A DNA stretch of 64,000 bases, taken from NCBI GenBank assembly GCA_002269645.1, contig NIVC01000793.1, positions 1 to 64,000 on the forward strand. The letters run 5' to 3'. Below are positions 1 to 64,000 of the stretch, one piece after another. This stretch comes from Macrostomum lignano (lineage: Eukaryota). Positions within the stretch are counted from its first letter, which is position 1; each line of letters opens with the position of its first letter. The position numbers were made by a program, and so were the translations under genes. The notes under the pieces were generated by a model. The model worked only from the letters and a program-made list of their open reading frames with translations. It was not told the DNA's origin and searched no databases.

Positions 1-135
1 TTTAATAAAAGCCCAAATTTTGCTGTTCAAAGAAAAAATTATTAACCAGAAATAGCTTTCTCTTTTTAAGCAAATTTTGCCTTAACTTTTACTGCCGTCT
101 TAGTAGACATTGCGAAAGAAGATTGAAACCAAAGA

Positions 136-2034
136 ATGCAGGCATCTGGAAGTGGCTCGGATCTCCCAGCAGATCGGAAAATTATTCTTGCCATTGCACA
201 GGGAGACAAGGCATTCGTGGAGAATCTCTTGACAAGAGGAATGACGGCCGACAAGCTGCTCATATCAGCATCCGGTGCCCGTTCTCGCCACTGCAGGCTG
301 CCTGCATCACTGGACAGACGGCTGTTACTGAGCTGCTAATCGCATCGAAAGCCGACGTCAATTATCAGGATCAGGACGGACGATACTCCAGTCTACCTGG
401 CATCGATGCAGGGCCATCATCAAGTCGTTGATCTTTTAGTAGAAGCGAGGCAGACGTAAATCTGGTAACAAATTCCGGCACATCAGCGCTCTACATTGCA
501 GCTCAGGCTAATCATTACAAGGCAGTGAAATCGCTGATCAGCGCCAAAGCCGATGTCAATCACGCAATATAAAAATGGCGCGACACCGCTGTACATCGCG
601 TCGCAAAAAGGTCACCACCGGGTTGTTGAATTGCTCCTCAAAGCAGGACGTCAATGTTGACTGTCAGATTAACGAAGGCGCCACACCACTGTACAGCGCT
701 GTTCAGAATGGCACTTGAAAGTAGCGCGGTTGCTGCTGCAAGCGCAGGCAGACGTCAACTTGCAAGCCAACACTGGGGCAACACCTCTATCTATCGCCTC
801 GTACTTTGATCGCAGAGAAATAATGACCCTATCTCATTTAAAGCGCAAGCTGAAGTTGACCTTCAGCTGAGTACTGGTGAATCGCCACTATATTTGGCCT
901 CTCAGAATGGCCACCGTCAAACTATGCAACTGCTGATTGGAGCAATGGCCGATGTGAATTTTGGGAACGACATGGGCGAGACGCCTATTTACGCTGCATC
1001 TTTCAATCCCGGGCTTGAAACGGTGAGCCAACTCATCCAAGCCGGAGCGACGTCAATTGCCATACCAAATCGGCGAGTCACCTCTTTTCTGTTGCTTCTC
1101 TGCGCGTCACCAGTCAAATTGTGGACTGCCTTATCAAAAGCGAACGCAGACGTAATTTTCGAAACAGAAAGGTGACTCGCCTCTCTATATCGCCATCGCA
1201 GAACGGACACAATGACATTGTCAAGCTGCTTATTATAAATCGAAAGCGGAAGTCAAACCAACAAACATGTCTTGGGGCCTCGCCAATGTATATTGCGTGT
1301 CAGAAATGGACACCAGAGAGTGGTTAGCTCGCTTATCAAAGCACAGGCAGACGTTGACGCTCCGAGAGCATCTGCGAGTCCCCACTTTTGATCGCCTCCT
1401 GCAACGGTCATCATCAAGTGATTGACCTGCTCATCAAAGCGCAAGCTGACATCAATCAACAGGACAACCTTGGAGGGTCGCCTTTGTACATTGCCTCACA
1501 GAAAGGGTTCCACCAGGTGGTGGCTGCACTTCTCAAAGCACAAGCAGATGTTGATATTCAGCAAATAAATGGCGGCTCGCCCATTTACATTGCGTCGCAA
1601 CTAGGCCGTCATGCTGTGTTTAGTTTGCTCCTAAAAGCGCAAGCAAGTGTTAATCTGCAAACTGACACGGGGCTGTATCCGCTCTTTATTGCGTCACAGA
1701 ATGGTTACCATGAGCTGGTTGACTCTCTCATAGACGCTCAAGCTGACGTCAATGTCAAAGACTCCGAAGGCTGCACGCCAATCTACATCGCGTCGCAGAA
1801 CGGTCACTATGGCGTGGTGTTGTCCCTCGTCAGAGCTCATGCTGACGTTGAAGCAAGAACTGTTACTGGTGAGACTCCCCTTCTAATTGCAAGCGTCAAT
1901 GGACATCACCGAGTTGCTGCCTTGCTGGAACAAACTATTCAGACACAATATGAATCACCGTTTCTTGAGTCTGAGACAGAAAAGGCTAAGCATCAACTTA
2001 CTCATCAGGATCGTGCGGCTTTGTCAGAGTCAGA
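136..2034 (+). CDS. Ankyrin-repeat exon (about 17 repeats), N-terminal part of an ANK-cGLR gene; several frameshifts
   Basis: TPL[YL]IASxNGH-type motifs recur about every 99 nt from 280 to 1900 (clean in ORF 1388..2038, split over frames upstream). Donor GA|GTAAGA at 2035. The frameshifts may be real lesions or consensus errors. Confidence 0.85.
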
Positions 2035-2788
2035 GTAAGAGTTCGAATTTGAGTTTTTATATTAAAATAGAGCGACGTTGTACATAAAATGAAATAGAGC
2101 CCCCTAATTTTCGAATCCAAATGGCATTTAGAAGTGCTTCTCAAAGCGGTTTGTTGAAGTATTTAGTTGTTTCGCTGGCTACGCGCTTCAGCTTAGTGTA
2201 ATTGCTGCCGTCAACATGCATGCGTGGGCATTACGCTCGTACTAGGGCGGAAGAAGCACTGGAGCTACTAAAAGCAACATAAAAATTCTCATTAGGCTGT
2301 TGAAGAAATTCTCTATTTGCAATTTTACTTTGTACACGATCATTTCGCCAACTGACCGAGAATACGCACTGTTTGCTGTTGCAAGTGTACATTTCCAGTT
2401 CTAAACTCCAACCTCTGTCCCTCTTGTGCGTGATCTATGCACAATGTGCTCTTTTTAGTGTACGATGATTTCTCTCCTTCTAGACATTTTTCTCTCTGGT
2501 TTTAATCTGTATTTTTCCAAAAGCTCAATTATGTCTTTCTATCTCGCTCTATGCATTCGCTCATCTTTTAGCTCGGTTAATTTTGTCTTCCTCGTCATTG
2601 TCCTTTTTATAGTTTAGGAATGAAACGATGCCCGATGCATTAAAGCAACTAATGCAAAAAATGAACTTTATAAAATGAAAGAGACAATCAAATAGCAAAA
2701 TTAGTAGACTGAACGGGACGGAAAGTGGGGAATGGAAACGCTACGAGTAGATGTGGTCAGAATGCAATAAATAAAATATTTTCTTCAG

Positions 2789-4998
2789 GTCGATGCCGAG
2801 TGAATTGGAACTCAGTCTGCTGCTTCAATCGACGCTTACAAAAGCCGGATTTGTTAAAGCCAGAGCCGCCTTGCAGGCTGCAGTTGCCGACGCATTGCAG
2901 GGAATTTTGCGAAGCAGGAGAGACTCATTCCCAGGGATCTATATTGTCGGCAGCTACTCAGAGGGCTGGGGCAACAGCCTGACCAAAGCGGACGGGAGAA
3001 CGGACGCGGAGTCTGACATTGACGTGATGAAGCTGTTTCAGGGTCGACTCTACCACATCAGAGGTAGTTGCCAATGCTGCGATCGAAAAGAAAAGGAGCT
3101 GGTCGACTGCAAGGATGGTCATATTCGAATTGGGGGCTTTGGTAAGCAGCTGTTTATTAAATTGGAATATCATAAGGGTCTCGGCGTCATGGGCATTATC
3201 GCGGAGGTCTTTTCATATAACAGGACTATGCTCAGTCTGGATTCACGCTTAAAGCCGCAGTGTAGGCCCAATCTGTGAAAGCAATGCTTATGGTACTCGT
3301 ACCAACTCGCATGCACAGGAAGTAATAACCAGGCCAGAGTTTTTTAATCAGCACACAAGTAGACATAATTCAGTTTGTGCGACTGACTCTCTGTGCTTTT
3401 GCTCCAGTACCATATTGTACCAAACAGTTCACTAAATCTAATTTGTTATCCAATTGTTCAGTTAAAAAGTTCCAATATGAAAGCATGATCTCATAAAAGC
3501 TTATAAGACATTTAATAATCTTTATCGTTAAAACAGCAACCAATCCGGCAAAGGCCTCAAGTGGCACACCATTGAGACCTGCAGTAGATGAAGTTGACGC
3601 ATGCCGCGTCTGCTGCTATCCGCCAATCGCTCCGCTGCTGCGCATCGAATCTCTAGCTCAAATATTTCTCCGTCCGTTCTGAATACACTTCAAGGCGAGC
3701 TCAGCAAGTCACCCTGTCACGTGGTGCACGCGGCACCACCTAGACAAGCGGGAAAGCAGCTTCGTGCAGCACAACTTTCCTGGAGAAACTGCTGCTAAGA
3801 GGTCTCAGCACGTTACAGGGCCAGCTATTCGTCACTCTGAAGTACTTGGTTAAGAAAGTAATTTGCCGCAAAGACGGCTACAATTTCGAGGGGCTAAAAG
3901 CATATCACGCAAAGACAATCACTTTCAGAATGTTGGAGGAGACGCCGGCTGAGGAATGGAGACCGCAGAATTTCGTGAGTCTAATAAGACGATCGCTGCA
4001 GATGCTTCTTGACAGCATCGAACAAAACTGCACGGTGGACAATGTGGATGGTCGAATCATGGAGCACTTTTTCCTGTGCGACGCTGGTTTGTACTTGAAG
4101 GGCTTGGGTCCGAGCCATTCCGGTGCAATGACACAAACAATTCAAAGTGCTATGAATGTTTTGAGGGATGTAATTGAAAAGCTGCCCCAGATCTTGCTGA
4201 AATTTCAAAGAACGCTTCGACCGGTCAACGAATCGGGCGTATTTTACTTTCACCCTTTTCAAATTCTACCGGAACTGAGACTTCAATCCATTCAGACAGA
4301 AAACCCAGAGCTTGAGTATCACGAGATCTATGATGTAGTGGGATGGTCACTGCTTCAATTATCTCAGCAGCGGATATCCGAATCGCCAGATTCCCGACAG
4401 ACGCTCATGCAAATGATTGACAGGCTCCCGGACTGCGCTCGACAGCTCGCGAGGCTCTTAGGGCGATGATCTGTCTCAAGTTCGACGATAGAGATGGAGC
4501 ACAAAAGGTTTTGAGTGCCTGTAGGCGGCACAACGTGAGCAGAGGAATAACCTGGTCTGCGGAGAACTTAGCAATTGAAGCAACAGAGGAAGACGTGTGG
4601 CAGTATTTGCTTAGCGTTGACTCGGCATGGAAATTCTGCTTCCGATTTGATCAACGCCCCGAGCTGCCATTTCTACCTAAAGTCATTGCAGAGTACTTTC
4701 CATTTGACGTTGACAGCTACACTCAAAATGCGGTCTTCTATGTCAATTTCGACGCACTGCTGCAGAGTCTGAGACTTCTGCTGACACCCGATGACGTAAG
4801 CGTTAGACACTGGATCCAGGAGGTGTCTTGGAGTGAGGATTTCAGGAACTCGCAGTGTGCGCCGCCTTCTGCGACGACTCCAACCTGATGCAGATATTCG
4901 TGGAGAAACTGCAGCGTCAGCCACATCTCAATCGTCTGCAACAGGAGCTGAGAACTAAATTGCAAGTTTTTGCCTTGCTTCCGTGTGTGCAGTCATAG
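2789..4998 (+). CDS. cGAS-like receptor (Mab-21/cGLR nucleotidyltransferase), 2 exons (2789-3141, 3537-4998), frameshifted
   Basis: NTase motifs GSYSEGW and ESDIDVM, candidate third acid in VDEVD. Mab-21 C-terminal helices STTFLEKLLLRGLSTLQGQLFVTLKYLVKK and LKAYHAKTITFRMLEETPAEEW. Intron 3142-3536 is GT..AG and phase 1. The C-terminal frame ends RLQQELRTKLQVFALLPCVQS-TAG at 4998. Confidence 0.85.
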
Positions 4999-5394
4999 TA
5001 TAATCTATTGATTTTGTAGTTTTGAAACGTTGCATCTAATTATTTTAGATTTGGAGTTGGTCTATAGCTGGCAGCGGACACCGCACTACCTGCCGATGTT
5101 CTATTGTAAACCAGTAACCGTTTTTAACAAACAGATTTTTCCGACTTTCTTCGTTGCTAAAAGAGCTTTAGACACTACTTGAAGTAGATTAAAGTTAAAA
5201 GACTGGAAATCAATAGGCAAAAGTCTATAAACTATTTTTTTTGCTATTAGCTCGCAGCCTTAGTGTAAGCGCATTGTATGCCCGGAACTGATGTCACTAT
5301 TCGACACTATTTTGTCATTATTTCACACTTTTAAGTGCGAAATTATAGCATTTTCCAAGCCAATTGAGCCTAGGAGCATCTGGAAGTGGCTCGG

Positions 5395-8300
5395 GTCTCC
5401 CCTCAGTGTCCTTGAACCTGCCTCTTCGCTCCCCTCAGTGTCCTTGAACCTGCCTCTCCGCTCCCCTCAGTGTCCTTGAATCTGCCTCTCGGCTCCCCTC
5501 AGTGTCCTTGAATCTGCCTCTCCGCTCCCCTCAGTGTCCTTGAACCTGCCTCTCCGCTCCCCTCAGTGTCCTTGAATCTGCCTCTCCGCTCCCCTCAGTG
5601 TCCTTGAACCTGCCTCTCCGCTCCCCTCAGTGTCCTTGAATCTGCCTCTCCGCTCCCCTCAGTGTCCTTGAATCTGCCTCTCCGCTCCCCTCAGTGTCCT
5701 TGAACCTGCCTCTCCGCTCCCCTCAGTGTCCTTGAACCTGCCTCTCCGCTCCCTCAGTGTCCTTGAATCTGCCTCTCGCTCCCCTCAGTGTCCTTGAATC
5801 TGCCTCTCCGCTCCCCTCAGTGTCCTTGAATCTGCCTCTCCGCTCCCCTCAGTGTCCTTGAATGTGGCTCTCCGCTCCCCTCAGTGTCCTTGAATCTGCC
5901 TCTCGCTCCCCTCAGTGTCCTTGAATCTGCCTCTCCGCTCCCCTCAGTGTCCTTGAATCTGCCTCTCCGCTCCCCTCAGTGTCCTTGAATCTGCCTCTCC
6001 GCTCCCCTCAGTGTCCTTGAACCTGCCTCTCCGCTCCCCTCAGTGTCCTTGAATCTGCCTCTCGGCTCCCCTCAGTGTCCTTGAATCTGCCTCTCCGCTC
6101 CCCTCAGTGTCCTTGAATCTGCCTCTCCGCTCCCCTCAGTGTCCTTGAATGTGGCTCTCCGCTCCCCTCAGTGTCCTTGAATGTGGCTCTCCGCTCCCCT
6201 CAGTGTCCTTGAATCTGCCTCTCCGCTCCCCTCAGTGTCCTTGAATGTGGCTCTCCGCTCCCCTCAGTGTCCTTGAATCTGCCTCTCGGCTCCCCTCAGT
6301 GTCCTTGAATGTGGCTCTCCGCTCCCCTCAGTGTCCTTGAATGTGGCTCTCCGCTCCCCTCAGTGTCCTTGAATCTGCCTCTCCGCTCCCCTCAGTGTCC
6401 TTGAACCTGCCTCTCCGCTCCCCTCAGTGTCCTTGAATCTGCCTCTCCGCTCCCCTCAGTGTCCTTGAATCTGCCTCTCCGCTCCCCTCAGTGTCCTTGA
6501 ACCTGCCTCTCCGCTCCCTCAGTGTCCTTGAACCTGCCTCTCCGCTCCCCTCAGTGTCCTTGAATCTGCCTCTCGGCTCCCCTCAGTGTCCTTGAATCTG
6601 CCTCTCCGCTCCCCTCAGTGTCCTTGAATCTGCCTCTCCGCTCCCCTCAGTGTCCTTGAATCTGCCTCTCCGCTCCCCTCAGTGTCCTTGAACCTGCCTC
6701 TCCGCTCCCCTCAGTGTCCTTGAATCTGCCTCTCCGCTCCCCTCAGTGTCCTTGAACCTGCCTCTCCGCTCCCCTCAGTGTCCTTGAATCTGCCTCTCCG
6801 CTCCCCTCAGTGTCCTTGAATCTGCCTCTCCGCTCCCCTCAGTGTCCTTGAACCTGCCTCTCCGCTCCCCTCAGTGTCCTTGAACCTGCCTCTCCGCTCC
6901 CCTCAGTGTCCTTGAATCTGCCTCTCCGCTCCCCTCAGTGTCCTTGAATCTGCCTCTCCGCTCCCCTCAGTGTCCTTGAATCTGCCTCTCCGCTCCCCTC
7001 AGTGTCCTTGAATCTGCCTCTCCGCTCCCCTCAGTGTCCTTGAACCTGCCTCTCCGCTCCCCTCAGTGTCCTTGAATCTGCCTCTCCGCTCCCCTCAGTG
7101 TCCTTGAATCTGCCTCTCCGCTCCCCTCAGTGTCCTTGAATGTGGCTCTCCGCTCCCCTCAGTGTCCTTGAATGTGGCTCTCCGCTCCCCTCAGTGTCCT
7201 TGAATCTGCCTCTCCGCTCCCCTCAGTGTCCTTGAACCTGCCTCTCCGCTCCCCTCAGTGTCCTTGAAACTGCCTCTCCGCTCCCCTCAGTGTCCTTGAA
7301 TCTGCCTCTCGGCTCCCCTCAGTGTCCTTGAATCTGCCTCTCCGCTCCCCTCAGTGTCCTTGAATCTGCCTCTCCGCTCCCCTCAGTGTCCTTGAATGTG
7401 GCTCTCCGCTCCCCTCAGTGTCCTTGAATGTGGCTCTCCGCTCCCCTCAGTGTCCTTGAATCTGCCTCTCCGCTCCCCTCAGTGTCCTTGAATCTGCCTC
7501 TCCGCTCCCCTCAGTGTCCTTGAATCTGCCTCTCGCTCCCCTCAGTGTCCTTGAATGTGGCTCTCCGCTCCCCTCAGTGTCCTTGAATGTGGCTCTCCGC
7601 TCCCCTCAGTGTCCTTGAATGTGGCTCTCCGCTCCCCTCAGTGTCCTTGAATGTGCCTCTCCGCTCCCCTCAGTGTTCTTGAATCTGCCTCTCCGCTCCC
7701 CTCAGTGTCCTTGAACCTGCCTCTCCGCTCCCCTCAGTGTCCTTGAATCTGCCTCTCGGCTCCCCTCAGTGTCCTTGAATGTGGCTCTCCGCTCCCCTCA
7801 GTGTCCTTGAATGTGGCTCTCCGCTCCCCTCAGTGTCCTTGAATGTGGCTCTCCGCTCCCCTCAGTGTCCTTGAATGTGGCTCTCCGCTCCCCTCAGTGT
7901 CCTTGAATGTGGCTCTCCGCTCCCCTCAGTGTCCTTGAATCTGCCTCTCCGCTCCCCTCAGTGTCCTTGAATCTGCCTCTCCGCTCCCCTCAGTGTCCTT
8001 GAATGTGGCTCTCCGCTCCCCTCAGTGTCCTTGAATGTGGCTCTCCGCTCCCCTCAGTGTCCTTGAATCTGCCTCTCCGCTCCCCTCAGTGTCCTTGAAC
8101 CTGCCTCTCCGCTCCCCTCAGTGTCCTTGAAACTGCCTCTCCGCTCCCCTCAGTGTCCTTGAACCTGCCTCTCCGCTCCCCTCAGTGTCCTTGAATCTGC
8201 CTCTCGGCTCCCCTCAGTGTCCTTGAATCTGCCTCTCCGCTCCCCTCAGTGTCCTTGAATCTGCCTCTCCGCTCCCCTCAGTGTCCTTGAATGTGGCTCT

Positions 8301-8875
8301 CCGCTCCCCTCAGTGTCCTTGAATGTGGCTCTCCGCTCCCCTCAGTGTCCTTGAATCTGCCTCTCCGCTCCCCTCAGTGTCCTTGAATCTGCCTCTCCGC
8401 TCCCCTCAGTGTCCTTGAATCTGCCTCTCGGCTCCCCTCAGTGTCCTTGAATGTGGCTCTCCGCTCCCCTCAGTGTCCTTGAATGTGGCTCTCCGCTCCC
8501 CTCAGTGTCCTTGAATGTGGCTCTCCGCTCCCCTCAGTGTCCTTGAATGTGCCTCTCCGCTCCCCTCAGTGTTCTTGAATCTGCCTCTCCGCTCCCCTCA
8601 GTGTCCTTGAACCTGCCTCTCCGCTCCCCTCAGTGTCCTTGAATCTGCCTCTCGGCTCCCCTCAGTGTCCTTGAATGTGGCTCTCCGCTCCCCTCAGTGT
8701 CCTTGAATGTGGCTCTCCGCTCCCCTCAGTGTCCTTGAATGTGGCTCTCCGCTCCCCTCAGTGTCCTTGAATGTGGCTCTCCGCTCCCCTCAGTGTCCTT
8801 GAATTGCCTCTCCGCTCCCCTCAGTGTCCTTGAATTGCCTCTCCGCTCCCCTCAGTGTTCTTGAATCTGCCTCTA
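5395..8875. repeat. 32-bp minisatellite (CTCCCCTCAGTGTCCTTGAATCTGCCTCTCCG), roughly 108 copies
   Basis: Directly visible tandem unit with variants AATCTGCC / AACCTGCC / AATGTGGC. Confidence 0.97.
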
Positions 8876-9656
8876 TTAACTATTAGTGCACGTTAAGTAT
8901 CAAAGAGGTAATTTAAAATCAGGATCAATGTGTGTGCATTTTCGTTTGTTTTGTATAATATAAGTTTTAATCATGATGCGAGACTTCTGTCATTTTCCAT
9001 CAATCAGAGACAATTAAATTGTGTTGAATATTTTACTCTATTCCCATCAAATGCATTGTTTGCATTTTTCGATCATGTTATTTAAAGCCAGATTTCACTT
9101 CACCAACACTAATTGTTATTCATTAGTTTGATATCGGTTTCAAAATTTGATATCGGAGAGAGACATGTATAATTAATTTATTGCTCAATTTTTTCTCATT
9201 CAAAAAGTAGAATTGTCAGTAGAGCTACCAAAAAGGGACTTTAATAAAAAACTTAAATAACTACATAACATGGTAGCAACTTTGTCACCTGGTGCCAGTG
9301 TTGAAGCTCCAGAAGCTCTGCCTGAGTTATGGCCAGTGATCAACAAAGTCAGAGCTGATGCAGACATATGGTCGACGTGCTGATGAAACTTGGAGGCTCG
9401 GCGAGGCCAGGTTGAGACGCAGTGCTGATTGGCGCACAGGGGTGTACTGAATACACTAGCGCGCGAAAATCCGAACTTCTGGCAGAATTTTTGAATATCT
9501 CGACGTGACTATTGATGAAAAGGTGCGCAACAAAAGATTTGACCGTGTTTTTTAATTTCGTGTGCCTGCGATGCTCCGCTCCGGTGCAGAAAAATTGTCA
9601 CGGGGAAATTTCCTCTCAGGGTATCTGATGGCGTCTGAGCAAATCTCTTTTCTCCC

Positions 9657-10442
9657 TGAGCATATGGTATCCGAGCATATGGCATCTGAGCATATGGCAT
9701 CTGAGTATATGGCATCTGAGCATATGGTATCTGAGCATATGGCATCTGAGCATATGGTATCTGAGCATATGGCATCTGAGCATATGGTATCTGAGCATAT
9801 GGCATCTGAGCATATGGTATCTGAGCATATGGCATCTGAGCATATGGTATCTGAGCATATGGTATCTGAGCATATGGTATCTGAGCATATGGCATCTGAG
9901 CATATGGTATCTGAGCATATGGCATCTGAGCATATGGCATCTGAGCATATGGCATCTGAGTATATGGCATCTGAGCATATGGTATCTGAGCATATGGTAT
10001 CTGAGCATATGGTATCTGAGCATATGGTATCTGAGCATATGGTATCTGAGCATATGGTATCTGAGCATATGGTATCTGAGCATATGGTATCTGAGCATAT
10101 GGTATCTGAGCATATGGTATCTGAGCATATGGTATCTGAGCATATGGTATCTGAGCATATGGTATCTGAGCATATGGTATCTGAGCATATGGTATCTGAG
10201 CATATGGTATCTGAGCATATGGTATCTGAGCATATAATATCTGAGCATATGATATCTGAGCATATGGTATCTGAGCATATAATATCTGAGCATATGGTAT
10301 CTGAGCATATAATATCTGAGCATATGGTATCTGAGCATATAATATCTGAGCATATGATATCTGAGCATATGGTATCTGAGCATATAATATCTGAGCATAT
10401 GGTATCTGAGCATATAATATCTGAGCATATGGTATCTGAGTA
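9657..10442. repeat. 15-bp minisatellite (GAGCATATGGTATCT), about 52 copies
   Basis: Directly visible. It explains the four overlapping repetitive ORFs in the track. Confidence 0.97.
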
Positions 10443-11103
10443 TATATGGCCATTTAAAAAAAACTGCACTCATTGGTACATATATGTGGTTTAAATCTTC
10501 GGAACAGAAGAGTATAATTAAAACGTGCATACAAACGCGATAAAAAATAGATAACACAGGTTCAAACTGGTTTCAGCTCACACAGTTAATCTATAAACCA
10601 AGCGACCCTGCAAGTTGTAAATAAGTTTTTAAGTAGACAGTTTGAAAACACGCCCAAGTCCAAACGTAGCATTGAACTCTACTGCGAACTCTTATAGCAA
10701 TTTCAGTTGAGAACAGAGCCTGCTGCTCATAACTCTCCAGACCAGCTAGCGCCACTGGGCATGTTGCGACTCAAACCAGCGCAATTTTAGCTATTGTCCT
10801 CAAACTACTTGAGAAGCTCAATAAGTGCTATCTATAATACATTGCATGCAGGCAACAAATTCAATGCAAAGCTGAGCTACTCTCGAATGGACTGTCAAAG
10901 AATAAGGCCAATAGCATTCAAGTTCAATTCCCTCAGGGCCTTGGCAATGAGTGGAGAATGGACAATAAAACCAATAGATGGCTAGGACAGTCGGGGTTAA
11001 GGGTTTAACCATTGAAGGAAATTTTTAAAGACCGGAGCACGTGAAGGGGACACAGCGGACCCCCCGCGTTCCAGCGACCGGAAAAACGTGCTGATTTCTA
11101 CAC

Positions 11104-11111
11104 TATAAATA
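11104..11111 (+). promoter_or_regulatory. TATA box of the peptide precursor gene
   Basis: TATAAATA about 100 nt upstream of ATG 11209. Confidence 0.65.
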
Positions 11112-11208
11112 CAGGGTCCTTGGATGCCCAGCGGACAACCAAGCAGCCAAGGCTAGATAACTCTACTCCAGCTTCTCAGCTTCATCAGGCTACAGCTACA
11201 AGTTCATC

Positions 11209-11445
11209 ATGAGGTGGCAGTTCGTTCTCGGACTCCTGCTGTGCGCAGCTCTGGCCGCCGCCAGACCCAGCAGCCAGGAGATGTCGGAGGAGGACGCGGA
11301 GGCGATGGCGGCGCTGGAGGCTCTGGCCGACATGGACGAGCCGGAGATGACGGACGAGAAGGCCGCTGAGCTGCAGAAGAAATTCCGCATCAGGATCAGG
11401 TGGGGGAGGGTTGCCAGAACTATGTTGAGGCTCATTGGCAAGTAA
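11209..11445 (+). CDS. Secreted prepro-peptide, probable cationic antimicrobial peptide precursor (78 aa)
   Basis: Hydrophobic signal peptide MRWQFVLGLLLCAALAAA; acidic spacer with 13 D/E; KK site; Arg-rich C-terminus FRIRIRWGRVARTMLRLI-GK. GC-rich coding sequence in AT-rich flanks, upstream TATA, AATAAA at 11808. Confidence 0.85.
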   Translation: MRWQFVLGLLLCAALAAARPSSQEMSEEDAEAMAALEALADMDEPEMTDEKAAELQKKFRIRIRWGRVARTMLRLIGK

Positions 11446-12137
11446 GTAGACTTGCAGGCAGGTACTCCGCTGCACCCACTGACCTCGGACACGGACCGGA
11501 CACCGCCCATGATTGCCGAATTTCAACTCTGGGACTCAATCTGAATATTTGTAGTTGCTAACTATGTACTTTATTGTTGGCTGAAATATATAATATTAAC
11601 TGCTCTGGAATTAATTTTGTACCTGAACAAATTACTACAGACAAAAACTTAAAATCTTTTTCGAGTTTTGAGTTCCAAATTATTCAATTCATTAGCATTG
11701 GTATATGCGGTCTAGAGACCCGCAGCTTTGATTCATTCAAGCTGAGCAATTTACTCAGCATTTCAAGTACTCATTTATTAAGGCCAATCATTTTTATTGC
11801 AGCAAGCAATAAAATTTACATTAATTTTTTTAACATCAGTACAAAACATCAGTCAGACTTACTCGACGTACAGAAAGTTTATTTAGCAGCAACGCTGAAA
11901 TCGAAGGCTCATTTTAGGCATGGATCCAGCTAGTCACAAAATGACTCAGTAGAATCATGAGCTGGTGTGTAAACTAATGAATAACAATTCGTGTTGGTGA
12001 AGTGAATTCTGGCTTTGAATAACATGATCGAAAAATGCAAACAATGCATTTGATGCGAATAGAGTAAAATATTCTCAGAAGTCTCGCATCATGATCAAAA
12101 CTTTCATTATACAAGCAAAACAAACGGAAATGCACAT

Positions 12138-12794
12138 GCGGCTCGCCCATTTACATTGCGTCGCAACTAGGCCGTCATGCTGTGTTTAGTTTGCTCCTAA
12201 AAGCGCAAGCAAGCGTTAATCTGCAAACTGACACGGGGCTGTCTCCGCTCTTTATTGCGTCACAGAATGGTTACCATGAGCTATTTGACTCACTCATAAA
12301 CGCTCAAGCTCAAAGACTCCGAAGGCTGCACGCCAATCTACATCGCGTCGCAGAACGGTCACTATGGCGTGGTGTTGTCCCTCGTCAGAGCTCATGCTGA
12401 CGTTGAAGCAAGAACTGTTACTGGTGAGACTCCCCTTCTAATTGCAAACGTCAATGGACATCACCGAGTTGCTGCCTTGCTGGAACAAACTATTCAGACA
12501 CAACGGGAATCACCGTTGCTTGAGTCTGAGACAGAAAAGGCTAAGCATCAACTTACTCATCAGGATCGTGCGGCTTTGTCAGAGTTAGAGTAAGAGTTCG
12601 AATTTGAGTTTTTATATTAAAATAGAGCGACGTTGTACAGAAAATGAAATAGAGCCCCCTAATTTTCGAATCCAAATGGCATTTAGAAGTGCTTCTCAAA
12701 GCGGTTTGTTGAAGTATTTAGTTGTTTCGCTGGCTACGCGGCTTCAGCTTAGTGTAATTGCTGCCGTCAACATGCATGCGTGGGCATTACGCTC
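12138..12794 (+). pseudogene. Duplicate fragment of the ankyrin exon end and intron start (copy of about 1572-2239)
   Basis: Near-identical sequence with an 11-nt deletion (GACGTCAATGT) that frameshifts it. Confidence 0.9.
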
Positions 12795-12845
12795 CTTCTT
12801 CTTCTTCTTCGGGCGTGCTCGGGCCAGGGCCCATGGCACCGGGCG

Positions 12846-15800
12846 TCAGATGGCGCCCGCCTTCCCGAGGAAGTTCAACACCGCGACGCAGTTCTCGAAA
12901 ACTGCCGCGGGCTCCGGGCTTGGCCCCCAGAGGCGGCAGCGGTGTGATGTCAGGGCGGGGCAGGAGATCAGCAGATGGGCCGCCGTCTCCTCTCCATCGC
13001 CACAGAAGCGGCAGGTGGGGGCCACGTCAACGCCGATGGCGGCCTGGAAGCCCCGCAGGGCCGGGCAGCGGTCGGCGCGCAGCTGGCAGATCAGCCGCTC
13101 CTGCCGCCGCGTGAGGTCGCTTGTCGGCTGAGGCGGCAGGCGGCCCGCCGTGCAGGCAAGGTGCCAGGCAAGCGAGCTCGTGCTCGCCGCCTCGGTGGCC
13201 GCCGCGTTGTAGATCTGGTGCCAGCGGGCGAGGCAGTAGCGGCGGACGGCAGCCTGCGCGGCAGCTAGCGGTACGGGCGCGGTGCCTTGCGCCAGCGTGG
13301 TGCCTTGCTTGGCGATCTCGTCCACGGCCTCGTTGCCTGGGATTCCCGCGTGGCCAGGCACCCACTGCAGGTGGACCGAGGTTCCCCGGGCCGCGAGGTC
13401 GGCGAGGCTGCCCCAGACGGCGTCGATCATGGTGGCGCCCGTCGACCCGGGGCCGGACGCGAGCGCGCTAAGCGCGCTCAGGGAGTCGGAGCAGATGCGG
13501 ACCGGCGACAGCTCTGCCGGGTCCGGGGCCGCGAGCACCCACCGAAGGGCCTCAGCGATGGCCACTAACTCGGCGTGGAAGCTGGACGTCACATGGCCAG
13601 CAGCGACGCACAGTGTCGTGTTGGGCTCGACCAGGACGCCACTGCCGCCGTCCAGGATGCCGTCCTTCGCCGCTCCGTCGGTCCAGATCACGGTGCTGGC
13701 GGGCGGCAGGGCGGCAAGTGTCTGCTGCGCCGCGGCTCTCCGGGCCTCCGGCAGGTCCCCCCGCGAGGTTGGGGAGGCCAACTGCAGCCCGAGGGTGACA
13801 GAGTCCAGAACAGCCCAGGGAGGTGTCGTCGGGATAGCGTGGACGGGCTCTCGCGGGAAGCCGCTCAGGCCCGCAGCGCTGCATACACTGGCCGCCGTCT
13901 CGCGCCAGCCGCGGGCGCTTTGGAGGCGGCGGCGCGGGCCGACGCTGGCCGCGCAGGCGCGCAGCGGGTTGTCATGCGGCAGCCGGAGGGCGCGCTCGTG
14001 GAGGAGGCCAGCGTGCATCTCCGCGCGGACTGCCATCGGCGGCAATCCAGCCTCGCGCTCCAGCACCTCCGACCTGGTGTTCCGTGGACACCCGGTGATG
14101 ATGCGCGCGCCCAGGCGCTGGGCCCGGTCCAGGTGGTCGATAGCTGTCCTGCAGGCCGTCGGCATCCAGGCGCCGGCAGCGTACTCCAGCACCGGCCGCA
14201 CATAGGCCGTGTAGAGCTGGCGCACGTCGCTCTGCTTGGCGCCCCAGTTGCTGCCAGACAGCGCCGCCAGAACGCCGCAGCGGGCGCGGGCGCGGCCGGC
14301 GACGTTGGCGGCGTGCGCCGTGAAGCTGAGCAGCCGGTCCAGGATGACGCCGAGGAAGCGCGGCTGGCGGTCCGTCGAGAGCGGGGCGTCGTTCAGCCGC
14401 AGACGCAGCTCACGGCTGGCCTCTCCGGCGGTGGTGGTGAACAGGGAAGCGGCGCACTTGTTCGGCGCCAGCTCCATCCGCCACTCGTTCGCCCAGTCGG
14501 AGACCGCGTCGATCGCAGCCTGCGCCTTCGTCTCGGCCTCTTCCACGGTCAGGCCTTGCACTGCGATGGCCAGGTCGTCGGCGTAGAGGAACGGCGTGCA
14601 GTCGGACGGCAGGTGGTCAGGCAGGTCGTTGATGTACAGCGCAAAGAGCAGAGGGGCAAGGACACTCCCCTGTGGCAGGCCCTCGCGGAAGAGCCGCCAG
14701 CTGCTCAGCGCGCCGTCCACCCTGACGGCAGCGCGGCGATCGGCCAGGAAGCTGCTGACCCAGCGGACCCCGGCCGCTGGGATGCCGGCGTTGTGCAGCT
14801 TGTGCAGCAGGCCCTGCTTCCAGACGGTGTCGTACGCCCGCCGGAAGTCGAACAGGACGACGACCGTCCACCTGGCGGGGGCCGCCTGGTGGCCGTCGCT
14901 GATGAGCTGGGTGAGCCGGGCAATCTGGTCCTCGGTGCTGCGCCGCTTGCGGAAGCCGGCTTGGGCGGGGTGCAGCAGGTGCCGGGACTCGGCCCACCAG
15001 TAGAGCCGCGCTTGAACCAGACGCTCGGCCAGCTTGGCCAGAGTGGAGGTAAGGGCAATCGGCCGGTATGAGCCGATCTCGTCGGCCGGCTTGCCCTTCT
15101 TGAGGATCGGCACGATGTGGGCACGGCGCCACGCCGCGGGGACCTCCCCCTGGGTCCAGGACGCGTTGATCAGCTGCAGGACCGCCCGGCGGCCAGCGGC
15201 ACCGAGGTGCTGCAGATGTTCAGCGCAGATCTCATCGGGTCCTGGGGCCTTCCTGGCCGGGAGGGAGTGGAGAGCCCTGTCCAGCTCGCGGTGCGAGAAC
15301 GGCTTTCCAAAGTCTCTGCTCCCATGGCTGTCGGCGCCGGCTCGCGAAACGCTGCTGCGGAAGTTCTCGCGGCGGAGGTCTCGCGTCCTGCGGTCTTGCG
15401 GGAGGCGGCTGACGGAGGCATACTCACGGGCGTAGGCCTCGGCGATGTCCTTCGACTGGACGAGCGTCTTTTGGCCCACCCGGAGCGCTGCGTCCCGCTG
15501 CAGGTTGCTGTTTCTGCCGTCGAGGGAGCGGACAATTCTCCAGATCTTGGAGTGGTCGCTGTCAGCTGCCACCTCGCCGGCGAAGGTCCTCCAGCTCTCG
15601 CGTTTGGCGTCGGCGATCGTCTTCTTGGCGTCGGCACAGGCTCGATTCCAGGCAGGCCGCACGCTCGGGTCGGCGGCGGCGGCGGCCCACGCGGCGCGGC
15701 GAGCCTTCACGGCGTCGTCGACCTCTGGCGTCCACCAGGCCTTGGCGGAGGGCCGCGCCCCGCGAGGGACAGACGCCTTGTCGGCTTCCTGGATGGCCGT

Positions 15801-16613
15801 GGTCAGCTGCTGGTTGGCCTCGCTGACCGACTCGGGCGGGCAGGCCTCCCAGCCAGCCAGGGCTTCCTCGGTCCGGGCGCGGAAACTGGCCCAGTCCGCC
15901 TTCGCCCAGGACCGCCGGGCGGCGCCCCCGCGCTTGGCCGCGCCTCGGCTGTGGATGGTGATGCAGATCGGCAGGTGGTCCGAGCCGACGTCTCCCCGGA
16001 CCTGCCACTCGGCCCGGTTGGCGAGCGACTTGTGGCACAGGCTGACGTCAGGCGCCGTCTGCCGGGTGTTGGCGCGGCGCGGCATGTGGGTGGCGCTGCC
16101 GTCGTTCAGGACGCGCATGCCGGACACCACGGACCACTCGAAGACCGCCGTGCCCAGGTCCGACTCTTCCGATTCGGGGTCCCAGGCTGGATGGTGCGCG
16201 TTCAGGTCGCCCAGGATCACCGTGTTGACGCCGGACGGGAGGTGCCGGGGGCTGAAGCGCTGCACGCGGTCGTCGCCTTCAGCCGTTCTGATCGGCGGGA
16301 TGTAGAGGCAGTGGATGTCCAGGCTCTCGACGCTCTTTTCAGAGGGGAAAACCCGGACGCCGGCCCACTCCGTGGTGACGTCATCGGGGGCGCAGGGGCG
16401 CTCCTGCAGCACCTCGAAGCGCAGCCCCTCGCGGATGACGATTGCAGCGCCTCCTCCGCGCGTGGGGCCGCCGGAGCGCCGGCCGCTCTGTCGGTGGCGC
16501 CAGATCGCGTTGAACCCCGGCAGGCGCGGATCCCGACCCTCGGTGGTGTGGGTCTCTTGCAGGCACGCCACGTCGATGCGCAGATCCAGCAGCAGCTTGC
16601 ACAATTCGGGCAT
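12846..16613 (-). CDS. APE endonuclease - reverse transcriptase - RNase H - CCHC zinc finger polyprotein
   Basis: LQET, GDLNAHH and SDHLPI (APE); LPQGSVLAP and YADD (RT); WTDGA and WVPGHAGIPGNEAVD (RNase H); CRFCGDGEETAAHLLISC. The frame stays open about 47 codons upstream (LQLNAEG). Confidence 0.95.
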   Translation of the reverse strand: MPELCKLLLDLRIDVACLQETHTTEGRDPRLPGFNAIWRHRQSGRRSGGPTRGGGAAIVIREGLRFEVLQERPCAPDDVTTEWAGVRVFPSEKSVESLDIHCLYIPPIRTAEGDDRVQRFSPRHLPSGVNTVILGDLNAHHPAWDPESEESDLGTAVFEWSVVSGMRVLNDGSATHMPRRANTRQTAPDVSLCHKSLANRAEWQVRGDVGSDHLPICITIHSRGAAKRGGAARRSWAKADWASFRARTEEALAGWEACPPESVSEANQQLTTAIQEADKASVPRGARPSAKAWWTPEVDDAVKARRAAWAAAAADPSVRPAWNRACADAKKTIADAKRESWRTFAGEVAADSDHSKIWRIVRSLDGRNSNLQRDAALRVGQKTLVQSKDIAEAYAREYASVSRLPQDRRTRDLRRENFRSSVSRAGADSHGSRDFGKPFSHRELDRALHSLPARKAPGPDEICAEHLQHLGAAGRRAVLQLINASWTQGEVPAAWRRAHIVPILKKGKPADEIGSYRPIALTSTLAKLAERLVQARLYWWAESRHLLHPAQAGFRKRRSTEDQIARLTQLISDGHQAAPARWTVVVLFDFRRAYDTVWKQGLLHKLHNAGIPAAGVRWVSSFLADRRAAVRVDGALSSWRLFREGLPQGSVLAPLLFALYINDLPDHLPSDCTPFLYADDLAIAVQGLTVEEAETKAQAAIDAVSDWANEWRMELAPNKCAASLFTTTAGEASRELRLRLNDAPLSTDRQPRFLGVILDRLLSFTAHAANVAGRARARCGVLAALSGSNWGAKQSDVRQLYTAYVRPVLEYAAGAWMPTACRTAIDHLDRAQRLGARIITGCPRNTRSEVLEREAGLPPMAVRAEMHAGLLHERALRLPHDNPLRACAASVGPRRRLQSARGWRETAASVCSAAGLSGFPREPVHAIPTTPPWAVLDSVTLGLQLASPTSRGDLPEARRAAAQQTLAALPPASTVIWTDGAAKDGILDGGSGVLVEPNTTLCVAAGHVTSSFHAELVAIAEALRWVLAAPDPAELSPVRICSDSLSALSALASGPGSTGATMIDAVWGSLADLAARGTSVHLQWVPGHAGIPGNEAVDEIAKQGTTLAQGTAPVPLAAAQAAVRRYCLARWHQIYNAAATEAASTSSLAWHLACTAGRLPPQPTSDLTRRQERLICQLRADRCPALRGFQAAIGVDVAPTCRFCGDGEETAAHLLISCPALTSHRCRLWGPSPEPAAVFENCVAVLNFLGKAGAI

Positions 16614-16845
16614 CTTGGAGGCGACGCCCTCTGCGTTGAGTTGCAGGAGGTGCAGGCTACTGGGGGCCGCGCGCGCACGGGCCGCTGGGTCGGGGGGCGC
16701 CTCGCGCCGCCGGGGGCCCGCCGTTGAGGCTCGGCGGGCTGGTTCAGGCGTCGGCTAGTCATTTAATCGGCAGGTGGCCGCCAGATGCCAATTGGGCGGC
16801 GAAGAGACTGCGTCGCGGTGTGGGCCTCGGGAAAGGCCCGTTGCT

Positions 16846-16913
16846 GACCTGCATTTCGTGGGCCTTTCGGTCCTCCAGAGGGCACCTCGGGGAGGCGCAG
16901 GTCGTTGCTCTCC
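16846..16913 (-). ncRNA. HDV-like self-cleaving ribozyme fold at the exact 5' end of the Ingi-like element
   Basis: P1 GGAGAGC/GCCCUCU (G1.U wobble, 1 mismatch); P2 GACCUGC/GCAGGUC (7 bp); P3 GCC/GGU; L3 UCCCCGA; P1.1 CC/GG; P4 capped by GAAA; J4/2 CGAAAU. Confidence 0.85.
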
Positions 16914-17128
16914 TGGGCATTACGCTCGTACTAGGGCGGAAGAAGCACTGGAGCTCTAAATACAATATAAGAAATTCTCTATAAGCTGTTAAAGAAAGTT
17001 CTGTATTTGCAATTTTACTTTGTACACGATCATTTCGCCAACTGACCGAGAATACGCACTGTTTGCTGTTGCAAGTGTACATTTCCAGTTCTGGAACTCC
17101 AACCTCTGTCCCTCCTGTGCATTATCTA
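16914..17128 (+). pseudogene. Continuation of the duplicated ANK-cGLR intron 1 (copy of about 2225-2435)
   Basis: High identity to the first copy up to the mariner junction. Confidence 0.85.
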
Positions 17129-18040
17129 CGAGGGTCACTCAGAAAGTTCTTAGCCTGAACACGAAAACAGCAACAAATGAACTAAAAAATGACTACAAGT
17201 GCTCAAAACACTCTCTACCGGCATAGATACAGGCTTGCATCCTGTGAAACCAGCTGTCGAAGCACTGCCGCCGATCCTCATCCTGGAGCTCCTTGATGAT
17301 GTTTTTGAACTCATTCACAGCTTCTTCCGGTGAAGAAAAGACCTGGCCCTTCAGAATCTCCTTGCACTTCGGAAACAGAAAAAAGTCGCACGGTGCCAGG
17401 TCTGCACTGTACGCAGGGTGAGTCATCAGCTGGACCCCACAGTCAGCCAGAAACTCCAGAGTTGGAGCCGCCGTGTGCGCACTGGCGTTGTCGTGGTGCA
17501 GAAGCACCCCGCGCATTCCGCACCTTGGGCGCCTCTGGCTCACAGCAGAAAAGACTTTGGACTGGTACACAACGGTTAGGCAAACCGTTGTGTACCAGTC
17601 AGCGGTGACAGTCTGGTGATCTTTAAGTGAAACGGAAGTCACATGCCCAGTGCGCATCAAGAAACAGGCCACCATCTGCTTGCCGACACTCCGGCTGCGC
17701 CGAAACTTGGTGGGGCTGTCCTCGTCTCCAAAGGTCCACATGGCTGACTGGCGCTTGCTTTCGGGGTCGTATGGTTGCGATTTCAGGGGCCGGTTTTAAC
17801 TGGCTCTGTAATCGTGTTTAGCCGACGGGGCCGCCCCCTCCGCCCGTCTGTGCGTGCGGCCCGCGCGTGTGCATCCCTGCCGCAAGGCGGGGTGCTGGGT
17901 GCCGGCCGGCAGGCGGGGGTGTTGGGTTGGGGGTGGGCGGCGTCGGCCCCCTTTTATTTGTGCGCTCACGCTCTCTCGTGCGCGCTGCGAGAGCGCTTTG
18001 GCTCGTAAAATTTTTTTGCGACTATCTGGCTCTGGCTATC

Positions 18041-19057
18041 ATGCATCGTGTAGACCGTCTAACAGTCAAACAACTCAAGAGTGAGCTGGGTAGCCGAGGC
18101 CTCTCAACCGCAGGCAATAAGTCGGCCTTGCAAGCCAGACTGAGACAACACGAGGGGCAGTCACAGCTTCAAGACGGCGGGACATCGGCATTGACATCGG
18201 CATCGGCATCGCCCTGTGCGCAGGAGGAGCTCCAAGACCAAGGCCGGGACCCACGGGAGGCGGACCTGGACGGCGAGATTCGGCGGGCGCAGAAACGGCT
18301 GCAGCTCCTAGAGCTTCAAACACGCGAGCGAGAGCTTCGGGAACGCGCCGTCGTGACTGCTCGTACAGAATCAGGTGAGCAGCAGAATCTTTTCGCTGAA
18401 CTTATCAACCCAACAGACCCTGTCAGCGCTAGGGCCAACCCCCGGCCGGTCGGGCAGCCGTGTCTACTCGTCAGAGACTTTGTCGATGATCTGTCAGGCC
18501 AGGCTGACGAGCTGCTCACCAGGGGCAGCTCTGGCGGCCTCGTGCTCAAGAAGTCGACGACCAAGCTGGACGGCATGACAATTGGGCAGTGGTTCGCCGG
18601 CAGTATGAAGGTCCTGCTTCAGATACTTGAAGACACAGCGCCGCAGGTGACCAGCAAGGGCCAAGTGTACAGCACAACTGAGCAAATCAAAGATTACACC
18701 CAGTACAATGTCCAGGTGGCCGAGCTATTCGACAGATTCCCAGCGCACCGGGTGATCAGATTCGACCATGACTACCGCCAGCACCGCGCAGCCAACAGCC
18801 TTCGCTGGGGCAAAGACTGCGCCCAGATGTCGATCAGGCACCTGCTCAGCATTAAGACGGACCAGTACAATCAGACAGCCAAGCGAAACCAGCCTAGCAA
18901 CAAGAGCCGCGTCATGGGTCCGCGGACATCCTCAGGCCGCGAGCTGTGCTTGTCCTTCAACAGCACCAACGGCTGCATGAGGAGCAACTGCCGATTCCTT
19001 CATGCCTGTCGAATCTGTGAGGGCAGCCACTCCGAGCAAAATCACGCAAAAAACTGA
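18041..19057 (+). CDS. Gag-like ORF1 with N-terminal SAP-like motif and C-terminal Cys/His finger
   Basis: LTVKQLKSELGSRGLSTAGNKSALQARL; CLSFNSTNGCMRSNCRFLHACRICEGSH. Confidence 0.8.
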   Translation: MHRVDRLTVKQLKSELGSRGLSTAGNKSALQARLRQHEGQSQLQDGGTSALTSASASPCAQEELQDQGRDPREADLDGEIRRAQKRLQLLELQTRERELRERAVVTARTESGEQQNLFAELINPTDPVSARANPRPVGQPCLLVRDFVDDLSGQADELLTRGSSGGLVLKKSTTKLDGMTIGQWFAGSMKVLLQILEDTAPQVTSKGQVYSTTEQIKDYTQYNVQVAELFDRFPAHRVIRFDHDYRQHRAANSLRWGKDCAQMSIRHLLSIKTDQYNQTAKRNQPSNKSRVMGPRTSSGRELCLSFNSTNGCMRSNCRFLHACRICEGSHSEQNHAKN

Positions 19058-19131
19058 GCAAGCGCGCCGACACGGCGCGCGAAACCGATTTTACCCGTCC
19101 TGCTTTTAACTGCCTCGCTCAGCCCGCTCCC

Positions 19132-21693
19132 GTGCCCTGCATCGTCAAGCCTCCAGTGCGGATGTCCGATCTGACGCAGCCAGTGGGCGATCTCTGCATC
19201 GACGCCTGGCGCTCCGAGCTTGTTGGCGACCCCGACGCTGATTTTATTCTCGACGGCATCGAGAGCGGCTTCTCCATTGTCGATGACTTCGACTTTACGC
19301 CGTGTCTCTGCAGCAACTACCAGTCCGTCAACCGGAATCGCGACCAAGTCCAAGCTGTTATCGGAGAAGAAATCCGGCTCGGGAGGTACGTCCCAGTCGT
19401 GGACAAGCCTGCGATGGTCTGTCCGCTGGGAGCCATTCCGAAAGACAGCTCCGGCATCCGGCTAATCCATGATTGCTCCGTCCCTCGCGGCTGCAGCCTG
19501 AACGATCACTATGCCCAACAACGGCGTCTCCGCTTCACCTCCGTCGACGAGGCCGTCAGGATGATGCAGCCCGGCTGGTTTATGGCAAAGGTGGACATCG
19601 CGTCAGCCTACCGCAGCGTGCCAATTTCTCCGCAGTGCTACCAAGCCACCGGCATCCACTGGGACTTCGGCAACGGCTGCTCAACCTTCCTGGTGGATAC
19701 GCGGTTACCATTCGGCAGCAGAGCCTCCGTCAGCATTTTCCATCGCCTCACGCAAGCGGCCCGGCGAATGATGTGTCGCAAGGGGTTCCTGGCAACCGTC
19801 GTTTTCATCGATGACTTCCTCGTCATGGCCAGGACGAAAGCCGAGTGCGACAGGGCCTACCACGAGCTGCGCAACCTGCTCATCAGGCTTGGCTTCTCCA
19901 TCAACGAGAAAAAATCGGTGCCGCCGACGACAAAGCTGCGATTCCTCGGCATTGACATCGACACCGTGCAAGCCAGTCTTTCCTTCCCAGCCGACAAAGC
20001 CGAAAAGCTTCAACTTCTCCTTGACACCTGCCTCTCGCGGAAGAGCCTGTGCAAGGCGGAACTGCAGAAGCTGCTCGGGCACCTCAGCCACCTGTGCACT
20101 GCCGCCCAGCACGGGCGAACTTTCCTGCGGCCGCTGATCGAGCTGGTCAACAGCCTGGCGCATCCGTCCGACAGGGTCGGCGTCACGGAGGAGCTCCAGT
20201 CGCAGCTGAGGTGGTGGATGACTGCGTTGAGCACGCTGCCGCCTAGAGCTGCCTGGCCCTCGCGTCGGCCGGCTGGAGCGATTGAGTCTGACGCCTGTGA
20301 CATTGGAGGCGGTGCTGTGCTGCATTTCGTCAACAGAGAACCGGTTTGGCTTTACATCGACTGGCAGTCCGACTGTGATGGCGCGTTCAAGGAGCTGCAC
20401 ATCAACCTCAAGGAGTGCGCCGCCCCGCTGGTTGCGATTCTGCAGCACCAAGAAGCCTTCAGCGGCTGCTCGGTTGCAGTCTACACTGACAGCACCGCCG
20501 CCTGCGGCATCATTAACTCGGGCTCCGCCAAGCACCAAGGTATTGCCGACCTGCAGAAGCGCGTCGCCCTGACCTGCATTCAACGCGACATCATCGTCCG
20601 CGCGCACCATGTGCCTGGCCGCTTCCAGCTGCTCGCAGACCCGCTGTCCAGAGCGCATGACCCCAGCCAGCTTGCCAACTTTCTGTTTCGCTTCTATGGC
20701 ACCTGCTATGTGCCAACCAGCTTGCTTGCCTCCGCTTGCTTGAGCTCTGCCGCTGCCTCCCACCTTCTGTTTCAGGTCCGCCTCCTGTGGTCCCGGTTCC
20801 CGGCCTCTCCGCACCGGCACGTCGACTGCTCAGCCAAGGCTTCGCCAGCTCAACTCGCTCCGCCTACGCAAGCCAGTGCGCGTCCTGGATGCGATTCTGC
20901 GCCGCCCACAGACTTCAACCGCTGTCAGCGCAGCCCGCCGACGTGTGCAACTACCTGGCGGAGCTGGCGAACAACCGGCTGTTCTCAGTCAGCAGCCTAT
21001 CCTGCCACCTCGCCGCCGTGTCCTCGCTCTACAAATCAAGCAGCGTGGCTGACCCGACGAGGCAGCCACTGGTTCAGCTGGCCCTGCACGGCGCCCGCCG
21101 GCTCCTCGGCGCCGCCCCAAGGAGCAAACGAGCGTTGCGGCCGGCCGACCTGCAGCGGCTGCACGGCGTGCTGCGACCTGAAGAGCCCAGGGACTGCGCA
21201 TTCTGGTGCGCCTGCATCGTGGGCTGGTGGGCCATGCTGCGGCGAGCCAACCTGTGCGTATCCGGCCGGTTCGATCCGCAGCGAGACCTCAGTACGAGCT
21301 GCATCCGGCCGTCAAGGGCGGGCGTCATCCTCGTCATTCCGAGGTCGAAGACCAACCAGTTCGGGGCGCGCCAGCACCGAGTTTTCTTGCCGCAGCTCCC
21401 AGACGGACATCCAATCTGCCCGGTCACCGCGCTCCAGAAGCAGCTGCGCATTAACCGACCGCAGGACGCCCAGCATCACTTGTTCAGTACCCGAACCAGA
21501 CGGTCCACCGCACCGCTCACCGCGCGCACCTTCGCGAGGCGCCTGTCCGCGGCACTTCGACAGGCCGGGTTCGCCGAGCCAGCCAGGTTCTCTGGGCACT
21601 CGTTGCGTCGAGGTGGCGCTACATCCGCGGCGGAGGCCGGCATCCCCATCGATTCAATCATGCGAGTCGGTGACTGGGCAAGCAGCGCTGTAG
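19132..21693 (+). CDS. DIRS-type reverse transcriptase / RNase H
   Basis: RLIHDCS, KVDIASAYR, LPFGSRAS, FIDDFL, FLGIDID, ESDAC, YTDS, ADPLSR. The part after about 20800 is overlap with the YR frame. Confidence 0.9.
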   Translation: MPCIVKPPVRMSDLTQPVGDLCIDAWRSELVGDPDADFILDGIESGFSIVDDFDFTPCLCSNYQSVNRNRDQVQAVIGEEIRLGRYVPVVDKPAMVCPLGAIPKDSSGIRLIHDCSVPRGCSLNDHYAQQRRLRFTSVDEAVRMMQPGWFMAKVDIASAYRSVPISPQCYQATGIHWDFGNGCSTFLVDTRLPFGSRASVSIFHRLTQAARRMMCRKGFLATVVFIDDFLVMARTKAECDRAYHELRNLLIRLGFSINEKKSVPPTTKLRFLGIDIDTVQASLSFPADKAEKLQLLLDTCLSRKSLCKAELQKLLGHLSHLCTAAQHGRTFLRPLIELVNSLAHPSDRVGVTEELQSQLRWWMTALSTLPPRAAWPSRRPAGAIESDACDIGGGAVLHFVNREPVWLYIDWQSDCDGAFKELHINLKECAAPLVAILQHQEAFSGCSVAVYTDSTAACGIINSGSAKHQGIADLQKRVALTCIQRDIIVRAHHVPGRFQLLADPLSRAHDPSQLANFLFRFYGTCYVPTSLLASACLSSAAASHLLFQVRLLWSRFPASPHRHVDCSAKASPAQLAPPTQASARPGCDSAPPTDFNRCQRSPPTCATTWRSWRTTGCSQSAAYPATSPPCPRSTNQAAWLTRRGSHWFSWPCTAPAGSSAPPQGANERCGRPTCSGCTACCDLKSPGTAHSGAPASWAGGPCCGEPTCAYPAGSIRSETSVRAASGRQGRASSSSFRGRRPTSSGRASTEFSCRSSQTDIQSARSPRSRSSCALTDRRTPSITCSVPEPDGPPHRSPRAPSRGACPRHFDRPGSPSQPGSLGTRCVEVALHPRRRPASPSIQSCESVTGQAAL

Positions 21694-21764
21694 AGCGGTA
21701 CCTACCGCCTTCGGTTGAGCGCAGTGCGCCGCTGCGCCTGGCTTCGCTCCTCCCCTCAACGTGA
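20736..21764 (+). CDS. Tyrosine recombinase
   Basis: MLRRANL, PRSKTNQ, HSLRRGGAT, GDWASSAVERY. Confidence 0.93.
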   Translation: MLELCRCLPPSVSGPPPVVPVPGLSAPARRLLSQGFASSTRSAYASQCASWMRFCAAHRLQPLSAQPADVCNYLAELANNRLFSVSSLSCHLAAVSSLYKSSSVADPTRQPLVQLALHGARRLLGAAPRSKRALRPADLQRLHGVLRPEEPRDCAFWCACIVGWWAMLRRANLCVSGRFDPQRDLSTSCIRPSRAGVILVIPRSKTNQFGARQHRVFLPQLPDGHPICPVTALQKQLRINRPQDAQHHLFSTRTRRSTAPLTARTFARRLSAALRQAGFAEPARFSGHSLRRGGATSAAEAGIPIDSIMRVGDWASSAVERYLPPSVERSAPLRLASLLPST

Positions 21765-22496
21765 CCTCCTCCCTGGTTTGGGATTTTTGGACTCGTTTCG
21801 TCCGCTGCCTTTGTCGCCACGCCTGTGCCTTCCCTCTTGCTGCTTTTGGCCCTGTTGGCTAAGGTTGCGATTTCAGGGGCCGGTTTTAACTGGCTCTGTA
21901 ATCGTGTTTAGCCGACGGGGCCGCCCCCTCCGCCCGTCTGTGCGTGCGGCCCGCGCGTGTGCATCCCTGCCGCAAGGCGGGGTGCTGGGTGCCGGCCGGC
22001 AGGCGGGGGTGTTGGGTTGGGGGTGGGCGGCGTCGGCCCCCTTTTATTTGTGCGCTCACGCTCTCTCGTGCGCGCTGCGAGAGCGCTTTGGCTCGTAAAT
22101 TTTTTTTTATTAATTTTCTTGTAATGCTTTTATTCCGTTGCTGCGTGACTTCCCTTTTAATCGCCTCAAATCCTAAAATATATTCGCTATCGCAGGACTC
22201 GTTTCGTCCGCTGCCTTTGTCGCCACGCCTGTGCCTTCCCTCTTGCTGCTTTTGGCCCTGTTGGCTAATGATAAATCCAGATCTCATCGCCAGTGAGGAT
22301 GTCCCAGATACGCCGGCTGGTCCCGGATTCGAATTTCTGCAGCATGAATCGGCACCAAGCCACCCTGGTGTCCTTCTGCACGTCCGACAGCTGATGGGGG
22401 ATCCACCGGGAAGCCAGCTTCCGCACTCCAAGGTGTTCGTGCAGAATGGCGTGCACACTCCCCGATCCAATACCGATCTCCTGCTGGCGGTATTGC

Positions 22497-22660
22497 GGTT
22501 TTGAGTGCCTGTAGGCGGCACAAAGTGAGCAGAGGAATAACCTGGCCTGCGGAGAACTTAGCAATTGAAGCAACAGAGGAAGAGGTGTGGCAGCATTTGC
22601 TTAGCGTTGACTCGGCACGGAAATTCTGCTTCCGATTTGATCAACGCTCCGAGCTGCCAT
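22497..22660 (+). pseudogene. Fragment of the duplicated cGLR C-terminal exon (copy of about 4507-4670)
   Basis: High nucleotide identity; encodes ACRRHKVSRGITWPAENLAIEATEE. Confidence 0.88.
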
Positions 22661-22669
22661 CATCATCAC

Positions 22670-22830
22670 AATATACTAAATCTCTTAGATCTGTCTGTCC
22701 GACCGGTATTTCAGTCTACAGCCTGAATGCCTGAACCGATTTTTTTCAAACTTGCTTCATTCAATTGGAAATTCTTGCGAGATTGTGCATGACTAATTAT
22801 TTTGTTGATATTTACAAAGATGGCCCTTTA
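22670..22830. mobile_element. Possible Helentron-associated (HINE/DINE-like) non-autonomous fragment
   Basis: CTGTCTGTCCG followed by CTGAACCGATTTTTTTCAAACTT resembles such elements. Termini not resolved. Confidence 0.3.
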
Positions 22831-23039
22831 AAGTTGAGAAAACCTGTTTTCGCCTATGCTTTCAGTGTATTTTTCTCGCAGTGAGGGCTTAATACGTCTA
22901 TGTCCATAGACTAAACTTCAACTTCTTGAACTAAATGCTACGGTCGCTACGCTCTATAAAGAATTAAATAGGAGTATTCGAAAACATGCTTCTTTGAATA
23001 AGGGAGAGATTACTTTTAAATTAACCTACAGAAAGTGCA

Positions 23040-24060
23040 TTTCTCGCCTCTTTCGCAGTCTCATCCTTTTCCCGAGGAACAACAACTTCTATGGTAATTT
23101 ATCGGTTGTAGGAGGACTGAGAACCATTTCTCAGTCCCCAAACGAGGCCTGAGAAATAGTTCTCAGTCCTGCTATAAACAGTTGTATTTAACAAATGTAA
23201 ACCAACAACAGGAAGTTCAAATAGTAAAATTTAGAAGCGTCTTGTAAGCACTCACTCAAAAACGATTTCAACGGTGTTGGTGTTACCATTGATGTTAAGC
23301 CTCATTTTCTTTGCAGGATTAGCAGTCACTACGTTACTTTGTTCCATAGCTTCAACAGAGCGTTCAGGCTCGGTGTCAATAGACAGACTTGATGACTGAC
23401 CACCAGATTGAAGAGCATGCGATACTTTAACATGGTCTTGTACGTCAAACTGAATATAGCGCTCAATAGCTGTCGAAGAGTGTCCTGTAACACGAGCGAT
23501 GTCCTCTCTAGCAAAGCCAGCACGGTGTAGAGTACTTGTAGAATCCATGTAGAATTCGATTGTGTCGCTGCTCAAACCACTGGTCAAAAATTCTTACAGC
23601 CCATAGTTCCTTCCTTCGCGTATTTGGTGGGATAGCAGCGTCCAGCTTCCCTTGTATTTCGTCAGTCGAGAGCGTAGCGAATCGATCACTACCAGCAGCA
23701 GGATTCGTTGCAGCGGATTCTTTACTTTCAAAATATCGTAGCACTAGATCTAAGTCGTCTTCCATGGTTCTATTATATATGCAAATGGATGGACTGCTCA
23801 GTGCTCCATCTAGGTAGACGATTTATAACACTTTAGCCAGTCAGTCACATAGCTTGTGCCATAGACTAACTGTACTGGATATTGATGCGTATTTTGCTTT
23901 CAGTAGGTTAAATATTTTCTCCTCCTTTTTCCAAATATGTCTATGGAAAAGAAAGTCCTCGGTTGATATTCTCAAGGCCTCGGCTTCGCCTCGGCCTGAG
24001 AAATGCATCCTCGGACTTACTTTTCCATAGCCACACTGGGAAAAGGAGGAGAATGTATAC
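23040..24060 (-). mobile_element. Internally deleted Crypton-like tyrosine-recombinase DNA element
   Basis: N-terminal IPPNTRRKELWAVRIFDQW abuts C-terminal TLHRAGFAREDIARVTGHSSTAIERY with the core missing. Flanking GGCCTCGGCTTCGCCTCGGCC motif, which I associate with Cryptons. Boundaries approximate. Confidence 0.6.
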
Positions 24061-24409
24061 GTATCAGCCAGTGCACTTTAAAATTCTTGAAGTATTGCGT
24101 AACTGTGTACAAGCATCACTGCTATGTATTTGACTGCAGTGCCGAAGCATATAGTAGTCTGTCTGTATGTGCCCCGTGTCTCGGGTGCTTGCTACGTCTG
24201 TTGGATAGTATAGTATAGTATATAGTACATGCATTGGATAGAAAAATGCTCATCGGCTGCGTGCTGTTTGAGGAATGCTTTCTGTCTGGGGGATGCTTGC
24301 TGTCTGGGGGATGCTAAATGGGATACATAACTGCTATGTATTTGACTGCAATGCCGGAATATATATGGCGGATGCTAAAAATGGTCTGTCTGTGTGGCTT
24401 GACTTAACT

Positions 24410-27400
24410 TGACTTAGCTGCAGGGGGCGTCCGGCGGATGCAGCGAGGAGGCGGAGGAGACCGCCCATTCCGCTAGCCCCTGGCGACCAATGACTTCCGT
24501 TGAAGCGATGACTTCCGTTGAAGCGATGTCGCTCAGGGGGACCCGTCGGTCTCGCCTGCAGCGTGGTCCTCCTCACCGGCGGTGGGGAAGAACTCAGCTC
24601 GTCCCGTGTCCCTGAGGTACCGGGCGAGCAGCGGGATGCTCTCGGGCCTGCAAACGTCGGAGAGAACCGGGTTTGGCCCGAGGTGAGTGAGCCTGGCCCT
24701 GGTGAAAACCGGGCACTGGCAGATAAAATGCTCGGCGTTTTCACTGCCTGAGCGGCAGAAGGGGCACCGCTCCTCGGGTACTTGGCCCTGAAGGAAGCGG
24801 TGGCGAGAGAAGCAGCCATGCCCGGAGAGGGCCATGCTAACTGCTCTGAGGTCTCTGCGGTTGAGCCTGAGGAGGGCTCTACGCAGGAGAGGAGAGGGGC
24901 AGGGGACGGCCGCACGGGATTGCCTACAATTCCGGGTGTCGTTCCACCTGCGGAGATGCTCGGAGTCAGTCCAGCGCTTAACGCGGGAGTTGATCACCGA
25001 GGCGGGGATGGGGGCTCCCGGGCCCGGCCTCAGCAGCGCGCCGGCGGAGCCAGCCTTGGCCAGCAAGTCAGCGCACTCGTTGCCGAGGAAGCCGGCATGG
25101 CCCGGGATCCAATTGAGCTCTACCTGGTTGCCTAGCGCAAGCCCGTTGAGCTGGGTGTTGCAGTCCAGGACGGACCTGGAGCTGGCGGTGCTGCGGCAGA
25201 GGGCCCGAAGGGCTGCTTGGCTGTCATAGTGAAAAATAAATTTCCGACCGCTAAGCTGCCTTCGGCGCAGCTCTGCCGCGCAGGAGCTGATGGCAAGCAC
25301 CTCGCTCTGAAAAACACTGGAGTTGAGCCCAGTGTGCTGGGAGTAGCTCCACACCACTTCTCCCTTGAAGAAGACGCAAGCTCCGAAGCCTGAAAGACCA
25401 TGCCTCATAGAGCCGTCAGTGTAACAGTGGACTTCAGAATCGCTCCAGCTGTCGCTTGCCTCGTGTCGAGGCTGAATGGTGACCTTATACCTTTGGCTCA
25501 GGAGAAGGGTGGCTGGAATCGAGTCCGTGAGGATGTTGAGCCCGCCACACTCCTCGAGAGCCTTGAGGCAGAGGTCAGAGTGCGGGATAAGCGACCGCTT
25601 CTTAAAGGCCCGCACTTTCTTGAAGGCCACCCCAGCATCAGAAGACGCCGGGTGCTCTTCGCGGCCTCTCCTTTGATATAAATATTCAGAGGAGGGGCAC
25701 AGAGGAAGGCATTCATGCCTTCAAAAGGAGTAGAGGGTGGAGCGCCCATAGTCATGCGGCAGGCTTTGCCCTGGATTTTGTAGAGAGCGTCGAGGTTACT
25801 TTTGACGCTCAGGCCACTAGCCCACACGAGGCTGGCGTAACTGATCGAGGGGCGGATGATGGCAGTGTAAATCCACCACAACTTCCTGGGGGTGAGCCCC
25901 CAGGTGGTGCCCACGGCGCGCCTGATCTGAGCCAGGACAGCCAGGGCTTTTTTGGCTTTAGTTTGAATGTGCGGAGTCCAGTTAAGCCTGTGGTCCAGAG
26001 TGAGGCCCAGGCAGCGGACCTGCTTCTCCATGGAAATATTCTTTCCATAGAGGGTGAGGGGCTTAATGGTCCAGAGCAGTTTGTTGGTAAACATGACTGC
26101 TGTGGTTTTCGACTCTGAGTGTCTAAGGCCACATTGGTTTGCCCAACGCTCCGCTCGTCCCAGAAAGCCCTGCAGAAGGTCTCTTGGTATCAACCGAGGG
26201 GCCCGCGCATATCGCGGTCACATCATCGGCATAGCCCACCTTGAGAATGGGGTCGTGGAGATCACTACAAAGCAACTCATCCATGACCATGTTCCAGAGA
26301 ACGGGAGTGAGAACTCCGCCCTGGGGGCCCCCTTTCTGGACAGGCGCCGTAAGAGAGCTGCCGTTCAGGTGGGCCACAACAGTGCGGTTTTTGGATCATG
26401 AACATGATCCACCGGACAAGGTGAGGGTGCGTGGCCCTGGATTCCAGGGCTCTGCAAAAGGCCTCGAAGATGACGTTGTCGAAGGCCCCCTCAATGTCCA
26501 GGAAAAGCGAGAGGGCAAAACCGCTGCCAAGAACGGCCCTCTCCAGGAAGTCAACAATGACATGGAGGGCACTCTCGGTAGACCTGCCTGCGCGGAAGGT
26601 GTGTTGGTTCTGCGAGAGTGGGAAGCGCTTCAGCTCGACCGAAAGTAGGCGCCAAAGCACCAGTCTCTCGAGGATCTTGAGGCAGAAAGAAGTGAGGCTG
26701 ATAGGCCTGAAGGCCTTCACCGATTGGTAGTCGCTCTTTCCAGGCTTGGGGATAAAGACCACCCGGGCCTCTCTCCACGCAACTGGTACATAGCCCAGCT
26801 CCACACAAGCTCGAAGGAGACGACAGAGCAGGTCCAGAAAGCGGTGGTTTTTCACCGCCTCGTGCAAGAACGCTGGGTAGATGCCGTCGGGCCCAGGCGC
26901 CTTGAACGGGTTGAAGGACCTTGCCGCTCTAATAATGCGGTCTTTGGTGATTATAGACTTTGCTAGGCCTTGCCCTTCCACTGTGTGGTCAGGCGGGCCC
27001 TGCTGAGTCGGAGATTTAGGGAAGAAACTGCTGAGCATTATGATCGAGCCATCAGGTCTCTTCACAACAGAGAGTTTAGAAAAACGGTCATTAGTGAGTG
27101 CCTTAACCACGCGGGCAACGGGGCGAGAGCCCTCAAGCTCTTCGCAATATTGGCGCCACTTGGCCGTCTTGGCCCTTCTGACTTGGCCCTTAAACTCGTG
27201 GATTACACGGGTATAGGCCTCTCTATCAGATGGGTCCTTGGTTTTGAGCGCTCGCCTTTGGAGGGTCCTGGCTCGGCGCCGAAGGGCCCCGAGCTCTGGG
27301 TTCAACCAGGGAGCAGATTTCTTGCCTTTGTAGGCTTTTAGAGGGCAGGCTGCTTCAAAGGCAGTGGTAATCGCCCCGCCCAGGGAAGAGGCGAGATCAT

Positions 27401-28585
27401 CCACCACCTGGCAGTCAGAGAGGTCACTGGGGGGGGGGTCAAGATCCCGAAGGCCGCGGCTCAGCTTCGAGCCAAAGGCGGCCCAATCGGTGTTCCTGAC
27501 GTTCCGACTCCAAGTGACCTTAGGCTTTTGCTTGGTCGGCCCAATGGAAAAGCGGATAAAGCGGTGGTCCGAGAGCGAGTCCTCGTCCCACACTTGCCAG
27601 CCCGTGACTGCGGAAAGCAGTCCGGGTGAGGCGATGGTGGTGTCGATGACTTCGGCCCACCGCCCATTATTGAACGTTGGTGCATTTCCCACGTTACAGA
27701 AATTGAGGTTTGTGCTGCTGACGTAGGCCAGCAGCTCCTCGCCTCTGTTATTGGTGTTCTTGCTGCCCCAATGCAGGTGGTGTGCGTTCACATCCCCTGC
27801 AATGAGCAGCTCGAACCGACGGGACGCAGCATAGTCAATGAGGTTGACTAGTGCGTCGCAGACTACTGGGGCATCGCCTGGGAAATTGGCAGATGCTACC
27901 AGCACAGGTTGATTCGGAATGAGGTTATTGATTTGAACAACACAGATCTCCCCAGTCGAGAGATCAGGTCTCATCCATGTCTCAAAAGCTTTTGCAGCAA
28001 AGACCAGAGATGTTGGGCGAGGCTGAGAGTCCGCCATGCAAAAACAGTGGTAGCCAGATGGCACATTATTTGGCTTACCTTTAGTCATCCAGGGCTCCTG
28101 CACGAAGACCAGGCCCGGAAGCTGTTGCTCTGTCGTGCGCATCAGGTTGACTGACGCCGCCACGCAGCGCTGGGTGTTGATCTGCAGACACCAGGTAGCC
28201 GCTGGCATCAGTGCAGATCGGGTGTTGCAGTCGCCAGGAGTTCCTCCTCCTCCTCGGCGCTCACCAGCTTCGGGTCGGGGTCGCCGGTGTCCATGGGCTC
28301 CTCTTCAGCAAAAGGCCCCCGATTGGTCGGAAGGCAATAGGCAGCGTTCGCCGCCCTTCGCCCACGGGCCACGGGGTCCTCCGCTTCAGACTGGCCCAAT
28401 GCCCTGGAGCAGCCAGCCGCCTGGGCAGGCGGGTCCGTCTCCAGTCGGCCCTGCCCCGAGGGGTTGGGCCCAGCTGGGACGTCCCCACCCTCCCTGGACG
28501 AGCTGGTGCGCCTAGGCGTCCCGGCGACCTCTCTCCTCAGCTGGGTGATTTTAGCGGTGCGGACCGCTTCAGCTGCGCGCAACAG
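24410..28585 (-). mobile_element. 5'-truncated LOA/R1-like LINE (ORF1 tail plus APE-RT-RNase H-CCHC ORF2 with frameshifts)
   Basis: LQINTQRC, GDVNAHH, SDHRFI, LDIEGAFD (26277..28208); PQGGVLTP and YADDV (26123..26377); YTDGS, WIPGHAGFLGNECAD and CPFCRSGSENAEHFICQC (24533..25630). Confidence 0.88.
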
Positions 28586-29027
28586 CGTCTGCAACAGGAG
28601 CTGAGAACTAAATTGCAAGTTTTTGCCTTGCTTCCGTGTGTGCAGTCATAGTATAATCTATTGATATTGTAGTTTTGAAAACGTAATAATCATTCCATTT
28701 TGTAGTTTTGAAACGTTGCAACTAATTTCTATCTATTATTATAGATTTTGAGTTGGTCTATAGCTGGCAGCGGACACCGCACTACCTGCCGATGTTCTAT
28801 TGTAAACCAGTAACCGTTTTTAACAAACAGATTTTCCGACTTTCTTCGTTGCTAAAGGAGCTTTAGACACTACTTGAAGTAGATTAAAGTTAAAAGACTG
28901 GAAATCAATAGGCAAAAGTCTATAAACTATTTGTTTTGCTATTAGCTCGCAGCCTTAGTGTAAGCGCATTGTATGCCCGGAACTGATGTCACTATTCGAC
29001 ACTATTTTGTCATTATTTCACACTTTC
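28586..29027 (+). pseudogene. Duplicate of the cGLR stop-codon region and 3' flank (copy of about 4935-5328)
   Basis: Near-identical sequence. Confidence 0.9.
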
Positions 29028-29089
29028 ATTCGCGCTCATTATTCCAAAATTTTCGATTATGCTTTAATTGGCTGTTTTGAGTTAGCTTA

Positions 29090-29265
29090 TCATGGACAAC
29101 TGTGATATGTCTTTGACCATAGACAACTGTGATGTGTCTTAGTTTGACCATAGACAACTGTGATGTGTCTTAGTTTGACCATTGAAAACTGTGATGTGTC
29201 TTAGTTTGACCATAAAAAACTGTGATGTGTGTCTTAAATTATTATAGTTTGACCATGGACAACAC
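29090..29265. repeat. Short 31-bp tandem repeat (GACCATAGACAACTGTGATGTGTCTTAGTTT), about 5-6 degenerate copies
   Basis: Directly visible. Confidence 0.8.
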
Positions 29266-29280
29266 TGTGGTAAATACTAA

Positions 29281-29901
29281 GGGGATTTCAACTTAAGCAC
29301 CAGAATGGAGCCCGAAGTTCAGCTCCGGCCCAAACCGACTGCAATCGATAACTTGTCGGCCCAGACGACTAGAATCGCCGAGACATCCCATCCGGCTCCC
29401 TTCCTTGGGGTCCCAGGGGATAAAGGGGATAAAATGGGGATCTCATGTCAACTTAAGGCTCTGGAATGGAGCCCGAAGTTCAGCTCCGGCCCAAACCGAC
29501 TGCAATCGATAACTTGTCGGCCCAGACGACTAGAATCGCCGAGACATCCCATCCGGCTCCCTTCCTTGGGGTCCCAGGGGATAAAGGGGATAAAATGGGG
29601 ATCTCATGTCAACTTAAGGCTCTGGAATGGAGCCCGAAGTTCAGCTCCGGCCCAAACCGACTGCAATCGATAACTTGTCGGCCCAGACGACTAGAATCGC
29701 CGAGACATCCCATCCGGCTCCCTTCCTTGGGGTCCCAGGGGATAAAGGGGATAAAATGGGGATCTCATGTCAACTTAAGGCTCTGGAATGGAGCCTGAAG
29801 TTCAGCTCCGGCCCAAACCGACTGCAATCGATAACTTGTCGGCCCAGACGACTAGAATCGCCGAGACATCCCATCCGGCTCCCTTCCTTGGGGTCCCAGG
29901 G
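29281..29901 (+). repeat. 161-bp tandem array, outer part of the left arm (about 3.8 units)
   Basis: Repeating ORF starts at 29305, 29466 and 29627. Confidence 0.97.
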
Positions 29902-30199
29902 TGTACTGTAGAAATGAAAAGACCGATGGTCCGCCAATAACTATTTTGGAGCTGAGGCTCAAGCGAGACGCTAACAAAACGAAAAGCGTAAACCGTACAC
30001 AGGGCTAATAAGCCCTCTCGATGATATATATATATATATATTGCAGTCAGTCAGAATCAGCCAGCGTGGAGGGGGGTGGGTGAGATGGGCCTGGGCTAAA
30101 TCAGCGTACATAGAAAATTGAATAATAAACACGTACGTACATTAAAACACGCAGTGGAATTGGAAAGAAAATCAATGCTACTAATCTACCTCCCAAACA
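29902..30199 (-). repeat. 3' LTR (298 bp)
   Basis: Matches 36374-36669 except for one extra AT unit. Confidence 0.97.
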
Positions 30200-30926
30200 T
30201 ACCCCCCACCTTGGCATGACAATGACAAAAACTATTCGAGGGATGAAACAATGAAAACGAATACGGTATTAGGAAAATATTCGAAAACGATGCGTGATAC
30301 AAAATCGAACTCAAAAAGCAAAAAAGCAACGTTGCATGAAACATTGATGGCGACATTGTGAATGGTAGAAAATTAGAGCAAAAGGTGAAGATAAGTACGC
30401 AGATCGTAGATGACAATCGAAAATTTTGCAGAAGTACGTCAGCTATCATATAAAATTTCAAAATTGAACACGAACGCAGACTTCCGCCACCAAACGCAAC
30501 TGAAACAAAAACTGAAACAACAATTGTAAGCATTGGGCTATCAAAAGGTCGGAACTGGCGCATAAACTATGGTACTTCTAAGCGCAGAAAATCAAGCAAT
30601 ATTAAGTAGAGCTCAAATAATGCAAACATCGCTCGTAAAAAACTCAAAAAACGCAAAAGACAAACTTGCCGACAAATTCACTAAACCGTAACGACTGCTA
30701 TTCAGCAAAAATTCACGCAAGAAAATAAATAGCTAAATAATGAATGTTAATCGCGTTGAACACTGAAAACGAAAATTGGGTTAAGACGGCAAAAACAGGG
30801 TGATTCCTATTAGCATGAAAGGGAAAGCAGACTTTACGAACAATGCAACAAGCAGGAAAATTGAACAACTCATCAGAAAAATTGCAAAACCTGACAAAGT
30901 CTAATTCTCTAGCAAAGGTTCGCAAA

Positions 30927-33900
30927 CTAACCTGCAGATATTGGACACAACTTTGTTATTGGTCTCGTCATTGTGCGATCACCGACTCTGATTGAGGCGA
31001 CTCTCACGTGACCGTCCGAACCGCGCATGACCTCCAGCACGCGAGCCAGCGGCCAGTGACCCCGAGGCGAGTCCGGGCTCACCAGCAGCGCCACGTCTCC
31101 AGGTTGTAGGTCAGGCAGCTCGCGGCGCCACTTGCTCCGCGGTGCGAGTCCCGGCAGCCACTCGCGCAACCACCGGCGCCAGATCTGCGACACCAGCTGC
31201 TGGACGTGACGCCATCTTCTTGAAGGACTGCGGGCGATGGCAGCGTCGACCTCCGGTGCAAACTTCCCGCCGACTTGCCCGATGAGGAAGTGATTCGGCG
31301 TCAGCGGCACATCATCACTCGGATGCGCCGTCTGGTACGTCAACGGCCTTGAATTCAGAAGTGCCTCCGCTCCAGCAAACGCGCTTAGCAGCTCCTCATC
31401 CGTGACGTCCGCCTCCTTCAGAATTGCCCAGATTGCCTTCTTCGCTGCTTTGATCATGATTTCGTGCACCCCACCGAAGTGCGGCGCAGCGGGCGGGTTG
31501 AAATGCCATCGCAACTGCTGAGAAGCCGTTCGCTGTTGAAGCTTCTGGGTATCCAAGACGTCGACTAGTTCTCGAAGCTCGCGCGCCGCACCGACGAAGT
31601 TCGTGCCGTTGTCCGAGAACAGCTCGATCGGTTGGCCTCGTCGACTGATCATCCGCTGTAGAGTCCGTAGGAAGGAATCGGTATCCATGCCGAATGCCAC
31701 TTCCAGATGTACAGCTCGCGTTGCCAAGCAGGTGAACAATGCCAGGTACCTTTTCTGCCGAGCCTTGCCACGGCCCTGCTTGGTGATGAATGGACCGGCA
31801 AAATCGACAGCGACCCGAGCGAAGGCACGAAGCGGCTCCTTGAATCGGCAAGAGGGCAAGGGGGCCATAATCTGGCTGGCTGGTCTGGCTTTCCGTCGGC
31901 GACATTCGGCGCACTTTGCTTCCCAAGACTTAATGGCTTCTCTGGCCGAGACGATCCAAAATCGGTTTGACAGTGCCACCAGAGTTTGGTTTGTGCCTAG
32001 ATGTTGGACACTTTCGTGGTGATGCTTCACGATGAGCTCCGTCACGCGGTGTGATCGTGGCAGAATGATAGGAAATCGAGTGCTAAACGGTAGCACATCG
32101 GCGAACTTTAGTCTCCCATCAGCGCAAAGCAGGTCGTTGACGTCGAGCTTCGGGTTCAGGTTAGAAATCACACTGCGTCCCGGCAACTGCTTTCCTGCTC
32201 GCAGACAAGCGATCTCTTCCGCAAACGTTTCTTGCTGGGCTCTCTGGATGATCTTCGATTCAGCTGCTTCAATCTCTGCTGGTGATAGCTCGCCAGTATC
32301 TCGGTGCTCCTTCATCAAACGGCAGTTGTTAGCGAACCTGGCCACCCAAGCGTGAACACGGACAGCTCTGATCCAGCTGGAGAAGCGCTCTGGCTCCAGT
32401 CGATGATTGCGCTCTAGCACATCGGTGACATACGTTCTCTGGCTCTCACCGGCCGGCGACTGATCCTCGCATCTGCGTCTCTCTTCCACCTGCTCAGGAA
32501 CCTGCACTTTGTTCTTTGGCCAATTCTCTGCCTCTTCTAAGAGAAACTGAGGTCCATGCCACCACAACTGGCTAGCCGCCACTGCCTTGATCGATAGTCC
32601 TCGAGAGAGCAGATCTGCTGGATTCTTTTCCGTCGAAACATATCTCCACTGGTTCGGCTCTGTTGAAGCTTGGATCTCGCCCACTCGAGAGGAGACAAAC
32701 GGCTTGAACATTTTTCCTCGGCCACGAATCCAGTACAACACGTTTAAGCTGTCAGACCAAAAAACTGCGTCACGAAGCGGCACTTGCAATGACTGCGCGA
32801 CTTTGCTTGCGAGTTGGACTCCCAGAACTGCTGCCATCAGCTCCAACCTCGGTGTACTCATGGTTGTGATTGGAGCTACTCGAGTCTTCGAGATGATAAG
32901 TCGAACGGAACGTTCACTGTCAGTTGCCGTTTCACTTCTCCAGTAGCATACAGCTCCGTAAGCTTTCTCGGATGCGTCAACGAACACGTGCACACTACCC
33001 GACAGGGAATTTTCTCCTTCAAGCGCCCTGGAAAGCCGAATCTCGCTTAAATGTTTCAGGTCAATGCACCAGGCGCTCACTTTTGCACTAAGTTCTGCAT
33101 TCAGCGGTTCATCCCAATCAAGACCTGTCTGCCAAAGCTCCTGCATCAGAATCTTCGCCTGCACGACAAATGGAGAGATCAGTCCAAGTGGATCAAAGAC
33201 GCTCGCTAGCTTCTTCAGCAGACCTCTTTTTGTGGTCACCTGACGCGACTCGTTTTCATCTTTAAAGGTAAATTCGTCCTGCTCACTCTGCCACGTGACA
33301 CCCAGTGTCTTGGTGCTTGGTAGTTCTTTGCTGTCCAAGGTAACTTCGGCTGCACGGTCTTCAGGTGGGATTCTATCGAGCACAGCTCTCGAGTTCGAGA
33401 CCCACTTGCGCGCGTGCATGCCGGCGCGCCTCCAGAGCTCACTGAGTTGATCGTACAGCCTGCAGGCGGCTGCCTCGGTGGGCGCAGAGTCCAGGCTGTC
33501 ATCCATATAGGTAGAGTGCAGTACTGTCTCGGCCGCCTCTGGAAGCTCACCTTTTAACTTTTCAGCATGGCAGCGGGTAACGAACTGTGCCAAGAAAGGA
33601 GAGCTGGTGACGCCGAACACCACTCTGTTGAACTCGTAGACATCCGGTTGCTTTGAAGGATCGGCGTCCCGCCAAAGGAAACTGTGCAGCGGCCTGTCCT
33701 TCGGGTCCATCTCGATCTGGAGATACATTTCCGCTACGTCGCATGCGATCGCAATCGGGTGTCGGCGGAACCGAAGCAGCACGTCAACCAAATCCCTCTG
33801 CAGTTTGGGGCCCTGGAGGATCTGGTCGTTCAATCTGGCAGCCGATGCATCAAAGACTATCCGCACTTTTGTTGTAGCCTTGTCTGGCCGCAGCACTGGG

Positions 33901-36305
33901 AAGTGCGGCAGGAAACAGCGGCCTTCAGTCTCAGCTTGCGACACTTTTCGGATATACCCTTGCTGTTCATACTTTTCAAGGATCTCCTGATACTGCTTGC
34001 AGACGTTCATATCCTTAATCAGCCGCTGTTCGGTGTTCTTTAGTCGCTTCAAGGCCATTGAGAAAGTGCCTGCTGGAGCCAGCCGATCCTTTTTCCATGG
34101 AATCCCGATCTGGTAACGGCCCTTCGTGTACTTTAGCGACGACTTGGCTTGCTGGACGGCTCTCTCCTCATCGGCGGTCAGCGGACTTCGATTGGCACCT
34201 TCTGAGACGTTCTCGATCTCCCAAAACTGCCGCAGGATCTTAGCCACCTGACCAGATTCGGAATCGCAGCTGAAGAAAGTGGCAGCAAAATGGGCGTTCT
34301 GCATCTCAGAATTGTCCTGCTCTGTGCGACCGATGCACGTCCAACCCAGGGGAGTCAGGCGCGCCTTTGGCTCCAGCGGCTGTCCGACGATTTCTTTGAG
34401 AGACACGTGAAGATCCGGGTGATCAGCACCAATCAGCAAGTCCACTACTGCAGGCTCACACAGCTTCGGAAACGGCACATTTCTCAGATGAGGCCACTGC
34501 TGCGCTTCTTCGTGCCAGTCGACGCCTTTGAGGGACCCAGTCAAGTGATCAGCGGTGAAGGCGACGATCATTGAGCTGGTCTGACCATCCAGACTTTCCA
34601 AGCTAAAGCAGACTGGGGCTGTCATGAAGGTCTCTGTTTGGCCATTGATGACTCCGACTTTCACCTTTTCGAGCGCTCCATGCACTCCAAGCGCTTCTGC
34701 TATCCCGATGTTGACGTAGCTCCTGGTACTGGCATCGTCGAGCAAGGCATTCACCTTCAGCTTCCGGGACCCGTTCCGTAGGACTACAGGTACCGTTCGT
34801 AGCGAGATTGCCGTTTCACCAGCCGACAGAAGCGTCACCGGTCCAGTCTTTCCTGAACTGGAAGCGGATTTAGCGTCCTTGGATGCAGTCTGCTTCGCTT
34901 CACCAGACTTGGCCAACACTTTTTCTGCATGAAGCAGGCGATGATGGAACTTTGTGCAGCTGCTGATGCCGCACCGACGACCACGCCGACATTGGCTGCC
35001 AAGATGTCCTTGGCCCAAGCACCGGAAACAACACTTCGAGCTCTGCGCCGCGTCCCAGCGTTTTTCCACCGGAAGCTCCTTGAACTCACTGCAGGACCAC
35101 AGCTCGTGATCACCTTGACAAACAATGCAAATCTTTCGCTGTACCTTCTTGTCACTGTCCGTAGTAACGAAAGTCTTTGGTCGCTGCTCTCGCTTTTGAC
35201 GCTCCTGCTGCATGGTGGCAACGCCCTGCACAATCTCTGACGCTTCAGTCTGAAACTCTGCTTCTTGCAGCACCCAAATTCTCAGATTTCTAACACTCTC
35301 CGGCTTCCGCTGCTCAAAGATCCACCTCCGGTAGCTGGCAACCATCTGCTCAGGCAACTTTTTCTGCAGCCTCACATACAACATCCCATCTTGAAGCTCT
35401 GCCTCTTTACCCGCATCCTCAAGGTTAACGACAGCCACATCCAGTAGATTAGCAAAGCTTTTCAGATCCTTGGCGTTTCCGTTTCGCACGATCGGGAAGC
35501 TGTCCAGCTCTTCCAAGTGCAGAGCAAGTTGCCTACGCTGTCCACCAAATTCTCTCTCTAGTCTCTCTTTTGCAGCCTCATATGCAGCAGCGGAGTGTCC
35601 TAGATGTTCTATAACCTTCAAAGCTTCACCGCTGAGGTACTGCCTAAGCTGCAGCAACTTGAATTCTGGTGTTGCAGGGGCGCTGTCGATGCACGCAACA
35701 AAGGCTGCCTTCCAGTTTTCATACTTCTGCTTTTCTCCACTAAATGTTGGGATTTCAACACGCTTCAGCATCTTCCACAAATCCTTTGAAAGCTCCTTCG
35801 GGTTGGATCCTTTGCTGGACGCAGCACTGCCAGAAAGTTTGTCTAACTCACCAGCTGCTTCTTCTTGGTCACCCGCAGCGTTCTCACCGCTTGAACTCGC
35901 GGCAGGAGGGGCTTCTTGGGCGCGCTGCAATCCCCGGTTTCTGGAACTTTCGACGCGCTGAATGGCAGCTTGGTAGTCGCGCTCAGTCTCCTCCATCTCT
36001 TCTAGTAGGCGCTGTCGCCTCTCGTTGTCCTTGGCGTCGGCGTAGCCTTGATGCAGTTCTTCTTGGATGGCGCTGACCAGGTCCTGCAGGTCGGATAGAG
36101 CGTCGCAGGCAGCTTGCACTTCGTCATCAGAGGCGCGCGTCTTTAGCAGCCAAGAAAGCTTGTTTTTGCAACGAGTGAACGTTGCTTTTTTTCGGGATTT
36201 CTCGAAGCGCAGCTTCTCTAAACGCAGGGCGCCGGCATCGTCTTGGGCTTCCTGCTGCTGCTGCTCATTGGCGTCGTCACTGTCCATCCTGGTCCTTCGT
36301 TTCAC
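30927..36305 (-). CDS. BEL/Pao gag-pol polyprotein (1792 aa)
   Basis: IPTFSGE and FPIVRNGN (gag), CCHC knuckles, LLDDAS (protease), YMDD (RT), FVDASEKAYGA (RNase H), VDFAGP and SDNGTNF (integrase), WPLARV tail. Confidence 0.97.
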   Translation of the reverse strand: MKRRTRMDSDDANEQQQQEAQDDAGALRLEKLRFEKSRKKATFTRCKNKLSWLLKTRASDDEVQAACDALSDLQDLVSAIQEELHQGYADAKDNERRQRLLEEMEETERDYQAAIQRVESSRNRGLQRAQEAPPAASSSGENAAGDQEEAAGELDKLSGSAASSKGSNPKELSKDLWKMLKRVEIPTFSGEKQKYENWKAAFVACIDSAPATPEFKLLQLRQYLSGEALKVIEHLGHSAAAYEAAKERLEREFGGQRRQLALHLEELDSFPIVRNGNAKDLKSFANLLDVAVVNLEDAGKEAELQDGMLYVRLQKKLPEQMVASYRRWIFEQRKPESVRNLRIWVLQEAEFQTEASEIVQGVATMQQERQKREQRPKTFVTTDSDKKVQRKICIVCQGDHELWSCSEFKELPVEKRWDAAQSSKCCFRCLGQGHLGSQCRRGRRCGISSCTKFHHRLLHAEKVLAKSGEAKQTASKDAKSASSSGKTGPVTLLSAGETAISLRTVPVVLRNGSRKLKVNALLDDASTRSYVNIGIAEALGVHGALEKVKVGVINGQTETFMTAPVCFSLESLDGQTSSMIVAFTADHLTGSLKGVDWHEEAQQWPHLRNVPFPKLCEPAVVDLLIGADHPDLHVSLKEIVGQPLEPKARLTPLGWTCIGRTEQDNSEMQNAHFAATFFSCDSESGQVAKILRQFWEIENVSEGANRSPLTADEERAVQQAKSSLKYTKGRYQIGIPWKKDRLAPAGTFSMALKRLKNTEQRLIKDMNVCKQYQEILEKYEQQGYIRKVSQAETEGRCFLPHFPVLRPDKATTKVRIVFDASAARLNDQILQGPKLQRDLVDVLLRFRRHPIAIACDVAEMYLQIEMDPKDRPLHSFLWRDADPSKQPDVYEFNRVVFGVTSSPFLAQFVTRCHAEKLKGELPEAAETVLHSTYMDDSLDSAPTEAAACRLYDQLSELWRRAGMHARKWVSNSRAVLDRIPPEDRAAEVTLDSKELPSTKTLGVTWQSEQDEFTFKDENESRQVTTKRGLLKKLASVFDPLGLISPFVVQAKILMQELWQTGLDWDEPLNAELSAKVSAWCIDLKHLSEIRLSRALEGENSLSGSVHVFVDASEKAYGAVCYWRSETATDSERSVRLIISKTRVAPITTMSTPRLELMAAVLGVQLASKVAQSLQVPLRDAVFWSDSLNVLYWIRGRGKMFKPFVSSRVGEIQASTEPNQWRYVSTEKNPADLLSRGLSIKAVAASQLWWHGPQFLLEEAENWPKNKVQVPEQVEERRRCEDQSPAGESQRTYVTDVLERNHRLEPERFSSWIRAVRVHAWVARFANNCRLMKEHRDTGELSPAEIEAAESKIIQRAQQETFAEEIACLRAGKQLPGRSVISNLNPKLDVNDLLCADGRLKFADVLPFSTRFPIILPRSHRVTELIVKHHHESVQHLGTNQTLVALSNRFWIVSAREAIKSWEAKCAECRRRKARPASQIMAPLPSCRFKEPLRAFARVAVDFAGPFITKQGRGKARQKRYLALFTCLATRAVHLEVAFGMDTDSFLRTLQRMISRRGQPIELFSDNGTNFVGAARELRELVDVLDTQKLQQRTASQQLRWHFNPPAAPHFGGVHEIMIKAAKKAIWAILKEADVTDEELLSAFAGAEALLNSRPLTYQTAHPSDDVPLTPNHFLIGQVGGKFAPEVDAAIARSPSRRWRHVQQLVSQIWRRWLREWLPGLAPRSKWRRELPDLQPGDVALLVSPDSPRGHWPLARVLEVMRGSDGHVRVASIRVGDRTMTRPITKLCPISAG

Positions 36306-36373
36306 AGTAGGGTTCTATTGCTTGCCACGTCAGTGGTAAGTTAGGCTTGTCCAACCACGCTCTGCTACCAAAA

Positions 36374-36669
36374 TGTACTGTAGAAATGAAAAGACCGATG
36401 GTCCGCCAATAACTATTTTGGAGCTGAGGCTCAAGCGAGACGCTAACAAAACGAAAAGCGTAAACCGTACACAGGGCTAATAAGCCCTCTCGATGATATA
36501 TATATATATATTGCAGTCAGTCAGAATCAGCCAGCGTGGAGGGGGGTGGGTGAGATGGGCCTGGGCTAAATCAGCGTACATAGAAAATTGAATAATAAAC
36601 ACGTACGTACATTAAAACACGCAGTGGAATTGGAAAGAAAATCAATGCTACTAATCTACCTCCCAAACA
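36374..36669 (-). repeat. 5' LTR (296 bp)
   Basis: See 3' LTR. Confidence 0.97.
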
Positions 36670-37455
36670 CAGGGGATAAAGGGGATAAAATGGGGATCTC
36701 ATGTCAACTTAAGGCTCTGGAATGGAGCCCGAAGTTCAGCTCCGGCCCAAACCGACTGCAATCGATAACTTGTCGGCCCAGACGACTAGAATCGCCGAGA
36801 CATCCCATCCGGCTCCCTTCCTTGGGGTCCCAGGGGATAAAGGGGATAAAATGGGGATCTCATGTCAACTTAAGGCTCTGGAATGGAGCCTGAAGTTCAG
36901 CTCCGGCCCAAACCGACTGCAATCGATAACTTGTCGGCCCAGACGACTAGAATCGCCGAGACATCCCATCCGGCTCCCTTCCTTGGGGTCCCAGGGGATA
37001 AAGGGGATAAAATGGGGATCTCATGTCAACTTAAGGCTCTGGAATGGAGCCCGAAGTTCAGCTCCGGCCCAAACCGACTGCAATCGATAACTTGTCGGCC
37101 CAGACGACTAGAATCGCCGAGACATCCCATCCGGCTCCCTTCCTTGGGGTCCCAGGGGATAAAGGGGATAAAATGGGGATCTCATGTCAACTTAAGGCTC
37201 TGGAATGGAGCCTGAAGTTCAGCTCCGGCCCAAACCGACTGCAATCGATAACTTGTCGGCCCAGACGACTAGAATCGCCGAGACATCCCATCCGGCTCCC
37301 TTCCTTGGGGTCCCAGGGGATAAAGGGGATAAAATGGGGATCTCATGTCAACTTAAGGCTCTGGAATGGAGCCCGAAGTTCAGCTCCGGCCCAAACCGAC
37401 TGCAATCGATAACTTGTCGGCCCAGACGACTAGAATCGCCGAGACATCCCATCCC
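36670..37455 (+). repeat. 161-bp tandem array, inner part of the left arm (about 4.9 units)
   Basis: Resumes in register after the BEL TSD. Confidence 0.97.
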
Positions 37456-37757
37456 GTTTCAAGTGATGAAGCTCTATTCAATTCGAATATCGCATTAGCG
37501 TGTGTATTTTATTTCAGCTATTATATATTGTTTGCATTGTAATATTTCCGTCGTTTATTTTTTCCGGATTTTAGAGAATGTTTTCGCGGTTTTGATTTGA
37601 CCACTTTTGGGCGAGAGATTTTCGATACTGTGCGTCAAGTATTTGTAGCATTATTTTAAGTGATATATTAATGAAGTTAAGGTTTTGGTAAGTTTTTCTT
37701 TCTTAGTTTTATGACAGGTGCAGATTTGTTGCAGATTGCGTTTTATACTTGCTAGTA

Positions 37758-40121
37758 ATGTCCGATTTTACTTGCTCTCAATGTGGTCATCAATTCAGCA
37801 AAGCAGCCAATTTGAACCGACATCTCGAAACGACTAGATGTGGTCGCTGCTCATCTGAATCGTCTGGAGCCTTCGCGCCTCCGAGAAACGCACGAGAGGC
37901 GCTTCAGTTTCTTGCGGTCGGTGGTAAGTATGTGAAAGTTTTTTTGAACCCAAACCTTTTTCCACGAACCGCAAATGAGAAGGAGTTCAAACGTATTTGC
38001 GGTCTTAGCTATAGTGATTTCGATAGCTTCTCAGAAATGTTACCAGAAGTATCTCGCCTTCGTATTTTGACAAAGCCGTCTCGAATATTTTTGTACCTGA
38101 AGAAGCTTCGCCAAGGTTGCAGCTTTCAATCATTAGCTTTCGATTTCAACATTTCTGCCCAAAGAGCATGCGACATTTTTTGGGAGATTGCCAAGGAGCA
38201 GTACCTACGGGATCCATATCAACCGAGGTCGATAGCGTCGACTCCGATTCAGACTCTGCTTGAGGAAAATGTAGTACGCGATCAATTTATTCTCGGTGTA
38301 TTTCACACACTACTCAAAGGCAAGAAGCTTGTTCTTCTAGTGGGTGATCATACTTACTTTTATCTCCCTAAGAGCAGCTCACACCACACGCAAATTCGAA
38401 CTTACTTTTCCGGCAAGAAAATGAATGTGAACAAAAAAATGGCGGTTGTCAACAGTAGAGGAAAAATTATCTACACCGCTCCCCTTACCGCCGCTATCTC
38501 GCCAACAATGGGCGATGGGAATTTGACTGCAATGCAAGTTGACATGGAGGCTGAAGGACTAATAGAGCCCACTTTGTTGCGCATTCTATGCTCTGTACAG
38601 AAAGATTATCACGTTATTGGCATTTTCGACAAAGGTTACAGCCACCAGCTTTGTTCACCAACTTCGGTTAACTTCCGCGACTTTATAGAGACTAATAGTA
38701 AAGGCTGCACGACGCTTCTATTTCCGACCAGTCCAGGTGACCGAGTTCTAAACGAGCAGTTTGAATTTGTAAATAATGAGGCTCCTGTTGGTGACCGATC
38801 AATACCAGGAAAGCTTACATCAATCGAAGCAAATACAAGTCGCTGCGCTACGCTTTTCCGTTATCTCGTAGAATGTAGCTTTGCTGCAATCAAGCAGGAC
38901 AAATGCATAAATGAGCGACAGGAGCCGTACCAATGGCTACATGCCCCAGAGTTTACCGAACGCAGCCGGCTCGATGTTGTTATTGAAAACTCCATGGCAA
39001 AATTCAACCGTTCGCATCCAGGATTTCAAGCTACAAGGAGTCTGCCGCCGTCATGGTCAGATTGCTCCATTTTCGAATACGGACGGAACTTTGCTAAACG
39101 TCTTTTCATTGCGAATGAGCTAGACGAAATTGAGCAACTTGAGTACAATTGCGATTTGACTCGAATACCAACGGACAGCAGTGGATCCCCTGGACCCTGA
39201 AAGTTCAGGGTTCCCCAGCGTTGACGAAAGAAATCTGGAAGAGCTTAGCATCGGCCCATACCACGTTCTTCAGTCAAAACGCTACATCGAAAACGTCAGA
39301 GTCCATGAGGTACTCAGTAGCTACGCTGGAGACTCGTGGCGCGATTTCGAATTGTTGATTTCTGAACTGCCAAGCCATTTAAAATGCTGGAAGTTTCATC
39401 AGCGAGCGCCACCAAAGGGGTGGAGCAGTAAGTTTGGAGAATCTTGGATATATTTAGCCGTTCTTCATTCCCGTCATCGGTCACTTACCGAGTTGTCCTT
39501 CGTATTTGCGAAACTGCAAGCGGTAACCGATTCGGATTTCGTGACTCGGGGCTGCTGCGTCTGCATGGCTACTTTTCATCCTCAAAGGCCGGAAGCAGGA
39601 CATCAGATGCTTTCACAGAATTTTCACTCATTCAAACTTGTCGAGATTGCCAGCGCACAAGTGCTGAAGTTCCTGTTGGCACAATCGATAACAGAGTGAT
39701 TTGCATTCCTCTCTGTCAATTTGAGCGCTCAATTGTCAGTTTAGACAAAATCTTCTGCGCTTTTGTCGCTCCTCAAGTAGTGAAACGTTCGGACGCCAAT
39801 TGCCTGGGCGATTGTAATCAAGAGATCGTAGTAACACCTGGAAAGTTTACCCTGATTTATCTTGATCGTGCTAGTATGGATGGCCACCTAAAGCTTCAAA
39901 CTCCTGTAAGCTTTTCTGCAAGGTCAGTGGGTGTTTCTACACTTGGTAAGCCAGTGGCCACAATATCACACCATGGAAACCGACTGAAATCGGGACATTT
40001 CACAGCAAGCGTACTGAGCTGTGTGTGGACGAGAATTGACGACATGAAAGTTACGTCAGACTATAACCCGTTCGTACGTGAGCCTAAGTGCATCGTGCTC
40101 GTTGCACTTTTAAACTCGTAA
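37758..40121 (+). CDS. Zinc finger - HTH - DDE transposase followed by a USP (peptidase C19)-like domain; frameshifts near 39190 and 39480
   Basis: CSQCGHQFSKAANLNRH; LRQGCSFQSLAFDFNIS (HTH); GDHTY, FDKGY and RYLVECSF (DDE); FPSVDERNLEELSIGPYHV; CRDC; HHGNRLKSGHFTASV..WTRIDD (USP His box). Confidence 0.75.
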
Positions 40122-40808
40122 AAGCATTTTTAGCGAAAATACAATTGTTTTAAGCGAGTGTACTGTACGTTTTGTATTGCAGATTTTAAAGGACATGCAG
40201 ATTAAGAAACAATGTCATCTCACGCATTCTTTACGTACCATAGGTTACATGTGAAGATAATTCAGACTGACATCAAATAACAAAAGCTTTGCATTAGTTC
40301 TTTCAATTTCTTTTAGACTCACAATTAGCTAAAAACTGGAAGTATTTTTTACTGAATCAAAGAACTTAAACCCAAAAACCGTTTCTTAGGACTGAGAAAC
40401 TTTTGCAATTATGATTTTACTAAGCTTTGCGTGAGAGGCGTTACTTTATTTGCTTAAAAACGTGTGCTGCTTTGCATGACATGCTTTGTTTTTATTACTT
40501 TGATAACTTGTACAGCTTTGCATGATATGCTTTGTATCTATTACGTCATAACTTGTACAGCCTTGCGTGATATTCTTTATTTTACCAATATACATGGTTT
40601 CGGTTTATCGTCAAAAGTTCTGCGTACTAATAACCAAATGAATTTACCAGTTAATTTTTTCAAACTGAGTTTCCAGATCGGCATTTTTAACACTGTTTCG
40701 ATACGAACAAATCATTTTTATTACTTAACAATCAATATATAATAGCTGAAATAAAATACACCCGCTAATGCGATATTCGAATTGAATAGAGCTTCATCAC
40801 TTGAAACC

Positions 40809-41082
40809 GGATGGGATGTCTCGGCGATTCTAGTCGTCTGGGCCGACAAGTTATCGATTGCAGTCGGTTTGGGCCGGAGCTGAACTTCGGGCTCCATTCC
40901 AGAGCCTTAAGTTGACATGAGATCCCCATTTTATCCCCTTTATCCCCTGGGACCCCAAGGAAGGGAGCCGGATGGGATGTCTCGGCGATTCTAGTCGTCT
41001 GGGCCGACAAGTTATCGATTGCAGTCGGTTTGGGCCGGAGCTGAACTTCGGGCTCCATTCTGGTGCTTAAGTTGACATCCCC
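40809..41082 (-). repeat. Inverted 161-bp units forming the right arm (about 1.7 units)
   Basis: Reverse complement of the left arrays. Confidence 0.95.
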
Positions 41083-42824
41083 TTTCGCATTCAAGAAAGC
41101 ATAAAAGCAAGAAAAAATTACTTGTTTTGTCAAGCAAGTATGGTGCATCTGGTCAAACAGTAAGCCTATTAATTGGAAACATCTTTCTGTCGACGCCTTA
41201 AACATGAGTGTGAATATGGACAAGGTGCATATTTCGTCTGTACTTAGCTTTTCAGACCTTCATGATGACCAGGCATTGGAAGAATTCCTTCATTGGCTCG
41301 AGAACGACCAAGGCAATAATGAAGACATGCAGGAACTACCGCATTCCTTTTTGCAGTGCTAAATCATGAGTCTAAAGTGTCGAGCATCTTTGAGAACTAC
41401 AGCTTTGGGTGAGAAATTGATTATTACATCGTCAAATTTCGAATACAAACAGACTACGTGCACTGCGACATAATTTATCATGAACTCCTTCGTGTAGCTT
41501 GTATTTTAATTTAATTCGCTGTTGCCTTTTTGTTTATTTACTCATTGCTTTTCTGTATTTCTGTGAGGAATGTTTTGAATCCAAATTTCTATGGTAATAT
41601 TCGAAAACTGGGGAATGTGTACATGGTTTCGGAGGTATACAATTGTAGACTGTATATATGTACTCGCCACGACTTTTAGACAGAATATTTGTAGGCATAT
41701 GCGCAAGAAAGCATATTTGCCAACGCTTCAGCTATCCTTGAAATAGATCAAAATTGTTTTTTTTTCTACATATACATTTAAGAACACCAGAAGATGTATA
41801 AAATTACTCTCATTTTGATAAATAACTGAAAAAATTGTGCAATATGACTACAATTTTTATTTCAAGCGTGCGTTAAAAAAAGCATTGCATAAAGTCGGAA
41901 TAAAAGGTATAATAGCTACCCACGGTTTGATAAATAATGTATAAAAATTGAATTAAATACGAAGCAGCAGTTTGAGTTTGCCAGAAACAGGACAAATAAA
42001 TATTTAAAAAGCTGTTGTACTTTAAAAATAAAAATGATGTAAAACTTTTCAACTTGATAGCCAATAACAGAAGCGACCTAGGTTGGAAATCCACTACTCT
42101 ACTGATTGCATAAAACAGTGAGAAAGTGTATAGAAAATGTAAATAAAGCTCTAATTAACTGTCAAAACGTGTATATAAAAATAGGTAAAAATCAACTTTT
42201 AACTAAGAAACACATTGCAGTTTAGGTACTCTAACAACTTCTCAGTAGGAATTCGGTCACACGAATCAAAGATTGCAGTTGTTGCAGATTTGGCTCAATA
42301 AAAGTAATAATAGATCAGTGGGGTAATCTTGAAACTTTTGCTCTACCCGAATTCTTCTCTCTTGGGTCCTAAAGCTAGGAGCATGAAAAGCCTGGTGAAG
42401 AACGGTATCCTGAAGGAATCAATGACGGTTCGAGTGTAAATGCTGAATTTTTAACAAACTTCTGTGATTTTGGACGCCTTCGTTCGCATGTAAGAGCAGG
42501 GAAGCGTCTGACTCTCGCCCAAGAATTCGATTCCGTTTGCGGCGGCATTAATTTGGGATTTTTGCAGAAAAATCGTCCGCGGTGGGTTGACGGGCCAACT
42601 CCCAAGACACAGAGAGTGTACATGTACTTTCCTTACGATAAAAAAGTCAAGGTTAGCTCGTACTGTACACCCTATGGGCGTGTGTGCTCAGGGATCAGTG
42701 TGGAATCGACACAACTGCTTGCTAACTGCGGGCTGTCACCTTGATTTACGACAGTGCCCACTTTAAAACGCAGCAAAAATGATAGGAAGTTCACAACTAG
42801 CTGTTACTCATGGATTCTCTCTCA

Positions 42825-43136
42825 CTATTCGGCGTCAAAATACTCGATTGGCTCATCGGCAGACTTGCCCGTCTGCAGGCCACTCAGTCAGGAGGCCTCC
42901 ATTGTATGCGGCAGCGGCCGGAACACGCGCAGGTGGACGAACTCCGAGTGGCAAATGCGCACCTTGGCAAAATAATTGGTGCCAGCAACTACCTGGCTGG
43001 CGATCAGAACCGGTTCGAACTGGTCCTTGGATCGGCCAAGGCGAGCCTCCACGCTGGCCCGCACAGAGGCCAGTATGGCCTTCTCCATCTCGTCAGCCTC
43101 ACGAGCTGCACTGATTCCGGCACATCTGGTTGCCAT
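42825..43136 (-). CDS. Stefin (type 1 cystatin, cystatin A/B-like), intronless, in-frame TGA at 42888-42890
   Basis: N-terminal G, QVVAG, NYFAKV, HLRVFRPLP. After the TGA the frame continues LSGLQTGKSADEPIEYFDAE-TAG. Confidence 0.88.
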
Positions 43137-43235
43137 GGGAACCGGGTTTGGAATAATAGCTTAGTGTTCGAGGCTACAGGACAGTATACTGAAACACAAA
43201 TAATATTCAAGTTGCGATGTGCGAAATATAGCTGA

Positions 43236-43243
43236 TTTATATA
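43236..43243 (-). promoter_or_regulatory. TATA box of the stefin gene
   Basis: TATATAAA on the minus strand, about 100 nt upstream of ATG 43136. Confidence 0.55.
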
Positions 43244-43571
43244 GGGAGGGAGGGGCAAGCAAATTTTTTGTAAAAATTCCGATTATTTGAATATTAAATA
43301 ATGATACATTTACAGAGGCAGACTATAGATTTAAAGAAAATTCACAGACAAAAATGATTAAATATTAACACCTGTATGAAAAAAATACAACGATTTAGTC
43401 AAATTTAGTTTCTATTTTGATATAAGGTCACAGTATCATCAAAAAAACACTCGTCTAAATTTTATTTTTCACACTAGCCAATTAAGTGTGTTAGCTAGTG
43501 ATAAATTTTAGGTGATAAATTCATGTTAAAAATCGTTTGTTAATGCAGGACTTCATATATTTCATTGCGGT

Positions 43572-43734
43572 CAGGGGCAGATCCAAAAAGTTTCAAGGGA
43601 GGGGCAAGCTAAACGGAGCACTACAGCCCAATATTGGAAAATAGACATTGCATAGTTACAGGCAAAAAAAGTATGGCTCACTTTTTTGGCCACGGCTGGG
43701 GTCCCCATGCCCCTCTCCACTGGATCCGCCCATG
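43572..43734. mobile_element. Possible MITE
   Basis: Imperfect inverted ends CAGGGGCAGATCCA / TGGATCCGCCCATG. No clear TSD. Confidence 0.4.
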
Positions 43735-45763
43735 AGAGGTTATAATTACTGGCCATCAAATCAAAGAAGCATCGTAACCGTAACTATACTAGACATTGCT
43801 GATTAATTGTATGCATGTCATTTAATAACATAAAGGGTCACTTAAATTGCTGGTTTTTGCAGAATATTTTTATAATAAAAAACGAATTTTAGCTAAGAAA
43901 AGTATGAAAAGTAAAATGCATGTCAATGAAGAAAATAAAATACTAATGAAAGTCAATATTTAAGAGAAGTTGAGAGCAATTTTATACAAATATAAAATAC
44001 ACTGATGCAAAAACAGTTGCAAAAATAGCATAAATACAGCAAATACTATAATTAAAAAACTTTAAAAGCCTAACAGATTGGAAAACGATGCAGTTTTAAC
44101 CCCGTTATTTCTAGCGAAGTCAAAAAGCCGCCCATTATTTGCTTCATTAGCTATGCATTAAAACAAAAAGAAAAGCTATTAAATACCTTTACCCTTTTAG
44201 AACAAACTGTTTGTCACTCTCGTTTATTGAGATGAATTTTTCGTACATTGAGGTTAAATTTTTCGTATAATAAACACTACCCCTTCTCCACGTTTTTACG
44301 ATTTATCTAAACATATCGTACTAGCTAATGTTAGTCTGGTAGAATGCTTGATTTTCAAGTTCGAAATAATCTGTGATGCAGCCAGGGAGGCCCAGGCTGT
44401 TGCCCTATAATTCCATATTATTTTTTTCTTTTTTCTTCACTTTTTTGTAGTTGGTGCTTTCCGGAAAAATCCTTGCACCTGAATATATCTACATGTATTT
44501 TGAGATTTGAGGGGTGTTGTAGGCTTGTCCATTCTGCAGATATCGATTTCACACGGCTCGAACATTTTACCACCAGCCTAATAGCACAGAGGGACTTTTT
44601 AGATTCGAATGTTCAAGGAAATATCCTGTATTAATTACTCCAGGGCATTGTGAGTAGTTCATGCACATGGTACATGTACATATGTACATACACGTAGCCA
44701 GCCACTGTGCAAAAATATCAACTAAAATTATGTTTAGATACGATACGATAGCTAGCTACCAAACGCTATTTTTAGCTCTTACTATATGTGCCTGGAAAAT
44801 GCATAGTAAAATAAACTGGCCTGATCCTACCCGTAGCTATAGCTACCATTGTAACTGTGTGTATCAAGTCTTTGTATTCTTTCACAGCAACGCCTGACAG
44901 TATTGCCATGCATAATTATACTATTGTGGCGGCCAGCAGTATGTACGCGACCGGCAAGCACCAGTGCAGCCGCACTTGAAACCCCCCAACCTCTGTCTAG
45001 CTGACGTGGGGTGGGTGCACCAGACTAGCCGGCTCGCTAAGCCGGGGGGTTGGCGAAGTTTATCACGCCAACTTTTCGCACCTCCCTATAGGCTATAGGC
45101 CCCTCAATCTCGCGCTATTTGTAAATATATAAATATAGGCGCAAAGCAGCACAAAATCTTCGCTGCCATTCCATCTATTAAAATGAAAGGTCTTCCGCCT
45201 CACATGATGCATAAATGCAGCAAAAATTTTATTGCCAATTTTAAACATTTACGTCGTACGCACATATAGTGTGCTGCAATCCCAGACAGTATGCATCATA
45301 GTTTATCGGCAGCTTTTAGCTCGCATGCAATAAAAGTTTGGTATTCAACAAATTGGTGCAGTATACATGTAGACGCCACGTACTTGGCTACTTTCCCATT
45401 GCTTCGATCGTGCCTGCACAAAAAGGTCGCAGTTGCTGTGTGCGACAGACTGCTTGCAAAAAAAGCAAGGATGAAGGCTACATGTATATTTCCTGTAATG
45501 CTGATGTTTCCTTTCTGTCTTTCTCCGGAAAATTTGCCGCATTGCTGCGTAGAAAGCAGTCTTCCAGCCTGCATCAGCACTTGCGAACAGGAACTAGAAT
45601 TTTTGTTTTTTGGCTGTATATGAGTGGCAGCTGACTTGCCTTGGCTGCGGTATGGAGACCTGAACTAGAGGAAAAAAGCATACGATTGTAAGGCAGCAAC
45701 CTTCCCGGCGTTTAGTAGCAGCAAAACAAAAACTAAAGCTGTTACAATGGTCTACGTTCTGTA

Positions 45764-46762
45764 CGAGGGGTGTCCAAAAAGTAGTGATACTTTTAACCGT
45801 AGCTCTCGTTCTATAGCTTCGTGTGATTTAAAATTTTATGAACTGATAGCGGAAAATCTCTTCTACAGACTGCTTTTTGAATTATTAAAATTGATACTAG
45901 AGAACAAAAGTTATACCCATTAAAATAACAGTACCTGTACCATAGAGTTACACAAACTATATCGAAATTTATAATAGTCGACTTCTGCTCTCATTCATTA
46001 AGAAGGCATCGATAAATGTCTTGTTTAAGCAATACCAAAGCCCAATAGCAAAATGATGCTCACCTGTGACTGACTGAAATTTGTCTATGGACGGAATCAT
46101 GCGCAGAAAAATAAAGCATTAAATTCATTACTTTACTTGCAAACAGAGGAGCTTGCATTTTGCAATTGATTTCATTGCCCATACTCGACAACACATGGAT
46201 GTGCACTCAGTTTTTGCTCAGCAAAGTACCATCTTCACTCTCTGGGGTGCTGGCCATGTGCCTCAGAAATTCACGCAAAACTTTGCTCTGTGCACGGATC
46301 CTCTGCGGTCAGCAAAATGACAGTTTATCGATGGATGGAGCAGTTCAGCGAGGGAAGGACTGACTTGGCAGATCAGCATCGGATGGGGCGGCCATACGTT
46401 CATCGACCTGATGTACTGGCGGACTCCATTCTGGATCTTCTTGACGAGGATCTTCTTGACTCCCGAATGACCATTAGAGAGATCGCTGACAGGTTGGACA
46501 AGCCGAAATCAACAATTCATCGAAGCTTACTCGGCATGGATCTCGTGAAGCTCAGCCTATAATTTGTGGAACTCTATAGTACAGGTACAGGTACTGTTAC
46601 TTTCGTGGGTATAACTTTTGTTCTCTGGTATCAATTTTAAAAATTCAAAAAGCAGTCTGTAGAAGAGATTTGTCGCTATCAGTTCATAAAATTTTAAATC
46701 ACAGGAAGCTATAGAACGAGAGCTACGGTTAAAAGTATCACTACTTTTTGGACACCCGCTCG
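45764..46762 (+). mobile_element. Non-autonomous mariner derivative with about 190-bp TIRs
   Basis: TA-flanked inverted ends CGAGGGGTGTCCAAAAAGTAGTGATAC. The interior encodes only HTH parts (TVYRWMEQFSEGRTDLAD..GRP..RMTIREIA). Confidence 0.9.
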
Positions 46763-46899
46763 TAGCTCTAGCTTGCGGAGTCCATCAATTTCGGTTAGCC
46801 TGATGCGAGTGAATGCTGGTGAGGAATTGGAATTCACTGGACAGTTTCAGCTGTTCCAAAACGAGAAGCGGCCCAATTGCTATTGCACCCAATGTATAT

Positions 46900-47210
46900 T
46901 ATCAATTATCATGATCATTATTCAATATCAAAAATGGTCAGACTACAGAGTTGAGCAGGCATGGCACCATAGCAACGGAAACCTTCTTTTTAGGGTACTC
47001 CAGACTTGGCTTTATTAGAGGGAATGGAAGCTTGGGCGTGGGGACAGAAGAGGCAGCTTGATACCATACCTGCTCCTCTTAGTCGAGATGTACTGCTTGA
47101 ACAGCAAGAGCCTCTTGTACAAGACCAGCGTTTCGTGGACAGAACATGCTGGCGCGACATGTAGTTGCTGCAGCTGATGCAGACACGGCTGGATTTTGGG
47201 CAAGGGCCAA
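46900..47210 (-). mobile_element. Degenerate piggyBac transposase fragment
   Basis: SVHETLVLYKRLLLFKQYISTKRSRYGIKL resembles the piggyBac SVDESM..F.QY.P.K..R.GIK motif. Confidence 0.6.
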
Positions 47211-48557
47211 AATTATCAGTCAAAATATCTTCATATATTCGTTCTCAGATTCCATGGCAAAAAGGAGTAAGAAAAGGCAGCAGGCAGTGAAACAGTAAAC
47301 ATAAATTTAGAGTGAGAGCAGCCGGCAAAGGAAAGGGGTGCTGCGACAAGCAACTGTAAATCAGTCTACGTCCAGAATTCGGGACAGCCGTCGGCAACAA
47401 GGGTGATGCCAAGCAAATACCAGTAGTTTTAATTAAGCGCCTTGACATATTTTAGCTTGTTACAGCCCCCGTAGCCTATTTTAATAAGGTGGCTCAACAT
47501 TGTGTTAAGTAGAGTCATAGCCATTTTCTTGAGTTGCATTATATTACACTAAGTAACTATTTTTCTTAACTAAAATCTGGTTTTGTCAAAGTAAAATTTC
47601 AGCAGCTTTAAAAAACCGTCTGCAAAAACTCGCCGTTATTCCTCAATCATATTGAAGTGCAGGATTTGCATACAAATAACATTTATAGCTGCAAATTCTG
47701 CGCCGAGAAAAAGTGCAAACAATTGATCCAAATCAAACCATTTTGCGACGTGAAAATCTAAAGAACAATCTTTAGTACATGTCGTTCCTTTCAGCGTCCT
47801 AAAATGAAAAAAATGTAAATGATGGAACCAGCGCTTCGTTCCTAATCGAGGTTTGCATATATCGTTAGCGAATACTAACATGTACGAAGCAAAGCACTTG
47901 GTGAACTCCAGCCAGCGGAAGCAGCTGTTTGAGAGAGAGCTCAGACAGACTTTATTGATACTCGGCAGTGTACAGCCATGTTTTTAGTACAACCAGTTGG
48001 CAGGCGGTAATCCCTGTGTCAGCGCAAACATCATCAATTTTGGCTTTAGAAATAATTATTATGAACGCAAATTCATGGAGTCATTTGCGATGCTGAGAAT
48101 TTACGCGACTTTTAGCACTTAGGAGAAGTGCGGCCACCTCTGTACTTTTTTATATGCACGAGCAGCAGGTGGTAGATCGATTTCTGAATATTCTCTTTTA
48201 TGTCTACCTCGGCAAGGACCAATCTAATCACAGGTCTCTGAATAATTTAGACCTCTGCTACACCCTACAGATGTATTGAGTCATCGGATTAAGGGAAAAG
48301 ATGAAAATCTTTATATGCGAGAGCATTGCGCATTCAATATTCATAATTTATAACATTAAGTTCAATAGACCTAGCACTGAGATCTGTTTCCAACAGCACA
48401 ATATTGATGATTTTAAGAGTGTACGCTCTAAAAACTGAATAAGAAATGCAAACATCATTCATGCTCATCGCCTATCACCAACTTTGAGTGGTCGCAAAGG
48501 AAATTGCTTCAATAATCAGTTAATTAGCGAGATAGTGCGCGCCACAAGGCTGTTCCG

Positions 48558-51180
48558 TCAGATCATTCCTCTCTGTTGCTGCAGTTGCTGTGGCACCAGC
48601 GAATTGTCAGCCACTTCAGCGCAGCCTTCCGATGCTTTGCTCACCTTTTTCCTGTGCCGCTTCAGCAAGCAAAGTTCCAGTAGTTCAACGGCAAAGGCGC
48701 AGGTCAGACCCAGAGTGAGACTGCTCAGGCCGCCAACTTGACTCATCAGCGCGCTGAAGCTCAGCGACAGCGTCTCCGTTTTCTGGATGGTGTTCCGTGT
48801 CTGCCTCCGCACGGTGATGTATGCGAAGTCGCGACCGCTTGGCTCCAGCACTTGCGGTCCAGATATCGCCGTGAGATTTTTCGCCGTTAGGAAGTCGCGC
48901 AGCGAGTTCTTCGCCGACTGGATTGAAGCCTCAGCTTGGCGACGCTGCTCCGACGATGCGGTCAAGTCGGCCAGTCGTTCGGAGGCTTCAGCCAAATCGC
49001 GGAAACTTTTAGCCTGAAGGGCCAACCAGTGCAGTTGCCAGTCTGCCGCACGCCAGATTGTCTTGGAGGAGACCATCTCAAAGTCGTGATAGTGGCAGGG
49101 CTTAAGGCAGTGCGTGTCGCCCAGGTTTGCTCGCAAACTCGGCAGGTTGAGTGACTGCAGACAGGCCCGACTGCGCAGCACTGGCTCCACGCCACGGCGA
49201 TAGTCGCCACAATACGGATGCGTTGCATTTGGAGGAGTCTCGCGCAGAAGGTCGGCAAAGTGGCAGCCGCAGGCTTTCAGCACTATCCTGCCGAGCTCCT
49301 GGCGCAAGCAGCCCTCCTGCGAGTAGGCAAAGTCACGTCCGAGGTCCAACACGCGACGCGATGAGGCCATGGTTTCAGGCAGGCAAGCATCAGTCGGACT
49401 GCCAACCTCGATCAGGCGCACAGGTTGGTAAGCCATCTCGACCATCTTGCCCGGCGCCACGTGAATGCCTCGGTCGGTTGGTTCGGGGAAGCGATCGTGC
49501 TCCTGCAGCTGCACACGGAAGCCGCTAGCCTGCTGGAAGGCGTCCTGCACGAAGGCCTGCTCGTGTGGATCGGCTCCGTGTTGGTGGTGGCTGTCGGTGA
49601 CTCTCAGCACTACCGTAAGCGAGTCGATAGTAGGGGTGGCCTGCGATGGTTTGAGTTTCAAGCGGGAATCTAGTTGCTATGGCACAAATACCCTGACTGT
49701 GCCTACAATAAACCGTGAACAGTGGAGCTTGAGCAATCATGGCAATTTTTTTAGGTCAAATATTTTTGTTTTCAAGTTGATAAATGGGAAAAATGACCGC
49801 CCACAATACAATCACTGTCACTCTCACCAAGCTCTTCAGCGATTAAAATTGAAGGTTCCCTAAAAATTTGGATGCGTCAGAATTTAAATCGAACACTCGA
49901 ACGGTCCCGCGTCACACCAGTCAGCTATTGCTACATCTGGGCAGCGCTAACACAGCTCTCAGCTTTGGAATAACTATGTGCTAAATACTGAAAAATTCTT
50001 AAAATACAAAATATTCTCTTCAAACAGGTTAACAGTGTGATTACAGGACAATTTTCTTTACTTTAAATTCAAATTGAAAGTTCAAACCTGTTCGTTACGA
50101 GGGTATCTTTGGTCAGAATAATAGGTCGTCTTTCTTCCCAATTTTGTTCGTACTAATAATGATAATAATAATTGATTTTTTTTCTGCCCTACGAGGGTAG
50201 GGCAGGACCCCTGCCCTAATGGCCAGATGTGCAACCGACGGCTCAGCCGCAGCTATTGCGCGGTGCATCTGAAGGCTGCGTACGGCTGTTTAGTCCAAGG
50301 ACTGGGGGGTCGCCACACACCCTCAATTACCCCAGCTAATGCTGGCACCCATTTTACAGCTGGGTGAACTGAAGCAATGCAGAGTTAAGTGTCTTGCTTA
50401 AGGACACAAATTGTTCCAGTGGGATCGGGAATCGAACCCCCGACCTTCAATTCGTGAGTCCGACGCTTTAACCACTAGCCTACAACCCTTAAGTCTTCCC
50501 AATTTTGTTTTGTACTATAGTTAATCAATAGTTGCTTCGCACACATTCAGCACGCAGACACGAGTCCAATAACAGGTCGCACCTGCACTCACCTGAACCT
50601 GGAAGCAGTTGAAGTAGTCCGGCAGGCTGATCAACTTTAGCTGCAGAGCGCAGCCGTCTCCGCTGCTCATTTCCATGAACGAGCCCGTGGCATTGATGCA
50701 GAATATAAATAGCTGCTGGGCTGTGTGGCTCAGCTTCTCTGCGTCATCCGGCTCCAGGTTCTGATAATAGATCCGCTTGGAATCGCTGGCCAGGATCTCT
50801 TCGGCGCCAATGTGATTCCCGGCGTCGAACATCTTCAGCGCGTGGGCGCGCAGCATTCTAGAAAAATTGGTCGGCGACAGGATCTGGCCGCTCTGCCAGA
50901 GCTGGCGTCCGCTCTCGGTGAACGGATAGTGACCGCACACGGTCACCGCAGGCCAGCTCAGCCCCGGGTCGTTCAGCACAACCGTAGTCTGGATGACGGT
51001 CTTGTAGCTCAGGTAGTCGGTAACGATAAAGCAGACGCAGGTGACTAAGAAGGCGGCCATTGCGGCCACGTAGGCGGTCCAAATGCAGCGCAACGAACGC
51101 GTCGGCGCTTTCACAGTTTTGGCAACCCCGCGAAGCGAAGTGGCCGTGCAGAACAGCTCGAAGTCCTGGCGCAGACCCAT
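48558..51180 (-). CDS. DEG/ENaC (amiloride-sensitive sodium channel family) subunit, at least two large exons (51180-50593, ~49669-48558)
   Basis: FCTATSLRG, TM1, WPAVTVC, YFNCF; GFRVQL..PG; Cys-rich thumb CGCH..C; TM2 SQVGGLSSLTLGLTCAFAVELLE. The exon phases do not join directly, so a small exon or an indel is unresolved. Confidence 0.88.
50149..50493 (-). mobile_element. tRNA-derived CORE-SINE in the channel intron
   Basis: A/B boxes, MIR-core-like segment, (ATT)n tail. 16-bp TSD TCTTCCCAATTTTGTT (50133-50148, 50494-50509). Confidence 0.85.
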
Positions 51181-51944
51181 AGTGGGTCAAAGTTTTCCTG
51201 TCTTCACCCCGCCGGGACTTTGAAGTGTGATTCAGCAAAAGGATTGTAGCAGGGCTGAAATATAAGCAAAGAGAGATTCTTCACACGAGGGTCACGGTGG
51301 GGCGGTCGCTCTGCTGTAGGACCAATGGCGGCTCCCTTGCGTAAAGATATCGATACAGAGGAGCATTAGCATTGGTCAGAGGAAGTGAAGGATCGTCTGC
51401 TTTTTATATACTTTAGACTTGGACAGCGCAGCTGAGGGCAGAGGTTGATGGCAGCAATTAATTAAAGCCCAGAACCACGCTGCCACAATGTCAGTCGTGT
51501 TAGGGACCGCAAGCGTCAGCTCCCAAATAATTTATTTTAGCACTGACAAGACAGATTGCGTGCTTGAACCGCGACAACAGGGGCTGGAAGGGAGCAGAGA
51601 GTTCCAACTCTCAAACCAGCTGACCGCTTAGTCAGCCAACTACTGCAGTTGTCAGCACTTAGATTGCTGGGGTAGTCGGGCTGGATACAATTCGCAACGA
51701 ATTCTGCGAGTCGTACTCTAAATAAGCTTCTACGTTGGCCTTAAACTTTTCTAAGATTGTTCTCGTCTTACTATATACTATTCGATCGCGAAGTAGCGAA
51801 CCGAGTTTCAAAATGCTCAAAACGGTAACGTTTGTTTGCCTGAGGTATTCCAAAATGTACAACTTATTTTAACAAACTGTAGTGTTACTTTACGTATTTT
51901 AAATAAGTGAAATCTTTATTTTCACCTATGTAAGTTAATTAGTT

Positions 51945-52445
<501 letters not shown>

Positions 52446-53509
52446 TGTGAGGTAGTGTGTACTTTTAATCCATTCTTCAAAACATTTGTTTAAACAGTAT
52501 TTTCGAAAATTCAGGCATAAAAAACTAGAAATAAACATTTATGCTTGCATGTTGCTACTACTTCACCGAAAAGAGTAGCGAGATAAAGATTTTGAAATAG
52601 AAACCTGAGGAAATCTATTTTTATGAACTTACTTTCACCTTTTGTTTTTGGAAGAACTCAGTAAAACTATGACGCGATTGAGTTGAAATGACCAGCTGCA
52701 GAATTTCATGGAAACACAATCTGCTTAAAGCCCTAGTTATTCAAAACACTTTGCCTATCATACCGGCTTTCTGCAGTATCAGAGAAAATCCTTGCGTGTC
52801 AAGACCAGACAGAAAACTATAAATGTTTTTCTCATAAAAAATCGAAGCTATAAGGCAGGCAACTGTTTGTATGGAGCAGCCCGAAATACGACAGACTGAG
52901 ATGAAGGGTGTTTGCCTAATTTTTTCTGTCAGTCAAAGACACGCAAGATTTTCTCAAGCGGAAATGTTGAGTGTCTTCAGAAGAGATTCTCCAGTGGAAC
53001 AGGGGGCCGGGCATCGAGAGGGGAGAACGGAGCATACGCTTGGCTCAGTGCCAAAAACCTCATGGCACATCGCCTTCCCTAAGGCGCTCCAATCATTTTA
53101 GACCCCGCCGTTCTCACTGCAGGAAAGTCTTCAGTGAAAAAATGCATTCCATAAGCCTGTTCCTGAGCAACTTTGCAACAACTGATGTTTCTTTAATCTG
53201 ATCTGCTTCATTTTTCTCCCTCGAATTTAGCCCGTACCCCGCCTTCTTATCCCCCCACCTCTAATCTGATTGGTTGAGCAATGAGTGCTTCTGTGAGGCA
53301 GATATTAACAAGCTGTTGTAAGCAAATTCCAAGCATAAAATACTATAGCTTCCTTGCTAGCTGTCAGGGTTCTGTCAGTCAGATGCAGCAAGAAATGATT
53401 CCCAGAAGTACCAAATTCGCGTTGAAGGTAAGTTGACCATTTGATTACCTGTAAACTGTATTTTGCTGCAGTTGACCCTATAGAAAATATTGAAGATAAC
53501 GACTTATAG

Positions 53510-53720
53510 AAGCTTCTACAGGCTTATAAAGGCTGTTACAGACTGGTTACAGTCTGATAGAGGCTAGTAGAGACTGATACAGGCTTATACACGCTGATAC
53601 AGGATTATACAGACTGATAGGCTTACACAGATGGATACAGGCTTATACAGACTGGTAGAAGCTTATACAAACTTCTACAGGCTTATAAAGATGATACAGG
53701 CTTAGATAAATAGATACAGA
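53510..53720. repeat. Degenerate 10/20-bp repeat (ACAGGCTTAT / GACTGATAC)
   Basis: Recurrent ACAGGCTTAT-like words. Confidence 0.6.
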
Positions 53721-53795
53721 ATTATTCAGACTATTGAGATAGATCTCATTGGCAAAGAACTGTATAAAATTATTTTATTGTATATAAATTCTGAC

Positions 53796-54120
53796 GGGGC
53801 TGTAGCCTAGGGGTTAGAGCGTCGGACTCGCGACTTGAAGGTCGGGGGTTCGATTCCCAATCTCACTCGGAACAATTTGTGTCCTAAGCAAGACACTTAA
53901 CTCTGCATTGCTTCAGTTCACCCAGCTGTAAAATGGGTGCCAGCATTAGCTGGGGTAATTGAGGGTGTGTGTGGCGACCCCCCAGTCCTTGGACTGAACA
54001 GCCGTACGCAGCCTTCAGATGCTCCGCGCAATAGCTGCGGCTGAGCTGTCGGTTGCACATCTGGCCCAACTGTGGCAGGTGTAATCAGATATTATAGTTA
54101 TTGTTATTATTATTATTATT
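53796..54120 (+). mobile_element. Second copy of the CORE-SINE
   Basis: TAGCCTAGGGG (A box), GGTTCGATTCC (B box), GCAAGACACTTAAC..CTGTAAAATGGG core, (ATT)n tail. Inverted relative to 50149-50493. Confidence 0.88.
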
Positions 54121-54529
54121 AATGGCTACTTCAGTGGTTCATTGATCGTTTGTAAACCTTTCTTTGTACTCGTAATAAATAAGGGGATTTATATGTTTAG
54201 ATTTTGAAATTTATATGCATCATTGCAAAACAGCAATACTTTAACTTTAGGCCATTAAGTTACACTGTAAAACTAAGTAGTTCTTGGTTAAAATTATGTT
54301 AGTTAGACAGTTAAAACTCTAAATCTGTGAAATTTAAACGTAAATTTACGTTTAAAAAAATTAAACGTAAAAGTTCACAATTCGTAAGCAGGGTCGCAAA
54401 CAGCCGCCCACAGCAGCCAGAGATGAGCGGCCTCAGAGTTCGCCCCAGCGTCAAGTGAAGAAACAGGCGACGAAATCCGTCTTACAAGATTCTCCATCTA
54501 AGTTGCGGCGAGGGCAAAGCTCCAGGTAA

Positions 54530-55550
54530 GGCTGTGGGTGACACAGGCTGGGGCTGACACAGGATGGGGCTGACACAGGATGGGGCTGACACAGGATGGG
54601 GCTGACACAGGATGGGGCTGACACAGGATGGGGGTGACACAGGCTGGGGGAGACACAGGCTGGGGGAGACACACGCTGGGGCTGACACAGGATGGGGCTG
54701 ACACAGGATGGGGCTGACACAGGATGGGGCTGACACAGGATGGGGCTGACACAGGATGGGGGTGACACAGGCTGGGGGAGACACAGGCTGGGGGAGACAC
54801 AGGCTGGGGGAGACACAGGCTGGGGGAGACACAGGCTGGGGGAGACACAGGCTGGGGGAGACACAGGCTGGGGGAGACACAGGCTGGGGGAGACACAGGC
54901 TGGGGGAGACACAGGCTGTGGGTGACACAGGCTGGGAGAGACACAGGCTGGGAGAGACACAGGCTGGGAGAGACATAGGCTGGGAGAGACACAGGCTGGG
55001 AGAGACACAGGCTGGGAGAGACACAGGCTGGGAGAGACACAGGCTGGGGGTGACACAGGCTGGGGGAGACACAGGCTGGGGGTGACACAGGCTGGGGGAG
55101 ACACAGGCTGGGGGAGACACAGGCTGGGGGAGACACAGGCTGGGAGAGACACAGGCTGGGGGTGACACAGGCTGGGGGAGACACAGGCTGGGGGTGACAC
55201 AGGCTGGGGGAGACACAGGCTGGGGGAGACACAGGCTGGGGGAGACACAGGCTGGGGGAGACACAGGCTGGGGGAGACACAGGCTGGGGGAGACACAGGC
55301 TGGGGGAGACACAGGCTGGGGGTGACAGAGGCTGGGGGTGACACAGGCTGGGGGAGACACAGGCTGGGGGTGACACAGGCTGTGGGTGACACTGGCTGGG
55401 GGTGACACAGGCTGTGGGTGACACTGGCTGGGGGTGACACAGGCTGTGGGTGACACTGGCTGGGGGAGACACAGGCTGGGGGAGACACAGGCTGGGGGAG
55501 ACACAGGCTGGGGGCGACACAGGCTGGGGGAGACACAGGCTGGGGGTGAC
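54530..55550. repeat. 16-bp G-rich minisatellite (ACACAGGCTGGGGGAG), about 64 copies
   Basis: Directly visible. It gives the 16-aa periodic ORFs. Confidence 0.97.
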
Positions 55551-55639
55551 GCAGCCTCTTACACGCAATTTCACTAGCAGTCGCAAGCAACTAGAGTTGA
55601 GCAGGCTGTACTTTAAGTGTACTTCTCACACCCCACGCT

Positions 55640-58600
55640 GCAGGACGGAAGTCGTGCTAGACCAGGCTGTGTGCAGAATCGAAGTCCTGGAGAGAGACGC
55701 CGTCAGCATCAGATCAACTCTGACCGTAAGCCGGGAGCAAGACGCAGATAGTTTTTCTTGAGAGCCCATTAGCTTGAGGCGCTGGGGCCAGGAGGACAGC
55801 AGGATGCGATAGTGGCAGCGGCTGGGGCTGGCGACGCCCGTGATTAATTGGTCGAATCTGGCGCGATACTTTTTCACTCCCCCCATCGGCCCTTGTCGCT
55901 TCGCCATCAATGCTGGGCTTTGATCTTCGCCGCCGACTAGACAACGGTTGACAACGGGGAAGTCGAGGGCAGACTGGCTTGTATTTTTCTGCTTTTATTG
56001 GAGCCGACAAAGTGAAAGTGCTTGTGCTACAGATTAGAGTAAGGCGGCTGTCAACTGCTGGGCCAGCGACATCACTGAACCTAGCGCAAGTGTGCCGATT
56101 GTTTCCCTGACAGAGAATTTTGCAGATTCTTTCATGCTTATATTTTTGTTCCGTCTCGCCTATAGGTTTTTATCTCTAGTCTTTTGTCTCCCATATCCCA
56201 TGTCAGATATCTAATCTCACAGATCCAGAGGCCAATTCTGATATCTAGTCTCACAGATTTCAACTCCCAACTCCCATTTCAGATCTCTAATCTCCCAGGT
56301 TCCATCGCCCAGTTCAAATATCTAATCTCACAGATTCTAGATCCCATCTCCTATTATCTAATCTCGCCGATTTGATCACCCAGCTACCCATCTCCGATAT
56401 CTAATCTCACAGATTCCATCTCCGATCACCAATATCTAATCTCACAGATTCCATTTTTCATCGTTGATATCTAATCTAAAAGATTCTAGATTCCATCTCC
56501 TATCATCTAATCTCGCCGATTTGATCACCCAGCTACCCATCTCCCATATCTAATCTCACAGATTCCAGATCCCATCTCCGATATCTAATCTCACAGATTC
56601 TAGATCCCATCTCCGATATTTAATCTCACAGATTCCAGATCCCATCTCCGATATCTAATCTCACAGATTCCAGATCCCATCTCCGATATCTAATCTCACA
56701 GATTCCAGATCCCATCTCCGATATCTAATCTCACAGATTCCAGATCCCATCTCCGATATCTAATCTCACAGGTTCCAAATCCCAGCTCAGATATCTAATA
56801 GCACATTTCACAGATTCCATTTTTCATCATCATATCTAATCTCACACATTCCATATCCCATCTCTGAAATCCCATCTCAATCTTGCTAAAGAGTTCAGCC
56901 GATCCAGAAATATCTCAATGACATCGCAGAGAAGAGAACTGAAATCAGACAGCCAAGAATTCAATCTATCAGTCGAACAGTGGAACAGAAACAGAAAGCG
57001 CCGGGATGAAAATAGAGAGCCAGCTGAAGAGCTGGGAAGTCGAATATCGATCTTTAATGCAGAAATGAGAGACGGCAGCAGCAGAGCTGCATAAAGTCCG
57101 TTGGGAATGAGCGTCAGGGGGGGAGTGGTGGAGAAGCAGGCAGTGATGAGAGTCGAAGATTTCTCCCATCTAGTTAAGCGCATGTATTACACTGGGTACA
57201 GGCAGGGTTCCCTCAGCGTACCAACTAGCTACTGCTATGCCCTCGCCCCTCCCGCTGTTCGGGAATTCAGATACGTAGAGAAGTACTTCTATCTGAAGTA
57301 GAGAATTACAGCTGGGGAAAGTTTGAAACTTAAAGACTTCTAATCACCAATGGACGAGTTTTTTTATCTATGATAGAATATCTCCTTTAAACTTCACCCC
57401 AGCCCAGCCAATCGCAGGCCGAGAGCGGAGCTGTTCGGTTATTTTTCTAACTATTTCAAAACTTAGGGGAATCATATAGTTTTCTGTGAAATTAAATTAC
57501 GCCTATTTCTCTACCTACTTGCTTCAGTAGCAATGAACGAGTTTTTTATCTTTAATTTGAGAACTTTTCTCCATGCTCAAAATTTTACGTCGTCGAATTA
57601 CTAGTGCAGGGCTCGGCAATTGTTTTATTTCAAGCGTCAGATAGAGAACCTAGAGCATGACTGCAGGCTCGAGGAGAGGAGAGAGGAGAGGGAATAGAGA
57701 AGAGAGCTGAGAGATGATAGATAGGAGAAATGAGAGTCGAGGAGGGATTGGCGAGGCAAGGCGAAAAGAGAGGAGACGAGAGGAGAGAAGAGATGAAATA
57801 GGAGAGAAGGCAGAGGAGAATGGAGAGAAGAGAATGAGAGGAAAGGAGAGGAGAGGAGAGAAGAGGAGAGGAGAGGAAATGAGAGAGAAGACAGTTGAGA
57901 AGACGCAAACCTTGAGCGGGCCGGATTGCTATTGTGAAGTTTCAAAGGACCCGAGGGCCAGAGAGAGGCTTGCGGGTCGCATGTGGCCTGTGACTATACC
58001 CCTTGTTTAGTCAGTAGTCACTTTAGCCAGCTCAAAACTTAAAGATGCTGACGATATGAAATTGCAAGCTTGTGAAGTTTCGAGTTTCCAAAAGCGAACC
58101 TGCTTTCGCACCCAACCCGCCCGCGCCCAGGCCAGCCAATCGCAGGCCGATCAGCTGTTCAGACGGCTGGAAAGCCTCGAGGAGGCCGGCTGTGAGCGTC
58201 GGCTGGCCGCCTTGGAGCTGGACAGCCGCCGACTGCGCCGCGACCTGCTGCGAACCAGCCGCAACACTGACCAGCTGGCCAATCAGATTGTCTGCAACTC
58301 TCTGGCACACAAGGTCTGCTTTCAGAAGAGAATTAAATTGTCTAAATTAAAGCTTTTTTAAGTTCCCTATTAAGGTTTGTTTACGACTCCATCAAATGAG
58401 TCATTGAATCGCACGGATCCGAGTACAAGTCACGTGATCGAACCGAATTTTGGTCGCGTCTCGTGACCAAAGACTTCCAGCGGCGAATGTGATTTCGCTC
58501 AGGGAGACCCGTCTGTCTCGCCTTCAGCGCGGTCCTCCTCACCAGCGGTTGGGAAGAAGCTGGCTCCTTCCGTGTCCCTGAGGTACCGGACGTTAGCGGT

Positions 58601-59341
58601 ATGCTCTCGGGCCTGCAAACCTCGGAGAGGTGATTGAGCCTGGCCTTGCTGAAAAACGGCTGAGCGGCAGACGAGACACCGCTCAAGCCATGGAAGAAAC
58701 GGTGGCGGATGGAGGGCCGTGCTGACTACTTTGAGGTACCTCTGGTTCAGCCTAAGGAGGGCTCTGCGCAGGAGGGGATGACAAGAGGCAGCATTTTTTT
58801 CATTGATTTGTACACCATTCGTGCGATTTTAGGACTCGATTGATGGGAGGACACTCTTTCAGTTAGTTAATTGCCTGCCGCAAGGGGCTCTGGCACTGCC
58901 GAAAATCAAGAGGCGACAGCCGACCGGTTTCAGAGTCTCACCGAGCAGAGCCGCTACCTGCGGCTGCGCCTGGACGAGACGGAGCAGCGAAGTCGCCAAC
59001 TGGCCGCGGCGGTGGCTGCGCTGACTCGACTGGTGAACCTGGAGCAGGCCGGTTGCGACCCCGAAGACCTGAGCTGCTCATCCAGCCTGAACTGCAGTGT
59101 GGAGCTCAACGTCGGAGGGGACGCTATCAATGACTGCGGAGATGATCGCGAATGTGTGGCAGCAGCTCCAGCTCGAGACGATGACGGCTATTCGTCTCTG
59201 GCACCCACAGCGATGGCTGCCGCTGCAGCGGCTGCCGCGGAGGCTTCAGCCGGTCTGGCAACCCGCTTCGAGCCGGTGTCGATGGACGATTTTTACATAG
59301 ACGATGACTTTGAGGTGCAGCGAGTTCTTGCTGGGAGATGA
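55640..59341 (+). CDS. Putative exons of a coiled-coil protein (about 55640-55725, 56890-57105, 58100-58312, 58900-59341)
   Basis: Heptad-like segments (EVVLDQAVCRIEVLERD; KIESQLKSWEVEYRSL; RRLAALELDSRRLRRDL; RLRLDETEQRSRQLAAAV), some with plausible splice sites. Gene model not resolved. Confidence 0.4.
56200..56850. repeat. 35-bp degenerate tandem repeat (ATATCTAATCTCACAGATTCCAGATCCCATCTCCG)
   Basis: Clean copies at 56581-56765, degenerate on both sides. Confidence 0.85.
57670..57900. repeat. GA-rich low-complexity tract
   Basis: GAGAG/GAGGA words; the plus strand is almost all purines. Confidence 0.85.
58480..58790 (-). mobile_element. 3' fragment of a LINE related to the LOA-like element at 24.4-28.6 kb
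   Basis: Recognisable similarity to about 24545-24900 (GTGTCCCTGAGGTACCGG, ATGCTCTCGGGCCTGCAAAC). Confidence 0.8.
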
Positions 59342-59450
59342 CACAGTGGGAGATGACACAGTGGGAGATGACACAGTGGGAGATGACACAGTGGGAGATG
59401 ACACAGTGGGAGATGACACATTGGGAGATGACACAGTGGGAGATGACACA
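59330..59450. repeat. 15-bp tandem repeat (TGGGAGATGACACAG), about 8 copies
   Basis: Directly visible. Confidence 0.95.
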
Positions 59451-61188
59451 TCATCTCCATGTATCGTATGGATCAAATGTATGTATCATATGGATCGTAC
59501 GTTTCCATGTGCATTTCAAAAAATGTTTAAACATAAAAAATATTTGATAATAATCTATTCAAGATTACGTTCACTAACTTCAAACTTCAATGTTTCCTGC
59601 TTAAAAATATTTCTTCACACAGTACTCTAGAAATGAAAAAATAAGACATACAAACTAGATTTAAGACTTAGACAACAAAGTTACTTTGCTATTCAACAAA
59701 AACTGTGTCTGGCTCAATTACGAATGGCATTGAAGAATTGCGAGCTTATAGGTCAAAACGGGCATGCTGTCGTGAAAATTGCATAGCAATCTGTGCTATC
59801 CTAGAAAAAATAATGCTCTGAAACAAAGACAATCCTTGCATAATTAATACAAACTAATGCGAAAGCAATCAGTCAGGCGTGTAACGACAAAATAATAAAT
59901 TTCTCCCTTTGATAGCCTAGCATTGGTCGAGTCCCCCTGCTCCGTGATAACTCGCCGGCATACAATATCCGAACTGACTACTCGCGAGTAGTGAGTAAGC
60001 AGTCGGCAGAAGGTGAGACACCCAGTGTGCGCAGAATTCATGGTTTATAAAATTGAAATGGACCACAAGGGAAACAATACTCTAATTATTAAAAAATAGT
60101 GCTCAAAGCTTGCTCATGAGAGTTTAGTTGCAACTCTTTCGGTGCTGAAAGCAAAAAAAAAATTTGCGATCATAAAAGTGCAGGGAATTCCAAGTGAAGT
60201 GGCGCGTGCTTCATCAAGCTTTGCTCACAGGTAATATCTAGGCTTGCAATGCCATCCACGCAGGATTCTCTGTGAATTAAAGGGTGCAAAAGGTCAATTA
60301 TGAGTACCTTATTCTCCAATTTTTGCTCACATGCAATACAAAAGGTCAGTGTGTACATCACTATTCAGTCTGGTAAATGTACAATGGTCGCCCGCCTCAT
60401 TCCACTCTCATACAGCAACCCCACTCCGCATTCTGATTGGCTGTGGCTTGGCAGTTCTAGGCGTCAGTTTCAATCGGGGGCAGCGAGCTCTGCGCCACTT
60501 TGCCATTGGCCACAGTTGCTCCTCCCACGAAGCCGGAGTCGTTGCTCTCCGAGGCGGTCAAGTTGGTCGACTGCTGCCCATGCTCCTGATGCTGTTGCTT
60601 CTGATTCCCTTGATGTTGCTTCTGCTTCTGCAGTTGCCGCTTTGCAGGCGACTCCGTCTCAGTCCGAGCTTCGTTGTCGTCAATTTTCCAGTCCGGGTTG
60701 TCCGGTTTCGCTTCCGCGGTGGGGGGTGGCGGCTTCTTCAGACCGAGGGAGGCCAGGCTGGGGTGCAAAGCGAGCGAGGGGATCAAAATTATCCTGGCAA
60801 GAATCAGAATCAGAACCAGAATCAGAATCCTGGCAAGAATGCGAGTAATCTTCGCAGTGATATCAGCTTCTTCCGAGATCCCAATTTAACAAATTCCCGA
60901 ATCCCCTACCTCTCGCTCCCCCCACGCAGTCTCCCAGCTGCCTCTCTCGCCACTGCTAGGCTGAAACAATCGCGCATTGAAAGCCCGCATCTCACTCTGC
61001 TCTTTGAATGGAGCAGCTCGGAGTATCCCAGATAAGCCTGTAAGCCAAACAGTAAGCTGTCTGTCTTGCTCAAGCCCTCACAGCCATCCTAATGACCAAT
61101 TCAGCCTAAGCATCAAGGTGAAACCGAATTATTTTTCTGTCCAAATGAATCCCGACTTAGTAAATTGACTTGAAAGGCGGGCCGTAGC

Positions 61189-61250
61189 CCAGTGGTCCAG
61201 TGCGGCGCTCTGATGTGCCAGCGGCCCAGGCTCGATTCCAAAGTGCAGGC
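61189..61250 (+). mobile_element. tRNA-like head (different SINE or tRNA relic)
   Basis: TAGCCCAGTGG A box and GCTCGATTCC B-box-like motif. No clean cloverleaf. Confidence 0.35.
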
Positions 61251-62290
61251 GCTAAATTGGAATCTCGGCTTGGCTCTGCACGTGCAATTAACGACCTTGA
61301 GGGGACCAAGAGGACCAAGGCACAGTGAAGTGTACATGTCTAACGATAAATAAAGTTAGGGCCGCTGTACACTCCTGTGTGAGTGTGTGCCTGTGCGTAT
61401 GACTGCGTACGTATCCGCGCGCTTGTGTGCCTTGCTCAAGGGGATTAGAACCAATTTATGTATGGTCTTATCGAATTTTAATACATAGCTTAATGCTCTT
61501 CCATTCCTGCCTTATATTGGTTGATTATTTTAGAGCAGCTTTGACCCGCTTTGTAGGGAAGAGGATACTAAAGCTACTGAAGGGGAACAAGACTAAAAGG
61601 GATAAAAGAAGAGGCAGAGAGGGGAAGATCAAGGGAGCAGGGAGTCGGAGAATGTTAAATCTAATTAAATCCTCGCACATCAACACCCCAGCCAGCCCTG
61701 CTACAGCCGCGGCCCTGAATGTGCGAATCAACTCAAACCCCATCCCGGCTGCTCTCTGGCGTGATGTAAGCCGAGTCACGTCACCGTTTGTGCTCAATTA
61801 CCTGATTCACAGGCAGGTAAGGTAAGGCATTATAGCTGGGAAGGGATAGGCAGACAGACCTGCTTAGGTTTTGCAACCTAGACATTCGATAAAATTAGAA
61901 AGGCATGAGCAAGAAAAAGTAGGCTGTTTTTTAATTGGAAGCTGCAGCTCGAGCCTCATCAGTTGCGTCTCTCACTAAACTTTGCTACTGCAGTTTCCAG
62001 GGTTGATTTAAAATAATGCTTGTTTGGAGCCGAAAGAGTTCTCTCTGTACTATGCTTTTATTATCTCAAATTCATATTATTTTTGAAAACACTGAGTCTG
62101 CTTAAGTTAAAGAATGTTCATTAAAATATTAAAGTATATATAAGTTTTAGAAACTGCTTTTTACTGTTTGAAACTCCAATTATTACGAGCTATCATTCAT
62201 TTTATCAGCAGGACAAGAATTCAGTTAAAATGAAACTTGTCTCTGAGTACCGAATTTTTCTGACTCCTACTGACAAAATAAAGTGCCCGC

Positions 62291-63450
62291 TCAAGTGAAA
62301 TGGCACTCACTTAAGTTAAATGGCGCCTACTCATGTGAAATGGCGCCCACTCAAGTGAAATGGCGCCTACTCAAGTAAAATGGCACTCACTCAAGTAAAA
62401 TGGCACTCACTCAAGTGAAATGGCGCCTACTCAAGTAAAATGGCACTCACTCAAGTGAAATGGCGCCTACTCAAGTGAAATGGCACTCACTCAAGTGAAA
62501 TGGCACTCACTCAAGTGAAATGGCACTCACTCAAGTGAAATGGCGCCTACTCAAGTAAAATGGCACTCACTCAAGTGAAATGGCGCCTACTCAAGTGAAA
62601 TGGCGCCTACTCAAGTGAAATGGCACTCACTCAAGTAAAATGGCACTCACTCAAGTAAAATGGCACTCACTCAAGTGAAATGGCGCCTACTCAAGTGAAA
62701 TGGCACTCACTCAAGTGAAATGGCGCCTACTCAAGTGAAATGGCGCCTACTCAAGTAAAATGGCACTCACTCAAGTAAAATGGCACTTACTCAAGTGAAA
62801 TGGCGCCTACTCAAGTAAAATGGCACTCACTCAAGTGAAATGGCGCCTACTCAAGTGAAATGGCGCCTACTCAAGTGAAATGGCACTCACTCAAGTAAAA
62901 TGGCACTCACTCAAGTAAAATGGCACTCACTCAAGTGAAATGGCGCCTACTCAAGTGAAATGGCACTCACTCAAGTGAAATGGCGCCTACTCAAGTGAAA
63001 TGGCGCCTACTCAAGTAAAATGGCACTCACTCAAGTAAAATGGCACTCACTCAAGTGAAATGGCGCCTACTCAAGTAAAATGGCACTCACTCAAGTGAAA
63101 TGGTGCCTACTCAAGTGAAATGGCGCCTACTCAAGTGAAATGGCACTCACTCAAGTAAAATGGCACTCACTCAAGTAAAATGGCACTCACTCAAGTGAAA
63201 TGGCACTCACTCAAGTGAAATGGCACTCACTCAAGTGAAATGGCGCCCACTCAAGTGAAATGGCACTCACTCAAGTGAAATGGCGCCTACTCAAGTAAAA
63301 TGGCGCTCATTCAAGTGAAATGGCGCCTACTCAAGTAAAATGGCACTCACTCAAGTGAAATGGCGCCCAATAAAGTAAAATGGCACTCACTCAAGTAAAA
63401 TGGCACTCACTCAAGTGAAATGGCACTCACTCAAGTGAAATGGCGCCCAC
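62291..63450. repeat. 20-bp minisatellite (TCAAGT[G/A]AAATGGC[ACTC/GCCT]AC), about 58 copies
   Basis: Directly visible; abuts the cyclase exon donor side. Confidence 0.97.
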
Positions 63451-63482
63451 TTAAACAAAATGGCTCCGTTCTCGCCGCTCAC

Positions 63483-63734
63483 CCGTGATTATCGGTCCCT
63501 TCAACAATTTCAGGCGGTTCCGGCAGCGGCTTATTGAAGTTGTCCTTGCCAACCAGCCAGTACGACTTCACCATGCCGCGGCCCTTCAGTTCGACCTCGC
63601 CTCGCAGCTGCAGGTGATAGCCGCCCAGCTGGTCAAGGATGGCCTTAGTAAACGGGCTCACGTGGATACGGAAAGCCGCTCCGGTGGACTCCATGCGGCT
63701 TGCAGTGTTCACCGTGTCTCCGAAGAGGCAGTAC
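63483..63734 (-). CDS. Guanylyl cyclase catalytic-domain exon (receptor-type)
   Basis: [32 protein letters not shown]. Acceptor TTTCAG at 63735, donor GTGAGC at 63482. A possible last exon starts at 60960 (G|LAVAREAAGRLRGGSER*). Confidence 0.93.
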
Positions 63735-64000
63735 CTGAAAGACAAAAAGATTTCCATGCTTTGCAGAGCCTACAGATTAGATTGGGAACCGCTGGCAATC
63801 ATAATTAACACCAGTTATTCCTTTATTGCGTCTTTTCTGGAATTTTCTCAACTAAGTCTTCCAAAGGTGAAATGTGAGCTGTCCAATTCAATGGCTTTTT
63901 ATTAACTTGATTGGCTGTATTGTCTATGGCCGAGTGCAGTTCTGTGGCAGTGGCTTCTGTTGCGAGCTGTCCAATTCAATGGCTTTTTATTAACTTGATT

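Follow-up and report, generated by a model that had tools for sequence, protein, structure and literature searches.

A Macrostomum lignano gene of a genus-restricted, tandemly expanding family of predicted secreted prepropeptides with antimicrobial peptide-like products

Introduction

What does a short open reading frame (ORF) encode that begins with a hydrophobic stretch and ends in an Arg-rich tail? This question is raised by a locus in a 64,000-nucleotide stretch of Macrostomum lignano DNA (positions 1 to 64,000 of contig NIVC01000793.1, forward strand), hereafter called the window. The initial annotation, made from the sequence letters, took the locus for the precursor of an amidated antimicrobial peptide (AMP). 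A systematic survey found flatworms to be without the classical lophotrochozoan AMP families (PMC10414684), and therefore little is known of the secreted effectors of free-living flatworms. Here, we describe the gene, its relatives and its promoter, and we weigh what its product may do.

Results

The window ORF is a single-exon gene under a family-specific promoter

The ORF extends from 11209 to 11445 on the forward strand, from an ATG to a TAA stop, and encodes 78 amino acids. Its GC3 was 0.85, compared with a GC content of about 0.42 in the flanks. This contrast, together with an ORF that is kept open in paralogues and a single promoter-module match in the window, makes the ORF more than a chance one. 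When four family proteins were compared with the 64-kb window by tblastn, no copy was found besides the one at 11209.

The coordinates of the features are given in Table 1. The TATA box that the initial annotation had placed upstream of the ORF was confirmed by the family alignment, whose nine promoters include those of distant subfamilies. With the upstream element, it forms the module GGAAAMACGTG-N14-ATAAAT at 11080-11110. A search with GGAAAMACGTG-N(10-18)-ATAAAT gave one match in the 64-kb window and matches in 0 of 100 shuffles (0 expected). The same composite pattern was matched once upstream of a family gene in each of the loci L001 to L004 and L006 to L009, and six times in the cluster L005. 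The module thus precedes nearly every family gene that was fetched, including all close members and one distant subfamily; in L010 and L011 (P0012), the TATA box is kept and the element GGAAAMACGTG is lost. The E-box-like CACGTG is absent from the L004 and L005 copies. The gene is thus TATA-driven, with an element specific to the family further upstream. The 26-nt block in the 5'UTR lies inside the transcript and adjoins the published forward ISH primer site of the paralogue L005a, and the UTR around it diverges among copies. At the 3' end, L002 has AATAAA at the place aligned to the AATATA hexamer of the window.

Table 1. Features of the gene and its surroundings (positions in the window)
Feature	Position	Strand	Remarks
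CACGTG (E-box-like)	11038..11043	+	Within conserved upstream block; kept in window, L001, L002 and L003
Family-specific promoter element GGAAAAACGTG	11080..11090	+	14 nt upstream of TATA core
TATA box TATAAATA	11104..11111	+	98 nt upstream of ATG; ATAAAT invariant in 9/9 aligned family promoters
5'UTR block, 26 nt, CAGCTTCTCAGCTTCATCAGGCTACA	11169..11194	+	Identical in window, L001-L004 and L005a/c/e
Signal peptide MRWQFVLGLLLCAALAAA	11209..11262	+	Hydrophobic core; predicted cleavage AAA/RP; most conserved part in the family
Anionic pro-piece RPSSQEMSEEDAEAMAALEALADMDEPEMTDEKAAELQ with dibasic K57-K58	11263..11382	+	Residues 19-58: 13 D/E, 4 K/R
Predicted mature peptide FRIRIRWGRVARTMLRLI	11383..11436	+	6 Arg, no D/E, no Cys; most divergent region in the family
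Gly77-Lys78 (amidation-type signal) and TAA stop	11437..11445	+	Stop overlaps donor-like GTAAGT
Probable 3'UTR	11446..11610	+	AATATA hexamer at 11585; alignable with L001-L003 to about 11600

The initial annotation had called the gene intronless, and the paralogues agree. Their gene models are single-exon, and the GenBank BOX15_Mlig models come from a genome-guided RNA-seq transcriptome (PMC5730564). The transcript RNA815_1838.3 (501 nt) corresponds to L005a, and its length fits about 70 nt of 5'UTR, the CDS and about 160 nt of 3'UTR. The ISH primers of this transcript map exactly onto L005a and give the stated 364 nt; the published cDNA-derived probe is thus exactly as long as the genomic stretch that it spans, CDS and stop included. 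Paralogues are transcribed, and the gene is predicted to yield a short unspliced mRNA.

The stop codon of the window ORF overlaps a donor-like AA/GTAAGT, a point absent from the initial annotation. A spliced gene in which the stop forms part of this donor was considered and rejected, because the paralogues keep the position of the stop in different sequence contexts (one of them ends GKR-TGA, without a splice donor) and because the L005a cDNA probe is as long as its genomic span. The donor is probably unused.

Precursor layout and peptide chemistry

From the N to the C terminus, the window protein consists of a signal, an acidic, probably helical pro-piece, KK, the cationic peptide FRIRIRWGRVARTMLRLI and Gly-Lys before the stop. 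It starts with MR followed by 16 hydrophobic residues (maximum Kyte-Doolittle 9-mer mean, 2.9), and the small residues A-A-A precede R19-P20. The translated sequence bore out what had been noticed of this layout: the signal peptide, 13 acidic residues in the pro-region, KK and a final G-K, and a mature part that has 6 Arg and is free of acidic residues and Cys.

The predicted mature peptide carries a net charge of +6 from its side chains, or +7 with a free N terminus and an amidated C terminus, and its mean hydrophobicity is negative. The hydrophobic moment is 1.76 for the segment FRIRIRW (strand type) and 1.02 for the segment RVARTMLRLI (helix type); the moment of the whole peptide was marginally above those of composition-matched shuffles (p 0.06-0.08). 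Positive charge, absence of disulfides and amphipathicity when structured, the physical traits of linear cationic AMPs, are all found here, the amphipathicity being segmental. An AlphaFold model of the precursor placed a helix over residues 49-77, at low confidence (pLDDT 63.9).

The gene has many relatives, nearly all within M. lignano

The initial annotation had proposed a search for paralogues in which the signal is conserved and the mature region varies. This search succeeded. The window protein is not an orphan: P0001 (90% identical), P0002, P0003 and P0004 were found, nine family clusters were retrieved by a profile search among 1.84 billion representative proteins, and the family came to at least 23 clusters at 90% identity, all from M. 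lignano plus one Logan contig from the read archive entry SRR31628392. Apart from that contig, the profile search (E <= 0.001, 1.84 billion representatives) gave no homologue outside Macrostomum. Pfam scans (E <= 10 and E <= 1) returned sub-threshold unrelated matches, profiles of curated AMP precursors (Pfam Brevenin, Cecropin, Cathelicidin and similar) did not match, and PDB sequence searches with two mature peptides matched no chain. A borderline "Lock_Gag1-like" Pfam match in P0016 was rejected, as it arises from an internally duplicated acidic helix. In the literature searched, we found no description of this family, nothing on Macrostomum AMPs, no family gene ID in the text of any paper and no Macrostomum neuropeptide catalogue with such peptides. 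The initial annotation had not recognized a family and had called the peptide uncharacterized, rightly so: neither Pfam nor the PDB nor the described families offer a match.

We therefore refer to the Macrostomum M[RK]WQ-signal cationic peptide family as defined in this analysis. Its signal consensus is M[RK]WQ[FLI][AV]LGLLLC..LA, for which the window has MRWQFVLGLLLCAALAAA; across 13 members, M1, Q4, L7-C12 (L7-G8-L9-L10-L11-C12), L15, A16 and A18 do not vary. An acidic pro-piece, KK or K (in nearly all members) and an Arg-rich C-terminal peptide follow in this order, and most members end in G, GK or GKR. P0006 (ending SKK) and P0013 (ending AVL) lack the C-terminal Gly, so that amidation is not universal in the family. 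The mature peptides, one per precursor, have 6-34 residues and up to 15 Arg. A short subfamily has peptides of 6-10 residues ending VR[LI]-Gly, including FVRVRVRL-G and IFRVRVRI-G. Longer paralogues contain RR or RRRR runs that could be convertase sites themselves, and the boundaries of the "mature peptide" are therefore uncertain across the family. The window gene has all three family traits, namely, the signal, the succession of pro-piece, KK and Arg-rich peptide, and the single exon with the promoter module. It is one gene of a multigene family of small, predicted secreted prepropeptides that is confined to Macrostomum and expands in tandem.

Gain and loss of copies can be followed on NIVC01001664.1, where seven family copies or remnants lie within 27 kb: three genes are intact, a fourth has a 1-nt frameshift, a fifth is a degraded pseudogene, and the other two are stubs consisting of the promoter plus 10 codons. 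Divergence among paralogues rises along the precursor. The signal has diverged very little, at synonymous sites too (pooled pS 0.05, pN 0.02, pN/pS 0.36); the pro-piece is intermediate (pS 0.23, pN 0.08, pN/pS 0.33), and the mature part is the most variable (pS 0.39, pN 0.28, pN/pS 0.73), with in-frame indels. All coding indels among paralogues are multiples of 3, and UTR indels measure 1, 2, 4 and 7 nt. Birth and death of copies shape the family, whose divergence is concentrated in the cationic part. Between the window and the closest Mlig_3_7 locus, the difference is about 10%; the M. lignano subgenomes are about 2% apart (PMC10733133). The window would therefore come from a sister species or strain, or be an older duplicate that this assembly lacks. 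Compared with its closest relative, L001, the window ORF has about 8 nonsynonymous changes over about 181 sites and 7 synonymous changes over about 52 sites (pN/pS about 0.33), with flanks about 10% diverged. The window copy looks like a functional family member.

Comparison with known peptide systems

Amphibian skin AMP precursors (dermaseptin/brevinin type) and conotoxins have a conserved signal and a hypervariable mature peptide, an acidic pro-piece with a dibasic site at its end, and a Gly(-Lys/Arg) amidation signal. The Macrostomum family resembles them in all of these, with a signal conserved even at synonymous sites. However, there is no sequence similarity to these precursors and no Pfam match, the Macrostomum gene is single-exon, and its peptides are Arg-based with strict hydrophobic/Arg alternation rather than Lys-rich helices.

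A second likeness is that to the Hydra arminins (e.g., arminin 1a, active KPWRFRRAIRRVRWRKVAPYIPFVVKTVGKK-NH2), which likewise have a signal, an anionic N-terminal part and a cationic Arg/Trp-rich C-terminal peptide. The arminin peptide ends in Gly plus basic residues and is amidated; the window precursor has a Gly-basic end too, with amidation predicted. The bipartite charge and the Gly-basic end are thus common to both, as a functional resemblance. Hydra AMP families also share with the family here bipartite charge, clustered paralogues from tandem duplication and genus restriction (PMC10945409). Moreover, arminin WRFRRAIRRVRWRKV resembles WLGRRRRVRIRWRKV (L005a) and WRIRFRRIRIRWRRV (L005e) over 15 residues without a gap. 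This resemblance exceeded that of composition-matched shuffles (p about 0.003-0.02, uncorrected for the prior choice of arminin). At the level of the precursor, the family profile retrieved no Hydra protein (E <= 0.001, 1.84 billion representatives). Arminin family membership was rejected, since the profile search does not reach Hydra and a short compositional motif alone is shared. Arminins belong to Cnidaria and not to Platyhelminthes, and their signal and pro-piece sequences differ from those of the Macrostomum family. They are made by the endodermal epithelium and have demonstrated antibacterial activity, whereas in the Macrostomum family such activity is predicted and the single ISH record gives gonads. 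Convergence is most likely the source of the arminin resemblance.

Designed lactoferricin derivatives containing RIRIRW are reported to be membrane-active. An exact string search placed the RIRIRW of the window peptide in the reversed half of LF11-322-type di-peptides. These LF11 derivatives (RIRIRW/WRIRIRR) have been studied as membrane-active antitumor or antimicrobial agents and are synthetic designs, not genes. The match is one of a 6-residue low-complexity motif and shows no more than that a motif of this kind is capable of membrane activity.

Both M. lignano proteomes have been screened for AMP-like peptides (Irvine et al. 2023, PLoS Pathog, PMC10414684). In that screen, the fragment VVRTAYRIYRHLPFPGK of a chimeric paralogue model, BOX15_Mlig001477g4, was AMP-like by 81.8% of 11 predictors. 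The model was classed as "Ungrouped," and the pipeline dropped peptides without sequelogs (PMC10414684). Peptides of <10 residues were left out as well, which removed the short Macrostomum subfamily (PMC10414684). The family, its architecture and its genomics are absent from that study, and none of its members was among the four flatworm peptides synthesized.

Expression and the readings that compete with an antimicrobial one

Expression data for L005a came from Brand et al. 2020 and Arbore et al. 2015 (ISH and positional RNA-seq). The ISH pattern recorded for this paralogue is "gonads," the only published in situ pattern for a family member, and its probe stems from a screen of socially sensitive transcripts (Ramm et al. 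2019). In positional RNA-seq, the L005a transcript had 93, 94, 49 and 176 reads in samples A to D (class 0,0,0); the head fragment, which has no gonads, therefore holds it at the same frequency as the rest. Supplements of other M. lignano expression papers were searched for family gene IDs, and nothing useful was found. The gonad record and the equal levels in the head fragment complicate a simple immune reading.

A pattern of "gonads" from a study of socially sensitive genes is as compatible with a role in reproduction as with one in immunity. The peptides could be reproduction-related secretions made in testes and ovaries, diversified by sexual selection or conflict and not by pathogens, a reading that is rather unlikely but nevertheless a serious rival to the antimicrobial one. 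Their targets would be gametes, eggshell or yolk granules, or the mating partner, and their charge would bind anionic gamete surfaces or matrices, not microbes. Reproduction-related genes of Macrostomum evolve fast (PMC7336406), and the genus restriction and birth-and-death evolution of the family are in line with this. Against it stand the head-fragment reads and the absence of family gene IDs from the positional and germline candidate lists searched. An anionic pro-piece masking an amphipathic Arg-rich amide is, moreover, a cytolytic or antimicrobial design. The two readings can also both hold, as germline AMPs exist, e.g., Hydra periculins (PMC10945409).

The precursor layout (signal, acidic spacer, dibasic site and C-terminal Gly) is also that of neuropeptide and hormone precursors. 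The amidated peptides, especially short ones such as FVRVRVRL-NH2 and IFRVRVHI-NH2, could be ligands of receptors or peptide-gated channels, akin in style to lophotrochozoan FVRIamide and flatworm GFVRIamide (npp-1). Those are short amides with F-V-R and an R-[IL]-amide end, as in the subfamily ending VR[LI]-Gly, and FVRIamide-type neuropeptides are known from annelids, molluscs and schistosomes. We nevertheless regard this reading as improbable. FVRIamide and npp-1 precursors hold several tandem copies, conserved across Lophotrochozoa, whereas here there are no tandem copies and a single, hypervariable peptide of 6-34 residues with up to 15 Arg in each member of at least 23 diverged, genus-bound paralogue clusters. 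The bioactive part is the least conserved one, the reverse of what neuropeptide precursors show; no homologue was found outside Macrostomum among the 1.84 billion representatives; and the head fragment, where the brain lies, shows no enrichment of L005a.

Linear venom cytolysins share the precursor design of signal, anionic pro-piece and amidated cationic peptide. The products could thus be offensive or defensive cytolysins from epidermal or pharyngeal glands, directed at prey, predators or competitors, with the same membrane-disrupting chemistry and eukaryotic targets. A conserved signal with a hypervariable mature region is a toxin pattern too. However, very high Arg content with low hydrophobicity favors bacterial over zwitterionic eukaryotic membranes. 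The recorded ISH pattern of L005a is gonads, and we consider a venom-like role quite improbable.

That the family is real and the window copy a silent or decaying duplicate without product is highly improbable: pseudogenes and truncated stubs are frequent in the family, the window copy has no direct transcript record and, in the protein collection searched, no exact counterpart of its protein, but its promoter module, TATA box, 5'UTR block, ATG, ORF and stop are all intact, and its pN/pS to L001 is about 0.33 while the flanks are about 10% diverged.

Discussion

The Arg-rich, probably amidated end products of the family look like antimicrobial peptides. We find it moderately probable that the prepropeptides are processed by a convertase and amidated into membrane-active effectors of host defense or of an antimicrobial type. 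The signal peptide would be removed after Ala18, and the anionic pro-piece (net charge about -9) would neutralize the cationic tail (+6) within the secretory pathway. A proprotein convertase would then cleave after K57-K58; KK is a weaker convertase site than KR or RR. A carboxypeptidase would take off Lys78, and peptidylglycine alpha-amidating monooxygenase would turn Gly77 into a C-terminal amide. The predicted product is FRIRIRWGRVARTMLRLI-NH2, with a monoisotopic mass of 2311.416 Da ([M+4H]4+ 578.861); for the paralogues, the calculated masses include 3802.301 Da for the L005a amide and 1283.841 Da for FIRARVRVRL-NH2. Once freed, the peptide, with its alternating hydrophobic/Arg head and amphipathic helical tail, would most likely bind and disrupt anionic membranes. 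It would possibly be deployed in or around the gonads, where it would protect gametes and eggs, and also in other parts of the body. The AMP precursor reading of the initial annotation has thus held for the intronless TATA gene, the layout and the paralogues, one of them AMP-like in an independent screen, while KK cleavage, amidation, secretion, membrane activity and antimicrobial activity are all predicted from sequence.

A more far-reaching version of the antimicrobial reading is tentative as a whole. Macrostomum may have a large family of its own, of natural (hydrophobic-Arg)n amides, and this might be the first bona fide endogenous AMP family of a free-living flatworm. It would extend from 6-residue strands of the FIHIHF-NH2 type to 34-residue peptides with 15 Arg, with expression in both germline and soma. 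One shared promoter module would control it, and its peptides would have reached the W-x8-RWR[KR]V core of Hydra arminins by convergence. The peptides might then also provide a transmissible protection of gametes and eggs, at a level responsive to the social and mating environment.

Transgenesis and RNAi are routine in M. lignano, alone among flatworms (PMC5730564; PMC7053086), and the hypothesis is therefore directly testable. The family is a clean example of evolution with a conserved signal and a hypervariable mature part, in which birth and death are visible within one 27-kb cluster. For structure-activity studies, it supplies a compact natural set of very short amides in which Arg and hydrophobic residues alternate. 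The shared 31-nt promoter module could lead to what regulates the family as a whole. Should its expression prove to be gonadal and socially sensitive, the family would tie reproductive plasticity to immune-type effectors in a hermaphrodite.

Structure of the window gene and its precursor

The initial annotation described a small intronless gene with an upstream TATA box, encoding a signal, an acidic pro-region, a KK site, a cationic part and a Gly-Lys end. All of these elements were found at the ORF. The precursor starts with a basic residue and a 16-residue hydrophobic core, with A-A-A ahead of R-P. The pro-piece (residues 19 to 58) has 13 acidic versus 4 basic residues, and K57-K58 is followed by 18 residues with 6 Arg, no acidic residue and no Cys, and then by Gly-Lys-stop. 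Paralogue L005a, a copy in tandem cluster L005, is unspliced over a 364-nt probe interval covering the whole CDS. The window ORF is a GC island (GC3 of 0.85 versus a GC of ~0.42 in the flanks). Because pN/pS was ~0.33 against the closest relative, at locus L001, the gene is under constraint.

The stop codon is overlapped by a strong donor-like site. Loci L002 and L003 have AA/GTAGGT at this place, and L004, which ends in GKR-TGA, is without such a site. The site probably arises by chance where a Lys codon meets the stop, but it may allow an alternative spliced isoform.

Features of the window and of tandem cluster L005 (contig NIVC01001664.1)
Feature	Positions	Strand	Details
Ankyrin-repeat ORF and the ORFs after it	1388-4469		ankyrin-repeat ORF: Pfam Ank, E 4e-32
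32-bp satellite	5397-8874		~109 copies, upstream of the 15-bp minisatellite
15-bp minisatellite CTGAGCATATGGTAT	9656-10445		~53 copies, ~760 bp upstream of the peptide gene
CACGTG	11038-11043		ACGTG core
GGAAAAACGTG	11080-11090		ACGTG core
TATA box TATAAATA	11104-11111	+	
Peptide ORF	11209-11445	+	ATG start, TAA stop, encodes MRWQFVLGLLLCAALAAARPSSQEMSEEDAEAMAALEALADMDEPEMTDEKAAELQKKFRIRIRWGRVARTMLRLIGK
Donor-like site	11440-11450		GGCAA/GTAAGTAG, overlaps the TAA stop
Partial second ankyrin copy	12182-12593		directly downstream of the peptide gene, interrupted by LINE
LINE	12846-16613	-	GC-rich (~0.70), intact 1255-aa EN-RT-RNaseH ORF
DIRS-like element	17867-21764	+	SAP-domain ORF, RT, tyrosine recombinase
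Second LINE	24533-28208	-	
161-bp tandem repeat	29288-29901, 36670-37454		same arrays at both sides of BEL/Pao
BEL/Pao retrotransposon	30927-36305	-	1792-aa polyprotein, apparently intact; Peptidase_A17, RVT_1, integrase
Harbinger-like ORF	37749-39200	+	HTH_Tnp_4, C2H2
161-bp repeat, apparent recurrence	~40765-41223		
DEG/ENaC gene	48561-51180	-	amiloride-sensitive sodium channel, Pfam ASC, 2 exons
L005 gene stubs, nearly identical	33393-33900, 35036-35550		full family promoter, 5'UTR, first 10 codons (MRWQFVLGL)

Genomic setting

The window is typical invertebrate DNA, dense with mobile elements, including LINEs with EN-RT-RNaseH domains, and with several satellite arrays. It is collinear over ~3 kb with M. 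lignano contig NIVC01000346.1 (L001) at roughly 90% identity; the subgenomes of M. lignano differ by only ~2% (PMC10733133). The window would therefore come from a sister species or strain, or else be an older duplicate that assembly Mlig_3_7 lacks. The peptide gene is flanked on both sides by copies of an ankyrin-repeat/Mab-21-like gene. The ORFs after the ankyrin-repeat ORF match Mab-21_C barely over threshold (24.4 versus 24.1 bits) and have a G-S...D-I-D motif of nucleotidyltransferase type. An ankyrin-Mab21 gene, possibly cGAS-like, adjoining an AMP-like gene may merit attention. The 15-bp minisatellite also lies upstream of the L001 to L003 paralogues, with very different copy numbers; all six of its reading frames are open, giving spurious ORFs of more than 300 aa. 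The 161-bp repeat may be a tandem repeat within the BEL/Pao LTRs.

A genus-restricted family with a shared promoter

The nearest proteins to the window product were M. lignano entries named 'hypothetical protein BOX15_Mlig...'. Three relatives were found by single-sequence search, and a profile built from them recovered a fourth, the chimeric model P0004. Searching 1.84 billion representative proteins with a profile matched 9 clusters, and a broader profile gave 23 clusters at 90% identity. The named matches were all from M. lignano, with the sole exception of a 929-nt Logan contig, which is genomic DNA because it carries the family promoter. The signal M[RK]WQ[FLI][AV]LGLLLC..LA is common to all members, as is the order of the parts after it: an acidic pro-piece, then KK, or in some cases one K, then a cationic peptide. 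Paralogues with a conserved signal and a variable mature region, as the initial annotation had envisaged, form at least these 23 clusters. The predicted peptides were FRIRIRWGRVARTMLRLI-GK (window), FRIRIRWGRVARNVLRLL-GK (L001), WLLRRIRIRWRRVLRVASRVYRIYRYLPI-GK (L002), WLGRRRRVRIRWRKVLRLVYRIYRHMPL-GK (L005a), WRVRLRRIRIRWRRVYRVARRVYRAYRKYRRIIC-GKR (L005c), WRIRFRRIRIRWRRVYRVVRTAYRIYRHLPFP-GK (L005e), a PRVRL-repeat form (protein P0006), WRRRRRFRWRKAIRVAGKVAKAVL (protein P0013) and, in a short subfamily, FVRVRVRL-G, WLRVRARVRI-G, IFRVRVHI-G and FIHIHF-G. Locus L006 (Logan SRR31628392 contig 42504) encodes a Pro-Arg repeat peptide, FLRVRLPRVRMPRVRLPRVRLPRLRVRFRWS-KK, without a terminal Gly and reminiscent of proline-rich AMPs.

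Two public gene models are chimeric. In P0004 (BOX15_Mlig001477g4), the opening 31 codons of one family gene run on into the 5'UTR and CDS of a second, a tandem copy 27 kb away. P0005 (UniProt A0A1I8JEL3, 'Sushi domain-containing protein', ML2 assembly) attaches a family pro-piece and cationic peptide to the C terminus of an unrelated 565-aa protein. In several models labelled 'partial', the 5'UTR has been translated in frame.

When the DNA was aligned, the TATA box was invariant across 9 of 9 promoters, and GGAAA(A/C)ACGTG, 14 nt upstream of it, was kept by every close member and also by one distant subfamily (L007 to L009). The composite pattern matched once in the window versus never in 100 shuffles, and it lay upstream of nearly every family gene among the fetched loci. 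A 26-nt 5'UTR block was identical across close paralogues. The ACGTG core is a bHLH, bZIP or HIF type of site, and its repeated presence in the shared promoter suggests that all family members may answer to a single transcription factor.

Cluster L005 has seven promoter-bearing units in 27 kb: three intact genes, one unit whose signal-peptide sequence lacks 1 nt, a degraded pseudogene (TTG in place of ATG, mutated TATA box, in-frame stop, frameshift) and two stubs, each made of promoter, 5'UTR and ten codons that lead directly into a (GGCACAGAC)n satellite. Since the stubs are near-identical and 1.6 kb apart, stub and satellite were duplicated as a unit. The pattern is birth-and-death evolution by tandem duplication.

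Transcription of paralogues and divergence of the predicted mature peptide

The GenBank models of Mlig_3_7 are an RNA-seq transcriptome that was assembled with genome guidance and filtered (PMC5730564), and the paralogues are therefore transcribed; that the window gene itself is a silent copy is a minor alternative. Probe RNA815_1838.3 (transcript 501 nt, probe 364 nt) is listed in Table S11 of Brand et al. 2020 with expression 'gonads', referenced to Ramm et al. 2019 and mapped to Mlig001477.g4 (PMC7336406). The primers for this probe map to L005 positions 9977-10000 and 10320-10340, a genomic span of exactly 364 nt that includes the whole L005a CDS, which is why this interval is taken as unspliced. 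In the positional design of Arbore and colleagues, sample A reportedly consists of the body part anterior to the testes. The probe's transcript had 93.16, 93.78, 48.77 and 176.07 reads in samples A to D (class 0,0,0; Arbore et al. 2015), so its expression is not limited to the gonads. That the counts are fractional indicates multi-mapping among paralogues.

Pooled Nei-Gojobori proportions rose along the CDS, from the signal (pS 0.05, pN 0.02, pN/pS 0.36) through the pro-piece (0.23, 0.08 and 0.33) to the mature part (0.39, 0.28 and 0.73, with pN/pS near 1 in some pairs). Because counts were small, pairs non-independent and the Arg-rich part ambiguously aligned, we limit the claim to a gradient and to relaxed or diversifying evolution, positive selection not being proven. 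Coding indels were of 3, 9, 12 and 15 nt, and UTR indels were not multiples of three. A signal/pro/mature divergence gradient is the classic pattern of frog-AMP and conotoxin families, and the Macrostomum family has the same one.

The main rival is a reproductive role, to which the gonad in situ record, the screen of socially sensitive transcripts and the family's rapid evolution all point; it is compatible with an antimicrobial role. A neuropeptide role fits poorly. The short VR[LI]-amide peptides resemble FVRIamides, but the massive paralogy, the single hypervariable peptide per precursor and the restriction to one genus argue against it. FMRFamide or FVRIamide peptides gate some annelid and mollusc DEG/ENaC superfamily members; that the window has a DEG/ENaC gene, at a distance of 37 kb, is probably due to chance. 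A toxin role is a minor alternative.

Proposed mechanism and relation to known peptides

In the proposed host-defence role, the signal would be cleaved after Ala18, and the pro-piece (charge about -9, roughly offsetting that of the peptide) would mask the cationic charge. A convertase would then cut after KK, a carboxypeptidase would trim Lys78 and Gly77 would be amidated, releasing an amphipathic cationic peptide that may attack anionic membranes. KK is a modest convertase site; the RR/RRRR runs in long paralogues bear on the cleavage step, and the absence of the terminal Gly in two members bears on amidation. The FRIRIRW head has strand-type alternation (moment 1.76 at 180 degrees) and the RVARTMLRLI tail is helix-type (1.02 at 100 degrees), with whole-peptide moments only marginally in excess of shuffles. 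The AlphaFold model was all-helical at low confidence (pLDDT 63.9). RIRIRW also occurs in designed, membrane-active lactoferricin derivatives.

Searches of Pfam and PDB returned no family and no relative, in keeping with the initial annotation's failure to recognise the family, and no description of it was found in the literature searched. By analogy, the nearest counterpart is the Hydra arminin family, which shares the charge-bipartite layout, Gly-basic end, clustering and genus restriction, as well as a gapless 15-residue motif scoring above composition-matched shuffles. Because the family profile reached no Hydra protein among the 1.84 billion representatives, this likeness most likely reflects convergence, not membership of the arminin family. 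In the screen of M. lignano by Irvine et al. 2023, the chimeric paralogue model BOX15_Mlig001477g4 is listed among AMP-like peptides under 'ungrouped'; ungrouped peptides and those under 10 residues were discarded, and no family member was synthesised.

The gene belongs to a newly found family, not described before, whose general kind is known. From the initial interpretation, the precursor structure and the paralogue pattern held; the antimicrobial function that we infer is well motivated, with chances that we judge about even. The family matters more since Macrostomum lignano is experimentally tractable and since classical AMP families are reported absent from flatworms.
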